Below are positions 1-64,000 of a DNA stretch of 64,000 nt, piece after piece. A program made the translations under genes and the position numbers. Numbering within the stretch: position 1 is the first letter of the stretch; every line of letters begins with the position of its first letter. The stretch is taken from IMG/VR virus record IMGVR_UViG_3300044635_002180, positions 32,001-96,000 of that record; one strand, given 5' to 3'. The notes beneath the pieces are model-generated. The model saw only the letters and a list, made by a program, of their open reading frames with translations. It was not told where the DNA came from and did no database searches. The DNA is from a virus.

Positions 1-2
1 TT

Positions 3-335
3 TTGTTGAATGCAACAAACTCTTTTTCACAACTCAATGAATTTGTTGCAGCTGCACACAAATTACGACACACACCAGGCATTTTTAATTTGACGCAGCC
101 CGGTTATTTGACCACCAAGCAGGTGATTGAAATGCTAATCAAACACAATCTGACAACCAGCAAGCTATATTTTAAAAACATTGAGGATTTTGAAAAAACA
201 GTGGCAACACCACGCAGCAATTGTGTACTTGATAGCTCCCTTGCTATTCGCACCGGCATCAATCTTACACCCATTGAAGATGCAATGCAACTGGCCATTG
301 ATGAATACGCTTTTAATTTAAAACAACATGCATAA
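3..335 (+). CDS. C-terminal part of an NDP-4-keto-6-deoxyglucose 3,5-epimerase/4-reductase (RmlD-like, NRS/ER type), truncated by window edge
   Basis: NSFSQLNEF...GIFNLTQPG...TPRSNCVLDS resembles the C-terminus of NRS/ER-type enzymes; lies directly upstream of rmlB/rmlA. Confidence 0.7.
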   Translation: MLNATNSFSQLNEFVAAAHKLRHTPGIFNLTQPGYLTTKQVIEMLIKHNLTTSKLYFKNIEDFEKTVATPRSNCVLDSSLAIRTGINLTPIEDAMQLAIDEYAFNLKQHA

Positions 336-1326
336 AAATATCTTAATAACAGGTGGTTGTGGTTTCATTGGATCACATTTTGTTCAGCTTGCCAAACAAA
401 ACTTTGAAACAGTTGTGGTGCTTGATGCTCTCACGTATGCAGCCATCAATGCACCTGCAGCTTTATCAGTCAAGACTCTTTGCTGTGTAGATAATATTCA
501 TTACTACAAGGGCAGCATCAACAATTCACAATTGGTAGAAATGTTGCTACAGCAACACAACATTGACGTGGTTGTAAATTTTGCTGCTGAATCACATGTT
601 GATAACAGCATCAGCAATTGCATGCCCTTCATTGAAACCAATGTAACAGGAGTTGCTGCATTGTTGGATGCATGTTCTAGAACATGGAGCAATGAGTTCT
701 CCCACAAGCGCTTCATTCAAGTATCAACAGATGAGGTGTTTGGTTCTCTAACAGGAGAACAAGAGAGCTTCAAAGAGACAACACCATATGCACCACGCAA
801 TCCTTATTCAGCTAGCAAAGCTGCAGGAGATCATTTGGTTGATGCATATGTGAATACTCATGGCTTTCCTGCCATCATCACTCATTGCTGCAACAATTAC
901 GGACCAGGTCAGCATAATGAAAAATTGCTGCCCAAAGTCATTGGCAACATTTATCTTCACAATCAAATTCCAGTTTATGGTGATGGTGAAAATTACCGTG
1001 AATGGATTCATGCTGCAGATCATTGCACTGGAATTTTAGCAGCCATCAAGAATGGTAAAATTGGTGAGCATTATAATCTTGGCACTGGCTATGAAATTTC
1101 CAACATTGAACTCATCAAGAAAATTTGCCATTTAATGAATGCCAATCACCGCGCATTGATCAAGTTTGTGCCAGATAGGCCAGGACATGACAAACGCTAC
1201 AGCATTGACAGCACCAAAGCAAGAACACAGCTTGCATGGCAGCCCAAAATAAACTTTGAAGATGGTTTGCAGCAAAGCATAAAATGGTTTTGCAAAAGCA
1301 AAATTTGCTCAGCAACAGAATTTTAA
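328..1326 (+). CDS. rfbB: dTDP-glucose 4,6-dehydratase
   Basis: TGGCGFIG, FAAESHVD, STDEVFG, YSASKA, NNYGP, RPGHDKRY motifs. Confidence 0.95.
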   Translation: MHKNILITGGCGFIGSHFVQLAKQNFETVVVLDALTYAAINAPAALSVKTLCCVDNIHYYKGSINNSQLVEMLLQQHNIDVVVNFAAESHVDNSISNCMPFIETNVTGVAALLDACSRTWSNEFSHKRFIQVSTDEVFGSLTGEQESFKETTPYAPRNPYSASKAAGDHLVDAYVNTHGFPAIITHCCNNYGPGQHNEKLLPKVIGNIYLHNQIPVYGDGENYREWIHAADHCTGILAAIKNGKIGEHYNLGTGYEISNIELIKKICHLMNANHRALIKFVPDRPGHDKRYSIDSTKARTQLAWQPKINFEDGLQQSIKWFCKSKICSATEF

Positions 1327-1328
1327 TT

Positions 1329-2111
1329 ATGATGCATCAAAATAAAAAATCGCATCGTGGCATTATTTTAGCTGGTGGAAATGGCACACGTTTGCACCCC
1401 CTGACACTTGCAGTGAGCAAGCAATTGTTGCCAGTTTACAAATATCCAATGATTTGTTATCCCATCAACACATTGATGCAGATGAACATCAAAGACATCA
1501 TGATCATCACCATGCCAGATCAGCAGCATTTGTTTGAAAAAGCATTGCGCAAAATCATTGATGACAATGACTTGAACATAACATTTGCTGTTCAACATGA
1601 GCCCAAAGGGTTGCCAGAAGCATTCATCATTGCTGAACAATGGCTTGATGGTTGTGATGCAGTATTGATTCTTGGAGACAACATCATCATTAATCATGAT
1701 GCAATTGAAATGGACTGCAACAGCATCTATACTTTTCCAGTGCAACATCCAGAACGGTATGGTGTTGTCACATGCAAGCCCAATGGTTGCATTGATGAGT
1801 TGATTGAAAAGCCGCAGCAGTTTATAAGCAAAGATGCAGTCATAGGAATGTATGCTTTGAGCAATGCTGCATGTCAAAGAGCCAAGCTTTTAAAACCTTC
1901 CAAAAGAAATGAATTGGAAATAGTTGATTTGATAAGAGACATGGATACATTTGACTCACAGGTGAAAGTGAAAAAGCTCAATGGATTTTGGTTTGATGCT
2001 GGCAATCATGATGATTTGCTGGATTGTGCAAATCTTGTGAGAACCATTGAACAACGCAGCAGCAAGCCTGTGATACAACTCAAATATGAAAAGATGCACA
2101 ATAACATATGA
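1329..2111 (+). CDS. rfbA: glucose-1-phosphate thymidylyltransferase
   Basis: GIILAGGNGTRLHPLT, SKQLLPVY, ILGDN, IEKP, KPSKRNELEI, WFDAG; start moved from 1284 to the ATG just after the rfbB stop. Confidence 0.93.
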   Translation: MMHQNKKSHRGIILAGGNGTRLHPLTLAVSKQLLPVYKYPMICYPINTLMQMNIKDIMIITMPDQQHLFEKALRKIIDDNDLNITFAVQHEPKGLPEAFIIAEQWLDGCDAVLILGDNIIINHDAIEMDCNSIYTFPVQHPERYGVVTCKPNGCIDELIEKPQQFISKDAVIGMYALSNAACQRAKLLKPSKRNELEIVDLIRDMDTFDSQVKVKKLNGFWFDAGNHDDLLDCANLVRTIEQRSSKPVIQLKYEKMHNNI

Positions 2112-2295
2112 TGATGTGGCTTTTTGGGCTGAAAATGCAGCTCATGCACATAAATTCATCATTGTCAAAAAACAATGCGAAAAACTCATGGGAATGACTA
2201 CCAAAAAGCCCAGTGCAGAGCAATTGAGTGAATTTGGCAAACGATACTGCATCATTTGGAATGCAGATGATTCTTTTGATTTGATGCCCATATGA
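2086..2295 (+). CDS. hypothetical protein
   Basis: 69-aa ORF overlapping both neighbours in an operon-like run. Confidence 0.55.
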   Translation: MKRCTITYDDVAFWAENAAHAHKFIIVKKQCEKLMGMTTKKPSAEQLSEFGKRYCIIWNADDSFDLMPI

Positions 2296-2543
2296 TGGAA
2301 GCAATTGGATGGCTTGGAAGCATGTTGTTTGCATTTTGTGCATTGCCACAAATGCTCATGGTTTTGCAGCAAAAACACGCTCGTGGATTGAGTTGGGGCT
2401 TTTTGAACATGTGGTTTTGGGGTGAAATCTTTTGCTTCATTTATGTTTACAATCAACCAGCATTGCAAATTCCACTGCTTGCCAATTATATTTTGAACTT
2501 TATTATGCTGCTAATCATAATTTGGTACAAATATAAAGATTAA
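2292..2543 (+). CDS. PQ-loop / SemiSWEET-like small membrane protein
   Basis: Three hydrophobic segments; IGWLGSMLFAFCALPQ...ARGLS...PLLANY pattern. Confidence 0.8.
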   Translation: MMEAIGWLGSMLFAFCALPQMLMVLQQKHARGLSWGFLNMWFWGEIFCFIYVYNQPALQIPLLANYILNFIMLLIIIWYKYKD

Positions 2544-2581
2544 TAATTGAAGGCCGCGCTGCACGACTAAATAACCACAAA

Positions 2582-5500
2582 ATGGTCATTGAAGTCGCAA
2601 AACATAATGCAAGCATAGTTGATGTAGGGCCGAGCGTAATTGCTTGCAGCAACATAACTGAAGCATTTCTTGATGTTTTTAACATTGATTATGGCAAGGA
2701 TTTTGCCATAATCAAGCAAGCGCATACATACATCAACAACAATCCAATCATCAAGGTGGATGTGGTTGTCAAAGATCAACTTTACAAAGATGTAGAATTT
2801 ATTCTCATCAAAAGCGAGCAGCAAGGCATATTCATCAACGAAAACTCGCTTGTTGATGGAATTTTAATTGAGCAGCATCAATTGCAAGAAATTGCTGAAG
2901 AAGATGCAACGGTTGTTGATTGCATTGCTGAGCAAATGGCAGCAGTTGTGGATAATGTTGTTGTTGATGAATCCACCACCATTGATGTTGTGGATCTCAA
3001 GCAACAAGCCAAATTGCAGCAACAAAACAAAATTGCTCAACATTTGCACACAATTCAAGAAGAATTGTCTGATCAAGTAAGTTTTGAATTGCAGCAAACC
3101 AAGCAATCAATATTAACTGAAGCGCTCAATTTGCAAAACAAGCTTCAGCAAGATGGCATTGAGCTGGTGCAGCAAAGCATTGAGATGTTTAGGCAGCAGC
3201 TCAGAGATTGGGCTTTGTCCACAGAGCACCATTTGACTGCTTATGCAGAAGAAGCCATTGCTGATGTTGAACATCAGTGGACTGAAAAATGCGTTCAATT
3301 GCTTGATGAAAACAAAGAGAAATCATTGCAGCATTTGCAGCAGGATATTTCCATTGCAACCATCAACAGCATGGCTGCAATCAAAGAGAAACTCAGCGTA
3401 GAAATTGCAAATCACCTAAAAATGGTGGATGAAAGCAATGCTAAAAAAGATGCTGACATTGATGCATTTGTTCAAATGCAGATTAGCCAATTGCACGGGC
3501 AAATTGAGCAATCTCAAATGCAAAAATTTGATGCAAAAGTTGCTGAACTGTTGATTAAACAGCACGATTGGTTGCAGCAAAATATAAATGAAACAACTGA
3601 TGCTTATGATGAAAAAGTTGGTCAAATGTCCAATGAGATCAACAAAGTGGTTGCAGCAGCATCAACTGATGTTGTGGATTGCATAAAAAATGCAGATGCA
3701 ACCATTGCAGAAAAAATTCAAAATGCACTGCAGCAGCTCGATGCAACAGCGCAGCAATTGCATGAACAGCGCATGCAAAGCATTGAGCAAAGTGTTGCAC
3801 AGGTGCTCAAAGACAACATTGCTGAAGAACAAACTGATGTAATTTCTGAAGCACGCTCTTCAGCACGCAATGCTGTGCGTGATGCTCTTGCATCTTATAA
3901 GTCAGATGTGAGCAAAGATTTGAATGCTCAATTGATGAACATTCAAAAGGAATTGCATGCAAAAATGCAAATCTATATTCAATCATATGGTGGCGGTGGT
4001 TCTGTAGCCATGCAGTTTGCAGATGGAGGCACCATGAATGGAACATTGAATGTGTCCAATGGTCAGATCTTGTCTGCTGGCGTGGACTTGGCTGATATTT
4101 TTTCTCAAAGCAGCGGTGGCTCTCAGACACTGTCTTTTAATGAAAGCACTGCACAGCTCACCATTGCTCCAAATGGCAATACTGTTTCTCTTTCAGCTTT
4201 GAGTGGCGGTGGTGCAATTGCTGCTGGCAACTACTTGCCTCTGTCTGGCGGCACAATTGCTGGCAGCGTTACAATCACTAATACTTTGTCAACAACAACA
4301 TTGTATGCCACATCTGCATACATGACCATAATTGATATTACACAATATGAATTGTCTGGCTTCAACGTAACAGGTGATGTAACAGTGAATGGTACATTGA
4401 GTAGCTCGCAGATAATTTATGCTGACAGCGGCAACAGCAATAAATGGAGTTCAGTATATTCAACTGTTAATGCAAATAGTGCTACAACTTGGAACTATCA
4501 AGGAGCAGATGTTAAAGCACTTACAGCAAATTGGCAAGGCACTTATTCAACCGTTAACACTAATAGCGCAGCATGGGGCATAGATAATACCACTGATGCT
4601 GAAGTTAGAGCTTTAACAGCAAATTGGCAGAGCACATATTCAACTGTTCAAACAAATAGCGCAGGCTGGATTCAAACACTTGTGTTTGATGAAAGCAATG
4701 CACAGCTGTCCATTTCAGGAGGTAATACCATATCATTATCATCACTTGATGGTGGCTATGCTGATAGATTGGTTAATGGCTCTTATCAAGTAATGTTGAG
4801 TAGTGATGGCATTGTTAATATTCCAGGCACTTTGACTGTGCCAAATTTAACTGGTGGTAAAATTATCACTGCATCACCTTTTGATGATATATCAAGTTTT
4901 TATGGTTTGACAGGTATACCTGTTAGTCAAAATGGTGTTGATGGTACCATTGATATAAGCAGCGTTGGGGTAGTTACTGTATCAAATCAGGGTAAAAATT
5001 ATACAGATGGGGTAGCCATTATAGGTGGTGGTACAAGAATTTTAATTACCACAACATTGTATGGTTGGATATTTAGCCCAGATGGCTCAATTACATTTCC
5101 TGATAATACAATACAAACTACTGCTTTTATTGCAGGTGAGCCATTGTTTACCACATGGGCGCAGACTTATTCTGCCAATTATGATTCAACATACACAACA
5201 GTCAATGCCAATTCTGCATCATGGGGAGGTGGTAGTACGATTGATACTGGTGTACGAGCATTAACTTCAAATTGGCAAAACACCTACACAAGTTTTAGCA
5301 CACAAAGCGCTAACAATATATCAACTTACACAACAGTCAATGCTAACTCTGCATCATGGGGTGCAAGCACAGGTGTAAGTTATTTGTCTGCACTCAATGA
5401 TGTTAGTATTCCTGCTCCTGTTAATGGTCAGGTATTAACATACAATGCAATTTTAAATAAATGGACTGCAGGAACACCTTTATCAGCAACAGGTGCTACT

Positions 5501-6151
5501 GGCTACTATGGTTCATTTTATGATGAACGAAATCAAAATGCCACAAGCCCCACAAGTGCTTATACAGTATCCATGAGTGGTACATTTGAATCAAATGGCA
5601 TTTCTCTCAGCAGCAACAACATAATTTTTCAATATGCTGGAACGTATGAAATTATTTACAGCTTACAAATTGAAAATAGTCATAATGCTCAGGAAGATGT
5701 TCAAGTTTGGTTTACTAAAAATGGTGCAAATATTCCCAATTCAAATTCTGTTTTTACCGTTCATGCAAAAACAGGCAATATAACAGGTAAAATTGTGATG
5801 GTCACACCTTTCATCACCACAGTAAATGCAGGTGATGCAATTGGCATAAAATGGGCAGCAGCAGATACAGGCGTCTCTATAGTCTCTCTGCCACCCAATA
5901 CAACACCAACAACACCTGCTGCTCCCGGTGTAATTTTTACTGTAAAACAAGTCACCAATGTTCAAGTACCAGGATCCATTACATCAAATTATTTGCCACT
6001 TTCAGGTGGCACTCTCACCGGCACTGTTTCAACCAACAGTGACATTGAAATCACAGATTCTACCAAAGGAATCATTTTGAGATCACCCAGCAGCTTTAAA
6101 TACAGAGTAACAGTCAGTGATGCTGGTGAACTCATAACCACTTTAGTATAA
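2582..6151 (+). CDS. large virion fibre-like protein: N-terminal coiled coil, repeat shaft, C1q/BclA-like C-terminal domain
   Basis: ~450-aa Q/E-rich helical region, GGGGS linker, YLPLSGGT motifs, VRALTANWQSTY repeats, YGSFYD...GTYEIIYSLQ...VWFTKNG domain; TAAATA upstream. Confidence 0.65.
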   Translation: MVIEVAKHNASIVDVGPSVIACSNITEAFLDVFNIDYGKDFAIIKQAHTYINNNPIIKVDVVVKDQLYKDVEFILIKSEQQGIFINENSLVDGILIEQHQLQEIAEEDATVVDCIAEQMAAVVDNVVVDESTTIDVVDLKQQAKLQQQNKIAQHLHTIQEELSDQVSFELQQTKQSILTEALNLQNKLQQDGIELVQQSIEMFRQQLRDWALSTEHHLTAYAEEAIADVEHQWTEKCVQLLDENKEKSLQHLQQDISIATINSMAAIKEKLSVEIANHLKMVDESNAKKDADIDAFVQMQISQLHGQIEQSQMQKFDAKVAELLIKQHDWLQQNINETTDAYDEKVGQMSNEINKVVAAASTDVVDCIKNADATIAEKIQNALQQLDATAQQLHEQRMQSIEQSVAQVLKDNIAEEQTDVISEARSSARNAVRDALASYKSDVSKDLNAQLMNIQKELHAKMQIYIQSYGGGGSVAMQFADGGTMNGTLNVSNGQILSAGVDLADIFSQSSGGSQTLSFNESTAQLTIAPNGNTVSLSALSGGGAIAAGNYLPLSGGTIAGSVTITNTLSTTTLYATSAYMTIIDITQYELSGFNVTGDVTVNGTLSSSQIIYADSGNSNKWSSVYSTVNANSATTWNYQGADVKALTANWQGTYSTVNTNSAAWGIDNTTDAEVRALTANWQSTYSTVQTNSAGWIQTLVFDESNAQLSISGGNTISLSSLDGGYADRLVNGSYQVMLSSDGIVNIPGTLTVPNLTGGKIITASPFDDISSFYGLTGIPVSQNGVDGTIDISSVGVVTVSNQGKNYTDGVAIIGGGTRILITTTLYGWIFSPDGSITFPDNTIQTTAFIAGEPLFTTWAQTYSANYDSTYTTVNANSASWGGGSTIDTGVRALTSNWQNTYTSFSTQSANNISTYTTVNANSASWGASTGVSYLSALNDVSIPAPVNGQVLTYNAILNKWTAGTPLSATGATGYYGSFYDERNQNATSPTSAYTVSMSGTFESNGISLSSNNIIFQYAGTYEIIYSLQIENSHNAQEDVQVWFTKNGANIPNSNSVFTVHAKTGNITGKIVMVTPFITTVNAGDAIGIKWAAADTGVSIVSLPPNTTPTTPAAPGVIFTVKQVTNVQVPGSITSNYLPLSGGTLTGTVSTNSDIEITDSTKGIILRSPSSFKYRVTVSDAGELITTLV

Positions 6152-6152
6152 T

Positions 6153-6476
6153 ATGCCAATTCATGTAACAACATCTACAACGCAAAGCCTGAGTAACAAA
6201 ACATTTGTTGATCATTTGTCAACAACTGGAGTTGCATATGCAAGTGGTGGCAACAGCAATCAATGGAACAGTGCTTACACCACAGTAAATGCAAATAGCG
6301 CCACATGGGGAACAGGTGGAGGCAGTACCATTGATACAGGTGTTAGAGCTTTAACAGCTGATTGGCAAAGCACATACACAACAGTACTGGCTAATAGCGC
6401 CACATGGGGTACAGGCGGTGGATCATTTACTGTTGAAGATGCCAACACCATCATTGGACTATCCGTGTTTTTATAA
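6153..6476 (+). CDS. small fibre-associated protein with ANSATWG repeats
   Basis: Shares the shaft repeat with 2582 and 10994; internal DNA duplication aatagcgccacatgggg. Confidence 0.6.
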   Translation: MPIHVTTSTTQSLSNKTFVDHLSTTGVAYASGGNSNQWNSAYTTVNANSATWGTGGGSTIDTGVRALTADWQSTYTTVLANSATWGTGGGSFTVEDANTIIGLSVFL

Positions 6477-6488
6477 CTAAATACTTTT

Positions 6489-6839
6489 ATGGCAACTTAT
6501 TCTAAAATTCCTTTTTCACAAAGTTCAAATGGAAAGAGCATTATACTCTCTCTTTCTTCTGCACCAGGTGTATTAATTCACACTGCAGTTGCAACTCCAT
6601 CAACAGATGAAATTTGGCTGTACGCTTCAAATATAACAGCAGCAGACAGCATGACTACTTTTTATTGGGGTACTACTGCAATTGGTGATGTATTAGCCCA
6701 GGTGAATGTGCAGGCATATGCTGGCCTGATATTGATTGTGCCTGGATTAATTCTTAGTGATGCAAATACAATTTACGCCTTTACACAAACACCAAGCGCA
6801 GTTGATATTGCTGGATATGTCAACAGAATCACTGCATAA
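6489..6839 (+). CDS. hypothetical structural protein (small beta-rich)
   Basis: TAAATA-N5-ATG; DEIWLYASN motif; lies in the fibre cluster. Confidence 0.6.
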   Translation: MATYSKIPFSQSSNGKSIILSLSSAPGVLIHTAVATPSTDEIWLYASNITAADSMTTFYWGTTAIGDVLAQVNVQAYAGLILIVPGLILSDANTIYAFTQTPSAVDIAGYVNRITA

Positions 6840-6841
6840 TT

Positions 6842-9202
6842 ATGAGCATCAGATACGGTCAGAAAGCAGCAACGTCTGCGGATAAAATCATCTCTTCCTC
6901 TTTCATGGGGTACAATAGATTTAATAATCTAAACAAACCCATTGCTGCTGCAGGCACCACAGATCGTCCCACTGATTTGCTTGCATCCCCTGTTATCTCT
7001 AGCTCAGAACAGAAGATTGCTTTGTTGGTTTTTATATCAAATGATTCATCTAATTTTTTAGCTTTTACAATTGCAGGCAACTATACAGTTGATTGGGGAG
7101 ATGGAACAGCACCACAAAACGTCTCATCTGGTACCGCTGCGCAATACTCTTACAACTATTCAACATATGATCCAACCAATTCCACTCTAACATCTAGTGG
7201 ATTTAAACAAGCATGGGTGATTATAACACCACAAGGTGGAGCAAATATAACATCTGTAAATCTTCAGACCAGACACTCTTCTGCGCTAGCGGCTAACTAT
7301 TATAGCCAGCCTATAAATGAAATATATCTTTCTGCTCCAAATCTAACATCATTAACAATTGGGTCATCATCTCCTACTACTGTTGTATTTTCTAGATATT
7401 GCAGATACGTTAATTTAATTAATACAGGAGCACTAACCAGTTTTGCAAATTTGTTTTATAGTATGTATTCTTTAGTGCTTGTTGATGTTGGTACAACAGC
7501 CGCAATAACAAGCATGGCTAGTATGTTTGTTTTCTGTTGGAGTTTATTAGATGTTAGATTTAGTTCCAATGCAAATTTAGCGGGGGTGCTGACCACATTT
7601 CAAATGTTTTATGATTGCCGCAGATTAACAGCAGCTCCATTATTCAATACAGCATCCGTGACAAATATGACAACTATGTTTTATCAATGTTATTCATTGG
7701 TGAGTGTACCGCTGTATGATACTCGTAGTTGTACTGCGATGAATCAAATGTTTCAGCTTTGCTATGGACTTAAAACAGTTCCACTATTTAATACAGTTAG
7801 AGTAACAGACATGACACAGATGTTTGCTAACTGCCATGGTTTAGTATCAGTGCCACTATTTAATACAATCGCATTAATAAATATGAGTAGCATGTTTTCT
7901 TCTTGCTACAGTTTAGAGACAGTGCCACTATTCAATACAGCCGCAGTAACAACCATGGCATCTACATTTACTAGCTGTTTCTCTCTACAAAATGTTCCAG
8001 CGTTCAATGCAGCTAATGTTATAAACATGGTCAGCACATTTAACTCATGTCATTCATTGATTAATGTTGGATTGATTAATACTATTAAAGTTCAGGACAT
8101 GTCTAATATGTTTGTAAACTGCTATAGTTTAAAAACAGTTCCTTTATTTAATACCATAGCTGTGACAAACATGACACAGATGTTTAGTGGTTGCGTCAAT
8201 TTAGTAACTGTACCTTTATTTAACACTGGTGCAGTAACAGCGATGAGTAGTATGTTTAACGCTTGTCACAGTCTAACATCAGTGCCTTTATTTAACACAG
8301 CAAACGTCACTTTATTTAACAACATGTTTACCTCTTGTTATAGTTTAACAAGTGTACCATTGTTTAATACTATTAAAGGAACCAACTTTGGTAATATGTT
8401 TCTTGTGTGTACCAGTTTAATGAGTATTCCTACATTCAATACAGTTGCTGCAACTGAAATTACAAGCATGGTTAGCCAGTGTTACAGTTTAAATACATTT
8501 CCTGCTATGAATTTTAGTGCAGTAAATTCTTCAACTCAGACAATCAACCAGTGCTATAGCATGGCTTCTTTCAATGCCACAGGTTTGAGATACACTATGG
8601 ATTTTAGCAATTGTAAATTTTCAAAAGATGCTCTTGAAACAATCTTTGCAAATTTAGGAACAGCTTTTGCAGGCGCAACGAGAACTATAACTATAACAAA
8701 CAACTGGGGCGCACCTACTCCAGTATCATTAACAGGAACACCTGCTGCTGGCTCTACAACCATCACAATGGCAAATACCACTGGTTTATCTGCTGGCATG
8801 CAAGTCACAGGAACCAATACTAGTCTCACAACAGGACGAGCAGTAACATTTATAGATGCAGGTGATTTAGTAAATCTTACAGCACATGGATTGAGCGATG
8901 GAGATGAAGTTGCTTTCTCAGTCATCACCACAACAACAGGCATTGTAATTAATACAATTTATTTTGTGGTTAATGCTGCTGCTGATAATTTTCAAGTAGC
9001 TAGCACATTAGGAGGCTCAGCATTACCATTAACAACCAATGGTTCTGGAACAGTGAAATACAATTCAACCATTGTTAGCATTGTGCCAAATACAAGTGTC
9101 ACCATGTCAAGACCCATGGCTGGTGGTTCAGCGCAAACACTAGCGTTTCGCTTGCTAGGCACATACAGAGCTATTCTCAAAGGATTCGCAGTAACAGGTT
9201 AA
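6842..9202 (+). CDS. BspA/DUF285-like leucine-rich-repeat protein, putative receptor-binding/adhesin
   Basis: About 15 tandem ~24-aa repeats xVTnMxxMFxxCxSLxxVPLFNT; VDWGDG PKD-like motif near the N-terminus. Confidence 0.8.
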   Translation: MSIRYGQKAATSADKIISSSFMGYNRFNNLNKPIAAAGTTDRPTDLLASPVISSSEQKIALLVFISNDSSNFLAFTIAGNYTVDWGDGTAPQNVSSGTAAQYSYNYSTYDPTNSTLTSSGFKQAWVIITPQGGANITSVNLQTRHSSALAANYYSQPINEIYLSAPNLTSLTIGSSSPTTVVFSRYCRYVNLINTGALTSFANLFYSMYSLVLVDVGTTAAITSMASMFVFCWSLLDVRFSSNANLAGVLTTFQMFYDCRRLTAAPLFNTASVTNMTTMFYQCYSLVSVPLYDTRSCTAMNQMFQLCYGLKTVPLFNTVRVTDMTQMFANCHGLVSVPLFNTIALINMSSMFSSCYSLETVPLFNTAAVTTMASTFTSCFSLQNVPAFNAANVINMVSTFNSCHSLINVGLINTIKVQDMSNMFVNCYSLKTVPLFNTIAVTNMTQMFSGCVNLVTVPLFNTGAVTAMSSMFNACHSLTSVPLFNTANVTLFNNMFTSCYSLTSVPLFNTIKGTNFGNMFLVCTSLMSIPTFNTVAATEITSMVSQCYSLNTFPAMNFSAVNSSTQTINQCYSMASFNATGLRYTMDFSNCKFSKDALETIFANLGTAFAGATRTITITNNWGAPTPVSLTGTPAAGSTTITMANTTGLSAGMQVTGTNTSLTTGRAVTFIDAGDLVNLTAHGLSDGDEVAFSVITTTTGIVINTIYFVVNAAADNFQVASTLGGSALPLTTNGSGTVKYNSTIVSIVPNTSVTMSRPMAGGSAQTLAFRLLGTYRAILKGFAVTG

Positions 9203-9206
9203 TTTT

Positions 9207-9632
9207 ATGAACAACGCAGGATTTTACAAAAAAGACGAAACGCAAATTTTATTTGCCCCAAATATAGTGGATGGCCCTGGCTATATGCTGGTAGTGGCTG
9301 ATAAAGATTCATATGAGTATCCAGTGGACGGTTGGATTTATGCTGATTCTTTGGATGCTGCAATTGCTTACTTTGCCAGCAATTCGAACGCATCAACTGA
9401 TGCCTTTGATGTGCAACCAGAGAATTATAAACTTGCTACAACCAGAGATGATGAAGCAGAGTTTAATAAATTGATTACGCTCTTGACATTAGCATTGCAA
9501 CAAAATAGAATGCTGCCATCCACAGAGATCGCAATTTGGGACAGCAATAAGCAGCCTCGCACCATCACAGTGCAGCGATTTTTAGAAATCATGGTGGATT
9601 ATGGTCTGCACTGCTACAGCAGCAGAAATTAA
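9207..9632 (+). CDS. putative fibre assembly/chaperone protein
   Basis: Follows the LRR fibre gene; YEYPVDGW and C-terminal helical region typical of fibre-adjacent small proteins; function inferred. Confidence 0.45.
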   Translation: MNNAGFYKKDETQILFAPNIVDGPGYMLVVADKDSYEYPVDGWIYADSLDAAIAYFASNSNASTDAFDVQPENYKLATTRDDEAEFNKLITLLTLALQQNRMLPSTEIAIWDSNKQPRTITVQRFLEIMVDYGLHCYSSRN

Positions 9633-10036
9633 CCAACTGCAATCATTTTTATCACTGATGCTTGTGATGCATCGCATTCACAATCTTCTGATTCATAATC
9701 CATGAACTGTGATGCATCAGTGATGTACTGATTGGCAATGGTGATTTTGCTCTGCACCCACCCTGGAATGGTTTCCATGGATTGCAAATGCTGCATCATG
9801 GTTTCCACTTGCTTTTTGATGGCAAGCAAATCAGCCATGGCCATTTTTATCTCTTGATGCTCACCGTGCTGCAATTTATCCATTTGCTCACAATCTTCTG
9901 ATGGTGCATTGCTCAGCATGCCTGGTGTGTTGAATGGACCACCACCAGTTGACATGTCAGCTTGCATTGGCAACCCACCTTCACGAGGGCTCATGTAGTT
10001 TTCCCAAATTAAATCGGATTCAATGGAGTATTTCAT
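9629..10036 (-). CDS. hypothetical protein, possible internal head protein
   Basis: TAAATA-N5-ATG; EIKMAMADL...IPGWVQSKITIANQYI motif. Confidence 0.6.
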   Translation of the reverse strand: MKYSIESDLIWENYMSPREGGLPMQADMSTGGGPFNTPGMLSNAPSEDCEQMDKLQHGEHQEIKMAMADLLAIKKQVETMMQHLQSMETIPGWVQSKITIANQYITDASQFMDYESEDCECDASQASVIKMIAVG

Positions 10037-10094
10037 ATGTTTATTTATTAAAGCAAGCGATGTATGTTCTCAATGCTTTAACAAATTATGCAAA

Positions 10095-10997
10095 TCACCA
10101 AACCGTAATTGCCCCACCAGATGGTAGAGTGACGTTAGTTCCAGCAGTCATGTTAGCAACATTGAAAACTGATGTAGCTGTAATCGTTCCTGTGCCGCCA
10201 CCAATGTTGCCGATGAGCCCAACTGTGCCGTTGTTGGTCGTAACTGTATCGAAATTAGATGAGACTGCTGCACCACTAGTATTTGTAGTGACTGTGCCGT
10301 AGTTGGTGGAGACGATGCCGCCGCTGGCGTTGGTGGTGACTGTGCCGCCGTTGTTGTTGGTGTCGACTGTGCCGTTGTTGGTGGTGACCGTGCCCTGATT
10401 AGTGGTGACTGTGCTGTTGTTGGTGGTGACTGTGCCGTTGTTGGTGTCGACTGTGCCGTTGTTGGTTGTGACCGTGCTCTGATTAGTGTAGATCACACTA
10501 CCAGCGGCGTTGGTAGTGACCAAACTATCGTAGGCGCTGGTGTTGATGGTGCCGTAGTTGTCCGTGACGGTGCCGCCGTTGTTGGTGATGACGGTGCCGT
10601 TGTTGGTGGTGATGGTGTCGTAGTTGGTGGTGACATCGCCGTTGTTGGTGGTGATGGTGTCGTAGTTGTCCGTGACGGTGCCGCCGTTGTTGGTGGTGAT
10701 GGTGCCGTAGTTGGTGGTGACTGTGCCGCCGTTGTTGGTGGTGATGGTGTCGTAGTTGGTGGTGACATCGCCGTTGTTGGTGGTGATGGTGCCGTTGTTG
10801 GTGGTGACCGTACCGTAGTTGATAACAGTGTTATATCCGCTTAAAGGAATTTCATCAACCGTATTACCAGCATTGATTTCGCAATCATCGCTTCCAGTTG
10901 GAATTGAGCCATTAGAGATAGTACCAGCTTGGTCCTGAAACCAGTTGGCAGAATCATTCCAAAGTCCTGATCCTTGATCTATGTAGTAAAGAGTCAT
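10095..10997 (-). CDS. beta-solenoid repeat protein (GTVTTNN)n
   Basis: GLWNDSANW...IPTGSDD N-terminal cap followed by >20 7-aa repeats. Confidence 0.75.
   Translation of the reverse strand: MTLYYIDQGSGLWNDSANWFQDQAGTISNGSIPTGSDDCEINAGNTVDEIPLSGYNTVINYGTVTTNNGTITTNNGDVTTNYDTITTNNGGTVTTNYGTITTNNGGTVTDNYDTITTNNGDVTTNYDTITTNNGTVITNNGGTVTDNYGTINTSAYDSLVTTNAAGSVIYTNQSTVTTNNGTVDTNNGTVTTNNSTVTTNQGTVTTNNGTVDTNNNGGTVTTNASGGIVSTNYGTVTTNTSGAAVSSNFDTVTTNNGTVGLIGNIGGGTGTITATSVFNVANMTAGTNVTLPSGGAITVW
10235..10825 (-). repeat. GC-rich ~21-bp coding tandem repeat (ggc acN gtc acc acc aac aac)
   Basis: Visible tandem units; ~63-bp exact duplicate at 10597-10659 and 10729-10791. Confidence 0.9.
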
Positions 10998-11635
10998 GCT
11001 GCAAATTCTTGGTTACGAACGAGCCACCATTTCGTTCCATTATAATTCATTTCAAACAGGCGAGTGAATCCTGATGATACTATTCCACTAAATGTGGTAC
11101 CTTTCGGAGTTTGTATATTTGCTCCTAAAGTGATTGTTCTATCTGCTCCAGAAGCAGTAAAGCGACATTTCCACAAACTACCATCAGTTGCATTTGTTAT
11201 TGCGTTGAGTGTGAGATTACCAGTCATTGTAACTTTTCTGCTGATGCCATCACTTAAACTAGGTGTTATTGATAAAGCATAAGTAAGTGATGTCGGTGCT
11301 GAGCCTGCGCCGGTTGCCCAGGTGCTTGAGTTGGATTGAACTGTTGAATACACTGATGCATTTGATGCACTTTGACTGGAAAATGTTGTGTATGTATTTT
11401 GCCAGTTAGCAGTCAATGCTCTCACGCCTGCATCTGTAGTGCTGTCTGTTGCCCATGAAGCAGAATTTGATCGAACTGTTGAATAAACGCCGAGACTTTT
11501 TTCTACGTTTGTTACAGTAATTTGTGCAAATCCATTGGCACCAGAAAGTGCATTGTCAAGTCTAATCAAAAATTCATCTGATGTTGCAGCAGATGAAGCT
11601 ATTTGTAAGCTTGTAAAATTTATACCTTGTGACAT
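10994..11635 (-). CDS. short fibre/adaptor protein with VRALTANWQ repeat
   Basis: TAAATA-N5-ATG; shares the shaft repeat with 2582 and 6153. Confidence 0.6.
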   Translation of the reverse strand: MSQGINFTSLQIASSAATSDEFLIRLDNALSGANGFAQITVTNVEKSLGVYSTVRSNSASWATDSTTDAGVRALTANWQNTYTTFSSQSASNASVYSTVQSNSSTWATGAGSAPTSLTYALSITPSLSDGISRKVTMTGNLTLNAITNATDGSLWKCRFTASGADRTITLGANIQTPKGTTFSGIVSSGFTRLFEMNYNGTKWWLVRNQEFAA

Positions 11636-11643
11636 GTGTATAT

Positions 11644-13866
11644 TTATGCTAATTGCAGGATTGATGCATTATCATCCAAGGTTAAAACTGTTGATGAATC
11701 ATCTAAAAATAATTCATACAATGTTGTTGGAATTAGTTGTGCAGAAACACCAGATATGGTGGAGAAAAGATTTAACCCAGCAAAAAGTGCATTGGCCAAC
11801 AATAATTGCATTGTTCCATTATCTTTTGACCAATCATTGTAGCTGCTGCTTGCTCTATTGATTGTAGTATTAGCATCATCCCAATTGATGATGTTGTCTA
11901 ATATTGTTCCTTGTGCAACATTGTTGTATTTGTAGAACAAATAATATTTGTCAAAATCTGCTGCAGCAAAGTCAGCAGGCAAAATTAATCCCCATCCCCA
12001 ATAATTGTTGTAAGCACTCAAGGCATAAGTTTGCTTGTTTGCATCTATGAATTGCAAATTGCTGGAGCTCAAAGCATCAGTGTTGATTAATCTGTATGTG
12101 TTACTGAATTTTTCATATGCAACAATGCTCTGTGATGCAGATCCTGCTGTTAAAATGGCTGTGAGTGCATCAAGTTTATCACCTAAATTTATTCCCCATG
12201 TTGTACTATAATCAAAACCTTTTTTATCAAAATTATCAGCAAATTCATTGGCATGTCCCCAAAGTTTGCTTTGCTTGATGCTCAATGCATCCATGATGCG
12301 TGCAAGATTTGCTGGCACAGAAAAGTTGTAGCTATCAAATTGTTTGATGTTTATATTGAGCATCTGCTTCAAAGAATATAAAGCAGGAATGTTGCATGCA
12401 TTGATGTCTTGGGTGTTTGAAACAAAGTTGGACATTTTTTCATGAACTCTTTTGCCAAGCACATTGGGAGTTGCATCTGCATCACCCACAATGGTGCCCA
12501 AAAAGCCATCAAAGAACGCAGTTTTATCAAGCAGCGTCTCTTGAAATCTATAACTCTTGTATGTTGCCGCTTGATCAAAGTTTTCATTGATTTTTGCCAG
12601 ATAATAATCATTGTCCATCACAGCAAATGCAGCTGATTCACCAGAAAGTGTTTGAATGCCAAAAATAGAGCTCACTTGAGCAGTAGATGTTATTTTGATG
12701 CTGCTCAGAGGTGTATTAAAGGAGCAATATCCTTTGTAAATGCCTGTATCGTAATTGGCAAAAAAGCCAAACTCATCATTGAATGCTGCTGTTAAAGGTG
12801 CATTGGTTGTTGCATCAACAACATCGATTTGAATGGTATTTGCTGATAAAGAACCATTGCTATCCACTCTTTTCAAGTTTGAACAATATTTGCATGCAGC
12901 ATCATTTGCATCAGTGATTTGAACAACAAAAGGAATGCGAGTATTTGCAAACTGCATTGCATTTATTTGCATTGCACTGAGGCCAGTGCTTGTGATGCTT
13001 AAAAATGCAGGTGGCATTGATGTGAGTGTGCAATAAAAAGATTGCGCGTTTGTCTGCAATACTGGCAATGCAGTGGCAGCAGCATTGTTGTAATCTGGAA
13101 ACGTTACATTTGTGAAGTGTGCTAATATCAGTGTTGGATGCGTGGTGGTTGGTTCATCATCTTTGTAAGATGCAGTTGCAACTCCAGATGTTCCTACAAA
13201 TGTAGCATTTTGATCCAATGCATTGCAAAAAACAATGCGGTTGTTTGCAATTTTTACATACAATTCTTCATTGGTTGTTTTGATTGTATCACTTGCTGCA
13301 TAATCAAATGCTTGAATATCTTCATTGTAAGCATATTGATAAAATTGACTGTACTTTTTTAAATGAGCATACTTGTCAGCATTATATTCTTGCTGAACTA
13401 TGAATGGTGCATTGTTGCCGCTGACTGCCAATGCAATGGTGTATCCATTGGCACTCAATGCATTGTATGTCTGCCAAGAATTGAATCTATAAATTACAAA
13501 CTTGTTGTTGATGCTGGATGTTTCAAAATTTAAATCTGCAGCAGACAACACAATGCTGTCTTGCAGAAAATTATAAACAGTAACTTTTTGTGTGAAGATG
13601 TCATAATATGATTCACCCTGACCATCATACAAATACAGTGAAACTGTGTATTCACCGGGCAGATCATAAACATGTGTTGCAGTTATGCTCTTGGATGTAG
13701 TTCCATCACCAAAATCCCACAAAACTCTTTTGTTGGAAAACAATGATTCATCATATTGTGGCTTAAAAGTAAATGGAGCTATGCTCAAAGCATAGCCAGA
13801 TGTTGCAAATTCATTGGTAAAATTTACAACATCAAAGTATGCATAGCTGTATTTAACTTGACTCAT
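11644..13866 (-). CDS. PKD-domain baseplate-associated protein (gp7-like position)
   Basis: WDFGDG...THVYDLPGEYTVSL PKD motif; translationally coupled to gp6. Confidence 0.65.
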   Translation of the reverse strand: MSQVKYSYAYFDVVNFTNEFATSGYALSIAPFTFKPQYDESLFSNKRVLWDFGDGTTSKSITATHVYDLPGEYTVSLYLYDGQGESYYDIFTQKVTVYNFLQDSIVLSAADLNFETSSINNKFVIYRFNSWQTYNALSANGYTIALAVSGNNAPFIVQQEYNADKYAHLKKYSQFYQYAYNEDIQAFDYAASDTIKTTNEELYVKIANNRIVFCNALDQNATFVGTSGVATASYKDDEPTTTHPTLILAHFTNVTFPDYNNAAATALPVLQTNAQSFYCTLTSMPPAFLSITSTGLSAMQINAMQFANTRIPFVVQITDANDAACKYCSNLKRVDSNGSLSANTIQIDVVDATTNAPLTAAFNDEFGFFANYDTGIYKGYCSFNTPLSSIKITSTAQVSSIFGIQTLSGESAAFAVMDNDYYLAKINENFDQAATYKSYRFQETLLDKTAFFDGFLGTIVGDADATPNVLGKRVHEKMSNFVSNTQDINACNIPALYSLKQMLNINIKQFDSYNFSVPANLARIMDALSIKQSKLWGHANEFADNFDKKGFDYSTTWGINLGDKLDALTAILTAGSASQSIVAYEKFSNTYRLINTDALSSSNLQFIDANKQTYALSAYNNYWGWGLILPADFAAADFDKYYLFYKYNNVAQGTILDNIINWDDANTTINRASSSYNDWSKDNGTMQLLLANALFAGLNLFSTISGVSAQLIPTTLYELFLDDSSTVLTLDDNASILQLA

Positions 13867-15674
13867 ATAACCATTATTTTGCTGGATAGTTTGTTGCTAT
13901 CAATTAAGAAAGGATACTTGAAAGAAGGTAAAGCTATGTTTTGTGATGTGATGGATACATCCTCAACACTGTACAATGGATTCCACAGCACAAAGCTCAC
14001 ACCAGGTGTTTCAATATTCTTGTCAATGCGCTTTGTAAAGATTTTTTCCACACCAGCAATGGCTAATAAATCTTTGGTGAGTGCAAAAAAGTCTAATGTC
14101 ATTCCCAATTTCATTTTGTTAATGTCAAAGAAATTGAGCATTGCATCAAGCGCATTGGCTTTGATTTGACTTGCTGTGATTTTGCTGTTTTGTGCGCGTT
14201 GTATCACAAGCATACTTTTTTCTCTCAAGTCAACACTAGCAGGCTCATCAAAAGCTGCAACGGCAACATCTACAGCAATGTAAACTGGATCACTTGGCAC
14301 TAATTCTGTGCTTTGCATTTGCAAGCTCTGCATTTGATTGACAATCAACTGCTTGAGATTTGTTGAAAGTGTTTGAGGTATGCTGTTTTGCACCACAAAA
14401 TTGCGAGGCACAACAAACATATACACATTGTTAAAATCACATGCATCTGCAAAAGAAACTTGATTCAACAGCACTCTGGTATCATCATTGGGTTGCTTCA
14501 ATCCAATGTCATAAAAGTATTTCATGTATGCATTGACGTAGTCTGCATTGCTGATGGTCTTGACATCACGAATTAAATTTGCAAAGTTGCGTTTTGCAAA
14601 GGCATCAAAGTCAACTGTTGTAACTGCACGATTTTGAGCAGAAAAAATGCGTGGAGCATTTTCTCTTATTTCTTGCACTGTTTCCAGTGATTTGGGGTCA
14701 GTTGATTTGTTGGTGTTGGTGATGAAAACAGCATTGAGCTGATCTTGCGTAGCAATGGGATCAGTTGCTTCATAAATATTGGAAGAAATTTCTCTAAATC
14801 GAGGTGTAGTAAATCTTACCAAGGCTGCATCATTGATGGCTTGTGCAGCAATGACACCTTGTGAGCCATTGCTTTGCAAATAATACACTGCAACAAGATC
14901 ATTAGCATTGAGCTTTTTGCCATTGATATCATCACCAAACTTGAGCTCATATCTTCCTGCATCATTCAAACGCTTTTCAAAAGACTTGGAATTGGTTTGC
15001 TCATTGAAAAGAGATTCAACCAAATTCCACTCACTCCACAATTGTGTTGTTGCATCTTTGACAAACACAAAAATATTGCTGTAATCTACAAACGAATCAG
15101 CATTTGTTACAATGCTTTCAATGGCCATTGTAATGATTTCAAATGGAGCACCTGCTGCTGTTTGTGTTGGGTATTCACGAAATTGTCCTTGATACAACAA
15201 ATTTTGACTGCCAATTGATTGCAAATCTTCTGCACCATTGGTTGTTTTTTCAAAGTAAATGTCATTTGATACAGAATAAAATACTCCATTGGCTGTAACA
15301 AAAGAAAATCTTGGAATTATGTAGTTGCCAGCTGCCAAACCAGCACCAGCAGCAGCATCAAAGGATGCAATTGAAGTTTGTGAACCAAGAGGATTGTATC
15401 CAATGAGATTCACAAGTTTATTCATGTTTTCAAGCAAAGCAGATTGTGAAAAATAAGATTCTGCAGCCTGATTGTTCAAATAAAACAATGAAACGTGGTA
15501 GGAATACGCAATGATGTCAATGATTGCAGAAAGATTGCTGCCTTCAAATGCTTGATCAGTAAACACATTGGATGTTTTGAGTCTTTGAATTATGAGACTC
15601 TTGAGACTAGTTGCATCAAATGCAGCATATGCATCTTTTGGTAAGTTGAACTCTGTAAAATTTTGTGCAGACAT
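13863..15674 (-). CDS. gp6: baseplate wedge subunit
   Basis: FEGSNLSAIIDIIAY, YELKFGD, IRENAPRIFSAQNRAVTTVDF. Confidence 0.9.
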   Translation of the reverse strand: MSAQNFTEFNLPKDAYAAFDATSLKSLIIQRLKTSNVFTDQAFEGSNLSAIIDIIAYSYHVSLFYLNNQAAESYFSQSALLENMNKLVNLIGYNPLGSQTSIASFDAAAGAGLAAGNYIIPRFSFVTANGVFYSVSNDIYFEKTTNGAEDLQSIGSQNLLYQGQFREYPTQTAAGAPFEIITMAIESIVTNADSFVDYSNIFVFVKDATTQLWSEWNLVESLFNEQTNSKSFEKRLNDAGRYELKFGDDINGKKLNANDLVAVYYLQSNGSQGVIAAQAINDAALVRFTTPRFREISSNIYEATDPIATQDQLNAVFITNTNKSTDPKSLETVQEIRENAPRIFSAQNRAVTTVDFDAFAKRNFANLIRDVKTISNADYVNAYMKYFYDIGLKQPNDDTRVLLNQVSFADACDFNNVYMFVVPRNFVVQNSIPQTLSTNLKQLIVNQMQSLQMQSTELVPSDPVYIAVDVAVAAFDEPASVDLREKSMLVIQRAQNSKITASQIKANALDAMLNFFDINKMKLGMTLDFFALTKDLLAIAGVEKIFTKRIDKNIETPGVSFVLWNPLYSVEDVSITSQNIALPSFKYPFLIDSNKLSSKIMVI

Positions 15675-15676
15675 AA

Positions 15677-16156
15677 TTATGTAAAGGTGGCATAGCCTTG
15701 GCTGTTGAGATTAATGCTAAGATTTAATTTAGCATCATTTTGCAGAAAAGGCACACCAACAGTCATATTTATCGTATACTGCTGATTATCATAATCAGGT
15801 ATTACTTGTATAGAAATGATGCTGACTCTGGGTTCAAACACAGAAATATTGCGCTCTATGGTTGTTCTAATCAAGGACGCAACAGAATCAGATGTTGGCA
15901 TGAACAAATAATCCCGCAAATCCATGCCAAATTCTGGATTTAAGATTTTATCTCCAGGGCTTGTCAAGAATAAATTGACGATGCTGTTGCGAATAGCACC
16001 TAAATCATAATCTGCAGCTATGTCTTGCTGCTGAGCTTGTTTTGCAGCTTCATTGGTTATGAGTTGCTGCAATTTCAAATCTAAATGCAAATCAGAATAG
16101 GTGTATCCACTATCTGATTTGTTTGTTTTTGGAAATACTATGTTTACATTGCCCAC
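15677..16156 (-). CDS. gp25: baseplate wedge subunit gp25
   Basis: YSDLHLD, AIRNSIVNLFLTSPGDKILNPEFG, FEPRV. Confidence 0.92.
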   Translation of the reverse strand: MGNVNIVFPKTNKSDSGYTYSDLHLDLKLQQLITNEAAKQAQQQDIAADYDLGAIRNSIVNLFLTSPGDKILNPEFGMDLRDYLFMPTSDSVASLIRTTIERNISVFEPRVSIISIQVIPDYDNQQYTINMTVGVPFLQNDAKLNLSINLNSQGYATFT

Positions 16157-16193
16157 ATCATTATTTAATCACCTGTTAGCATAAATAATTGCA
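16157..16193. promoter_or_regulatory. back-to-back T4-type late promoters
   Basis: TATTTA 16162-16167 and TAAATA 16182-16187, 5 and 6 nt from divergent start codons. Confidence 0.7.
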
Positions 16194-16769
16194 ATGAAAA
16201 GTAAATACCTTAGCTTACTAGAAAACACTCTTACACGCTACCAAAGAGGTGGGTTTCTTGTGGGAGACTACATCAAATTTGCTGATGATTATAAGTCTAA
16301 GCCATGCTACAAAGATTTAGCTGCACAAATCAAAGATGCAGTTGCAGAAGTTGTAGAGCTGTCCAAAAACATGAACTTGCGTGTCATTTCCATCAAAAAT
16401 GAATATCCATCCAGTGCACCTGGCAATGAATTCAACACCAATGGCAATGTTGTGATTGATGTTGGTTTGGATTATGGTGGTGGTCGCTTCTACAATGTTG
16501 TTACTGTTCCATGTGATGTGCTTACAAGATTAGATTATGGTGTGAATTATGCACCACTTCCACAAGCAATTGTTCGTCCCAATCAAATTACACTCAAACC
16601 AGAATTGGTTAAAATTGATGGTGACACTGAAGCATATCGCCAAACACGCACAGCAGATCAAGATGGCAAAGACAAGGATGTTGAGACTGAGCTTGATGAT
16701 GAGCATGTCAAGATTCCTGCAAGCTCAGCAAAAAGCTCAGTTGGTGCCTACTTGAAATATCTCAAGTAA
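16194..16769 (+). CDS. hypothetical protein
   Basis: 191-aa ORF with TAAATA-N6-ATG. Confidence 0.75.
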   Translation: MKSKYLSLLENTLTRYQRGGFLVGDYIKFADDYKSKPCYKDLAAQIKDAVAEVVELSKNMNLRVISIKNEYPSSAPGNEFNTNGNVVIDVGLDYGGGRFYNVVTVPCDVLTRLDYGVNYAPLPQAIVRPNQITLKPELVKIDGDTEAYRQTRTADQDGKDKDVETELDDEHVKIPASSAKSSVGAYLKYLK

Positions 16770-17691
16770 CATTCAAGAGATTCAAGCAGCAGTGAAATGC
16801 ATTGATTTCTTGATCCATTACAAAGCTTGATCTATACATGTGTTCAGCAATGATGCAAATCATCATTTGTTTTTTCTGTTCTTCAACTGAAGATGAATAC
16901 AATGCATTGAGCAGGCTTTTCATGAGTGCAGCATAATCATTGCAAAAATCCTCTTCATTGTTGATGAGAAACTGACGAATTAGTTTGCAATCCTGCTTGC
17001 TTATAATCATTTGAAGCAATTCATTGCTTGTTTCATCAATGCAATTGGCAAAATAGATGAACTTGCCTGTTGCACACATGCGCTGCAAGTGACCAATGAT
17101 GCGTCTCACATCCGGATAAGTGCTTTTGATTGCTTGCAACAAGCCCTGCTTGTCATCTTCTGCAATGGTTATGTTTTCTTGCTTGAGAACTTGGGTGCAA
17201 CGCTTTACAACATCAAGCATAGAACTTTCTATTTGAATGCTTTGACAACGGCTCTGCAGTGCAGGAATAATGCGATGCAATTGATTGGCTGTGATGATGA
17301 AACGAGTATATCTGGCATACTCTTCCATGATGTTGCGCAAAGCACGCTGACCTGCTTCTGAAAAGCCATCAGCTTCATCGAGTACAATGATCTTGATGCC
17401 ACCATCCAAGCTTTTTGTTTGTGCAAAGTTGGTAATTTTGCTTCGCACAGTATCAATGCCATTTTCATCTGAGGCATTGATGTAAAGAAACTGGCACTTG
17501 AGCAAATCATTGATGATGACTCGAGCAAGAGTTGTTTTGCCAATGCCTGGACGACCAGCCAGCAGCAAATTAGGAATTTCACCCTTGCTGGTGTATGTCT
17601 TGATGAGACTTTTGATGTTCTCATCAAGACACATTTCATCCAATGTTTTGGGCCTGTATTTCTCGATCCAAAGACCTTGTAAATTGAGCAT
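16762..17691 (-). CDS. gp44: clamp loader large subunit (RFC-like AAA+)
   Basis: WIEKYRP, GRPGIGKTT, INASDENGID, LDEAD, SRC. Confidence 0.92.
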   Translation of the reverse strand: MLNLQGLWIEKYRPKTLDEMCLDENIKSLIKTYTSKGEIPNLLLAGRPGIGKTTLARVIINDLLKCQFLYINASDENGIDTVRSKITNFAQTKSLDGGIKIIVLDEADGFSEAGQRALRNIMEEYARYTRFIITANQLHRIIPALQSRCQSIQIESSMLDVVKRCTQVLKQENITIAEDDKQGLLQAIKSTYPDVRRIIGHLQRMCATGKFIYFANCIDETSNELLQMIISKQDCKLIRQFLINNEEDFCNDYAALMKSLLNALYSSSVEEQKKQMMICIIAEHMYRSSFVMDQEINAFHCCLNLLNVT

Positions 17692-17699
17692 AATATAAA

Positions 17700-18212
17700 T
17701 TACTTGCCAGAAGAACCAAAACCATTTTCACCGCGATCAGATTCTGCAGCTTGCTCTGCAAATGTAACTTTGTTGGCACTGATGATGTGATACAGCACAA
17801 ATTGTGCAATGCGATCACCTTTCTTGACTTGATAATCTTTGTCTGTGAGATTGTAAAGCTTGATGCCAGCATCACCACGATATCCATTGTCAATGATGCC
17901 TGGGTGTGGCAAAATGCCGTGTTTGAAGCCCAAACCACTGCGACCCTCAACTTTGATCCAGTAAAGCTTTGGAATGTAAGCAAACTTCAAGCCAACATCA
18001 ACAACTGCAGACCCACGAGCTGGAATGAGTTTATCCTCTACACAAAATACATCATAACCAGTATCAGATGCATTGTTTTTCACTGGCAGTTGAGCATCTT
18101 CATGAGTCTTGATGAATTGCAAGCTATAATAATTGTCAAGAATTGTAGAGAGATCATTAGCAGTATTATTATGTGCAGTGCAGAGAGCAATGTTAGAATT
18201 AGTTTCGTTCAT
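17700..18212 (-). CDS. dut: trimeric dUTPase
   Basis: GYDV, GRSGL, GIIDNGYRG, GDRIAQ, RGENGFGSSG; start set by the upstream promoter. Confidence 0.95.
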   Translation of the reverse strand: MNETNSNIALCTAHNNTANDLSTILDNYYSLQFIKTHEDAQLPVKNNASDTGYDVFCVEDKLIPARGSAVVDVGLKFAYIPKLYWIKVEGRSGLGFKHGILPHPGIIDNGYRGDAGIKLYNLTDKDYQVKKGDRIAQFVLYHIISANKVTFAEQAAESDRGENGFGSSGK

Positions 18213-18218
18213 ATGCAT

Positions 18219-18246
18219 AAGATAATGCATGCACTTGTTTTCTCAA
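18219..18246 (-). promoter_or_regulatory. sigma70-like promoter for dut-gp44
   Basis: TTGAGA-N16-TATCTT, then 6 nt to ATG. Confidence 0.5.
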
Positions 18247-18268
18247 CTATTCCCCTAAATAAAAAATA

Positions 18269-18727
18269 ATGCAACAAGATGATACGCAAGAAGCAGTCAA
18301 CAATATTTTGAACCAGCTCAAAAACTTTGATGCTCCCAAACAGGTAATTCAGCATCAGCCACCAGCACCAGAAGAGCTGGAGCAATTCATCATTGACAAA
18401 TCTAGTGAACTCATCAACAAAAGCTTGCAAGTGTTGGATGAATACAGAGATTTTTTAACTGCAACACCATCAGAAGAATCAGCAGAAGCAATGTCAAATT
18501 TAATCAATGCTTCATCATCTGCCATTGAATCACTCAACAAAGTATTGGCTGCTAACAAGCGCGCAGCAACCTCCATCAAAGTAAAAGAGATGGAAATTAA
18601 AGCTCGCATTGACAACAACAAGCGTGACAATGCTACAAAGCTCATGATGACTCGCGGTGAATTGATGCAAATGCTCATGGATGCACCAGAAGCAATTGAA
18701 GTTGAGACTCAAAAAGTTGATAATTAA
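18269..18727 (+). CDS. putative terminase small subunit (gp16-like)
   Basis: Helical pattern (SELINKSLQVL...AEAMSNLIN...LMMTRGELMQML) parallels T4-like gp16; TAAATA upstream. Confidence 0.55.
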   Translation: MQQDDTQEAVNNILNQLKNFDAPKQVIQHQPPAPEELEQFIIDKSSELINKSLQVLDEYRDFLTATPSEESAEAMSNLINASSSAIESLNKVLAANKRAATSIKVKEMEIKARIDNNKRDNATKLMMTRGELMQMLMDAPEAIEVETQKVDN

Positions 18728-20265
18728 TCAACTGCTACACCACTAACATATCGTGGCGGTTGAACATAGCCTGCAGGTGGTCCACTGGCTTTGGTAATGG
18801 TTGTTACAGCACTATCTAATCCAGCTGCTCTTCCCACAGGAGAGTAAAAATCAACTCTGCCAGTGAGATAATTTGCAGTTCTATCATCAAAGCGCTTTGG
18901 AAATGTTCTGCCATCAGCTGTTTGAACATTCACCCAATCACCTAATTTTACACCACTTGCTCTCATTTGCGCTTCAACATCTGGTGATGCAGCCATTGAG
19001 TAATCTTTTAGCAAATAATTACCGCCCTTCAATCCAGCAGGTCCTTTGCCAGCTTCTCCAATGCCACCTGCACCAATGCCTTTCATAGTGTTGCTATCTT
19101 TGTATGGATCATTGGCTTGCCCATAATCAGTAACTTTTGATCCATCAACATTAGCTTTGCCTTTGGCTGGCTGAGTTTGCTCATTGTTGGCATCATTGTT
19201 TTGTGATTGAGCTTCAGTTTCTTTTTTGCCAGTTTTTGGATATCTATTCCAGTTCTGATCATCATCCCAATCATATCTGCTTTCAGTGTAATCAAGAAAG
19301 TCTTTGATGGAGAGATAAAACGGCTTGACTGGTGGCGTTTTCAACTTGCCAAAGACGTTGAGCTCATAATTGGATCCTTCTGATGTTACATTGATGGTGG
19401 CATTGGTAGCAACAGCCATGTTCATGTTTGCATCCAATGGATTGTATCTGTATTTGAATTCATGCAATCTAAAGCAATCATTCAAAGAGCTTTTGGCACG
19501 AGCAAGCAAATTGCTTGCATTGTTTTGCGTTTGAAAGTAAGGAAAAGGATCTGTAGCAAAATAGCCACCATGAGGAATAAAGCTCATGCTCTTGCCTTGT
19601 TGCAGCAAGGATGTTTCTGTCTGCACCCGATTGCTATTAAAAAGCGGCTCAGTGGCTTTTGCAACAATGTTTTTTGTAGCAGTAGCAACACTGGCAAGCA
19701 ATTGCTGTGCAACAACTGATATTTTATTGAATGTAGCTCCAGCAATGTTGAGAGGTGCATGCAATAAACTTGATGCTCCATCCCATGCAGGCGCAACATT
19801 GCTGGTGTTTTGTTGCATAGCATTGGCAAGCAGTGCAACAACATCACCAATGGGCTTGAAATAATTGCATGGACCACCACATTGATTCAAAAGGTTTGCA
19901 AGTTTGCTTGGAAAGCTATCATCATTTGGTGATCTGCGTTGATTAGCTGCAACAAATGCATCATCTATTTCTCTAATGAGTGGATCAACCATCTGTGGAG
20001 GCAAACTCAACACTCTATCCACGTGCATTTGCAGTGTTTGTGCATCCAATTGATTGCCAAGCAAAATTATATCTTGCATGTATGTTCTCAATGCATTGAT
20101 GGGTGCAGCAGATTGTTCAAAATTCTTGTTATCAAATGATAGTTTATAATCTGCACTCAAAGCATTTGTAAATGCACACAAGTTTGCGTTCCTTTGTACA
20201 AATGTTGGACTATACAATGCTGTTGCATCAACAAGTTGAGGGGCTGTTGTTTTAATTAAAATCAT
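18724..20265 (-). CDS. baseplate-associated protein with C-terminal 3D/double-psi-barrel-like domain
   Basis: SMAASPD...KLGDWVNV...FDDRT...RVDFY resembles a 3D lytic-transglycosylase domain; coupled to the hub gene. Confidence 0.5.
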   Translation of the reverse strand: MILIKTTAPQLVDATALYSPTFVQRNANLCAFTNALSADYKLSFDNKNFEQSAAPINALRTYMQDIILLGNQLDAQTLQMHVDRVLSLPPQMVDPLIREIDDAFVAANQRRSPNDDSFPSKLANLLNQCGGPCNYFKPIGDVVALLANAMQQNTSNVAPAWDGASSLLHAPLNIAGATFNKISVVAQQLLASVATATKNIVAKATEPLFNSNRVQTETSLLQQGKSMSFIPHGGYFATDPFPYFQTQNNASNLLARAKSSLNDCFRLHEFKYRYNPLDANMNMAVATNATINVTSEGSNYELNVFGKLKTPPVKPFYLSIKDFLDYTESRYDWDDDQNWNRYPKTGKKETEAQSQNNDANNEQTQPAKGKANVDGSKVTDYGQANDPYKDSNTMKGIGAGGIGEAGKGPAGLKGGNYLLKDYSMAASPDVEAQMRASGVKLGDWVNVQTADGRTFPKRFDDRTANYLTGRVDFYSPVGRAAGLDSAVTTITKASGPPAGYVQPPRYVSGVAVD

Positions 20266-21698
20266 TTTGTTTGTTCAAATTTATATGTTTTAACTGCTTC
20301 AATGATGTTGTAGTAACTGTTGCCCATGAACACATGAGATACGCTGATGATGAACCATCTGCCTATCAAATTATTATCCACACCTGAACCAGCTACATCA
20401 GATTCAGTGGCAATGTCTATAAAATGCCCGCTGCGTCTGTGTGTACTGCCTACAGTTCTAAACACAATGTTGTCACCACCGCTAATTATTAAATCCATGA
20501 GCATATTGTTGCGAACATTGTAGTTATAATCAAGCGGCAATGCATTAGTTATAATTTTAGGCTTTAAAAAACTATAATTCTCAATGTCAGCCAACTCAAC
20601 TGATGGTTTAATGTTGGGTGATTTATTCTTGAATGGATCCACATACAGTTTACTGTAATCTTTCAACACATTCTTAATGCTACCATCTTCACAATTGAAA
20701 TAAAAATTTCTATCACCAGGGAAAAATGTGGCAAGCACATTGTTGGTAATGCTGCGAGTAAATTCATTGCCATTGAGTGGTGAAAGTTTATGTTCAAGAA
20801 TATTACTCATTGTTCGCAGCCTTGTGCCAAGAGTATTGTCTGATGTATTTTCTTTTGCACCAGCACCGCTGCCTACAATGAATGTTTCAAGAACATATTC
20901 CTCAGGATTTGTCTTTTGCAATTCAAACAATTTTGCAAACGAAATGTTCTTAAACTTATTGATGGAATAATCATAATAGAACAGGCACGGGTCTCTATCT
21001 TTTTCTGATTGATGCAAAGAGTTTACATACATCATGCTTTGAAATGCATTGGATGTGCTTCTGCTGTACCACATGATTTTTGTAGCACCCAAATCAAAAT
21101 TAGCTACATCAATTATTTTTTCTTGTTCGCCTTCATCTATACCATAAGTTCGCAAAATAATATCCTTGAGCAATTCACCCGTTAAGATAGAACGCTCTGA
21201 GTTGTTCATATCACGCAAAGCTACATCAGGATTTTTCTTTTGTGCAACTTGTGCAGATGAAAAGAGATCTGAATTTTCAATTGCCATTTGATGCTTGATG
21301 TCCCTAAAGTTCATTATGTTGATATTAGAAGCATTATCATCACTATCTTGCAGCTCATTGATGCAAAAAACATAAGTCAGCCCAAAAGCTTTTCTCAATT
21401 CATCATTATTATAATCATTTTTTAAATTGCCAGATACATTGGGCATGATATCTACAGCCAAATAATCTCTATTGTTGCCAGCAAAATTTAATGCTCTTTG
21501 TTTATCAACATCAGCTTGCAATATGTCTCTTGTGTTGTTGATGATGATGGAGCCAGATATAAACGGAATGAATACATTGTCAGTTATGGTGAGATTGCTG
21601 ATGGTATCGGCAGTAAGCAATCTCTTGTTCTTTGTTGTTGCATCTCCAATGAAAACATTGTAAGAAAAGAATCTGTTGTCAAATTTTTCAATGTTCAT
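20262..21698 (-). CDS. baseplate hub protein (gp27-like)
   Basis: LTITDNVFIPFISGSIII at the N-terminus; GSTHRRSGHFIDI...GRWFIISVSHVF at the C-terminus. Confidence 0.7.
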   Translation of the reverse strand: MNIEKFDNRFFSYNVFIGDATTKNKRLLTADTISNLTITDNVFIPFISGSIIINNTRDILQADVDKQRALNFAGNNRDYLAVDIMPNVSGNLKNDYNNDELRKAFGLTYVFCINELQDSDDNASNINIMNFRDIKHQMAIENSDLFSSAQVAQKKNPDVALRDMNNSERSILTGELLKDIILRTYGIDEGEQEKIIDVANFDLGATKIMWYSRSTSNAFQSMMYVNSLHQSEKDRDPCLFYYDYSINKFKNISFAKLFELQKTNPEEYVLETFIVGSGAGAKENTSDNTLGTRLRTMSNILEHKLSPLNGNEFTRSITNNVLATFFPGDRNFYFNCEDGSIKNVLKDYSKLYVDPFKNKSPNIKPSVELADIENYSFLKPKIITNALPLDYNYNVRNNMLMDLIISGGDNIVFRTVGSTHRRSGHFIDIATESDVAGSGVDNNLIGRWFIISVSHVFMGNSYYNIIEAVKTYKFEQTK

Positions 21699-22078
21699 AC
21701 TTGTTTGATTGCTTGTAGAATTGTTTGCAGATATTCACGACGAGGCACTACAAACACTGAGCCTGCTGCTGGAATATTTATTGGATCGAGATTGTTCATG
21801 ATGGCAATCAACCACCACAAGTGCATAGTATTGTATAACCTGTAACTGATTGCTGTCAGTGGCATGTTGCTGTCAATAAAAACATACTCAACATATTGTT
21901 CATCTATGTTGGTTAAATCAACAACGACTTTGTTGCTAATGTTGTAATAGTAATAGTTGCTTGCATCCTGCGTTTGGTATACATTCAAGATATTTTCGTA
22001 ATACTCACCTGCAATTGGCGGTATATCATTTATATTTACTGGTTTTTGTGGAACTTGCATATTAAAAGGATATACCAC
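21695..22078 (-). CDS. gp53: baseplate wedge subunit gp53 (LysM-like)
   Basis: ISYRLYNTMHLWWLIAIMNNLDP. Confidence 0.85.
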   Translation of the reverse strand: MVYPFNMQVPQKPVNINDIPPIAGEYYENILNVYQTQDASNYYYYNISNKVVVDLTNIDEQYVEYVFIDSNMPLTAISYRLYNTMHLWWLIAIMNNLDPINIPAAGSVFVVPRREYLQTILQAIKQV

Positions 22079-23204
22079 CTGTATTTGATTGTTTCCACAT
22101 CTCTAGCAGCATATTGCTGTTATTAACATTGAGTGATCCAAATGTAATTGATACATCATAAGCATCTGGCATGATTGCTGGTATAGAGGCATTGAGCCCC
22201 TTAATGGAAGTTTGTGGCATGTTTATATTTACATGCCTTCTATTGCCTATGAATTTAATATTCAATGATTCAAGATATCCATATTGTATATAGCAAACAC
22301 CTGGCACATTAACAGTGTACATTTTTGGCATCTCAAGCAATGACTTGGTTACTCGTTGCGGGGTGTTTTGAAAAATTAACAACCAAAGAAATTGATAATT
22401 TGCACATGCTTGCTCAAATGTTTGTGTATTAAACAATGGAAAATTAAATGTTACAGATGGGCTGTTGGAATGTGCTGGATCAAACATTCTAGGTTTTTCA
22501 ATGTATTGACCTGGTGCGGAAATTTTAGCAAAACCTGCAACTGTATCTTGCATTTGATTTATGCTATTTGATAGAGGATATGAAAGATCAGGCCAAGCAT
22601 TTGTAATGCTGCTGAAAGCTTGATCATCTAAATACGGAAGCAAATATTTAAACTTAGTAGGTGCAAGTGAATATAAATTTTTGTAAGGCTGCATCCATAA
22701 CGAACCAGGGAAGTCATATTTAGCATTAATATCTGCTGCTTCTCGTGCACCACTATTGATTGCATTTTGAGTATCTTTTGCTAATTGAGTAGCTCCAGCT
22801 AAGCCATCTGATATAGCTCCAAGTCCTGCTTTTTTAGCTATGGTGGTTAGAAGATTAACAGAAGATTCACCTGCAGCCACTGCAGCTTCAGATGCATAGA
22901 GCAGTGCTGCAATAACAGATGTATCCTCAACTCTATATTCTGAAATATCTCCGCGGGGAACTAATTTTTTGTTGAATCCAGCATATGCTACTGGTGTAGT
23001 AGTCCAGTCAAAATCATCGCAAACATTTATATAACTACTTGCACCACTATTTCTAGCCAATGGTCTTGCAGCAACTGTATTGCCATTTGATAATGTTTGA
23101 GTGCGCAAAGCAGAAGAACCACCTGCGGGCATAGCCTTTACATACGGATATGGAGTGTTTCCAAATTTTTCCTGATCAGTAAGGTTGAATAATGATTGCG
23201 CCAT
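22062..23204 (-). CDS. baseplate/tail tube cap (gp48-like)
   Basis: VTFNFPL...MPKMYTVNVPG...MPDAYDVSITF tube-fold pattern; lies between the tape measure and gp53. Confidence 0.55.
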   Translation of the reverse strand: MAQSLFNLTDQEKFGNTPYPYVKAMPAGGSSALRTQTLSNGNTVAARPLARNSGASSYINVCDDFDWTTTPVAYAGFNKKLVPRGDISEYRVEDTSVIAALLYASEAAVAAGESSVNLLTTIAKKAGLGAISDGLAGATQLAKDTQNAINSGAREAADINAKYDFPGSLWMQPYKNLYSLAPTKFKYLLPYLDDQAFSSITNAWPDLSYPLSNSINQMQDTVAGFAKISAPGQYIEKPRMFDPAHSNSPSVTFNFPLFNTQTFEQACANYQFLWLLIFQNTPQRVTKSLLEMPKMYTVNVPGVCYIQYGYLESLNIKFIGNRRHVNINMPQTSIKGLNASIPAIMPDAYDVSITFGSLNVNNSNMLLEMWKQSNTGGISF

Positions 23205-23236
23205 GCATATATTTATGTATGTAATGCAAAATCATC

Positions 23237-25135
23237 TCATGCATAACCAGCTGCTAACATTTGCTGTCTTACCTGCGTAGCAGTGTATTGCAAAGGAAAT
23301 ACATTATAATCTGTTGCTTGCATGTCTTTAGTTTGTTTTTGTGCAGCAGAAGAACTAAATCCAATTGAATTTACTGTTTTTTCTATTCTCAGCAATATGT
23401 CGTTTGTAATGGTTATGGCTCTAATTTGTGCATCTGCTTTAGAATCTTGTGTCTTTTTTAAAGCTTCAAACAGACCTTTTAAGCCTTCATTATTCAATTG
23501 TGTAGCAGCTGCAACATTTGTTTTGTCATTAACCTTTAAATTAGGCGCTGTTTCAGCATCAGCAGCATTTGATGCTTGAGTTTCTTCAGTTGTTGAAAAG
23601 TAACCTTCAACTGAGTTCCACATTGATTTGGCCCATTCAACTGGTTTGGATACAATTTTCTTAACAAAAGATTTCATTGCTTCAATTTTAGTTGCAAGTG
23701 CGTTTTTGATGGTGCCGATAAAGTCAAACTTCTCAATTTCAAATTTCTCTGTTGTAATTGGTGTTGCAGCTTCTTGTTCTCCAGAGGTTATTAATGATGT
23801 TACCCATTCATACACAGATGCAGCAGCATCAAATACAGCCCCTGCAGGTGATAATATGCCTTTGCCAATTAATTTGAGACCATCAACATAGTTTCCATTC
23901 TTGATCATTCCAATGCCATCAATGATGTCATGCACACCTTTGAACAAAGGCATTTTTTTAATTTTCTCCCAAATGCTTGAAAATTTTTCGCCAATATTAT
24001 CAAAGAAATTAGCAAGCCCTAAACTTTTATTTTGAGCAGCTTTGTCTTTTTCTGTGTATGTAAAATCTCTGTACAGACTATAGAAGTCAGCAATTATGCC
24101 AAACCCTGGTATTGCACCAGCTAATTCCAACAAAGTGCCAAGGTAATCGCCCTCCTTAAATTTTTCATATGCAAAATATAAATTTATTATGTCACCCAAT
24201 CCAGGTACAAGTTTAAAAAGCTTTAGACCTTTTTTGAGTATATCACCAAACATGCCTCCTAGACTCTTCAAAAAAGTCTTTATAGCATCTGTTCCAGGTA
24301 TGCTTTTAATTAGATCTTTGCCCATATCAAAAACACCAGATAGACTTTTGAAAATTTTATCCTTTGCCTCCACCAATCCTTTTTTAATTGAATCAGGGAG
24401 AAGATCAAAAAGCGTTTCTGGCAATTTAAGAACTGTATCACCCATTGATTTAAGAGCTTTAAAACCTTTGTCAAAAACAAACGATATTAATGATGTTATT
24501 TTGCCCAATGTCTTTTTAACCATTTTTTCACCAAGCTTAACAGCTAATTTTCCTATTTGAGACAGTCCACTTCCTATGTCACTGCCAAAAGCCAGCAAAC
24601 CTCCACCAAGCAACAGACCAAGTCCACTTAGCAGAGATGCCCAATCAAATGATTGCTTGTTATCTGCTTTTTTGTTGGAAAAGACATCAACCAAGTCTTT
24701 GATAACATCTTTGTCAATGCCTGCAATATAAACCTTCTTAGCATCATCCCTCTGAGTTAGCCTGTTGATATCTTCTTGTTCTGCTTGTTGTTTTTGTGCT
24801 TCTGCAGTCTCGTCTGAAGATTTTGTCAATACATCAAGCTTATCAAACATTTTTGTGCTTGCATCTTTTTGCTCTTTGCGTTCTTTTTCTTTATCAGATT
24901 TAAAAGCATCATTGAATTTCTTGATTAAGTTGTCAATGCTCTTGTTGTCTAGTGAAACAATTTCACCTTGTCCTTTGGATTTGTTGTCATTGTCTTGCTG
25001 ATCATCCCGGCTTATGATGCTTGGTGCAGCTTCGTTAACAGCATTTTTTGACTGCTTGACATTGCTAATGTTACGCAGCTCATCTACAACTTCTTTTAGT
25101 TGCTTGATAAAATTATCCAAAAATACTTGTTCCAC
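23237..25135 (-). CDS. tape-measure / gp29-like protein
   Basis: Long helical K/G-rich protein with hydrophobic LLSGLGLLLGGGLL segment and KLVPGLG...GDYLG motif; genomic context. Confidence 0.65.
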   Translation of the reverse strand: MEQVFLDNFIKQLKEVVDELRNISNVKQSKNAVNEAAPSIISRDDQQDNDNKSKGQGEIVSLDNKSIDNLIKKFNDAFKSDKEKERKEQKDASTKMFDKLDVLTKSSDETAEAQKQQAEQEDINRLTQRDDAKKVYIAGIDKDVIKDLVDVFSNKKADNKQSFDWASLLSGLGLLLGGGLLAFGSDIGSGLSQIGKLAVKLGEKMVKKTLGKITSLISFVFDKGFKALKSMGDTVLKLPETLFDLLPDSIKKGLVEAKDKIFKSLSGVFDMGKDLIKSIPGTDAIKTFLKSLGGMFGDILKKGLKLFKLVPGLGDIINLYFAYEKFKEGDYLGTLLELAGAIPGFGIIADFYSLYRDFTYTEKDKAAQNKSLGLANFFDNIGEKFSSIWEKIKKMPLFKGVHDIIDGIGMIKNGNYVDGLKLIGKGILSPAGAVFDAAASVYEWVTSLITSGEQEAATPITTEKFEIEKFDFIGTIKNALATKIEAMKSFVKKIVSKPVEWAKSMWNSVEGYFSTTEETQASNAADAETAPNLKVNDKTNVAAATQLNNEGLKGLFEALKKTQDSKADAQIRAITITNDILLRIEKTVNSIGFSSSAAQKQTKDMQATDYNVFPLQYTATQVRQQMLAAGYA

Positions 25136-25160
25136 TCATGTATTTATGGTTTATAAACTG

Positions 25161-25871
25161 TTAGAATAGTGGAGTCTGTATATCAAGATTTTTGCCGTTA
25201 AATGCTTGTTCAATTACATCTTTTGCTTTTGTAATAAACTTTGCAACAGCATTATTGACTGATGCAGGCATTTGTTCTGCAATCTTTACATAAGAGCCAA
25301 TGTCAGCAACATCATCAAAACACACACTTTCATTTCGGATAGTTAATTTTTTAATGTGTTTAACAATTTCCAATACAAAGTAATCAGATGCAAGCTCTGA
25401 AGCACTGCGTGATGCATTTTTGTTGCTGTTGATGAACCAATTGTTTATATCAGAATCGCGTTGCAGATCAGGCAGCTGCATCTCTACCATTATAGCTTCA
25501 CCAAATGTTGCTGTAGCTTGTTGCAACTTTTCAACATCAATTGTTTTAGCGAAGGCATTTATTTCTTGAATTTGCTCTTTTGTTTCTTCTTCCTCTGCTT
25601 TAAGATTCAACAATATAAACTCCCGATCAAATGTTGATACATCATTGCTGCTATCATCACAGCAGTTGTCTGTAATGATGCTGTTGAGTGCATTTATAAT
25701 GCGAATATTATCCAAAGGGTTGTTGTTGATGTTGCCAATGATTTTTTTCTGCTGGAGCACACTAATGGGTCTGAATTTTTTTGTTTTCTTGGCCATTGGA
25801 ACGTAGATATCAACAATGGATTCATTGTTGATTGCTTCAAGATCTTTAAAAATTGCATCAAACTTATTCAT
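25161..25871 (-). CDS. baseplate hub assembly protein (gp26-like)
   Basis: IYVPMAKKTKKFRPISVLQQK, STFDREFILLNLK. Confidence 0.65.
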   Translation of the reverse strand: MNKFDAIFKDLEAINNESIVDIYVPMAKKTKKFRPISVLQQKKIIGNINNNPLDNIRIINALNSIITDNCCDDSSNDVSTFDREFILLNLKAEEEETKEQIQEINAFAKTIDVEKLQQATATFGEAIMVEMQLPDLQRDSDINNWFINSNKNASRSASELASDYFVLEIVKHIKKLTIRNESVCFDDVADIGSYVKIAEQMPASVNNAVAKFITKAKDVIEQAFNGKNLDIQTPLF

Positions 25872-26718
25872 GTGTATTAAGCATACTTAGTGCATTGTTG
25901 CTGTTTTTCAATGCTTCGTTTTGTTGTGCTTGCTCCTCATTATAAAATGACATGAAGAGTTTAGCATCTGCTGGAGTTAAATTATTATAATCACTGCATG
26001 ATAGATGCAGCTTTGTTAAGCAAAAGTATTTTTGTCTAAAGTAATTGAACAAATCTTCTCTAAAAATAATTTTTAATATTTCAAATATGCTTGAGTTAAA
26101 GGGGTTTATGCTGATGGCATCAAATCCTAATGAAGTTACTTGTGGTATGAAATTTATTTTAGCATATTTTTGCTGCTCTCTACCAATATAATCAGCAAGT
26201 TTACGCAAAATATTGGCATTCACAATGTTTAACAATTTATCCTTTTGTTGAGCATTGAGATCATTGAGTAACAGCCCATTTATGCCATACAGTGAATTAA
26301 TGAGTGCATTATCTGCATTTAAATGCAGCTTTGTTGGTGCATTGAACTCAAAACAAATGTTGTCAATTGTTATTGTTTGTTTTTCCACATCAACTTGATT
26401 GAGTTGATCAATTATGCTTTCCAAATCAATGTTTATAGCAGAATTTTCTGCATTTACTAGTTTTAGTGTGCTGCTGTAACTTATGCTCTTTATTTTGCAC
26501 AGTATTGCGAACTTATCTATAATTGTCAAGTGGTTGCTTGCTAAATTTTCATTAAAGATGCAGCATTTTTGTATAATGTAATCAAAATACTTTTCTATCT
26601 CCTCATTGTTATCTTCCAACAAGAATTTTTGCAAGTTTTCATGCAATTCATTGGTGATGCTCTTTACAGAAATGATTGTTTTGCAACTTGGCAATGTTAT
26701 TTTTGATGTAAATGTCAT
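25864..26718 (-). CDS. gp26-like protein with gp51-like C-terminus
   Basis: ITLPSCK, LTIIDKFAILCKIKSIS; C-terminal NYFRQKYFCLTKLHLS...NLTPADAKLFMSFY. Confidence 0.6.
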   Translation of the reverse strand: MTFTSKITLPSCKTIISVKSITNELHENLQKFLLEDNNEEIEKYFDYIIQKCCIFNENLASNHLTIIDKFAILCKIKSISYSSTLKLVNAENSAINIDLESIIDQLNQVDVEKQTITIDNICFEFNAPTKLHLNADNALINSLYGINGLLLNDLNAQQKDKLLNIVNANILRKLADYIGREQQKYAKINFIPQVTSLGFDAISINPFNSSIFEILKIIFREDLFNYFRQKYFCLTKLHLSCSDYNNLTPADAKLFMSFYNEEQAQQNEALKNSNNALSMLNTHE

Positions 26719-27410
26719 GTATTATTAACATTTACACTATAATTATCAAAACACCACGTGACAGATCGCATTTCAGGTGTTCCTTGATCTTCATTATACG
26801 AATATTTTTTGCCATCCACACCAAATGGTGCGCAGTTGTAAAAATTATACACCTTTCTAATGGGCCTAAAAGCATTGTTGTCATAAGGTGCAACAGGGGT
26901 GTGCTTTTGTCGACCAAAAGATATCAATTGTATTCTAGGAACTCGTACACGCTCATTTGCATTTTGATAAGCAAAATATCCATTGTAGCTGCTAACAATT
27001 ACCCAAGGACGAATTACAAAATCAACAAAATCAGAATTTGTTTCACGAAAAGTTGTGGCAATGCTCTTGCCTGCAAATGCATCACGTGCTCCAGCAACAC
27101 CAGGCTTTGTAAAGCCACCAAAATTATAGTTTCCAGCTGGAGATATATTGTATCTATCATCTGGAAGTGTTACTGAATCTACAAAAAAACATCCAACCTC
27201 AGACGTGCTCTGCAACTGTTGCTTGGTTAAATCATCATAAGCATCAGAAACCAACCAATCATTTGTTCTTATAGCTTCAAGCTGAGCTATTTGCTGCTTT
27301 ACAGTTTGAGGAAAGCCATGTATAATTAATACCCACTGTGAATTGAGTGCTAAATTATACTCGTAACGCTCGAGTAAAGTAAGATAAGATTCTCTAGGTG
27401 ATTGTGCCAC
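26715..27410 (-). CDS. tail tube initiator (gp54-like)
   Basis: VDSVTLPD, VYNFYNCAP, SVTWCFD tube-fold motifs; follows gp19. Confidence 0.6.
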   Translation of the reverse strand: MAQSPRESYLTLLERYEYNLALNSQWVLIIHGFPQTVKQQIAQLEAIRTNDWLVSDAYDDLTKQQLQSTSEVGCFFVDSVTLPDDRYNISPAGNYNFGGFTKPGVAGARDAFAGKSIATTFRETNSDFVDFVIRPWVIVSSYNGYFAYQNANERVRVPRIQLISFGRQKHTPVAPYDNNAFRPIRKVYNFYNCAPFGVDGKKYSYNEDQGTPEMRSVTWCFDNYSVNVNNT

Positions 27411-27421
27411 CTAATTATTTA

Positions 27422-27970
27422 TTATGCTGGTGCGTTCTCTTCAAAGAAGTGATAAGATATAGTCGCATCAAAGAATACTGGCTGACCTGTACCTTCTGCC
27501 ATGTTGTATTGAATTTGACCCACTTGGCGAATACCTGTACCAACTAATTTAAATGTTGATATTGGCTCAAGAGCTTTGTTGAGCTGCACCAATGTAATGG
27601 TGTTGGCACGAGAAGCAATGTTGTAATCACCTGTGCTTGTTGCATCATCAAAAACGCGACGAGATTCAGCTAAAAACTTATTTCTAAGTTGGGAATCTGC
27701 ATCACAATAAAAATTGAGCGTATAACCTTCAGCACCAGGGTATGTTGCTACACCTGCAATGTTGAACGGCAAACCCATGAATTTAGTCTGCACATTGGTA
27801 ATGCCACGTGCAGGTAGTGTTGCTGTTCTTGCGTAAATTAATTCACTTTCATCAAAAATAGCGCCACCAGCAAATGTAATGTTGATCACACGAAAGAGGA
27901 AGTCGCGTGAAAATTCTCTTGCAAGTGCGCGATCATAAAAATTACCAATGGTTTGATTAGTCTGTGCCAT
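27422..27970 (-). CDS. gp19: tail tube protein
   Basis: ARTATLPARGI...FMG...AG, VQLNK, FDATISYHFF. Confidence 0.85.
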   Translation of the reverse strand: MAQTNQTIGNFYDRALAREFSRDFLFRVINITFAGGAIFDESELIYARTATLPARGITNVQTKFMGLPFNIAGVATYPGAEGYTLNFYCDADSQLRNKFLAESRRVFDDATSTGDYNIASRANTITLVQLNKALEPISTFKLVGTGIRQVGQIQYNMAEGTGQPVFFDATISYHFFEENAPA

Positions 27971-28006
27971 GCATTTATTTATTCATCACCGATGCAAATA
28001 GTTGAT

Positions 28007-28861
28007 TTATTTTGTTGCTTGCTTAGCAATATTTTGGGCATTGCGATACATTCTCATGGCAACGCCCTTGTCTTGTGCTTTGGGTTTGCTGGCTGCAATG
28101 TAATCATCATTGTCAAGATATTCCTTTGCTGCTTGCTTGTAAAGACCTTTGTTAATCAATTCAATTGTTTTTGGTGAGCCAGACAAATCACCTCTAAAAA
28201 TACCATTGAGAATAGTAATTTTAAAATCATCACTGTATTCTTTAAACTTAGGAAATAAACGCTGAGCTATTTGCACTTTGCTGTTGATATCTACATCAAG
28301 CAAGTCATTTATTTCTTTGTCTGACAATGTTTTGCCTTTATACTTTTTTAATTCGCTTTTTGATTTAATCAAATGCCCATATCCAATGGTCCATTTGCCT
28401 TTGGTATCTTTGTATAGTCGTGATTTTTTTCCTTCATCTTGTTTGAGCATTTGTCTTGCTTTGTTGTAAAACTCCTGACTCAATTGTTTGTTGGCTGCAT
28501 TAGGAACCTGTTGTTTTTTTGCAGCTGCATCAGCATAGGATTGTTTTTCTTTTGCTGTGGGTGGCTTCGGCCTATAGTTTTTCCAAGCAGCATTAATTTT
28601 AGATGCAATGTTTTGCACCTTTGGAGCATTTTGTTGCTGCACAGCACTGTTCTCAATTTGCTCCACCTGTTCAGGCGTTTTTTGCTGTAGGATCTGCTCA
28701 ACTTTTTGTTTAATTTCATTCAATTTGGGTACAATGTAACCTACATCAACGATGCCAAGCATTAATGCAGTAGCAATCAAAGCTTTTGGCGAATTAATGA
28801 TGTTTTTTATTGATTCACTTACAAGTTGTTGTGAGCATGCTTCATTGAATGGGGACTTCAT
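28007..28861 (-). CDS. T4-type (GH24) lysozyme with long N-terminal extension
   Basis: QDEGKKSRLYKDTKGKWTIGYGHL contains the E/D/T triad; AAKEYLD. Confidence 0.85.
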   Translation of the reverse strand: MKSPFNEACSQQLVSESIKNIINSPKALIATALMLGIVDVGYIVPKLNEIKQKVEQILQQKTPEQVEQIENSAVQQQNAPKVQNIASKINAAWKNYRPKPPTAKEKQSYADAAAKKQQVPNAANKQLSQEFYNKARQMLKQDEGKKSRLYKDTKGKWTIGYGHLIKSKSELKKYKGKTLSDKEINDLLDVDINSKVQIAQRLFPKFKEYSDDFKITILNGIFRGDLSGSPKTIELINKGLYKQAAKEYLDNDDYIAASKPKAQDKGVAMRMYRNAQNIAKQATK

Positions 28862-28869
28862 CTTGTTAT

Positions 28870-29313
28870 TTATGGCAAATGCTTTTCAGTGATGATGAGA
28901 AACTCATAACCAATGCTTTGTGCATACTTTTTTGCAGCTTCCCACTTGCTATTGTTGATGAGCCACGTTGCATTCTCATACAAAATGGTTGATTCCTTTT
29001 TGTTGCCATGCTTTGAAGGTGGTTTTGTTTGACATTCTGGCTTTATTTCAACCAAATATTTTTTTATTGCATCACCTTCTTTAATTACAACAACATTGTC
29101 AATGAAATACCTGTGCATTTTGCGATCAATGGGGCTCATGTATGGAACAACAACAGACTCACTACTCCATTTGAGTACATTGGGATTTTTATCACACCAC
29201 CTCATGAATCGCAACTCCATGCCTGATCTATAAAAAGGCATGCCATTGCCAATGTACTTTTGTGCATTAACAGGTTTGTAGAAATTTTGCTTGTATTGTT
29301 GCTTGGCTTTCAT
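28870..29313 (-). CDS. gp4: head completion nuclease
   Basis: KYIG, YRSGMELRFMRWCD.NPNVLKWSSE, HRYFID, EIKP, IITEKHL. Confidence 0.92.
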   Translation of the reverse strand: MKAKQQYKQNFYKPVNAQKYIGNGMPFYRSGMELRFMRWCDKNPNVLKWSSESVVVPYMSPIDRKMHRYFIDNVVVIKEGDAIKKYLVEIKPECQTKPPSKHGNKKESTILYENATWLINNSKWEAAKKYAQSIGYEFLIITEKHLP

Positions 29314-31087
29314 TGTGTGTATTTATATACTCAAATACCATGTGTCCGCAGTCCCAGATTCTTCTCCAACCCCGCTGCATCATAATCTGCAATTCAGTTA
29401 ATTTAGCATCATAGCCCTGTTTTACAAGTTTATGTTTTTGGAAATTAGATCTGTGCATCACTGTTTTTGTATCAGTGTACCAATAAGCAGCATTTGTCGT
29501 CTTAATATGTTTAAATCCTAATGTGGTGTAAAACGAACCATCTTTGCAGTATCTTAAATCAGCATATGTTGTTACTTTTTCAACATTGTAATTTCTTAAA
29601 AAATGTTTGAACAGTTTAGATGCTCCACCAATTACAATTGTGTTGAGTTTGCAGCAAAATCTTATGAGCTCAAATGTTTTATTTCTTGTTATTTTGCGGT
29701 TACCAAACGTCATCATTGCAACCATTTCTCCGTTATGCATTAAAGCTAGGGCAATCTGCGAATTATCATTGCCTTGAATGTGATTTGCATTTAAAAAATC
29801 TTTTTTTTGCATTTTTGTTGCTATTATTACTTTGCAGTTGCGTGCATATATTCTACTCTGCAATGCATTTAATCTACTTCGCAACATTGACTTAACAATT
29901 TCTTGCTTGTTTACCCATTCATTTTCAAAAATTTGAACTAAGTGTATATTATTTTGCATGCATAGCTTGCGCTTATTCAAATGCTTACATTTATTGTGTT
30001 GCTCCTCGTCAATGTTGTTGGGAAAATTGGAACCAAAGCTATGCCACAACAACCCATGAAATTCAATGCCCACATTTTTTTGTGGTATAAACACATCAAT
30101 TTCTAATTTCTTGCTACTTGTTAAACCTTTGTAAGAATTGACAACTTCTAAACTACAATCTTGCTGCAAAAAGTTCGCTACTTCTATTTCCAGCCTTGAT
30201 GTACCTGTAGCTACATTGTTGCATTTAGCACAAAAAACATCTTTCCAACGAGCATTTGTTAAGCGACGAAGCAGTATTGATCCACAGGCATTACATTTGA
30301 GGTGATACTCCTGTTGCTGATGGCTATTTACATCATTTAAAACAGAAAAATTTTGTTGCTCAACAGCATTTTTTATAATTTTTAATTTTGCTTTGTTTTT
30401 GTGCTGTTGTGAGCTTGAAGCATTATATCCCCTCAAAAAATTACAGTACTTTGCTTTTATGCTTGCATCATAACAACAAACAGCTGGTTGAGTGTTGTGA
30501 TATAGCAAGTAGAAGCGTTCACTCCAATTAATGCTATCAATGTCTTCGTATAAAAGGTGGTGCTGTGTGTGTTGTAGTATGCTGCAGCAGACATCAACAT
30601 TTTCTTTTAATATAGCAGTGTTAATAAACGCATGCAGTCTTCCATAATTTGTCTTTATTAATCTATCCTGTATAAATTCAAAACACTCACCACACTGCTT
30701 CAATATATATTCTTTGTTTTTGTAGATGTTAATGAAGTTTTGTTTGATACTATTTTTGGAAGCTTTTAGTTTTGCTGATAATTTATGTGCGTCAACTGTT
30801 TTTAGTCTTGCCCCATTTTGCTTGCCTGATGCAATTGCAAATCTGTGCTTATTATTTAGCCATGACAGCGGCAGATTTGTTATTGGACAAATGGGTTGTT
30901 GTGTGATGTTGTTGGTGATGCAATATATGCGCGCAGCAATGCAGGCTCTATCATCTAAAAAATTTGTTGCTTTGATTATATCATTATATAGTTGTGATTT
31001 TTTGAACCACCCCTGCCTTATTACAGCAGCATTTAATTTACCACTTTTGTTGTAGAGCTGTGTCTTAATTTCGTCACATATTTGCAT
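29267..31087 (-). mobile_element. free-standing Hef/Vsr-like putative homing endonuclease
   Basis: Zn ribbon (CNAC...CAKC), LEIDVFIP..NVGIEFHGLLWHS, IFENEW, IYARNC, GGASKLF, IWDCG; inserted between gp18 and gp4; TAAATA-N5-ATG supports a start at 31087. Confidence 0.8.
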
Positions 31088-31130
31088 ATTACTATTTATC
31101 ACATATTATAAAGAAATCATAACGAAAGCA

Positions 31131-31170
31131 AAAAAAAAGGAGGAGTAGCGCAACGCTACTCCCCCTTTTA
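31131..31170. terminator. intrinsic terminator after the tail sheath gene
   Basis: GGAGTAGCG-caa-CGCTACTCC hairpin flanked by an A-run (U-tract on the minus strand) and TTTT. Confidence 0.85.
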
Positions 31171-31176
31171 AGTAGC

Positions 31177-33585
31177 TTATCGCAATATTTCTTGGAAATT
31201 AGCACTAGTGCGCGTAGCATGGAAGTTTACCAAGATGAACTCTGCGGTGCGCACTGGCTTGATATATATATCAATAACCAATTCATTTGCATCAATGACA
31301 GAGGGCGGATTATTACGGTCATCGCAAATCAACAAGTAATCATAAATGCCTTGATTGACTGTATTGGCTTTTGCAGCTTCAAATATTGGTGTTAAATCAT
31401 CCACAACACGGGTGCGTGTGTACAATGAATTTGGCTCAAACACATAATAGCGTGCAATTGCTTTGGTTTGCTTCTCAAGCAAGATGAACAATCTACGAAC
31501 ATTCACTCGATCAAAAGCACTTGGAGTGCGCTGCATGGTTTTTTGACCATAAATTACAATGCCTTCTCTTACAAATTGCGCAATTGGATTTAGATTAAAC
31601 TTATACAAGTCATCACGCTGCTTTTGATTAGGCGCAATTGCAATGTCGTCAACGCCTTGCACCAAACCACGAGTGAAACCAGCAGGTGCAGACCAATAAG
31701 CAAAGTTTCTATCAGAACGTGCATAATCTGCTGCTACAATGCCAGAGAATGGCACCCACACATTGGTTTGTGAATAAGCATCATTAACACGAGCCCAGTT
31801 TGCATATGCTGCAGCATAGCTTGTGTTAGCAAGCTCAAATTGATGGCGCAGTGGTGAGAACACGTGCTCAGACCAGCTCTTGGTTGAATCGCTGAGTGTT
31901 TTGGTGTTGTTGCCTGTTACAAGAATATGACGAATTGGATCAGCAATGAAGATGTGGTCCATTCTATCTTTTGCAAATTCAGCAAACAAGCTAAACACTG
32001 TGTTGTAGTTGCCTCTCAAGTCATATTTAGAATCACTTGGTGCAGTATAATTGAGAGTAGTTTGGAGATATCCAAGAGCAGTACTCAAATTGCTGTTCAT
32101 GAGTGTATCATCATAATATGCAACTCCTGCTGCGCACAATGTAGCATGAATTGTACCCAATCCTGCTTCAACAGTAACATCAAGATCATACAACTCATCA
32201 TTTTCAACCAATTCAAGTGCACGTGTTATTTTGCCAGGAATGCTGCCAATGGTTTTGGTAGTTGGTGTAGGATCAATGTATGCACCAGCAGCCATGAGTA
32301 CGTCAGCTGTACCGCTGAAGTTTGCAGCAAGAGCTGTTTGTGCAGCAGCATATGCACCATTGTTGAGCCCAATTGTTCCAGAGATTTGCTGAAACGTAGC
32401 AAGTGTGCTCAATTGTTTGGAAAGCTCATCTGTAAGCAATCTGATGCTCTTGGAAGGAATGCCATTTGCATCAAGCCATGTTGATGAGGTGCGGTTGGAG
32501 ATGTAATCATTCACCATCACTTTGATGTTGCGTGATGAATTTTCCACTTCTGTACCAATGAATGCAGAAACAATTGGACCACCATTCTCTGGAGTGCGCT
32601 GACGGTAGAAATCTACGCTGCTTGCATATTTTTCTTCAAGAACATAATCAAGCATTGTTGTTTCTGGTGAGTAAATGCTTTGACGAAGCTTGAATACACC
32701 AAGTGTAAGATAATCATTGAACTGATTTGTACCAATGTTGAATGATGCAGCATTTTCAAGCACTTGAGAAAGTGTTCCATTGGATGCTGCAGTTCCAGAC
32801 AGTGCAAAGTTGAGTCTTGCAAGAGGGATTGTGGTGAGTACATCTGCACTTCCAGCTGTTCCTGCTGTGTTGACTGTAGCAGCAGTGATGATGCCATCAA
32901 AATCAGTGGCTGGATTTGCATTGGAGTTGTCAATGACGCCAACATAATAGCCTTCATATCTATCATTGATGGTGGTTTGAGCATCATTAAAAATAACGAT
33001 GCCGGCTTTGCCGAAATCGCTAATGCTTGTAATGCTAGCAGCAGCACTACCAGTCATTGATGTTGTTGACCAGTTGAATGCCTCGCCATTGATGCATGAA
33101 AGATATTGTGCTTTGGTGAGTGTAAAATGCTTTGGCTTGCCAAGAACATATGCGTCAACACCAGATGCAGCAAGTGTATTTACAATGCCGCCTGTGCCAG
33201 AGATTGCAGAGGATGAAGATCCTGCAGCAGCAATGGTTACAGGATTGCCAGATACAGCAACCACGGGATAAACAACTGCGCTGTATTGAGAACCAAATCC
33301 ATCACCATTGCCAGCACCATATGGCAAGCGGTTTACTAAAATGCTTGCACCTGTTCCAATGAGTGGTTTTACAGAATAGTAAAAATAACGCTCTGCAGCA
33401 TTGGTTGGTGTGCCGTAAATTTGTTCAAATTCAGAAAGTGAAGAGATGGAGATTACTTCATCAGTTGGACCTTTGCTAGCAAAGCCAGTGATGAATACAT
33501 CAGTTCCAAAAACATTTGCCTGAATTGCTGATTCATCGATTTCATTGATTTGTACCCCAGGGGAGTTGATAATTCTTGATGCCAT
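31177..33585 (-). CDS. gp18: tail sheath protein
   Basis: SPGVQINEID, KGP, WSAPAGFTRG, QRDDLY, GQKT, FDRVNVRRLF, FEPN, IKPVRTAEFI. Confidence 0.97.
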   Translation of the reverse strand: MASRIINSPGVQINEIDESAIQANVFGTDVFITGFASKGPTDEVISISSLSEFEQIYGTPTNAAERYFYYSVKPLIGTGASILVNRLPYGAGNGDGFGSQYSAVVYPVVAVSGNPVTIAAAGSSSSAISGTGGIVNTLAASGVDAYVLGKPKHFTLTKAQYLSCINGEAFNWSTTSMTGSAAASITSISDFGKAGIVIFNDAQTTINDRYEGYYVGVIDNSNANPATDFDGIITAATVNTAGTAGSADVLTTIPLARLNFALSGTAASNGTLSQVLENAASFNIGTNQFNDYLTLGVFKLRQSIYSPETTMLDYVLEEKYASSVDFYRQRTPENGGPIVSAFIGTEVENSSRNIKVMVNDYISNRTSSTWLDANGIPSKSIRLLTDELSKQLSTLATFQQISGTIGLNNGAYAAAQTALAANFSGTADVLMAAGAYIDPTPTTKTIGSIPGKITRALELVENDELYDLDVTVEAGLGTIHATLCAAGVAYYDDTLMNSNLSTALGYLQTTLNYTAPSDSKYDLRGNYNTVFSLFAEFAKDRMDHIFIADPIRHILVTGNNTKTLSDSTKSWSEHVFSPLRHQFELANTSYAAAYANWARVNDAYSQTNVWVPFSGIVAADYARSDRNFAYWSAPAGFTRGLVQGVDDIAIAPNQKQRDDLYKFNLNPIAQFVREGIVIYGQKTMQRTPSAFDRVNVRRLFILLEKQTKAIARYYVFEPNSLYTRTRVVDDLTPIFEAAKANTVNQGIYDYLLICDDRNNPPSVIDANELVIDIYIKPVRTAEFILVNFHATRTSANFQEILR

Positions 33586-33616
33586 GCTTGTATTTATAGA
33601 AAATCCAGCACCATTT

Positions 33617-34201
33617 TTATACTAGCGTGCATGTTATATTGGAAAAAACGAATTCAAAAGAGCTAGTTATTTCTTTGCTGTCTTGATAATTCCAATTTAT
33701 GCTGCCTAATTTTGTTGGAAATGCATTGTGGTAATTAAATTTTACAATGTTGTTGTTGAATTCATCTTTTGCATACAATGTAAAAATTGTTGCATATTCA
33801 TCAAGCACAGCGCCATCTTTGGCCAGATTTCTTGCATTGATAATTTCGCCGGTGGCACCTTCTTTTTCATCTCTCATGGCATTAAGCCATTGATAAATCA
33901 CCCAATAATTTGAAAATTGATTATCAATGGTGAAATTTAATGTTGATGCTGGAAAAGAAGATCTGTTGTGTGAAGATACATAAATTGTGCTGCCTGCATA
34001 GCGCGTTTCAATGGCCGGCACTGTAATTTCAGGCACAACAACACCAAAAACAGAAAACTGCATGGATTCCAGGTTGATGGTGCGATTGTTGCGATTAAAC
34101 TTATCATTGATGCTTTTTAGAGCAGGTGGCAAATTCAACACCATGGTGAATTTGTCAATGCGTGATTTGTTAAAGGGGGCTTGTTTGTTATCAATGCTCA
34201 T
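33617..34201 (-). CDS. tail completion / tube terminator (gp3-like)
   Basis: VVVPEITVP, LNFTIDNQFSNYWVIYQWL, YHNAFPTKLGSI; TAAATA-N5-ATG at 34201. Confidence 0.7.
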   Translation of the reverse strand: MSIDNKQAPFNKSRIDKFTMVLNLPPALKSINDKFNRNNRTINLESMQFSVFGVVVPEITVPAIETRYAGSTIYVSSHNRSSFPASTLNFTIDNQFSNYWVIYQWLNAMRDEKEGATGEIINARNLAKDGAVLDEYATIFTLYAKDEFNNNIVKFNYHNAFPTKLGSINWNYQDSKEITSSFEFVFSNITCTLV

Positions 34202-34209
34202 GTTGCTAT

Positions 34210-36978
34210 TTATAAGATTTCCCAACCTTGCAGTTCCATATCAGCTAAATCATCATCTTTGCTTGTTGTGGCGCCAAACGCAATGGGCAGCGTTGCTGAA
34301 TCTTTGTAACGCTCTGCTGTCATCATTTCAAGCCATGCCCCTGGTGAATTTATGAGGCGGTCTTTTTTTGTAAAGTATGTGAGGCCAAAATCCATGGGTT
34401 TGAGCTTGCTGGGCTTGCCATTATCATCCGTTTCTTCCACTTCAAAGTATTGATTGCATATGCCAAATTGCTTGTCATTGTCTAAAATTACCAATGCCCA
34501 CACCAATGCCATGACACAGTCATCTGTACCATTGCCACGAGCACTCCATGTGCCATTGGGTTTGCGTACAAAATCTTTGAGTTCTATGAGTGTGCTCATG
34601 TCATTGAATTTAACACATTTGAGAACATTCACCCAATATCTCATGTTGAGCACACCACGTTGTTTGGTGTTGGTATGCGCAATTACACCCAAGAATTCTT
34701 TTTTGCGGCCAGCTAATTCAGCACCATAACTCACAATGTTTTCGTAATTGTGATTGGCTCTCAAGTTTTCCACCACAATTTGTCCACAACTGTTGCGCTC
34801 AACCAACACAAGTGGTTTACCCCATTGCGTTAATACTTCATTTAACTTGACTGTAAACTGAGCTGGTGCAATTGCATTGTCTCTGTAGATGGCCACCTGT
34901 TCAATGTTGGTCAAATCAGTTACATCCAAAATTTGTATCACTGAATAGTTTTGTCCTACACCCTCTGCCACATCAACACCGGCTATGTATATGCGATCTT
35001 CTTCTGGACTTCTCCAAATCTTGTATGATTCACCATCCAGCATAATTTCTGGATCGCTGCAATATTTTTTGAGTTTTTCAAAAGTTTCAATGTCAATGGA
35101 TGATTCACCTTTGTGATGAAAAGTGCAATTATATTCCTGCTCAAACGCTTCAATGCTGCCAATTTGTTTGATTTGACTTTGTTTCCACTTTTCATCTCGG
35201 CCTGGCACAGCATCCCATTTAATGGTCATGGTGCTGAAGTCATTTTGGCTTTTTATTGCTCCATCATACAGTTGATAGAACAAATTGTCTGTTCCATTGG
35301 GAGTAGATGCAATCAATACTTTGGATGTTTTGGAGCGAGAAATTGTGGGCCACACAGAACGCCAAAAATCTTCCATGATGGATGGAGGATCAATGAAAGC
35401 CAACTCATCCAGCAGCAAAACGTTGAGGGATTGACCACGTGCAGCAGATCCGGTGGTGGTGGAAATACCAACACGAGATCCATTGTCTAATGTCATGCTG
35501 GTTTTTCCATATTCTTGCACACCAGGTTTGAGCCAGTTGGGCAACTGCTCGTATGCAAGTCGTACTCTTCTGAATATTTCAATGGCTGTGCTTTCTTTGT
35601 TTGCAACAATGAGAATATTTTGATCTTGATTGAAGCTTGCTACCCACAATGCATATATGCAAAGTAGTGTTGTGTTGTGAGTGGGTATGTATTGCTTGCC
35701 GCAAAGGTATAGACTATCCGGACTGTCCACAGTTATGCAGCGAACAGGCACTGATTCTATAACTTCCACACTTTTAATATAATGCCATTGCGATCTATAT
35801 TTTGATTGAACAACTTGTGGTTTACATTTTATGCGCTGTTTCTTAAACGGTAAATTACAGACATATTCAATTGGCTTAAACGTAATACTCTTACACTCAG
35901 AGCATTTCACACCATCTAATGTAGGGGTGTATTGTTTCGTTGTTACTTTATAACCAAGACTTTCAACTAACTCCTTAACTTGATCAACCAGCTTTAGATT
36001 AGTATTGTAAAACTGGCAAGTGCCATCAGGCATTATATATCCATCACTATCTACTAATCCCATGAGTAGTCTCAATCTTTGAGATCTAGAACTTCTCATA
36101 TAAACTGCAGGTATGTGTTTATTATCTGTTAAGTTTTCCTTTTTAAGAATTGATGTTAGACTTTTTGTGTGTGGTGAATCATTTGAAGAAATTCTCAATG
36201 AAAAAACATCAGTATTGTACTCATTAACAGTAAGTTTATCAAACTGTGCTTGATCGGCATTAAGTATTTTAACTATATCTTCTAAATCTCTCTTGCCTAC
36301 AGTGATGTATCCTCCTGAGCTAGCACCATCGCCTAACCAAAGCCCCAAAACATATGGATCAATAGGCAGCATTTTTTCTTCACAATCAATTCCAGCTATG
36401 CACGTTGGAATTCTATGGTTAGGCTCATTCCACTTTGTTTGTGTATTGAATATTTCTTGCGTTGTTTTAATAGATCCAGCAATCTTACCTCTTTCATTTT
36501 TTGCTTGTGTAAACCAAAGGTGATCTGCATCAGCAATAATAATTTCACCATTATCAAATGTTAATTTGAAGCATTTTCTATTGTATAATATATCATGTGC
36601 CATGGTGACATTACATGTTTTTCCGTCTAAACCATAAACTTTATCACCGACTTTCAGTTCTCCCATAGTTGTCCATCCTGTTGGTGTAGGAATTGGTGTA
36701 TCTAATGCAAGTGCCTTGCCCAACTGTCTAGATGTCAGCAGAATATTGTAGCGATTGTCTCGCAGCATTCTTAGTGCATCTTTTTGGTATTTGTACAACT
36801 CAATTATGACCCGCCCTTTGTCTGGATCAATGATGTAAAAATAATTTTCAGCAAAAAACAATAAATTCTGTGCGCACTTTTTTAAATCACGCACCATTTG
36901 CGGTGTATATTCATATTCTGCTGTGCTGGTGGGCAGATTTGGGTTGTTGAGATAAAACTCTCTACTTTTTGATGGCAT
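34210..36978 (-). CDS. gp17: terminase large subunit with intein
   Basis: LYKYQ, SRQLGK/TT Walker A split by the intein, LLLDELAF, ASTPNG, FEQEY, GVDVAEG, DDCVMAL. Confidence 0.96.
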   Translation of the reverse strand: MPSKSREFYLNNPNLPTSTAEYEYTPQMVRDLKKCAQNLLFFAENYFYIIDPDKGRVIIELYKYQKDALRMLRDNRYNILLTSRQLGKALALDTPIPTPTGWTTMGELKVGDKVYGLDGKTCNVTMAHDILYNRKCFKLTFDNGEIIIADADHLWFTQAKNERGKIAGSIKTTQEIFNTQTKWNEPNHRIPTCIAGIDCEEKMLPIDPYVLGLWLGDGASSGGYITVGKRDLEDIVKILNADQAQFDKLTVNEYNTDVFSLRISSNDSPHTKSLTSILKKENLTDNKHIPAVYMRSSRSQRLRLLMGLVDSDGYIMPDGTCQFYNTNLKLVDQVKELVESLGYKVTTKQYTPTLDGVKCSECKSITFKPIEYVCNLPFKKQRIKCKPQVVQSKYRSQWHYIKSVEVIESVPVRCITVDSPDSLYLCGKQYIPTHNTTLLCIYALWVASFNQDQNILIVANKESTAIEIFRRVRLAYEQLPNWLKPGVQEYGKTSMTLDNGSRVGISTTTGSAARGQSLNVLLLDELAFIDPPSIMEDFWRSVWPTISRSKTSKVLIASTPNGTDNLFYQLYDGAIKSQNDFSTMTIKWDAVPGRDEKWKQSQIKQIGSIEAFEQEYNCTFHHKGESSIDIETFEKLKKYCSDPEIMLDGESYKIWRSPEEDRIYIAGVDVAEGVGQNYSVIQILDVTDLTNIEQVAIYRDNAIAPAQFTVKLNEVLTQWGKPLVLVERNSCGQIVVENLRANHNYENIVSYGAELAGRKKEFLGVIAHTNTKQRGVLNMRYWVNVLKCVKFNDMSTLIELKDFVRKPNGTWSARGNGTDDCVMALVWALVILDNDKQFGICNQYFEVEETDDNGKPSKLKPMDFGLTYFTKKDRLINSPGAWLEMMTAERYKDSATLPIAFGATTSKDDDLADMELQGWEIL
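35674..36714 (-). mobile_element. class 3-type intein with LAGLIDADG endonuclease (347 aa)
   Basis: Starts ALALDTPIPT; DHLW in block B; LGLWLGDG and LMGLVDSDG; VRCITVD; ends PTHN before Thr+1. Confidence 0.92.
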
Positions 36979-37018
36979 GCATGTTTATTTACATGATGTA
37001 CATAAATAATCGCATGCA
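36975..37018. promoter_or_regulatory. divergent late promoter pair within an imperfect inverted repeat
   Basis: GCATGC..TTATTTA-N11-TAAATAA..GCATGC between the gp17 and 37014 starts. Confidence 0.65.
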
Positions 37019-37808
37019 ACACAAAAAAGCTAAAAAGCCTATGATGGGTAACAAGCGCGGCAAAGGTGCACAAAATTTGCCACTCATGAAATCAAAAAAA
37101 CCACTTGCCTCAACAGAAGCAATGGCATTTGACAAGCGCGGAGGTCCTGAACATGTGCAAGGCCTGAACAAAGCAATTGAGCCAACCAGCAAAAAAAATC
37201 TTTATTCTCCTGAAAAATTTTCTTTAGGAGTTGAAAAAGCTAATATCACAGCACTAAATAGAAGTATGACTAACAAATCTGCTTTTGATACTCTTTACGA
37301 AGAAGTTATGGACAATCCCGCTGATCTCGGCGCCGAACATGAAGATCTTGATGCTCTTGATGTTGATACAGACTCACCTGATGATGACATGGGTGGAGAC
37401 GAAATTACCATCACATTGTCACGCGAACTTGCTCAACAACTTCATGATGCCATCATGGGTCAACTTGAGAGTGGCATGGAAGATGAAATGTCAGATGAAG
37501 AACTTGGTGCAGAAGATCTTGGCGCAGACATGGGCGATGAAGGTGATGATGAAGATACATTCCCTGAAAGTGTAACTGTTGAGCCAGAACCAAAGCCACT
37601 TGGCAACAGAGGCCATAAGCTCATGAGCAAAGGCAGCATGAAGGCTGGTGGTACAGTAACTGGCAAATCTGGTGGCAAGCCTGCTACAACTGGAGCCAAA
37701 ATTACTCTTCAGTCAGAGCCCAAGGAGCTCAAGCACACAGTCAATGACGGCAAAGGCGGCAAAATGAAAGTCGGTAATTTGCAGCAAGGCAAGAGCCTTT
37801 TTGATTGA
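37014..37808 (+). CDS. acidic/basic low-complexity protein, possible prohead core or internal protein
   Basis: D/E-rich middle and K/G-rich ends; TAAATA-N5-ATG at both 37014 and 37266. Confidence 0.65.
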   Translation: MQHKKAKKPMMGNKRGKGAQNLPLMKSKKPLASTEAMAFDKRGGPEHVQGLNKAIEPTSKKNLYSPEKFSLGVEKANITALNRSMTNKSAFDTLYEEVMDNPADLGAEHEDLDALDVDTDSPDDDMGGDEITITLSRELAQQLHDAIMGQLESGMEDEMSDEELGAEDLGADMGDEGDDEDTFPESVTVEPEPKPLGNRGHKLMSKGSMKAGGTVTGKSGGKPATTGAKITLQSEPKELKHTVNDGKGGKMKVGNLQQGKSLFD

Positions 37809-37825
37809 TCAATTAAACAATAAAT

Positions 37826-37860
37826 AAAAAAAAGCGGAGATTTTTCTCCGCTTTTTTTTG
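37826..37860. terminator. bidirectional intrinsic terminator
   Basis: A8-GCGGAGA-tttt-TCTCCGC-T8 between convergent genes. Confidence 0.9.
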
Positions 37861-37875
37861 TGTTTTTTTTATTTT

Positions 37876-38304
37876 TTAAATTGATAGCGTTGAGCTGCTA
37901 TAATAATCATCCTCTGATGGAAGACTGCGCAGAAAATTATTAGCCACATCAACAGCGTTGATTTCGCTGATCAAATACTGAGGAGATTTAAAATGCTCTT
38001 CATAGTTGATTTTACCACCGCCAATTACATTGCTAGCAGCACACTCTACATCATACAAATTATATGTTTTAGTGTCATCCTGAATATGCTGCCAGTTCTT
38101 AAACTCATTTACAAGATTAAGAGCATAAAATGTTGCTATGCGCTTGTTGATATCAGCAGATCTTGGTGACATCTGCATCATGAGGTCACCTTTAACTACT
38201 GGGGCATCCTGACGCTCAGGCCAATTGATGCTATCTATTACTCTCCAAAATTCGTTGATCTGATCTTTGGAGAAACGACTTGCGGCGCTACTATGTATTT
38301 GCAT
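37876..38304 (-). CDS. hypothetical protein
   Basis: 142-aa ORF overlapping the exonuclease stop and ending at the terminator. Confidence 0.7.
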   Translation of the reverse strand: MQIHSSAASRFSKDQINEFWRVIDSINWPERQDAPVVKGDLMMQMSPRSADINKRIATFYALNLVNEFKNWQHIQDDTKTYNLYDVECAASNVIGGGKINYEEHFKSPQYLISEINAVDVANNFLRSLPSEDDYYSSSTLSI

Positions 38305-39001
38305 TTTGTATTTGTGTTTTTCTTAGTTGAAAGAGTTTTTCAATGGTATCTTTGCAGTAAATGATGGGAATTTCCCGCCAATATTTAGTATTGTTGTAAG
38401 AATTTGTTGTCAAATAAAGGATCTTCATGCCTTTGCAATGTTTGCCTGTTGCTTGCTGCATCATGTATGCATAAGTGGATAATTGCAATGTGTAGATGTT
38501 GTATTCACAATAATCTAAGAAGTTGAGAGGTTCAAGTAATTTTTCTCCAAAATCATTACTAAACTTGAACTTTTTGTTGGTTTTAAAATCCATCACAAAA
38601 AATTCAGCATCATTTTCAAGAATTAAATCTGCTGTGCCTGCAATGCGAGCACCATCATTCCAAAGCAAACACTCTGCTTTCTTTTGCTTGCTTTTAAAGC
38701 CTTCACCTGCTTTATTGAGACTTTTGATGAGGTCATTATATTCCTCAGCCACTTCACCGTATTTGATGTAGTCTTCCATGGCTTTGTGATAATTTTTGCC
38801 TTTTTCTTGTGCTTCAACTGTTATGGTCTTCCACAAGTTTTTGATGGCCTCTGGGGTGGTATCGTTCTTTTCAGCAACTCTTGCTGCATGTGCATCAGTA
38901 TCAAATGGCTTTTTAAATGTGTTTAAAAAAGTCGTTACACTGATGTACTCCACATCAAATGCATTATAGTATTTGTGATTGACCTCGTCAAATTTGATCA
39001 T
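38291..39001 (-). CDS. PD-(D/E)XK (Cas4/RecB-like) phage exonuclease
   Basis: YISVTT, GKNYHKAME, IAGTADL, DFKTNK, YTLQLSTYA. Confidence 0.85.
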   Translation of the reverse strand: MIKFDEVNHKYYNAFDVEYISVTTFLNTFKKPFDTDAHAARVAEKNDTTPEAIKNLWKTITVEAQEKGKNYHKAMEDYIKYGEVAEEYNDLIKSLNKAGEGFKSKQKKAECLLWNDGARIAGTADLILENDAEFFVMDFKTNKKFKFSNDFGEKLLEPLNFLDYCEYNIYTLQLSTYAYMMQQATGKHCKGMKILYLTTNSYNNTKYWREIPIIYCKDTIEKLFQLRKTQIQNANT

Positions 39002-39006
39002 TTGTA

Positions 39007-39034
39007 AATGTAAATGATGATCTTTAAAAATCAA
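39007..39034 (-). promoter_or_regulatory. sigma70-like promoter
   Basis: TTGATT-N16-TACATT, then 5 nt to ATG. Confidence 0.5.
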
Positions 39035-39840
39035 GACTGATCGTAACCATATTCTCCATAAACATTTGTATTGACAGCTCTTTGATCATAAACTTTATTG
39101 ATGCTGTCTGTGCTTGCATCACCTGGATATGATTTTGGTTGAGATTGTTGCTGCATTCCACCTGACAATATGCCATTGAATGCATTGTCAAACACCTGAG
39201 CAGATCCTTTTTCACCAGAAAGACCCGGCTCAAAGCTGTAATCAAGACGACGTGCACGAATTTTCCACAAATAGTGCCCACCCAACATGTTGATGCCTTC
39301 ACTCACGCTTTGATCCAAACGTTCTGTTATTTCAAAGAACTTGCCATTGCGATCTCCAGGGCGTGTTGATCCATATTGAGTGAGTTGAAACACATCACCA
39401 GCTTTGGGTTCAACAGCTTGACTGAGCGCCGGGTATACAGACAATGGTGAGAATGTTGCGTAAAAAGAACTAATGTGAATAAATGCAGTGATGTTATCAT
39501 CTCCATCAAAACCAAAACGTCTGAGCACAGTATTGTCTTCAGTCAATTGAATGTACATCAAGATGTTGGTTGGGCCAAAGAATACACTGGTTGGATCTTC
39601 GCCATAAATGTTGTCTGCATTGGAAACATTGTAAGTATTTACATAATATGCAACTGTGCTGCCATATCTATTAATAATTTCCTGTACACCACTAGAGATC
39701 AATTGTTGCTCACCACTGTTGAGGGCACTTTCATTGACATTTACTTGACATTCCAAATTGCCATTGTTGGCACCTGTATAAAAAGCATTGCCGCAGGTGT
39801 TTGGTGTGGGATATGTTCTGACTTGGTAATAGGAGCTCAT
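39031..39840 (-). CDS. gp14: neck protein (gp14-like)
   Basis: EIINRYG...YY, IYGEDP, RRFG, PKAGDV, FFEITE, YLWKIRA..DYS. Confidence 0.75.
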   Translation of the reverse strand: MSSYYQVRTYPTPNTCGNAFYTGANNGNLECQVNVNESALNSGEQQLISSGVQEIINRYGSTVAYYVNTYNVSNADNIYGEDPTSVFFGPTNILMYIQLTEDNTVLRRFGFDGDDNITAFIHISSFYATFSPLSVYPALSQAVEPKAGDVFQLTQYGSTRPGDRNGKFFEITERLDQSVSEGINMLGGHYLWKIRARRLDYSFEPGLSGEKGSAQVFDNAFNGILSGGMQQQSQPKSYPGDASTDSINKVYDQRAVNTNVYGEYGYDQS

Positions 39841-40295
39841 TGAATTGGCTTGTAATGCATGATCTTGTACACAGGCTTGCCTGTTGCATCCATGTTTCTT
39901 ACCACTGCTGCATTTACTTTTGAGTTGATTTGCAGCGGTTGATTGTCTTGCATGTTGTTCAAGTCAATGCCATGTGTGTTTTGTATCTCTTGCAAATCTG
40001 CATCACCAAGAACTTCTTGCATTGATGGGTTTTGAGTCACCTTATCAATTTTATTCTTGGTCATTGATTGTGTATTGATGTTGCTTTGAGCGACTGTATT
40101 GGTAGCACCTGGATTATTTTTTGTTCCAGTGCGCAAACCGGTTGCATTTGCACCACCTGCAACGCGATTGTCTCTAATATTTGAAGATTTATTGTACCCT
40201 GGTCCATTGGCAAGCTTAATTGCATTTGGATCTGCAGCAGTGTTTTCAAAAAAAGTCTCAAATGTAACAAATGGCATTGAGGTAAGGATATTCAT
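39837..40295 (-). CDS. hypothetical protein
   Basis: ORF coupled to gp14; TAAATA 7 nt upstream of 40295; N-terminal FVTFETFFE. Confidence 0.65.
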   Translation of the reverse strand: MNILTSMPFVTFETFFENTAADPNAIKLANGPGYNKSSNIRDNRVAGGANATGLRTGTKNNPGATNTVAQSNINTQSMTKNKIDKVTQNPSMQEVLGDADLQEIQNTHGIDLNNMQDNQPLQINSKVNAAVVRNMDATGKPVYKIMHYKPIQ

Positions 40296-40327
40296 TGTTA
40301 AATATTTATGCGTGTTGTGCAAAAGCT

Positions 40328-40798
40328 ATGAGAATATTTAACTTTTATCCCATTGGACAGGCCAAAAAAGCATTTGCAGCATGGAATTTTGACTGCAATG
40401 CTTTTAGTACAGCATTTACAAGCTTCTATAATCATCATTTTTTTGACAATGTAGAATCAACTAGACATTACAACATTGGATTGCGCATTGATAACAAGGA
40501 TGAAGAGGCGTTTGGATTGTATGAACTTGGTGGCAGCATATTTATATGCAATCAAAACATGAGCATTTTGCCAGAAAAACAATTTGAAATACAATTGTTT
40601 AAAACACTTTTGCATGAAATCATGCATTGGATACAGTACACTTTTTACAAGTGGTCTGATGAAGAAATAGTCAAGGGCGATGAGGATCAAAAATGTGCAG
40701 CAGAACTCATGTGCAAAAAATTTGAAAAACAGTATCGACATGTATTAAAAATATACAGAGCTTTGCTGCGTGTAAAGAAACATGAGTATAGATGTTAA
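40328..40798 (+). CDS. putative zinc metallopeptidase (HExxH)
   Basis: TLLHEIMHWIQY with a downstream Glu; start uncertain. Confidence 0.65.
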   Translation: MRIFNFYPIGQAKKAFAAWNFDCNAFSTAFTSFYNHHFFDNVESTRHYNIGLRIDNKDEEAFGLYELGGSIFICNQNMSILPEKQFEIQLFKTLLHEIMHWIQYTFYKWSDEEIVKGDEDQKCAAELMCKKFEKQYRHVLKIYRALLRVKKHEYRC

Positions 40799-40806
40799 AT
40801 ACAGTT

Positions 40807-40956
40807 ATGAAATTTAATGAAATTGTGGAGTTCTTTCTGGAAAAGAATGGCAACAAGCACCGGCGCAAAAGAAAAAAAGCAAAAGATGAAAATGTTGAGC
40901 AATATGATCACGCTATAACACTGGAGCATGCGCACAAACAAAAGAGAAGCACCTAA
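40807..40956 (+). CDS. small basic protein (49 aa), not in the ORF track
   Basis: MKFNEIVEFFLEKNGNKHRRKRKK...; TAAATA-N5-ATG; fills the gap exactly. Confidence 0.65.
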   Translation: MKFNEIVEFFLEKNGNKHRRKRKKAKDENVEQYDHAITLEHAHKQKRST

Positions 40957-40965
40957 ATAACAACA

Positions 40966-43935
40966 ATGGCAAGCAATGTTTTTAGTGTTGGTACCACCAA
41001 TGTACGTTTTTCAATAACAAATTCAAATGTGGATCTGACTGATTCACAAGATAATTTCCAGCCATTTTCATTTTTTGAGTATTTAAAAAATACTCAACAG
41101 CTCAACACACCAGAGCTGTTTACGCAAGGGTACAATGACTATTTGCATGTTTGGTATTCAACTAAGAATGTGGAACAAACAGTGCAGCGTGATGAAATTC
41201 GTCAACGCTACATTGATTTGCTCAAAGACATTGCGTACAACTACACCACATCAGAAGAAAAGCGATTTTTGGCCAACTTGGATTATGATGATGCATCAGA
41301 TTTATCCATAGCAATTCCTTTTTACGCTCAGAAACTCAAAGAAATTTGCTTGTTTTATGCTAACAAGCGTGAGGCATTCAAATTCAGAATTGAAGAAGTA
41401 AAGATCAAAGGATCACCTCTTTCCATTGAAAAAGCTATTTTCAAGAGCATCATTGATTATCTCTCAACAGATGATGCAATTGCAGCAGCCACAGTAACTG
41501 CTGTAGCAAGAGATCTGCAGATCAACATTACAGAATATGTTGATGTATACAGTTCTTATTTCGATTTAGATCCAGATGCAACAGCAAGTGATCTGCAAAT
41601 CACAAATGAGCTGCGCGCCAAATATCTAACAAGCAACACCAATGCTATATCTGCAAGTTTATTTTTAAATTTGCGAGATACAATAGCAAATGAAGTGCTT
41701 AGTACACCCATTTATTTGAAAGAAATTGGACAGGGGTTGCTGATAAATCCACAACTTCTTATTCAACAAGCATTGAAGCAGACAGCATGCGAACAGATAT
41801 TAGCACAATTGCTCAATACTTCTGTGGATGCATTATCTGGTTTATATAATCTCAAGCGAAAGCTCATAGAAAAGTACATTGGAACAGATTTTTATTATCT
41901 GTCAACCAATTCACTCACAAATTTTGTTTCAGGTGAGTTATTCAAAGCTGCCAATGCAAGTGGAAATTTAATAAACAAGCGCTTTGCAACCACTGCTTCT
42001 GTTGCTGAAGATGATTTGATATCATTGCAGCAACTAGGCTTGTTTTTCAAGCCTGACAAAATGGGTGTTGTGCAGTTTGCAGCTCCAAGCAAGCGATTCT
42101 ATGTAGATGCAACTAAACTTGAGTCAAATAAAATTTATATTTTTCCAGATCCACAAGTGTATGGCAATGTGGATAATTTTCTTTACAGCAATTTGGATTA
42201 TCCACTGTTGTATGTAATTGATAATTCTACAAATGTCAAAGGTTTGGATCAAGGAGTTGCTCAAGGCAAAATTAAAAGTAGTGAATATTTGCAGAACTTT
42301 TATGCATACTTTTCTGAACCAGTTTACATCAATTCCAGCAACATAAATGTTTCATCATTTGATGCAAACATGTTGAGAGTTTTCAACCAGGGTTCGTTTG
42401 CTTCATATGCACAGGATGTATATGGCAATGAATATGGTGTTATAAAGAAAGTAGATAGATACAATGAGCAACAGACAGATGAAGCAAATGCTTTGGGTCA
42501 ATGCATAACAATTGATGGCTATGCATTTTATGATGATGAAGTGGGATATGCATTCAATTATGCACTCACTGGCACAAACTTTGATGGATCCATACGCACT
42601 GGATTGACAGCACAAACAGTTAATGGATTCCCACCAGCAGGAGGCAGCTTTTCAACAGGATATACTGCGCCAAGTGCAGGTATGTTCTATTTGTCAGGCA
42701 ACAAATATACATTATATTTTAGAGAATTTTCACCATTCATTGATTGCAACACAACAGACAACATCACTTGTGCAGTAAGAGATGGTGGCTTCTTTGCACC
42801 ATCAGATGATGAAACATATCCAGATGTTTCATCCGATTCAATTGCATGGAGCACCAACTCGCGTGTTTATTATTCTACATTGTGTGATGCTGGCATTAGT
42901 GCAACCAATTCAATGACACCTGGTCTAACTTCTGCAACATTTACTGCAACCATCAGTGCACCAGCATTATTGAGCCCGCTTTATGAATCTTTTGATTGCA
43001 GATTATTCCCCAATAATGCATGTGAATTAAATCCAGATTACAATTATGCTGGATATACTATTTCGTATTTTAATGATGTCAATCCAGAATGCATTTCACA
43101 GTTGCAAGCAGGGCAGCAGCTTGGTGATGAAACACTTAATGACATTAGCAGCATGGCCGGTGTTTTGCTGGTAAAAAATATTGCAACAAATCAAATGTAT
43201 CCATTGTCATCTGCATTGTCAGCGACATTTTCAAAATACAATGATGCAGTAAAACAGGAATTATACAACAACAAGGTTCAACACATAAACATTTATTATG
43301 ATTCCATTGTAGTAAGAACCGATAATTATTTAATTTTTGATAAAATTAAAGTTGCCAATGATGGTACTTTTGAAAAACCAGGCACAGCAAACAATTACAT
43401 TGCCATTGGCATGGATGAATATTCATCACTGTCAAATACATTTTATCTTGAAAAAACAAATGAAACGTGGGTATGCAAAACTACACTATTGAATGTTGCA
43501 TCTGGTGGCAATGAAAAAATCATCTACCCACAAATTTACAAATACTCTGTGGATGATAATAAACTGCAAAGAAAATATCCAGGATTGTTTGTCACAAACC
43601 AAACATTGAGTGGTTTGTTTGCAAATGCTCTTTCATCAATCAACATTATAAAATCAATGGATGCAACATTAACATATGCTGCATTCAATGACAAGTTTAA
43701 TTTGACATGGACTGTTGTTGATTTGAATGGCTTGAGCTATTTGTTTAGTGCATGGTTCAACTATAAAGATGATGCAATTATTTTTGACGCAGATCAAATA
43801 GCAGTCTACAAAACATCTACACAAGCCAATACACTAAATTTCTACTACAATATAAATGAGCTTACCAACGTTGATGTAGCTTCAGCTGCCAATGCATCTT
43901 TTGCATCACAAAACAACATACTATATTTCAACTAA
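40966..43935 (+). CDS. large virion structural protein (baseplate/fibre cluster)
   Basis: 989 aa; late motif upstream; starts a run of structural genes. Confidence 0.6.
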   Translation: MASNVFSVGTTNVRFSITNSNVDLTDSQDNFQPFSFFEYLKNTQQLNTPELFTQGYNDYLHVWYSTKNVEQTVQRDEIRQRYIDLLKDIAYNYTTSEEKRFLANLDYDDASDLSIAIPFYAQKLKEICLFYANKREAFKFRIEEVKIKGSPLSIEKAIFKSIIDYLSTDDAIAAATVTAVARDLQINITEYVDVYSSYFDLDPDATASDLQITNELRAKYLTSNTNAISASLFLNLRDTIANEVLSTPIYLKEIGQGLLINPQLLIQQALKQTACEQILAQLLNTSVDALSGLYNLKRKLIEKYIGTDFYYLSTNSLTNFVSGELFKAANASGNLINKRFATTASVAEDDLISLQQLGLFFKPDKMGVVQFAAPSKRFYVDATKLESNKIYIFPDPQVYGNVDNFLYSNLDYPLLYVIDNSTNVKGLDQGVAQGKIKSSEYLQNFYAYFSEPVYINSSNINVSSFDANMLRVFNQGSFASYAQDVYGNEYGVIKKVDRYNEQQTDEANALGQCITIDGYAFYDDEVGYAFNYALTGTNFDGSIRTGLTAQTVNGFPPAGGSFSTGYTAPSAGMFYLSGNKYTLYFREFSPFIDCNTTDNITCAVRDGGFFAPSDDETYPDVSSDSIAWSTNSRVYYSTLCDAGISATNSMTPGLTSATFTATISAPALLSPLYESFDCRLFPNNACELNPDYNYAGYTISYFNDVNPECISQLQAGQQLGDETLNDISSMAGVLLVKNIATNQMYPLSSALSATFSKYNDAVKQELYNNKVQHINIYYDSIVVRTDNYLIFDKIKVANDGTFEKPGTANNYIAIGMDEYSSLSNTFYLEKTNETWVCKTTLLNVASGGNEKIIYPQIYKYSVDDNKLQRKYPGLFVTNQTLSGLFANALSSINIIKSMDATLTYAAFNDKFNLTWTVVDLNGLSYLFSAWFNYKDDAIIFDADQIAVYKTSTQANTLNFYYNINELTNVDVASAANASFASQNNILYFN

Positions 43936-44585
43936 TGAGCACAACAACAGTTTATTTAACAGGCAACGCATTATCTGCAGATTATGTTAATTTTTATGGC
44001 CCCTTTTTAATCAAGGGCACTTCAACTGTAGGTTTTAATTTGTATGGCATCAATGAAGAAACAAATCCAGTTGCAAACATTCATGGTTATTTTGGGGATG
44101 GTGCAGAGTATAAAGATGTTTTAAACTTGCACATTGATTTATCTTCTTTGGATACCATTGAGATTGCTGAATCTGGAAAAATTCGCTGCATCGCACAAAA
44201 TTTTGAGCACACTTATGAAAAAAATCAAACCACTTTTGTGGATTATTTGACTGCTTCATTTGTTCTCACATACACCTCTCAGCGACGCGGCATACACAAT
44301 GTTAAACTAATTCATGTAAAAAATTCATATTATGATGACGTTAAACAGATACATTTAAATGCAACGCAAATGCTGCCTATTTCTTCAAATGATTTGGTAG
44401 CTGTTGCTTCAGATGATTCTGGCAATGTGTTTCACATGTACATCAGTAGAACACAGCTGGAATCAGCTGATGTTACACTAACTACTCCTACAACAGGCGT
44501 ATTCTTAGGCCCACGCACCATAAAAAACTGCTATATACTTCAAGCACAGCAAGGTGGTGTTATTGTTCCTTTACTGTCTGCATAA
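43935..44585 (+). CDS. structural protein with PKD-like motif
   Basis: YFGDG...FEHTY; coupled to the upstream gene. Confidence 0.5.
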   Translation: MSTTTVYLTGNALSADYVNFYGPFLIKGTSTVGFNLYGINEETNPVANIHGYFGDGAEYKDVLNLHIDLSSLDTIEIAESGKIRCIAQNFEHTYEKNQTTFVDYLTASFVLTYTSQRRGIHNVKLIHVKNSYYDDVKQIHLNATQMLPISSNDLVAVASDDSGNVFHMYISRTQLESADVTLTTPTTGVFLGPRTIKNCYILQAQQGGVIVPLLSA

Positions 44586-44594
44586 ATAACACAT

Positions 44595-45935
44595 ATGCCT
44601 GATATTAAATTATCCATTGATGATCTCCCACCAGCAACAACTGTATACAATGCAGATGTTTTTGTCATTGATCAGTTGGGAAGCGATGGGTATTCAAAAA
44701 AGCTTACCTATCAAATTTTAAAGAATACTTTGGCAACTGATGCATTTGTATTGCGTGCTGGTGATACAATGACAGGTGCATTAATTTTAAATACAAGTAC
44801 ACCATCTTTGTCACTTCAAGCTGCTCCAAAAGCATATGTTGATACATTCTTGTCAAAAGCTGGTGGCACAATGACGGGTAATTTAATTCTTAATACAAAT
44901 GCACCAACAAATGCTCTTCAAGCAACTTCTAGAGCATATGTACAGAATAATTTCCTGCCCATTAGCGGCATAGGCACTGGTGAGCAAAACACTGGCATGA
45001 CAGGTTTCTTGACTCTCTGTGCTCATCCAATTAGTGCGTTTCATGCTGCAACTAAATTTTATGTAGATACTCTCAACCGTCCTGGTGATGGCTCCCCAGT
45101 TGGCAGCATTGTTTATTTTGCTGCAAGTGCAGCACCAGTAGGCTGGTTTGAATGCAATGGTGCAGTGTTGAATAAAACAATTTATGTTGATTTATTCAAT
45201 GTAATTGGTTATTCCTTTGGTGGCTCTGGCAACCAATTCTTATTGCCTGATTTGCGTGGTGAATTTCTTCGTGGCTGGGACAATGGTAGAGGCGTTGATT
45301 CTGGTCGTGCATTTGGCAATGCACAAACTGATGCTATGAGGCGGTTGGTTGGTGAAGCGCCAATGTTTGCAGTTGGTGGATATGGTAATGGCAGTGGAGT
45401 ATTTTCACAGTTGCCACAAAATGCACTAGGCAATGGCACATTCCCAGCTCAATATCCAAATTATGGTGTGAGGTTTGACTCACAAGCAGCACTGCCAAAT
45501 AATACAGCTAGTGAATTTAGACCGCGCAACGTTGCATTCTTGCCTTGCATAAAATATGCAACTGATGCAGCAGTAAATTACCTTGGATTGAGTGCACAAT
45601 CGCTCTTGAATTATATCAATAGCTTGGATGATGGTTTTGCTAAAGCATGGGTAACCTTTAGCGGGCAGACAGGAACAGCAGTAGTGTCAGCATCATATAA
45701 TGTATCTACTGTTGCTAGAATAAGTGCAGGTGATTATCAAATTAACTTTACTACAAACATGGCTAATTCTGTTTATGGTATTTTTATCAATGATAATTAT
45801 GAAGGCATAGGTGCGGTAAATAGATTTGTTGTATCACAGGCTGTAACTGGTGCGCGTATTAAGTTTAAAGACACTGGTGTGGGGGGCAATGTTTATGACC
45901 CAGTTCTTGCATATATAAATATTTTTGGTAATTAA
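44595..45935 (+). CDS. tail fibre protein with tail-collar domain
   Basis: GDTMTG / AATKFYVD repeats; PVGSIVYF...GWFECNG...LPDLRGEFLRGWDNGRGVD; RPRNVA. Confidence 0.88.
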   Translation: MPDIKLSIDDLPPATTVYNADVFVIDQLGSDGYSKKLTYQILKNTLATDAFVLRAGDTMTGALILNTSTPSLSLQAAPKAYVDTFLSKAGGTMTGNLILNTNAPTNALQATSRAYVQNNFLPISGIGTGEQNTGMTGFLTLCAHPISAFHAATKFYVDTLNRPGDGSPVGSIVYFAASAAPVGWFECNGAVLNKTIYVDLFNVIGYSFGGSGNQFLLPDLRGEFLRGWDNGRGVDSGRAFGNAQTDAMRRLVGEAPMFAVGGYGNGSGVFSQLPQNALGNGTFPAQYPNYGVRFDSQAALPNNTASEFRPRNVAFLPCIKYATDAAVNYLGLSAQSLLNYINSLDDGFAKAWVTFSGQTGTAVVSASYNVSTVARISAGDYQINFTTNMANSVYGIFINDNYEGIGAVNRFVVSQAVTGARIKFKDTGVGGNVYDPVLAYINIFGN

Positions 45936-45994
45936 CCTGCAACTCTTGTTGCAGTTGATGATGCAGTTGCATTGAATGATGCTTAAATATAAGC

Positions 45995-48900
45995 ATGCAG
46001 GTTTATAATTTTGCAACACATACTCGCAGCTTGAGCTGCACATACCAAACTGATGTAAATTTTTCCCTCAAAGGCAGCAAAAATACAAATCAGCAAGGCA
46101 TCAACATCTTTCAACATGACGCATTAAAAAACGCAAGAGATGCTCGCATCAACAATTATAGCTCTCTAGTTTTAAGCAATGATGTGCTTGCATCAGATTC
46201 ATTTGAATTGCAATCCATTGAAACGCCAGTAAAGCGCATTTTATCAACATATTTGGCTGTTTCCATCACCAATGAATTGAATGAAAAGACACGCTATTTG
46301 TATTTCAACAATGAAAGAGAAACAACTTCTGACAAGTTTAATGAATATACCTCTCATCAAATGCTGCCGCTGGCAGACATAGTTGAAGAATCACAGCGCT
46401 TTTTCAATGTTGAGCTCATTGATGATCAATTTGCTCGCATCAATTACAAATACGATAACAGAAATTATTATTTAGCATCAAATGCAAATCATGATTTATT
46501 GTTTGCAAGCAATGCATTGTACAAAGATTTTGCAAATTTAAATTTTAACTTTGTTGATGAAACAACATTCTTTTATGTGCTAGATGAGCCTTCAAATACA
46601 TTGTTTTTGCTCAAGCCTTTGCCGAACAATGTAACAAATGGCTTGGGATTATCTGCTGCTGATTCAACTAAATTACAGCTTTTGAGTGCAGTAAATTCTG
46701 CCAATTATTATGCATTCAATACTTTTAATTTTAAAATTAGAGACAACATTGACTTGATTGCAAAGAAACTCAACACATCACAAGCAACATATAATGTTGA
46801 AAACATTGATGACTTGGATGTATTGGATACAACACAAGACTTAACCAACAATATTCTCTTTGCATCACAATATAATGCTGCATCAACAAGAGACATTCCT
46901 ACAAAACCGCTGATATTAAAAAATCAACATTCATTGATGTCTCATGTTGATGAGTGCAGTTACACAAACCTACTAAATGGATTGCCTGGACCACAATTGC
47001 GGGATTATACAACCATCATCACCGGCAATGAGCAAGAAAAAGGCAATGATTCAATTGCCATCAATTATGTAGTATATGCTAATGATTATGTGGCAAAACC
47101 AGATGCATATACAATATTCAAAACCTCAAGTGATTTGTACCCATATCATCAGCTCAACATCAATGACTCAACACTGGTGAGAGATGGATCTCTGGGCGGT
47201 AATAATCCGTATACATCTGATCAACTGTTTATGCAGAAAAATACTGCGCAAGGAATGGATGGTCAATATCTATGCACGTGGCTTTCTGGCAGCAATTGGG
47301 TTGATAGGTACTACAACAACAATAAAATGTCTCCCATGGATGCAGCAAAAGCAGTCAATGCTGTATATGGTACATATGAGAGTTATGTTGAGCAATTGCT
47401 TGAATCAAATGATGTAAACTATGACTTTTTTGATAAAAAAAGTGATTTTGTATTTGAGCCCAACAAAGAGTATTTTTATTATAGAATGGGCAGCAAAAGA
47501 GTTGATGAACAAATCAACAACTACAGCAATCACTTGCTTCTTAGTTCATTGCAGTGGAAGACAAGCAACAATCAAAATATTGCAGCATCTAATGATTACA
47601 AATGTGATGGCAATTCATTTGCGGTCTTTAAACAGTATGAAACTATAAATGATGCAAGTCAAATGACCATTTCATTCTGGCTTGACAGTCTTGATTGGTC
47701 TAAAATTAATGCTCATGAAATAGTTGGCAATGTTACAAATGCTGGATTTGGCATCATCAAAGATCCACTTGTGACACCCCTCATCATGGTGCAGAGCTCA
47801 TCAGCAATTCATATTCTCAACAGCGATTTTGTTGAAATAACAAAAACAGCTGTTTCTGGTGCTTCTTTTTTAACAAGATCTGATGCATTGGATGCTTTTC
47901 AAGGCATTTCAAACAATGGAACAGTTTATAAGCTTCAAGCAGATGGTACTTTGTATGATAAAAAGAATTTTAATGAAAGCATCATTGCAACTACATACGC
48001 AAATGATGTAATTTATAAATTGCATGGCAATGGCTATGATGTAAGTGCATTTAATACCATTACAGAGCAGACATCCACATATACTGTTGATTTTAACTCA
48101 CAAAGCATACTATACGTTGATGGTGCTTTGCGCGGCTTTGCTGGAACTAAGACTCTTGCATATGATGATAATGCAGTTATGTTTTTATACAATCAAAATC
48201 AGTTGGTGTATAAAAATTATGCAACAAATGATCAATATGTAGCATTTAAAACGCTGTCTTCATCCACTGATGTTGGCTTCATTGCTGACTTTGCTTTAGA
48301 TGATGAAAGAAATCTATATGTGCTGCACAACAATTACAAAATATCTAAATTTGATGCTGATCGCGTGCTGCAATACACAATTTCTATGCAAAGCTTGCTA
48401 TCCAGTGCAAGTGCCACAAACATTGCAATTGATTTGTGCTATGAGTATAAAGATGATGTTAAAAATAAAAGTCTCATTGTTGTGGCCAATGATTCAAAAC
48501 AAAAATTATCATTTGCAAAAATAGCAACTACTGGTGCAATTCAAACATTTGTACAAACAAACATAACAAAGTCTGCAGCTGGTGTTTTCAACCTCACCAA
48601 TGCACAATATTTGCAACAGATTTATGCTGATAGAAGAGATGCTTTTGATTTTGTATTAAAATTGCCAAATTATTACAATAGCCACGATTTTACATCAGTA
48701 AAATATACTTTCAATGCTTCTGATTTTAACTCTGGAATGCATCATTTTGCACTTAGAATTGATGCAAAGCAGGGAAATGCATCTTTCTTTGTGGATGGCA
48801 TCTTAAAACAAAATGTTTATATTCAAGCTGCTAAATTTATGCATTTGCCCTTGCTGCAAAGCAGCATTTGCTTTGGTGCAACACATTTTAGCAACGGCAA

Positions 48901-49273
48901 TACTCTTGCAAACTTCTTGCAGCAGCAAAGAGTCTATTTTGCAAGCAATGTCACAATAAGTTATCCGCGAATTTATAGTGCAGCATTGCAAGATAATGAT
49001 ATTAAATTGCTTTGCATGCAAAAAACCAAAGTACAAGATTTAAATTTTCACTTGCCTTGTGGACAACGCAATAATTTAGATAAAATTAAGCAGATGTTTG
49101 CATGGGGAACACCTGGCTTCAAGAGCAGCAACATAAAAATAACTGTCAAAAACAGCAGCATAACATCTGATGCTACTAAACAAGCATTAAAAACTCAAAT
49201 TTTGCAGGAAATTACTGATGTGCTGCCCATCAATACAAATGTAATTGATATTGAATTTGCAGAATTTGATTAA
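45995..49273 (+). CDS. large structural protein with LamG/ConA-like and beta-propeller-like regions
   Basis: MTISFW...HHFALR...FFVDG...RIYSAAL LamG-like elements. Confidence 0.6.
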   Translation: MQVYNFATHTRSLSCTYQTDVNFSLKGSKNTNQQGINIFQHDALKNARDARINNYSSLVLSNDVLASDSFELQSIETPVKRILSTYLAVSITNELNEKTRYLYFNNERETTSDKFNEYTSHQMLPLADIVEESQRFFNVELIDDQFARINYKYDNRNYYLASNANHDLLFASNALYKDFANLNFNFVDETTFFYVLDEPSNTLFLLKPLPNNVTNGLGLSAADSTKLQLLSAVNSANYYAFNTFNFKIRDNIDLIAKKLNTSQATYNVENIDDLDVLDTTQDLTNNILFASQYNAASTRDIPTKPLILKNQHSLMSHVDECSYTNLLNGLPGPQLRDYTTIITGNEQEKGNDSIAINYVVYANDYVAKPDAYTIFKTSSDLYPYHQLNINDSTLVRDGSLGGNNPYTSDQLFMQKNTAQGMDGQYLCTWLSGSNWVDRYYNNNKMSPMDAAKAVNAVYGTYESYVEQLLESNDVNYDFFDKKSDFVFEPNKEYFYYRMGSKRVDEQINNYSNHLLLSSLQWKTSNNQNIAASNDYKCDGNSFAVFKQYETINDASQMTISFWLDSLDWSKINAHEIVGNVTNAGFGIIKDPLVTPLIMVQSSSAIHILNSDFVEITKTAVSGASFLTRSDALDAFQGISNNGTVYKLQADGTLYDKKNFNESIIATTYANDVIYKLHGNGYDVSAFNTITEQTSTYTVDFNSQSILYVDGALRGFAGTKTLAYDDNAVMFLYNQNQLVYKNYATNDQYVAFKTLSSSTDVGFIADFALDDERNLYVLHNNYKISKFDADRVLQYTISMQSLLSSASATNIAIDLCYEYKDDVKNKSLIVVANDSKQKLSFAKIATTGAIQTFVQTNITKSAAGVFNLTNAQYLQQIYADRRDAFDFVLKLPNYYNSHDFTSVKYTFNASDFNSGMHHFALRIDAKQGNASFFVDGILKQNVYIQAAKFMHLPLLQSSICFGATHFSNGNTLANFLQQQRVYFASNVTISYPRIYSAALQDNDIKLLCMQKTKVQDLNFHLPCGQRNNLDKIKQMFAWGTPGFKSSNIKITVKNSSITSDATKQALKTQILQEITDVLPINTNVIDIEFAEFD

Positions 49274-49281
49274 ATAGTTGA

Positions 49282-51171
49282 GTGATAAATTATTCAAAAA
49301 CAAAGGTAGGTTTTACTAATGGTGCAGATTTTGTACTTTCAGCAAATAGCTATGTTGGTTATTATCATGTAATTGATGGTAGTGCTTATCAAGGTGCTAA
49401 TATTTTAGATATTAGTCTGCCGCTTGAGGCTAAAAATAATATTTCAGCAGATGCTTTGCTATCTGAATTTTTGTATGATAGAATAATTGATGATGCTGTC
49501 TCTCTGCCATATTCATTGAATGATATACTTGTAGCACCCAATGAAACCTGCAATGCTCGTGTGTTCAATGATAGGCTTGAAAAACTCTACACCAATGCAA
49601 TTTACCTGTATAACAATTTATTTTTAGCTAGCAACAATATACCCAATGGGTATGACAGAGCTGCAGGAGTTTCCAAAGCAACTAATACTTTGTCATGGTC
49701 TCAAGAAAGTGCACAATCTGGTGCTTCTTTTGCTCCATTTGCATCAGCAGGATATGCAGTTGTAGATGATGCAATACAATTTACTACAGTAAAAACATAC
49801 AACAACGATTATGTATTTTTTGGTATAACACCTACGCACTTTGTTGCTCTTTCATCAAACAAAGAGTTGACAGCATTTGATGTTGCAACAACCAATGAGT
49901 ATGTTGCAGAAAATAATGATTTGAAATTTACACAGCTTGCAAGCTTTAGTGTGGCAGGCAAATATGCGTTTTTATGTGATGCTGCGCAAAATACAATTTA
50001 TAAATATGATGTTTCTGGTTATTTTTCAGGAGATGCAACCATCTACAATCGTCGCATTTTAATAGACAGCATTGGTGGATTTGGCAGTGCATTATCAAAG
50101 ACCAAATTTGATTCACCAAACATTGTATTTGCTGTTGAACCTTTGAATCGCTTGTATGTAAATGATAGCAACAACCGATGCATAAAAATATTTGATACTA
50201 GCTTTTCATATGTTGCAACAAAAACTTTTGCAGCAGGTTCTAATACTATTGTAAAGTGCTTTGGATATAATCCTATTTTGCAACGCATTTACTATGTAAC
50301 AAAAAATGCTGTTACGCAGGAACATACTATACAAATATGTGATGCTGATTTAAATGCAGAAGAGACTTATGACTTGCCAGATGCATTGGAGCAAAATGAA
50401 GACTATGCTGGTTTTGTTTTTTCAAAGAATGATTCTAATATTTTTTACTTGTTCACCAATCAAAATGTGTTTAAGAAATTTGTTAATAAGCCAAATAAAA
50501 CCATAGGCAAATGGCTGCTATACAAAAGTGGAATAACAGCAACACACATTTGGAATCTAGAGAATTCATTGTATAATTTGGCACAATGGAATTGGAATGA
50601 AGGTGAAATATCAATAAGAACAGCTCTCAGCATTAACGGCATGTCTTCTTTCTTTATTTCTGACATTGATGAAAGAGAAGAAATATTTTTGTTTGTAGGC
50701 GCCAACGACAAATCCTTTAACAGAATATTGCATTATACAGAAACAAATATTTTCAATACTGCATTGGGTGCTACTGTAATTAATGCTTACAACATCTCTC
50801 AAGCCACAGTGGATGATAATGAATTTGTAAATGCCATGGTCATAAACAAAGAGTTGTATAAAATTGCTTATAACATTTTAAACATCATAAGATTCATCAC
50901 AAGCAGATATGCAGCAGAATATGATTTCTTAAATAATCTTGTATTCAAGAATACCATCGCTTTAAGTAATGAGGAATTTGCTTTGATAAATTTTGTTAAT
51001 TTAAAAAATCTATATGTGCATGAAAATGAAATCATGAATAGCATTGGACCAATCAATAGATGCTTCAAAGAGTTGTGCAATTTGCAAAATAACGCATTGC
51101 AAATTGTACGCACACGCATCAATAACTTCGTTTCAACGCTTTCTGGCACACAAACAATTATTTTAAACTAA
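49282..51171 (+). CDS. structural protein with NHL-like beta-propeller
   Basis: KFDSP...LYVNDSNNRCIKIFD NHL-like repeat; TAAATA-N5-GTG. Confidence 0.6.
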   Translation: MINYSKTKVGFTNGADFVLSANSYVGYYHVIDGSAYQGANILDISLPLEAKNNISADALLSEFLYDRIIDDAVSLPYSLNDILVAPNETCNARVFNDRLEKLYTNAIYLYNNLFLASNNIPNGYDRAAGVSKATNTLSWSQESAQSGASFAPFASAGYAVVDDAIQFTTVKTYNNDYVFFGITPTHFVALSSNKELTAFDVATTNEYVAENNDLKFTQLASFSVAGKYAFLCDAAQNTIYKYDVSGYFSGDATIYNRRILIDSIGGFGSALSKTKFDSPNIVFAVEPLNRLYVNDSNNRCIKIFDTSFSYVATKTFAAGSNTIVKCFGYNPILQRIYYVTKNAVTQEHTIQICDADLNAEETYDLPDALEQNEDYAGFVFSKNDSNIFYLFTNQNVFKKFVNKPNKTIGKWLLYKSGITATHIWNLENSLYNLAQWNWNEGEISIRTALSINGMSSFFISDIDEREEIFLFVGANDKSFNRILHYTETNIFNTALGATVINAYNISQATVDDNEFVNAMVINKELYKIAYNILNIIRFITSRYAAEYDFLNNLVFKNTIALSNEEFALINFVNLKNLYVHENEIMNSIGPINRCFKELCNLQNNALQIVRTRINNFVSTLSGTQTIILN

Positions 51172-51192
51172 CTCATGTTATAAATAACTACA

Positions 51193-52764
51193 ATGGCATC
51201 ACAAACACTAACAGACCAAACAGTAGCTTCAACATATCAAGGCGTTTTGCATGCCAATGGAGAAGCATTGCCAGCCGTTTCTACAGCAATAATTTATGAT
51301 GGCAGCGGACAAATTTCTTCTCTGAAATTGGGTGTTTCAGGTCAAGGAGCTGCTGTTGCAGGGGGGTTTTCATGCTCACAACAGCTGACAGCAGGTGAAA
51401 TAAGATATACCACAGTAGATTCTGCATCTGGTGCCAACTTTCCGCTGGTTTCTGATGGAAACAAAACAGCAGTGTTTGGTCAAATGACATCAAATGCTCT
51501 TCTTGATCTCACACCAAGCCCTGCAGGAGAATATGGCAATATTCAATATTTAGCTGTTAACAGCAAGGGCTTAGTGACCAACGTTGTAGGTGGTCCTGCA
51601 ACATCAAATGCTTGGGTTACTTTTGATGGCAAAGATGTATCTTTTACATATCTCATTAACAACTTGACAGTAACATGCACATCCATTGGGCATTCTTTGG
51701 TAACAGGCAATATAATAACTGTAAAAAATGCAACAAACACTAGCCTCAATGGATCTTTTGTTGTTCAGTCTTCTGATATTCTCAATAATACGTTTACATT
51801 TGCTAATCCAACAGGAGCAACTACAGGTTCAGGTTCAGGCATTGTAGATGTAACAATTAAATCCAGCTACAATGTAAGCTCTGTTGTTCGTGAATCTGTA
51901 GGCATATACAAAGTAAATTTTGCTACAGAATTTAAGAACAAAGATTATGTTACGGTGTGTGGTGCAAAATATCCCAACGTTGCACGTACTGATTTGGAAA
52001 ATTTGCAAGCAAATTCTGTGCTTGCACAAAAAGGCTATGTCAAAATAAGAAGCTTTTATATAACCAGTGGCGATCAAGTAATAGAATATGATGATGGTTA
52101 CATCAGTGTTTATTGTTTAGGTAGCACAGTTGAGGATAATTCTCCAACTCCAGTATCTTTTGATAGTTTTATAAACACAAATGCTCATTGGTCTGAAGCA
52201 GCAGCACCTGCTGGCTCCACTATAACAGCAAGCATAACACCCGCTGTTATGTCAACCAACAAATGGAACATGGTCATCATTGGTGCATATGAGTCATTTA
52301 GTTGTGTCTCTGGCTGTCAAGGCATTGAGAGCAGAGTTGTTGTAAACGGTGCAACAACCTCGCAAATGAACCAGGGGTCATGCGGCAACTCTGGTGCTGA
52401 AACAGCTATATATCATGTATTCATTTACACTAACAATGAATTAAAATATGCAAATTTTCATTGGACCAATTCTGGATGGAGCCCATATGTAACCAATGCA
52501 TGGGATAGGCCCAATAAAAATGCTGCTTTGGCTGCTTTCAATGGACTATATTCACAAGGTGCAATTGTTAATAATCAAATTGTCAATGTACAACAGAGTT
52601 CACCAGGAACATGGGTTACAAACTTTTTAAACTCATATGGTAGTGAATTTACAATAATACAATCAGCTGATGTAACATTTTACACTGTTGCTGGAAGAGC
52701 AAATCGATGCAATGGTGGATATGTTGTGTGGCAAAATTATATTAGATACTTTACCCCACAATAA
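51193..52764 (+). CDS. tail fibre-like protein
   Basis: VNSKGLVT motif; AWVTFDG...SYNVSSV...G.YKVNF domain shared with the 44595 C-terminus. Confidence 0.65.
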   Translation: MASQTLTDQTVASTYQGVLHANGEALPAVSTAIIYDGSGQISSLKLGVSGQGAAVAGGFSCSQQLTAGEIRYTTVDSASGANFPLVSDGNKTAVFGQMTSNALLDLTPSPAGEYGNIQYLAVNSKGLVTNVVGGPATSNAWVTFDGKDVSFTYLINNLTVTCTSIGHSLVTGNIITVKNATNTSLNGSFVVQSSDILNNTFTFANPTGATTGSGSGIVDVTIKSSYNVSSVVRESVGIYKVNFATEFKNKDYVTVCGAKYPNVARTDLENLQANSVLAQKGYVKIRSFYITSGDQVIEYDDGYISVYCLGSTVEDNSPTPVSFDSFINTNAHWSEAAAPAGSTITASITPAVMSTNKWNMVIIGAYESFSCVSGCQGIESRVVVNGATTSQMNQGSCGNSGAETAIYHVFIYTNNELKYANFHWTNSGWSPYVTNAWDRPNKNAALAAFNGLYSQGAIVNNQIVNVQQSSPGTWVTNFLNSYGSEFTIIQSADVTFYTVAGRANRCNGGYVVWQNYIRYFTPQ

Positions 52765-52769
52765 TTTTT

Positions 52770-54095
52770 ATGCCTGATATTAAAATAGTTAAATTAAAAC
52801 TACGCCGTGGTACTGAAACTCAACGCAAATTGGTTGTTTTGGATCAAGGTGAACTTGGTTATGTGACTGATACCAAAAGAACATTTGTTGGGGATGGCAG
52901 CACTTTGGGAGGAACTATAATTGGAACAAAAATCTTTACACCCATTGCAAGCAATAAAACAGGTTTAAATGCCTATACCGGTGATGTAGTTGTTGAAAAT
53001 AATTTGATGTATCAATTGACTGGCTCAAATGCTGGGCAACTTTCTGCATGGAAATTGATTAGCCCCATTGTTGACAATTCTACCATCAATTTTGATCCAT
53101 CAAATGTCTTGCGCATCAAACCTGATGGTGTGGGCATTGCTCAACTTGGCAATATTACTTACAATCTAGGCGGTATAGTAATGAACAACACTCAGGGACT
53201 GAGTGCAAATGTTGATAAAACCACCATCATTGTTAATACATCTAATCAGCTTGCCATCAGCACTGTTTACGCCAGCAGCATCATTGGGCAAATCAACAAC
53301 ACTCAAATTAATACTGCCACTCTTGCTGGCAGTGCATTGCAGAGTACAGGAAATAAACTAGATGTTCAAGTGGATAATTCCACAATTGTAATATCTTCCA
53401 ATCAATTGACAGTAGGAACGCTTGATGCTAGCAAGATCTCAACCGGAACCTTTGGTGCAACTCGCATTGATGCTTCTGTTGTAGGTCAGGGACTGCAGGG
53501 TGGTGCTGGTGTTGCAATTTCAACCAGCCTTGATCTCAACTCATTAGCATATAACAACAGCAACCAAATTGTACTCAACACACTTTATAAAGCTGCGCGC
53601 ATTCCGCTCAGCTCAAATGACGTTAATTTTGGCGGCTTTACAACTAGCTATGCAACGGCTTCTGCATTAGCAACTATCAACAGTGCTTTGAGCACAGTAA
53701 GCACCATGATAATTATTGGTACAGGCACAGGCTATACATCTACTCCATCCATCTCTGTTCAGCCACCATCAGCTGCACCAGGCTTCTTTCCTGCATCAGC
53801 AAGTGCTGTAGTTTATAATGGGATGCTTTCTGCAATTACTATAACTAATGCAGGTTCGGGATATAATTTTGTACCGCAGATAATAATTGATCCACCACCT
53901 CATAGAGAGACATTGTATCAGGTGGTTACTGCAACTACTACAGGTGGTGTTATACCTGGGTCTCAAACATATCAATTATCATCTGCAGGCTTTGTCATGA
54001 TGCATTTTGGCAGCGAGTTGGGAATTTTAGCCGTTCCTGTGTTTAAAGTGCCTACAGCATTGCAAAATTTAACAGTTGCTACTGTAACAGTGTAA
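52770..54095 (+). CDS. tail fibre protein with Mtd_N/hyaluronidase-type N-terminal domain
   Basis: LRRGT...LDQGELGYVTDTKRTFVGDG; VDNSTI repeats; ITNAGSGY. Confidence 0.75.
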   Translation: MPDIKIVKLKLRRGTETQRKLVVLDQGELGYVTDTKRTFVGDGSTLGGTIIGTKIFTPIASNKTGLNAYTGDVVVENNLMYQLTGSNAGQLSAWKLISPIVDNSTINFDPSNVLRIKPDGVGIAQLGNITYNLGGIVMNNTQGLSANVDKTTIIVNTSNQLAISTVYASSIIGQINNTQINTATLAGSALQSTGNKLDVQVDNSTIVISSNQLTVGTLDASKISTGTFGATRIDASVVGQGLQGGAGVAISTSLDLNSLAYNNSNQIVLNTLYKAARIPLSSNDVNFGGFTTSYATASALATINSALSTVSTMIIIGTGTGYTSTPSISVQPPSAAPGFFPASASAVVYNGMLSAITITNAGSGYNFVPQIIIDPPPHRETLYQVVTATTTGGVIPGSQTYQLSSAGFVMMHFGSELGILAVPVFKVPTALQNLTVATVTV

Positions 54096-54122
54096 ATTTA
54101 GCTGCATGCATTAAATACAGGC

Positions 54123-56708
54123 ATGAGTAGCGGTGCTAATAAAATTGAAATTACACAATCAACCCTTTTAAAACTTCTTGTTCGTCGTGGCTCCAATGAA
54201 GAGCGCAAAAACATAGTTTTATCAGAAGGTGAATTGGGGTATGCAGTTGATACAAAAAAACTTTTCGTTGGCGATGGTGCAACTGTGGGTGGTGTGCCTG
54301 TTACAACACAGGTTTATTATGGTGCTACTCCACCAATTGCTTATAATGCAGCAACCACGGGTGATTTTGCTTATGATTCTACAGAAGGTGCTTTGTATGT
54401 ATTAACAGGTGATGATCCAACCATCATCGGCGATTGGGGAATTGTTGCTAATGATGTGCGTGTTGATGATGCAACAATGCAGTTGATAACATACAATGGT
54501 GTTCCAAATACTCTTGCTGTTAAGACTGTTAGCGCAGCACAGCTTGACCCAAATTTGCCTGGAACTGGTTTGGAATACAGTGGTGTGCCCATCAGAACAA
54601 TTCAAACCACTGCAGATCAAGCTTTTGATAGCATCAGTTTGCGCTCTGCTGCAGCATTGCAAATACCTACCACCTTACAATTCGGTACAGCTGGTGGAGC
54701 AACTCAATATTCAATGCCACCCTTTGATGGTCCCAATGGATACTCATTAGTCACAAATGGTAATGGTGTTCTTGAATGGAAGCCTGGCAATTCTGTTACG
54801 GAGTATTTGGTTCTGACTGGCAACCAAATACCAGTTGGCACAATATTACAGTTTGGATCTGGTGGCAACTTCCAACGAGCTGTTTCTAGTTATGATGTGC
54901 CTTATGGATATTTTTTATGTGATGGTAGAACGCTTTCAGGAACTCAGTATCAAGCTCTCTGTGAAGCAATTGGAACGTTTTATGGAACTGCATCTGCTGG
55001 AACATTCAAAATTCCATCTTTGACTGCGTCTAATTACGTTTATCTCATCAAATACCTCGAGGATCAATACATTGAGCCTGTTACAATTTCTCTTGAAAAC
55101 AGCCTCACTGGCTTAAACGTTACTGCATCAACATCGGTTTCATCTTTTGAAATTCCACAAAGTTCTGCTGTTGAAATTCGCTTGGGTGTTCCTGACTATG
55201 TTAGCAAGACTTATGTTGATTCTATTTTCTCCTCTTTGGTGGTTCAAAATACTGTTTACAAGCTAGCAAAAATGTCTGAACCTAATTGCAGCAATGGTAT
55301 AAATGCTCTGGGCTTTACAGCATTCATAGACAAGCGTACCAAGGCATTGAGATTCAGCGGCTTGGATAGAAGTGGTACTGCCGGTATTAGCAACATACAA
55401 GGTAACTGCACTCCCATCCTCATTGATTCACCCATAGAATATGGTGATGCATATGAGTGTGCAGAAGAGATATATGGTGCAGAAGCCACTACATTTGTAG
55501 TCACCAACAGTGGCAATGTGTATGCAGCTGGTGATAATAATTATGGTATAAATGGCACAAACAATTCCGCCACAGGTGGTATAAATGCTGCAAATTCTAG
55601 ATATACCAAACTTACATTCCCTGCGGGTGCAGGCAAGGTTACAAAAATAAGCATTGGTGGTGCTTGGTGGTATAGTGAAACATATTCTGTACGACATGCT
55701 TTTGCATTGACAGAATCTGGCAGCGCATTTGCATGGGGTTATAATGGATATGGACAAACAGGCATTAATTCTTCGACAAATCAAGTAACATCACCAACTT
55801 CAACTCACACAGGTTCTCTTTCTGACAAATTAGTAAGCAAGATATATTCATTCTGTGGCAATACCTATGGTTATTCTTTTGCCATTGATACATCTGGTGG
55901 TGTGCATGCTTGTGGTTATGGTGGTAGTTATAATTTCGGCAACAACTCAACAGCAAATATAGATACAGGGTGGAGAAGCTTAAATAGAACTGCAGATGAA
56001 ATTTATGCTGCAGTTGGTTCTCCCTACCACACCACATACTTGCTCTCTGGTGGCAGGTTGTGGGGTTGTGGATATAACTATGGATACCAAATTGGCAGAG
56101 CAACCGGTGAAACATACATTACCACTTTTGTGCCAGTTAGCTCCAGCAGCACAAGCTTTACACAGCTTACTGGTGTATCTGCTCTCTCCATAAGTGATAA
56201 TTATGGTGGATCCTGCACAATAATTGCTTTGATGCAAGATCAGACCATAAGAACATGGGGATATAATAACAGTGGGCAGTGCGGAACGGGTACCACATCT
56301 GAGTATATAACAGCTCCTGCTTCTAACATATCTTCCGGTGGTGGATTTGCAAATGCAGGCATAGTTAAAATAAAAGCTCATGGATATTATCCGTATAGTT
56401 CAGTTTTTGTTATGAATTCTGCTGGGCAAATTTGGAGCACTGGATACAATGGCTATGGTCAATTGGGCAATGCCAACACAGGATCAAATTCTAGCTTCTT
56501 TACCAGAGTAAAACAGCCGCGTGGAGTAACTTACAAAGATTTCAACATCTATGCTGAATATAATGTAATTGAATCCTACACTGTACTTGCAGTAGATGCA
56601 AATGATAATTTATATGCTTGGGGTGGAAACTTTTACTCACAGTGTGGGTTTGCCAACTACCCAAATTTGAATTATTACGGAACTCCACTAAAAATTAACT
56701 TCAATTAA
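54123..56708 (+). CDS. tail fibre with Mtd_N, tail-collar and RCC1-like beta-propeller
   Basis: RRG...GELGYAVDTKKLFVGDG; PVGTI...YFLCDG; multiple WGYNxxGQ RCC1 repeats. Confidence 0.82.
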   Translation: MSSGANKIEITQSTLLKLLVRRGSNEERKNIVLSEGELGYAVDTKKLFVGDGATVGGVPVTTQVYYGATPPIAYNAATTGDFAYDSTEGALYVLTGDDPTIIGDWGIVANDVRVDDATMQLITYNGVPNTLAVKTVSAAQLDPNLPGTGLEYSGVPIRTIQTTADQAFDSISLRSAAALQIPTTLQFGTAGGATQYSMPPFDGPNGYSLVTNGNGVLEWKPGNSVTEYLVLTGNQIPVGTILQFGSGGNFQRAVSSYDVPYGYFLCDGRTLSGTQYQALCEAIGTFYGTASAGTFKIPSLTASNYVYLIKYLEDQYIEPVTISLENSLTGLNVTASTSVSSFEIPQSSAVEIRLGVPDYVSKTYVDSIFSSLVVQNTVYKLAKMSEPNCSNGINALGFTAFIDKRTKALRFSGLDRSGTAGISNIQGNCTPILIDSPIEYGDAYECAEEIYGAEATTFVVTNSGNVYAAGDNNYGINGTNNSATGGINAANSRYTKLTFPAGAGKVTKISIGGAWWYSETYSVRHAFALTESGSAFAWGYNGYGQTGINSSTNQVTSPTSTHTGSLSDKLVSKIYSFCGNTYGYSFAIDTSGGVHACGYGGSYNFGNNSTANIDTGWRSLNRTADEIYAAVGSPYHTTYLLSGGRLWGCGYNYGYQIGRATGETYITTFVPVSSSSTSFTQLTGVSALSISDNYGGSCTIIALMQDQTIRTWGYNNSGQCGTGTTSEYITAPASNISSGGGFANAGIVKIKAHGYYPYSSVFVMNSAGQIWSTGYNGYGQLGNANTGSNSSFFTRVKQPRGVTYKDFNIYAEYNVIESYTVLAVDANDNLYAWGGNFYSQCGFANYPNLNYYGTPLKINFN

Positions 56709-58936
56709 TGTCTAGCACAGTCATATCAACATCAGCAGCTGCAGCAAGCATTGCATTTGCGCAAGCATACAATGCATATCAGGACATCACATGGTCTTTG
56801 CAATACACTCTCTGTGGTGATGCAAATGCACAAGGTGGTTTTTGTGCTTTTTTGTATGGTGCTCCTGATTTGACGCCAGGTGGCATTGGCAAGTCTTTGG
56901 GGTTTGCGCCATCTCAAAATTATACTGGATTCACCAATGTATCCGGCATTAGTGGTGCAATTGTTGGCATAGGATTGGATAGCCTTGGCTTGTTTGCTGT
57001 TTCTGGAAATGGCATGTCAACTGGCATTGATGCTTCTCAAGCTATTCGCAATGCTATAACCATCAGAACCGGAACTAATTTTACCTTTTTAACTACATTT
57101 GCAGCCACTGCTTTTGATTCCACATTTACAGTTGTTCAATCATCTGCAGCATTGCAGCAGTTGCGATTCAGACTTACAGAAGCAAGCAATGCTATAGAAA
57201 TAGCACAATGGAATGGTGATGCATATGATGTTTGGTGCAATGTTCCTGTTTCGTTGAACTTGCCTGCATCTGCTTTTTGCAGAGCAGGCTTTTCATTTGC
57301 TGCACCTCTCTGTGGAAATGTTGCTGCAGCTAAGTTTGGCATTGCAAATGCACATTTTGAGGGATCATTGCAGCAACCAACTCAGCAAATTGTAGAACCA
57401 CCACTGCAATGCAAATTGCCTGTTGTATCAAATATCAATGTTGCAACACCAAATTCAATAACAATACACCCCAACATTGAAACACTGGGTGGAGCTTATG
57501 CACCCATTGAACCACCAACACCATTGCCTGATCCATGTGATGCTCAACCTACTGCTACAGTCAAATGCGGTGAAAATATTTCTTATGTTGGTGAACGCGG
57601 CACCTTTTATTATTACATTGATGCTGGTGAAGCAACAGGCGAATTTACCATTGCATATGATGCTTATACCATCCCAGATAGATTTACACTTACATGGAAC
57701 AATCAAGTAGCTACATCATGCTTTGTTGGTGATTCAAGCTTTAATGCTGAATTATCTGCACTTGGCTATGGACCTGTTGCTTCAACAGGCAGAGGGTTGC
57801 TTAAAATTAACAAAACTTTGAGCAATCCACGAATTGTGGAATTGCGCGTTGATGGTCCGTTGGAGGGAACTGCATGGGAAGTTCAGGTATTGTGCATACC
57901 AACACCACAGCCACAATTGTTGCTTTATAGGGGCACAAATACATCTCCAGCTAACCTCATTAATAATTTTGACAGCATCAACTTTGGTACATTTAATTTG
58001 GGACAATCTGCTCAACAGATTTTCACCATTAAAAACAATGGTGATGCAAATTTAAATTCTTTTAGCTTGGTGCAGCTGCTCACTGCATCATTTTCGCAAT
58101 ACAAAGTTGGCATTCCAATTACTTCAGCTGCAGTTGCACCAAATGGTTCAACTACTTTTGCCATTAATTTTACTCCAACATTAACAGGAAACAACAACAG
58201 TCGATTTGATCTGTATAGTAATGATGCAAAAAGTCCCATTACTTTTAATCTTAGTGCCATTGTTCTTAGTGATGCTATTCCATTGTGTGCATGCAATTCA
58301 GAAATTGATTATAGTGGAGATCAAGGTGTATTTACATACAACATAGATTATGGTTCTGATGTTGGTGACATCAACATCGAATACAATTCATTTAGCATCC
58401 CAGATAGATTTACACTCAACTGGAATGGCATAAGTGCAACTACAGGTTTTGTTGGAGATGCTACATACAATAGTCAGTTGACTGCCTTGGGTTATCCGCC
58501 TGTTTCTTCAACAACAAGCAGTGGCATTTTATCTGTTGCTAAAACATCAGCAGAACCTCAGTATGCTACATTAACAGTTGAAGGACCGCTTGTGGGAACA
58601 GCATGGTATATTGAATCAAGTTGTATAGCAGCTCCTACAACAACAACTACCACAACACCACCTCCAACAACACCACCTCCAACAACGCCACCACCTACCA
58701 CAACAACTACCACAACAACTACAACAACAACTACAACAACAACTACAACAACAACTACAACAACAACTACCAGCACAACTACCAGCACAACTACCAGCAC
58801 AACTACCAGCACAACTACCAGCACAACTACCAGCACAACTACCAGCACAACAACCAGCACAACAACCAGCACAACTACCAGCACAACTACCAGCACAACT
58901 ACCAGCACAACAACAAGTACAACAACACTACCGTAA
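56708..58936 (+). CDS. L-type-lectin-like / Ig-like protein with mucin-like Thr/Ser/Pro C-terminal tail
   Basis: GGFCAFL...GKSLGF...VGIGLDS lectin-like domain; two IPDRFTL.WN domains; FTIKNNG...FTPT Ig-like domain; ~95-aa T-rich tail. Confidence 0.7.
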   Translation: MSSTVISTSAAAASIAFAQAYNAYQDITWSLQYTLCGDANAQGGFCAFLYGAPDLTPGGIGKSLGFAPSQNYTGFTNVSGISGAIVGIGLDSLGLFAVSGNGMSTGIDASQAIRNAITIRTGTNFTFLTTFAATAFDSTFTVVQSSAALQQLRFRLTEASNAIEIAQWNGDAYDVWCNVPVSLNLPASAFCRAGFSFAAPLCGNVAAAKFGIANAHFEGSLQQPTQQIVEPPLQCKLPVVSNINVATPNSITIHPNIETLGGAYAPIEPPTPLPDPCDAQPTATVKCGENISYVGERGTFYYYIDAGEATGEFTIAYDAYTIPDRFTLTWNNQVATSCFVGDSSFNAELSALGYGPVASTGRGLLKINKTLSNPRIVELRVDGPLEGTAWEVQVLCIPTPQPQLLLYRGTNTSPANLINNFDSINFGTFNLGQSAQQIFTIKNNGDANLNSFSLVQLLTASFSQYKVGIPITSAAVAPNGSTTFAINFTPTLTGNNNSRFDLYSNDAKSPITFNLSAIVLSDAIPLCACNSEIDYSGDQGVFTYNIDYGSDVGDINIEYNSFSIPDRFTLNWNGISATTGFVGDATYNSQLTALGYPPVSSTTSSGILSVAKTSAEPQYATLTVEGPLVGTAWYIESSCIAAPTTTTTTTPPPTTPPPTTPPPTTTTTTTTTTTTTTTTTTTTTTTTTSTTTSTTTSTTTSTTTSTTTSTTTSTTTSTTTSTTTSTTTSTTTSTTTSTTTLP
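58637..58930 (+). repeat. coding tandem repeat: acaacaacaact units then ~12 x accagcacaac(t/a)
   Basis: 12-bp periodic array, near-perfect from 58769 to 58912. Confidence 0.92.
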
Positions 58937-58977
58937 TATATTGTTGAAAGTAGAAATGCTTTAGGTAAATATTTTAA

Positions 58978-59817
58978 ATGAAGAAGCTAACCATTGGAAT
59001 GTCAACTTATGATGATTATGATGGTGTATATTTTTCTATACAGTCGTTAAAGATGTATCAACTTGATTTTTTAAATAATGACTATGAAATAATAGTTTTA
59101 GATAATAATCCAAATTCACAGCATGGTAGAGAGGTTAAAAATTTCGTTCAAAACTGGGCTAAAGGTATGTATATTCCATATACAGAAAAAATAAGTACGT
59201 TTACAAAATATGAAATTTTTAAATACGCACGGGGTGAATATACATTATGTCTTGATTCACACGTGTTATTACAACCTAATGGTGTTAAAAATTTAATGGA
59301 GTATTATTCAAAAAATCCTAATACGAAAAATCTAATACAGGGACCATTATGGTATGATGATTTAAATAGTATATCCACACATTTCGATCCGGTGTGGCGT
59401 GGAACTATGTACGGAACATGGGGAACGAATAAAGATTTATATGAAAAGCAGGATCCATTTGAAATTTCTCTTATGGGAATGGGCATGTTTTCTTGCAAGA
59501 CATCCGAGTGGCCGGGTATAAATCAAAATTTTATAGGCTTTGGAGGAGAGGAAGGATATGTACATGAGAAGTTTCGTGAAGCAGGTGGCAAGTGCATTTG
59601 TCTTCCTACAGTAAAATGGAACCACAGGTTTGGTAGACCTAATGGAGTTCCATATCCTAATGTACTTGAGGATAGAATTTGGAACTACTTTGTCGGGTGG
59701 TTAGAAATATTAAAAGATCCTGGAGATCCTTTTTTTCAATCAATTTTTGATGCCTTTAAGGATGCAGTACCGCATAAAGTCATAAGTAATTTATTTGAAA
59801 AAGCTAAACAACTATGA
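58978..59817 (+). CDS. GT-A fold (GT2-like) glycosyltransferase
   Basis: LTIGMSTY, EIIVLDN, ARGEYTLCLDSH, GFGGEE, WNH; TAAATA-N6-ATG. Confidence 0.85.
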   Translation: MKKLTIGMSTYDDYDGVYFSIQSLKMYQLDFLNNDYEIIVLDNNPNSQHGREVKNFVQNWAKGMYIPYTEKISTFTKYEIFKYARGEYTLCLDSHVLLQPNGVKNLMEYYSKNPNTKNLIQGPLWYDDLNSISTHFDPVWRGTMYGTWGTNKDLYEKQDPFEISLMGMGMFSCKTSEWPGINQNFIGFGGEEGYVHEKFREAGGKCICLPTVKWNHRFGRPNGVPYPNVLEDRIWNYFVGWLEILKDPGDPFFQSIFDAFKDAVPHKVISNLFEKAKQL

Positions 59818-60473
59818 ATGTTTTGTATATAGGTAGTGGTAATTCTGCAAAATACGTGCATCAACTAGATCATACTAAATACATAACTGTGTGTGTAAAT
59901 AACGCATGGCGGTTATTTACAGATAATAAAGTTTTTGATTATTGGTTACATTCAGGTGATTTTCCGCACGAAAATTATCCTAATAAAAAAAATTTTAAAT
60001 ATGAAATTTCGAATGAGGAATATGAAGCATCTATTAAAAATTTAGTTTATAATAAATTAAAGTTAAAAGAATCATCACCATGTCATTATGTTGGCTATAC
60101 TATTTTTTTTATAGGGTTGCATTGGATAATGCATGAAATATCACCTGCAAATATATTCTTATTAGGATTTGATCATGATTATAATCGGAATAAAACGCAA
60201 AAATGGCTTAATAACGGACAACCCAACCCTCAAAACCAATATCTAAAAGATACATCAAAAAGTATAAAAGAGTGGTCTGATAATTTTTTTTATGAATTTG
60301 AACATGATTTTTTTTACGGGCATGGTACACCTGATCCAATGAGATTGGGTGAAAATTACATAAAAGAAAAATTTTTTCAGGCTGCTAATACTGCAAGACA
60401 GTTAAATGTAAATATTTTTAATGCTTCTTTAGCAGATGGGAGTTTAAATATATTTCCGAAAATTAAAATATGA
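59814..60473 (+). CDS. sialyltransferase-like / DUF115-Maf-like protein
   Basis: YIGSGNS, ITVCVNNAW, IFLLGFDH, IFNAS pattern. Confidence 0.6.
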   Translation: MNVLYIGSGNSAKYVHQLDHTKYITVCVNNAWRLFTDNKVFDYWLHSGDFPHENYPNKKNFKYEISNEEYEASIKNLVYNKLKLKESSPCHYVGYTIFFIGLHWIMHEISPANIFLLGFDHDYNRNKTQKWLNNGQPNPQNQYLKDTSKSIKEWSDNFFYEFEHDFFYGHGTPDPMRLGENYIKEKFFQAANTARQLNVNIFNASLADGSLNIFPKIKI

Positions 60474-60673
60474 AACTAGAACAAGGCAAAATTGTAAAGT
60501 GGGAAAATTCTTCTAAACAGCAAATTGTTTGGATGGTGTGTGATGATGCTGCATCTGGTGTTGTTGTACACTCTGATCATTTGATGCGCATTGGCACTAT
60601 CACACGCAACTTGCAAGAATATAATGTTAAACCATTTGTTGGCACAGTAAACATTAGTTCAGCAGCAAATTAA
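60470..60673 (+). CDS. hypothetical protein
   Basis: 67-aa ORF with ATGA coupling. Confidence 0.55.
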   Translation: MKLEQGKIVKWENSSKQQIVWMVCDDAASGVVVHSDHLMRIGTITRNLQEYNVKPFVGTVNISSAAN

Positions 60674-60930
60674 TTGCTTTTGAAAAATAGATCTTCTTCT
60701 GTCTCTTGTTCAACGCCATTTTTCATTTCATAAACAATGTCATGTTTCATTGAATGAAAACGTTCTTCAATGTACCTTTCAATGGCAATGGGCTTCACCC
60801 AATCGAATTTTTCTGGATCAATGCCGTGTTGAATCATTTGTGCATCAGCAACTGAAATTGCTTCTACCAAGCAGCTCCAGCGTACGATTTCATCCAGAGA
60901 CATATCTTTTGTTGTTTTATTATTTTCCAT
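60670..60930 (-). CDS. hypothetical protein
   Basis: 86 aa; strong upstream promoter match. Confidence 0.7.
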   Translation of the reverse strand: MENNKTTKDMSLDEIVRWSCLVEAISVADAQMIQHGIDPEKFDWVKPIAIERYIEERFHSMKHDIVYEMKNGVEQETEEDLFFKSN

Positions 60931-60935
60931 AGTTC

Positions 60936-60964
60936 ACTATACGTGACTTTTTGAAAAACTTCAA
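60936..60964 (-). promoter_or_regulatory. sigma70-like promoter
   Basis: TTGAAG-N17-TATAGT, then 5 nt to ATG. Confidence 0.6.
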
Positions 60965-61428
60965 CCGTTATTTTCAGAAAAAACAGAATAAGCATATCCA
61001 AGAACCAAAGCTATAAAAATATTTTTGTCATCTGGAGACAACATCTTTATGCATTCTTGTGTGTTTACAATGTTTTTTGATAGCTTATCAACAATTGTGC
61101 CGTCTTTTGCTTTGCTGCACTTTTTAAAATATTCCAACAAGCAATGCACAAGCGTTTCTGTTTCACAATTCTTTCCATACAATTGTGATATTTTATACAT
61201 GTTCATCACATCATGATATTTGCCTTCTCCTTTGAAGGCAATTTTATCAATGCATGCATCAAATGCTCTTTTGATATCAGCATCTGAAACAATTGGCTTC
61301 TGCAAAGCTGCAGTTACAGAAGATGGAATCTGCGGCATTTGTTGTACAAAATCATTATTCATCAGCAGTTGTGTTTGGCAGGCTTGACATGGCTTGAACC
61401 ATTTGATTGTGTGTTGCATCAACATCAA
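60961..61428 (-). CDS. hypothetical protein (true start probably downstream, MNNDF)
   Basis: ORF in a minus-strand run. Confidence 0.6.
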   Translation of the reverse strand: MMLMQHTIKWFKPCQACQTQLLMNNDFVQQMPQIPSSVTAALQKPIVSDADIKRAFDACIDKIAFKGEGKYHDVMNMYKISQLYGKNCETETLVHCLLEYFKKCSKAKDGTIVDKLSKNIVNTQECIKMLSPDDKNIFIALVLGYAYSVFSENNG

Positions 61429-61795
61429 TGATGTCAGTCATGAGTGCTGTTTTTGCTGTCAATCCAACATTGATGTTTTTTTCACAATTGATGCATTTGT
61501 AAAAATTGGGTTGATCCAATCGAATGGGTATAATTTGCTCCACCATGTTGGTGCAAGGACACTTTAATTTGAGTGTTTGTTTTGCAGCATCTTCAATGCG
61601 CTTGGTGAGCTGCTTTTCCATTTCCAAGGATGTTTTGACTTGCAACCATTGATTCATTGCTGCACCAATGATGAACTGAACAACAAGTGCTAATGCAAAA
61701 CCAGCAAAAAAATTCATCCATTGCATCAAAATAAATCCACAAATGATGCTTATTGCCAATGCTATTATAATGGGTATCCAGGGCTTATTTTGCAT
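61355..61795 (-). CDS. two-TM membrane protein with C-terminal Cys cluster
   Basis: Two N-terminal hydrophobic helices, a coiled segment, CPC...CINC. Confidence 0.7.
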   Translation of the reverse strand: MQNKPWIPIIIALAISIICGFILMQWMNFFAGFALALVVQFIIGAAMNQWLQVKTSLEMEKQLTKRIEDAAKQTLKLKCPCTNMVEQIIPIRLDQPNFYKCINCEKNINVGLTAKTALMTDIIDVDATHNQMVQAMSSLPNTTADE

Positions 61796-61798
61796 GCA

Positions 61799-62209
61799 TT
61801 ATCTTAGCTTCTTTGTCTTGGAAGGCAAGAAAGCTCCGCTTAATTTCATTCCGCTCTTGAATACTTTTTGAGCCAGTGGTCGCAAATCATTGATTATTTC
61901 AATCAAGTTTTCTTTTTGGTGGGCTTTGATGCTTGGATTATCCAGACTCTTGTAAATTTCACTTATGATGTTTTGCAAGCTGTAAACAACACTGCCAATT
62001 TTTTGCACCATCTGAGTCATTTCAAATGGCGTGAGCGGTTCAGCAACAGGCTTGTTTTCAACTGTTGGACCAGAAGTGGGTGCAATTTTCATGAGTGGCT
62101 GTGTAGACCCCTCACCAGTAGCTCCAGAGCGACCCTTGTTAGCACCAGATGTGTTTGCGCCACCTCCTGAGAAGCTGCGACTAGAATTGCTCATAATACC
62201 ATTTTCCAT
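61799..62209 (-). CDS. hypothetical protein
   Basis: TAAATA-N6-ATG; G/S-rich N-terminus, helical C-terminus. Confidence 0.7.
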   Translation of the reverse strand: MENGIMSNSSRSFSGGGANTSGANKGRSGATGEGSTQPLMKIAPTSGPTVENKPVAEPLTPFEMTQMVQKIGSVVYSLQNIISEIYKSLDNPSIKAHQKENLIEIINDLRPLAQKVFKSGMKLSGAFLPSKTKKLR

Positions 62210-62243
62210 TGTAATTATTTAATGTTGGAGCATAAATAAAAGC
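62210..62243. promoter_or_regulatory. back-to-back late promoters
   Basis: TATTTA 62216-62221 and TAAATA 62233-62238. Confidence 0.7.
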
Positions 62244-62738
62244 ATGGTTAACAATACTTTTGCCAAAGCTTTCAATGTAATTCTTGAACAAGATGCTCCA
62301 ACTGCGCCAGAAGCTGCAGGAAACGTAGCACCACCATCACCACAAGCTGGTATGGAAGGTGAAGCTGATGCATTAGGATCCTCTGGTATAGATCCAGCAG
62401 ATGCTCAGATTTTAAAACATGCAGCAGCGCGTGAGCTCAAAATGATTGAGTCTCTCAATGGTTGGATTACAGAGCTTGATAAAATGGTGGATTATCTCAA
62501 TGGCACAGATGCAAACTCCATTCAAATACAGCTCAAGAAAGCTGTGCCAGATACCATCTTTGATAAGATGCGCACTTCTGAAGCAAAGAAGATTGCTCGT
62601 GTAGCCAAAGAAATTTCTGCTCTTGCAGAAACATTCAAAGGTTATGCTGCAACCGCTGATAATCCTGCATACCGTTTCGTAGCTTGGTTTATTGGTGGCA
62701 TACTGCCAATAGCTGCTAGCCTACACAGCCTTGTATAA
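62244..62738 (+). CDS. hypothetical protein
   Basis: TAAATA-N5-ATG; N-terminal FAKAFNVILE. Confidence 0.7.
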   Translation: MVNNTFAKAFNVILEQDAPTAPEAAGNVAPPSPQAGMEGEADALGSSGIDPADAQILKHAAARELKMIESLNGWITELDKMVDYLNGTDANSIQIQLKKAVPDTIFDKMRTSEAKKIARVAKEISALAETFKGYAATADNPAYRFVAWFIGGILPIAASLHSLV

Positions 62739-62784
62739 GTGCCAATCCAACATATATATTTAAAGGTTGGGTATAAATATGTAT

Positions 62785-63636
62785 ATGACGATCATATACA
62801 GAACAAAGTGTCCTACTCTAGCTGGTCTTAATAAAGAAGAAGAAATCATTAAAGCATATCAAGATGGACTACCTATGCTCCAGCTTGAAAAGTTATATAA
62901 TACACATCGACAAGCTTTAAAACGAATACTCACACGGAATGGCATTGAGCTAAAAACGCGCAAAGAGATTAGAAACTCAAAACATTATACTGACAATTTT
63001 AAGCAGCGCAAATATAAAATATGTGATCTTAAAACTCAAGAGGATATCATAAAGATGTATTTGGATTATGACTCACCAGAAATTATAGCAAAAAAATATA
63101 ATGTCACTCCAAAAGCTATTAGATCACATCTCAAAAAGCATGGCATATCTCTTAGAACATCATCAGAATCTGCTCAACATGAAAAAACAAAAAAGCGCAA
63201 AGAGCAAACATGCATGGATCGTTTTGGTGTTCGTAATCCTTTGCAAGATGCAGATATACATGCAAAAATGTTAGAGTCTGCCCATAGATATAAAACACAT
63301 ACTATACAAGGTGTTGTTTTCGATAATGTACAGGGTTATGAGCCATATGCTTTAGATCACTTGGTATATGAAATGAATATGGACCCTAGTAATATTATAG
63401 CAGGCAGAATAGGGAAAGTACCTGTTATACATTATTCTCTCGATGGTACTAATCGTGTATATTTTCCAGATATATACGTTGAGCAGCAAAATTTGCTTAT
63501 AGAAGTAAAAAGTGAATATACTTTTAATATGAGCCGGGAAAAAAATTTAAAAAAACAAGAAGCTGCAAAAGGTGCTGGTTATGAACATAAAATATTCATA
63601 TTTGAAAACACGGGCAAGCTCGTAAGTATTATCTAA
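62785..63636 (+). mobile_element. free-standing PD-(D/E)XK putative homing endonuclease with HTH repeats
   Basis: Two HTH-like repeats, TCMDRFGVRNP, VQGYEP, YFPDIYV...LIEVKS; TATAAATA-N5-ATG at 62785. Confidence 0.75.
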
Positions 63637-64000
63637 ACTGCGGCCTAATTTGGTTAAATTTAATCTGGGCCTGCAAACCATTGTATGAGTTGTTGATGAT
63701 GAATTTTGCATCAATCTCATTTATATCCAGATGCATCACAACATCATTGAAGTCTTTAAATTTGGCTCCAATGAGTTCAGGCCAAATGAATACAGTCTGA
63801 TTCATCTGCATCAACTTTTGTGTCTTTTTGTAGCTTGCTTCATCCAACCATTGTGAGTCCAACACCCACACAATTTTGAAGAATTTGCAAAGCAGTTCCA
63901 TTTGCTCATGTTGCTTGTTGGAGAACAGCTGCAAACTATTCTCTTGAATGCCACCAACTGCAATTGAATTCTTTGTAAAAAAGGCATTGATGGGACCTTC
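63629..64000 (-). CDS. gp61: DNA primase C-terminal (TOPRIM) part, truncated by window edge
   Basis: Open frame from the edge: EGPINAFFTKNSIAVGG...WVLD...FIWP...KDFND...IINNSYNGLQA. Confidence 0.85.
   Translation of the reverse strand, partial: EGPINAFFTKNSIAVGGIQENSLQLFSNKQHEQMELLCKFFKIVWVLDSQWLDEASYKKTQKLMQMNQTVFIWPELIGAKFKDFNDVVMHLDINEIDAKFIINNSYNGLQAQIKFNQIRPQFR

Follow-up and report, generated by a model that had tools for sequence, protein, structure and literature searches.

Mucin-type O-glycosylation, in which a ppGalNAc-T acts as initiator on dense Thr tracts, is considered a trait of eukaryotes. In bacteria, Maf puts nonulosonic acids on Ser/Thr residues of a cytoplasmic structural protein, flagellin, before assembly. 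In the serine-rich-repeat adhesins of Gram-positive bacteria, Ser/Thr repeats are glycosylated stepwise in the cytoplasm by GtfA/B, Gtf3 and GalT1/dGT1; a GT-B (GT4) pair initiates, and an accessory Sec system exports the product. Among phages, other T4-like members glycosylate their own DNA against restriction. To our knowledge, some mycobacteriophages are the only phages in which glycosylation of virions by the phage's own enzymes has been demonstrated. According to PMC12619734, which cites Freeman et al. 2023 (Cell Host Microbe), mycobacteriophage glycosyltransferases (GTs) encoded beside structural genes modify the C-terminal parts of virion proteins. Giant viruses of eukaryotes (Mimivirus, chloroviruses) possess their own host-independent glycosylation machinery for particle surface proteins, often with their own sugar-nucleotide pathways (PMC9614988). 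Our literature search found no GT27-like or ppGalNAc-T-like enzyme and no Thr-rich O-glycosylation in phages.

The locus described here comes from an uncultured T4-like phage, IMG/VR record IMGVR_UViG_3300044635_002180 (116 kb, only 55% complete). The window, that is the whole stretch analysed, comprises positions 32,001-96,000 of the record (64,000 nt). Its relevant features, in window coordinates, are:

328..1326, + strand: dTDP-glucose 4,6-dehydratase, passing the equivalog cut-off
1284..2111, + strand: RmlA-like nucleotidyltransferase, below the cut-off
54123..56708, + strand: fibre-like gene with Mtd_N, phage tail Collar and RCC1-repeat domains (Pfam)
56708..58633, + strand: globular body of P0001, residues 1-641 (Pfam, PHROGs, language-model search)
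58625..60678, + strand: exchangeable cassette of tail, P0002, P0003 and 67-aa ORF (comparison with sister phage L293)
58634..58936, + strand: C-terminal tail of P0001, residues 642-742, followed by the stop codon; putative O-glycan acceptor (codon count, TRF)
58966..58971, + strand: late-type motif TAAATA, 6 nt before the P0002 ATG
58978..59817, + strand: P0002, soluble GT-A glycosyltransferase of predicted GT27 (ppGalNAc-T)-like fold, 279 aa (Pfam, AF2 model, fold searches)
59814..60473, + strand: P0003, unannotated family with a predicted GT42 (Cst-I)/Maf-like fold, 219 aa, translationally coupled to P0002 (fold search)
60470..60673, + strand: 67-aa ORF of no known family, coupled to P0003 (ATGA overlap), inside the swapped cassette

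The fibre-like gene, P0001, P0002, P0003 and the 67-aa ORF follow each other on the plus strand. The stop of the fibre-like gene overlaps the start of P0001, and this gene supplies a late, structural context for P0001. A gap of 41 nt separates P0001 from P0002, and ATGA overlaps join the P0003 start to the P0002 stop and the 67-aa ORF start to the P0003 stop. About 20 other genes in the window, mostly structural, carry TAAATA at identical spacing (TAAATA-N6-ATG). The gene order, the couplings and this common motif show that the phage GTs adjoin, and by these signs are co-expressed with, structural genes with fibre domains. Scans for sigma-70 promoters and terminators in the region did no better than chance. 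Among 50,697 cultured-phage records, neither blastn of 56000-61000 nor tblastn with P0002 and P0003 as queries gave a match; judged by gp6, at about 25% identity, T4-like cyanophages come closest among cultured phages. The arrangement parallels that of the mycobacteriophages, where phage-encoded GTs also stand beside structural genes and the acceptors are also C-terminal parts. Those acceptors, however, are the C-termini of capsid and tail-tube proteins in siphoviruses of actinobacteria (PMC12619734), whereas here a fibre-cluster accessory protein of a T4-like myovirus is proposed to serve as acceptor through its long mucin-like tail, with a GT27-like enzyme as initiator. The giant viruses resemble this phage, as interpreted here, in encoding machinery for particle surface proteins, and differ from it in their eukaryotic hosts, in their enzyme families and glycans, and in lacking a compact tail-plus-enzyme cassette (PMC9614988).

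P0001 (56708-58936, plus strand) has 742 residues. A sequence-only reading of this DNA had described a Thr/Ser/Pro tract of about 95 residues at the end of the last fibre-cluster gene. The tract is real: by codon count it has 101 residues (75 T, 13 S, 11 P, 1 A and 1 L), it contains a period-12 array at 58635-58911 (TRF), and it is the sole tract of its sort in the 116-kb record. The same reading had called the protein a lectin. The N-terminal region resembles legume-lectin clusters with a score of 0.95, but this rests on a language-model look-alike search alone and is no more than a lead, and the only domain that Pfam shows is an Ig-like HYDIN/ASH domain at residues 420-516. The body also contains two copies of a domain of about 115 aa (phrog_13374). 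The term mucin-like stalk is not supported: in this phage the tail ends freely, as a C-terminal brush without a domain at its tip. Orthologues of P0001 mostly have no tail (643-660 aa, 50-95% identical), which indicates that the tail is dispensable for the fold of the body.

The description of a GT2-like gene with a late motif right after the tail was borne out by a match of P0002 to PF00535 (Glycos_transf_2, E 2.6e-7) and by TAAATA at 58966-71. The AF2 model of P0002 (pLDDT 95) is a single globular domain with a beta-strand from residue 2. In a Foldseek search of the PDB, all of the about 46 top matches listed are ppGalNAc-Ts (E about 1e-13, TM 0.73-0.75). In the VIA all-against-representatives comparison, the model aligns with mGalNAc-T1 at Z 22.6 and 2.8 A over 257 of its 279 residues and with Toxoplasma GalNAc-T3 at Z 21.1 (250/279), while the next-best GT-A family reaches Z 17.9 at most, with fewer residues aligned. 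The GT-A matches also include 5hea (Z 15.8), the GalT1 of serine-rich-repeat adhesin glycosylation. As modelled, the fold of P0002 is closest to the polypeptide GalNAc-transferases (CAZy GT27) over its whole length, superposing on the catalytic domains of T1 (8v9q), T2 (2ffu/4d0z), T10 (2d7i) and Toxoplasma T3 (8uhv) with Z 21-22.6 over 250-257 residues.

The conserved residues agree with this resemblance. D93-S-H95 and H216 do not vary across 40 homologues, and in the HMM alignment the DxH (instead of DxD) of P0002 falls on the DSH of GalNAc-T10 (2d7i). The segment GFGGEE...W-x-H216, in which G, G, E, E, W and H are invariant, aligns with WGGE...VGH of 2d7i, its Gal/GalNAc-T motif, which would put H216 in the place of the third metal-ligand His at the end of that motif. 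At the sequence level, however, the resemblance is marginal (profile E only 1.6e-3, identity 13-17%), and GT27 was not retrieved from the PDB when the C-terminal half was used as a profile by itself. P0002 differs from the eukaryotic enzymes also in being phage-encoded and in having, within its 279 aa, neither a ricin-type lectin domain nor a type II membrane anchor (Pfam shows no further domain); with no secretory pathway to enter, its expected site of action is the bacterial cytoplasm. The presumed acceptor, a dense Thr/Ser/Pro tract, is like that of mucins.

P0003 had been described as a coupled sialyltransferase/Maf-like gene. The coupling (ATGA overlap) and the predicted fold support this description, but no sequence match to GT42 or Maf does. 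The model shares its fold with the Campylobacter sialyltransferases Cst-I and Cst-II (GT42) and with Maf, giving Z 11.2 against Cst-I (2p56) and Z 11.0 against Maf (5mu5), with 160 residues aligned in each case. Foldseek ranks Cst-II and Cst-I first, at a probability of 0.94-0.95 but with E about 0.014. The fold is also common to MptE-type pyrophosphokinases (HPPK, Z 9.5) and thiamin pyrophosphokinases (Z about 8), over 126-132 residues. No Pfam family was matched at E <= 0.1 (neither CST-I nor MAF_flag10), nor any NCBIfam family, and a profile of 28 homologues run against PDB sequences gave no GT42 or Maf chain at E <= 10, only chance rows. There is a weak match to the PHROG alpha-2,3-sialyltransferase (E 1.2e-3). 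The family comprises more than 140 proteins; its viral loci came from an alignment-based scan of IMG/VR, a single-sequence pattern having found nothing. A GT27-like gene is present in 19 of 27 viral P0003 loci, mostly adjacent. Other copies are fused to or lie beside TylF-type sugar O-methyltransferases and GDP-mannose dehydratase. The bacterial homologues, inspected for glycosylation islands, mostly stand alone, outside sugar clusters and beside unrelated genes; two contigs from bacterial MAGs (L109 and L114) that carry a P0003 homologue with the GT look like phage DNA.

The GT family occurs at more than 90 viral loci, although no P0002 homologue was found in the cultured-phage collection (50,697 records). 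The sequence-only reading had proposed looking for mucin tails and the GTs together in related genomes. Across 64 viral loci, dereplicated, that carry a P0002 homologue, genes with T/S/P tracts occupy 21 of the 229 same-strand slots just upstream of the GT (-1 to -4); of the slots elsewhere they fill 2 of 905 (Fisher p = 2e-13). This is an enrichment of about 46-fold. Since the loci share ancestry, the Fisher test credits them with too much independence. Thr-rich tracts and GT do go together in relatives: the tract proteins form 10 unrelated families, and tract and GT are adjacent in no fewer than 5-6 parts of the enzyme tree. Some 40 of the 64 loci lack a tract in the four upstream genes and have a PD-(D/E)XK nuclease gene there instead, which suggests that the GT is able to work in trans or with different acceptors. 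Of five GT-bearing records without an adjacent tract, four contain poly-Thr coding tracts (57, 87, 72, 36 and 0 pattern matches); the counts for five cultured T4-like cyanophages are 4, 0, 0, 1 and 0. In the reverse direction, 5 of 120 random viral loci with (ACN)20 (1.03 Mb), about 4%, have the GT family nearby. A fixed GT pair, as had been implied, is not what relatives show. None of the 80 closest GT loci has a P0003 homologue, and a strictly conserved P0002/P0003 pair is therefore rejected; relatives fill the second-enzyme slot with GT29, with a KpsS/polysialyltransferase-like protein, or with DUF7164 plus a sulfotransferase.

Comparison with the sister phage L293 shows that tail and enzymes are exchanged as one unit between near-identical phages. 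The two genomes are 96-97% identical on both flanks of the cassette. At the junction of the P0001 body and tail the exchange begins, and L293 carries a PT-repeat tail and an FkbM-GT29 fusion in place of the tail and enzymes found here. A metagenome scan for tail-less P0001 orthologues yielded only one usable syntenic locus (L299). It lacks both enzymes, and its slot holds an unrelated glyco-gene, GT1.

The supply of sugar donors is less clear. The sequence-only reading had named an NDP-rhamnose pathway in the window. The 4,6-dehydratase passes its cut-off and an RmlA-like gene is present; however, the latter is below its cut-off, the gene ending at 335 is only weakly RmlD-like, and RmlC is missing. 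No RmlC, NeuB or CMP-sugar synthetase was found in the 116 kb of this 55%-complete record, which leaves both the label 'rhamnose' and a phage-encoded donor of sialic type unsupported. The genes at 328-2111 are only a dTDP-6-deoxyhexose pathway. It is possible that they supply sugar donors to the cassette, but they lie 55 kb away and the tie remains unproven. Host CMP-Kdo could serve as the donor of P0003, which differs from Cst-I/Cst-II and Maf in having neither detectable sequence similarity to them nor CMP-nonulosonate genes in the 116 kb.

Since a GT27-like enzyme and an enzyme of sialyltransferase fold directly follow a Thr-rich tail, the phage probably glycosylates the tail itself. Cytoplasmic O-glycosylation of the P0001 tail by the phage's own enzymes is the explanation that we favour, with some but not strong assurance, as no chemistry has been measured. 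The segment would then be a self-contained, late-expressed cassette for protein O-glycosylation. P0001 would be made together with the fibre genes and would expose its 101-residue tail at a free C-terminus. In the host cytoplasm, P0002 may transfer the first sugar, probably HexNAc or hexose, to Thr/Ser hydroxyls of the tail from a UDP-sugar held in the DxH...H metal site. P0003 may then extend this with a second sugar taken from a CMP-sugar, possibly an ulosonic or nonulosonic acid. The predicted product is a densely packed, mucin-like brush borne by a lectin/Ig-domain protein that probably sits on the particle. Such a system would share with the serine-rich-repeat adhesins its dedicated, adjacent, soluble GTs for long Ser/Thr repeats, unlike them relying on a GT27-like initiator within a phage late operon.

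The same observations might be read differently. The enzymes might act late on a host envelope glycan (LPS, capsule or a teichoic-acid-like polymer) or another non-protein acceptor, and be neighbours of the tail only through hypervariable islands at fibre ends. The best sequence-level PDB match of the P0002 profile, TarP (E 1.7e-8, N-terminal half only), a phage-encoded wall-teichoic-acid GlcNAc transferase, fits this possibility, as do a weak GtrB-like O-antigen conversion match in PHROGs, the variable slot with its unrelated glyco-genes (GT1 in L299) and the absence of an adjacent tract from most GT loci. However, over the whole domain the predicted fold is clearly nearest to polypeptide transferases, tracts of 10 unrelated families are enriched on the same strand just upstream, tail and enzymes are swapped together from the body/tail junction, and the enzymes are soluble, without a membrane segment, with a late structural-gene motif. 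We consider a host glycan an unlikely target. Glycosylation of phage DNA (hypermodified bases) to evade restriction seems scarcely credible, although a PD-(D/E)XK nuclease gene adjoins the GT in most relatives and DNA-decorating phage GTs are a known precedent (as cited in PMC12619734): the motif before the GT is of the late type common to structural genes, the fold is nearest to polypeptide transferases and not to the known DNA glucosyltransferases, and there is a strong linkage to genes for Thr-rich proteins.

It might also be that P0002 glycosylates a Thr-rich protein while P0003 is no glycosyltransferase, acting instead as a precursor maker or activator of MptE/thiamin-pyrophosphokinase fold, or in some other role. 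The two kinase families do appear in the same fold search, Pfam, NCBIfam and PDB sequences offer no match, the bacterial homologues stand alone, and a His putatively equivalent to the catalytic His of Cst-II is not invariant. Yet the two best fold matches are glycosyltransferases, aligned over more residues than the kinases; Foldseek puts Cst-II and Cst-I on top; most viral copies occur with a GT27-like gene, some are fused to or beside TylF sugar O-methyltransferases, and true GT29 sialyltransferase domains occupy the equivalent position in relatives. We would not expect this alternative to hold, but cannot dismiss it. A tail that is merely an unmodified disordered spacer or an expansion-prone repeat, in a coincidental neighbourhood, is very unlikely in our judgement. 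It would agree with the tail-less orthologues and with a simple 3/12-nt, slippage-prone repeat, but neither with the enrichment across 10 unrelated tract families nor with the sister phage, where tail type and enzyme set have changed together.

For glycosylation of a mucin-like tail by the phage, then, the support consists of co-occurrence, predicted structures (P0002 fits a polypeptide O-glycosyltransferase and P0003 the GT42/Maf fold) and the cassette swap, all of it computational. Each computational check put forward in the sequence-only reading turned out in its favour. The gene order, coupling, late motif, folds, conserved motifs, recurrent linkage and swap are established. The acceptor, sugars, donors, virion location, glycosylation itself and its role in shielding, adhesion or spacing are inferred, with no biochemical or proteomic evidence. 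A broader proposal can be put forward only tentatively, and we regard it as doubtful: that uncultured aquatic T4-like and jumbo phages widely build their own sialomucin-like coat from an exchangeable cassette, in which a GT27-like initiator puts HexNAc on poly-Thr and interchangeable enzymes (the GT42/Maf-fold family, GT29, KpsS-like proteins, sulfotransferases, O-methyltransferases) add acidic or modified caps. If such a coat exists, near-identical phages would differ in their surface glycan, which would constitute a diversity system for adhesion, for shielding from defence or grazing, or for host range, and the GT27 fold would not be a eukaryotic invention. If only the reading favoured for this locus is right, a compact phage cassette would already extend mucin-type chemistry to bacterial viruses, combining a tail that serves as acceptor with a GT27-like soluble initiator and a sialyltransferase-fold family that is new. 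Two large unannotated families (more than 90 viral GT loci and more than 140 P0003-family proteins) would gain a function, and their small soluble enzymes would be available for bacterial production of mucin-like glycoproteins. It would also add a surface-glycan layer to the dealings of aquatic phages with hosts, particles and grazers.

The sequence-only reading described a protein with a Thr/Ser/Pro-rich tail, followed by a late glycosyltransferase gene and a second, coupled enzyme gene. This arrangement is confirmed by the tail composition, the gene order, the late motif and the ATGA overlaps:

56708-58936, + strand: P0001, 742-aa tailed protein closing the fibre block; its start codon overlaps the stop of the RCC1 fibre gene
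58978-59817, + strand: P0002, 279-aa GT-A glycosyltransferase; its ATG begins 41 nt past the P0001 stop
59814-60473, + strand: P0003, 219-aa protein; ATGA overlap with P0002
60470-60673, + strand: 67-aa ORF; ATGA overlap with P0003

Beyond the 67-aa ORF, transcription is convergent with − strand genes. TAAATA lies six bases ahead of the P0002 ATG, and the identical motif and spacing are found before some 20 further genes in the window, structural ones for the most part (starts preceded by TAAATA are, for example, 16194, 29313, 40966, 44595, 51193, 58978 and 62209). In most structural genes of the window TAAATA (often TATAAATA) stands 5-6 nt ahead of the start codon. This spacing leaves no space for a Shine-Dalgarno sequence, and therefore the late mRNAs are apparently leaderless.

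The C-terminal 101 residues of P0001 comprise 75 Thr, 13 Ser, 11 Pro, 1 Ala and 1 Leu, encoded by a 3/12-nt repeat, and no comparable tract was found in other ORFs of the 116-kb record. The body of the protein contains an Ig-like HYDIN domain, a duplicated domain of about 115 aa and an N-terminal part which groups with legume-type lectins in a language-model look-alike search, a lead rather than a test.

The source record is 55% complete according to CheckV (the window being bases 32001-96000), and the phage is T4-like. The window contains a gp6-type baseplate wedge gene and a long run of fibre-like genes with Collar, Mtd_N and RCC1 domains (40966-58936, + strand). The closest cultured relatives are cyanomyoviruses, with merely about 25% identity in gp6. 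One fibre-like protein (54123-56708) joins an Mtd N-terminal domain, a phage tail Collar domain and an RCC1 beta-propeller, and its gene is kept upstream of the P0001 orthologues in two other phage loci, L293 and L299. Elsewhere, a 786-aa protein (6842-9202) carries seven DUF285 repeats (the 'Mycoplasma' repeat family, E 1.9e-62), a type unusual for a phage structural region; its C-terminus weakly matches a tail-fibre PHROG.

Comparison with L293 shows that tail chemistry and enzyme set are exchanged jointly, in a single ~2-kb cassette. This phage is 96% identical to the window over 48773-~58620 and 97% over 60679-61686, and identity is lost exactly at the junction between the P0001 body and tail. 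Its tail is a PT-repeat of about 110 residues, and a single 618-aa protein (L293:10238-12091) replaces P0002, P0003 and the 67-aa ORF. The N-terminal domain of this fusion has no assigned family and contains a DxD-like motif; its other two domains are an FkbM methyltransferase and a GT29 sialyltransferase, the latter from a family otherwise found mainly in eukaryotes. A different tail and a different enzyme between near-identical flanks thus indicate that the two change together. The other P0001 orthologues (50-95% identical) are tail-less, at 643-660 aa. L299, the sole syntenic tail-less locus fetched, is without P0002 and P0003 and carries a GT1-family gene on the opposite strand.

The structures of both enzymes were predicted, as proposed earlier. 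In P0002, a Pfam Glycos_transf_2 match is confined to the N-terminal half (E 2.6e-7). More than 90 relatives (38-77% identical) are present in IMG/VR, and no homologue was found in the cultured-phage collection. The AF2 model, built from an alignment of 40 homologues, has a pLDDT of 95. In Foldseek against PDB, all of the roughly 46 top matches listed are polypeptide GalNAc-transferases (ppGalNAc-Ts; E ~1e-13, TM 0.73-0.75). A structure search made without Foldseek over 48,161 representative chains placed mouse GalNAc-T1 first (Z 22.6, 2.8 Å, 257 of the 279 residues) and Toxoplasma GalNAc-T3 second (Z 21.1); the remaining GT-A families reach at most Z 17.9, with fewer aligned residues. D93, H95 and H216 are invariant across the family. 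Profile alignment with GalNAc-T10 places D-x-H onto DSH and the invariant GFGGEE…W-x-H onto WGGE…VGH, but with an E-value of 1.6e-3 this sequence match is only marginal, and the profile of the C-terminal half alone did not retrieve GT27, the CAZy family of these enzymes. Therefore we regard P0002 as ppGalNAc-T-like and do not claim GT27 membership; there is no biochemical evidence for its activity. It has neither a lectin domain nor a membrane anchor.

No Pfam or NCBIfam family was found for P0003, which belongs to a family of over 140 proteins, all without annotation, whose motifs are strongly conserved. Its model (pLDDT 89) is nearest to the Cst-I sialyltransferase (Z 11.2) and the Maf catalytic domain (Z 11.0), each over 160 aligned residues; Foldseek agrees weakly, and sequence profiles found no solved relative.

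The suggested co-occurrence of tails with this enzyme pair holds for the tails and P0002 homologues, but the pair itself is not fixed. We fetched 80 viral loci with a P0002 homologue and 27 with a P0003 homologue; dereplication at 90% identity left 64 of the former. Genes with a tract (a Thr/Ser/Pro run of at least 20 residues) occupy 21 of 229 same-strand slots at -1 to -4 upstream, versus 2 of 905 elsewhere (odds ratio 46, p = 2e-13). This p-value overstates independence, because the 64 loci are related. With tracts masked, the 21 proteins (84 to 2058 aa) fall into 10 unrelated clusters, and tract adjacency appears at no fewer than 5-6 separate positions on the maximum-likelihood enzyme tree. 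P0003 is present in 0/80 of the closest GT loci; in the nearest relatives the second-enzyme slot holds a GT29 sialyltransferase, a KpsS/polysialyltransferase-like protein, or DUF7164 plus a sulfotransferase. Conversely, a GT27-like gene is found in 19 of the 27 P0003 loci, mostly adjacent, often with a tract gene immediately upstream and with a TylF-type O-methyltransferase intervening. In P0003 loci without the GT, P0003 is fused to a TylF-type methyltransferase or adjoins a GDP-mannose dehydratase.

The richest cassette seen is in L093 (984-7160 and 7174-11556), where the gene for a 2058-aa protein containing 152 tract residues precedes, in this order, a GT27-like gene, the gene of a P0003 homologue, one for a 189-aa GT29-like protein and one for a 769-aa protein in which PIG-L deacetylase and CTP-dependent riboflavin-kinase-like domains are combined. 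A GT27-like gene also adjoins a P0003 homologue in two short contigs that are probably phage DNA binned into bacterial MAGs: L109 (2131 bp, 'Rickettsiales'; 63% and 58% identical, respectively) and L114 (Verrucomicrobia). In enterobacterial chromosomes, some VgrG proteins (T6SS spikes) have long C-terminal tails, about 100-190 residues of (S/E)PTPTPTE-type Pro/Thr repeats:

L116:2739-5462, L112:2774-5494 and L115:2988-5483: VgrG with a Pro/Thr tail, in Enterobacteriaceae RIT714 and two Scandinavium genomes

The genes downstream of each VgrG are an unknown gene, ImpE/TagJ and TssE, and past these three stands a P0003 homologue. These loci may be an independent instance of the P0003 family standing next to a phage-tail-like spike whose tail is Thr-rich; other enterobacterial P0003 homologues have no tailed-VgrG neighbour.

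Cytoplasmic O-glycosylation of the P0001 tail by the cassette enzymes is the best-supported reading, without biochemical or proteomic evidence. P0001 would be produced late, along with the fibres; the Thr/Ser tail would receive its first O-linked sugars in the cytoplasm, from the soluble, GT27-like P0002, and P0003 would cap or extend the glycan. The sugars have not been determined. Second enzymes that resemble sialyltransferases or KpsS recur in the cassettes, which suggests a ulosonic or nonulosonic acid cap. NeuB and CMP-sugar synthetase are absent from the 116 kb of the record, and therefore we infer host CMP-Kdo as the simplest candidate donor. The NDP-rhamnose pathway proposed earlier is only partly supported: the dTDP-sugar genes at the window start are real (an RmlB equivalog passes the cut-off; the others are RmlA-like and weakly RmlD-like), but no RmlC accompanies them and they lie 55 kb from the cassette. 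Neither the rhamnose label nor a link to the cassette is established.

The linkage was also examined from the side of the tracts: among 120 arbitrary viral loci with at least 20 consecutive Thr codons (1.03 Mb), the GT family is nearby in 5 and P0003 in none. The majority of Thr tracts, with numerous giant-virus examples, do not use this enzyme. Conversely, some 40 of the 64 GT loci lack a tract in the four genes upstream and have a PD-(D/E)XK nuclease gene there instead. Whole records of five such phages contain 57, 87, 72, 36 and 0 matches to an (ACN)12 pattern, against near-zero counts for the reversed pattern, and five cultured T4-like cyanophages lacking the enzyme contain 4, 0, 0, 1 and 0.

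Less likely alternatives are that the tail is an unmodified spacer, or that the enzymes modify a host envelope glycan, or DNA. Finally, P0003 could be a non-transferase enzyme; its lower-ranked fold matches are an MptE-type pyrophosphokinase (Z 9.5) and thiamin pyrophosphokinases (Z ~8).

Literature searches turned up no GT27-like enzyme and no Thr-rich O-glycosylation described for phages. In the literature searched, phage virion glycosylation appeared only for mycobacteriophages, as cited in PMC12619734; glycosylation of virus particles is also described for giant viruses (PMC9614988). O-glycosylation of the P0001 tail, still lacking biochemical or proteomic proof, would fall within this known virus-encoded glycosylation of particle proteins. 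What is new is the P0003 family as a frequent GT27-like partner, the swap of tail and enzymes between near-identical phages, and the tail-less orthologues. The outcome for the phage would be a lectin/Ig-domain protein whose free C-terminus bears a mucin-like brush.
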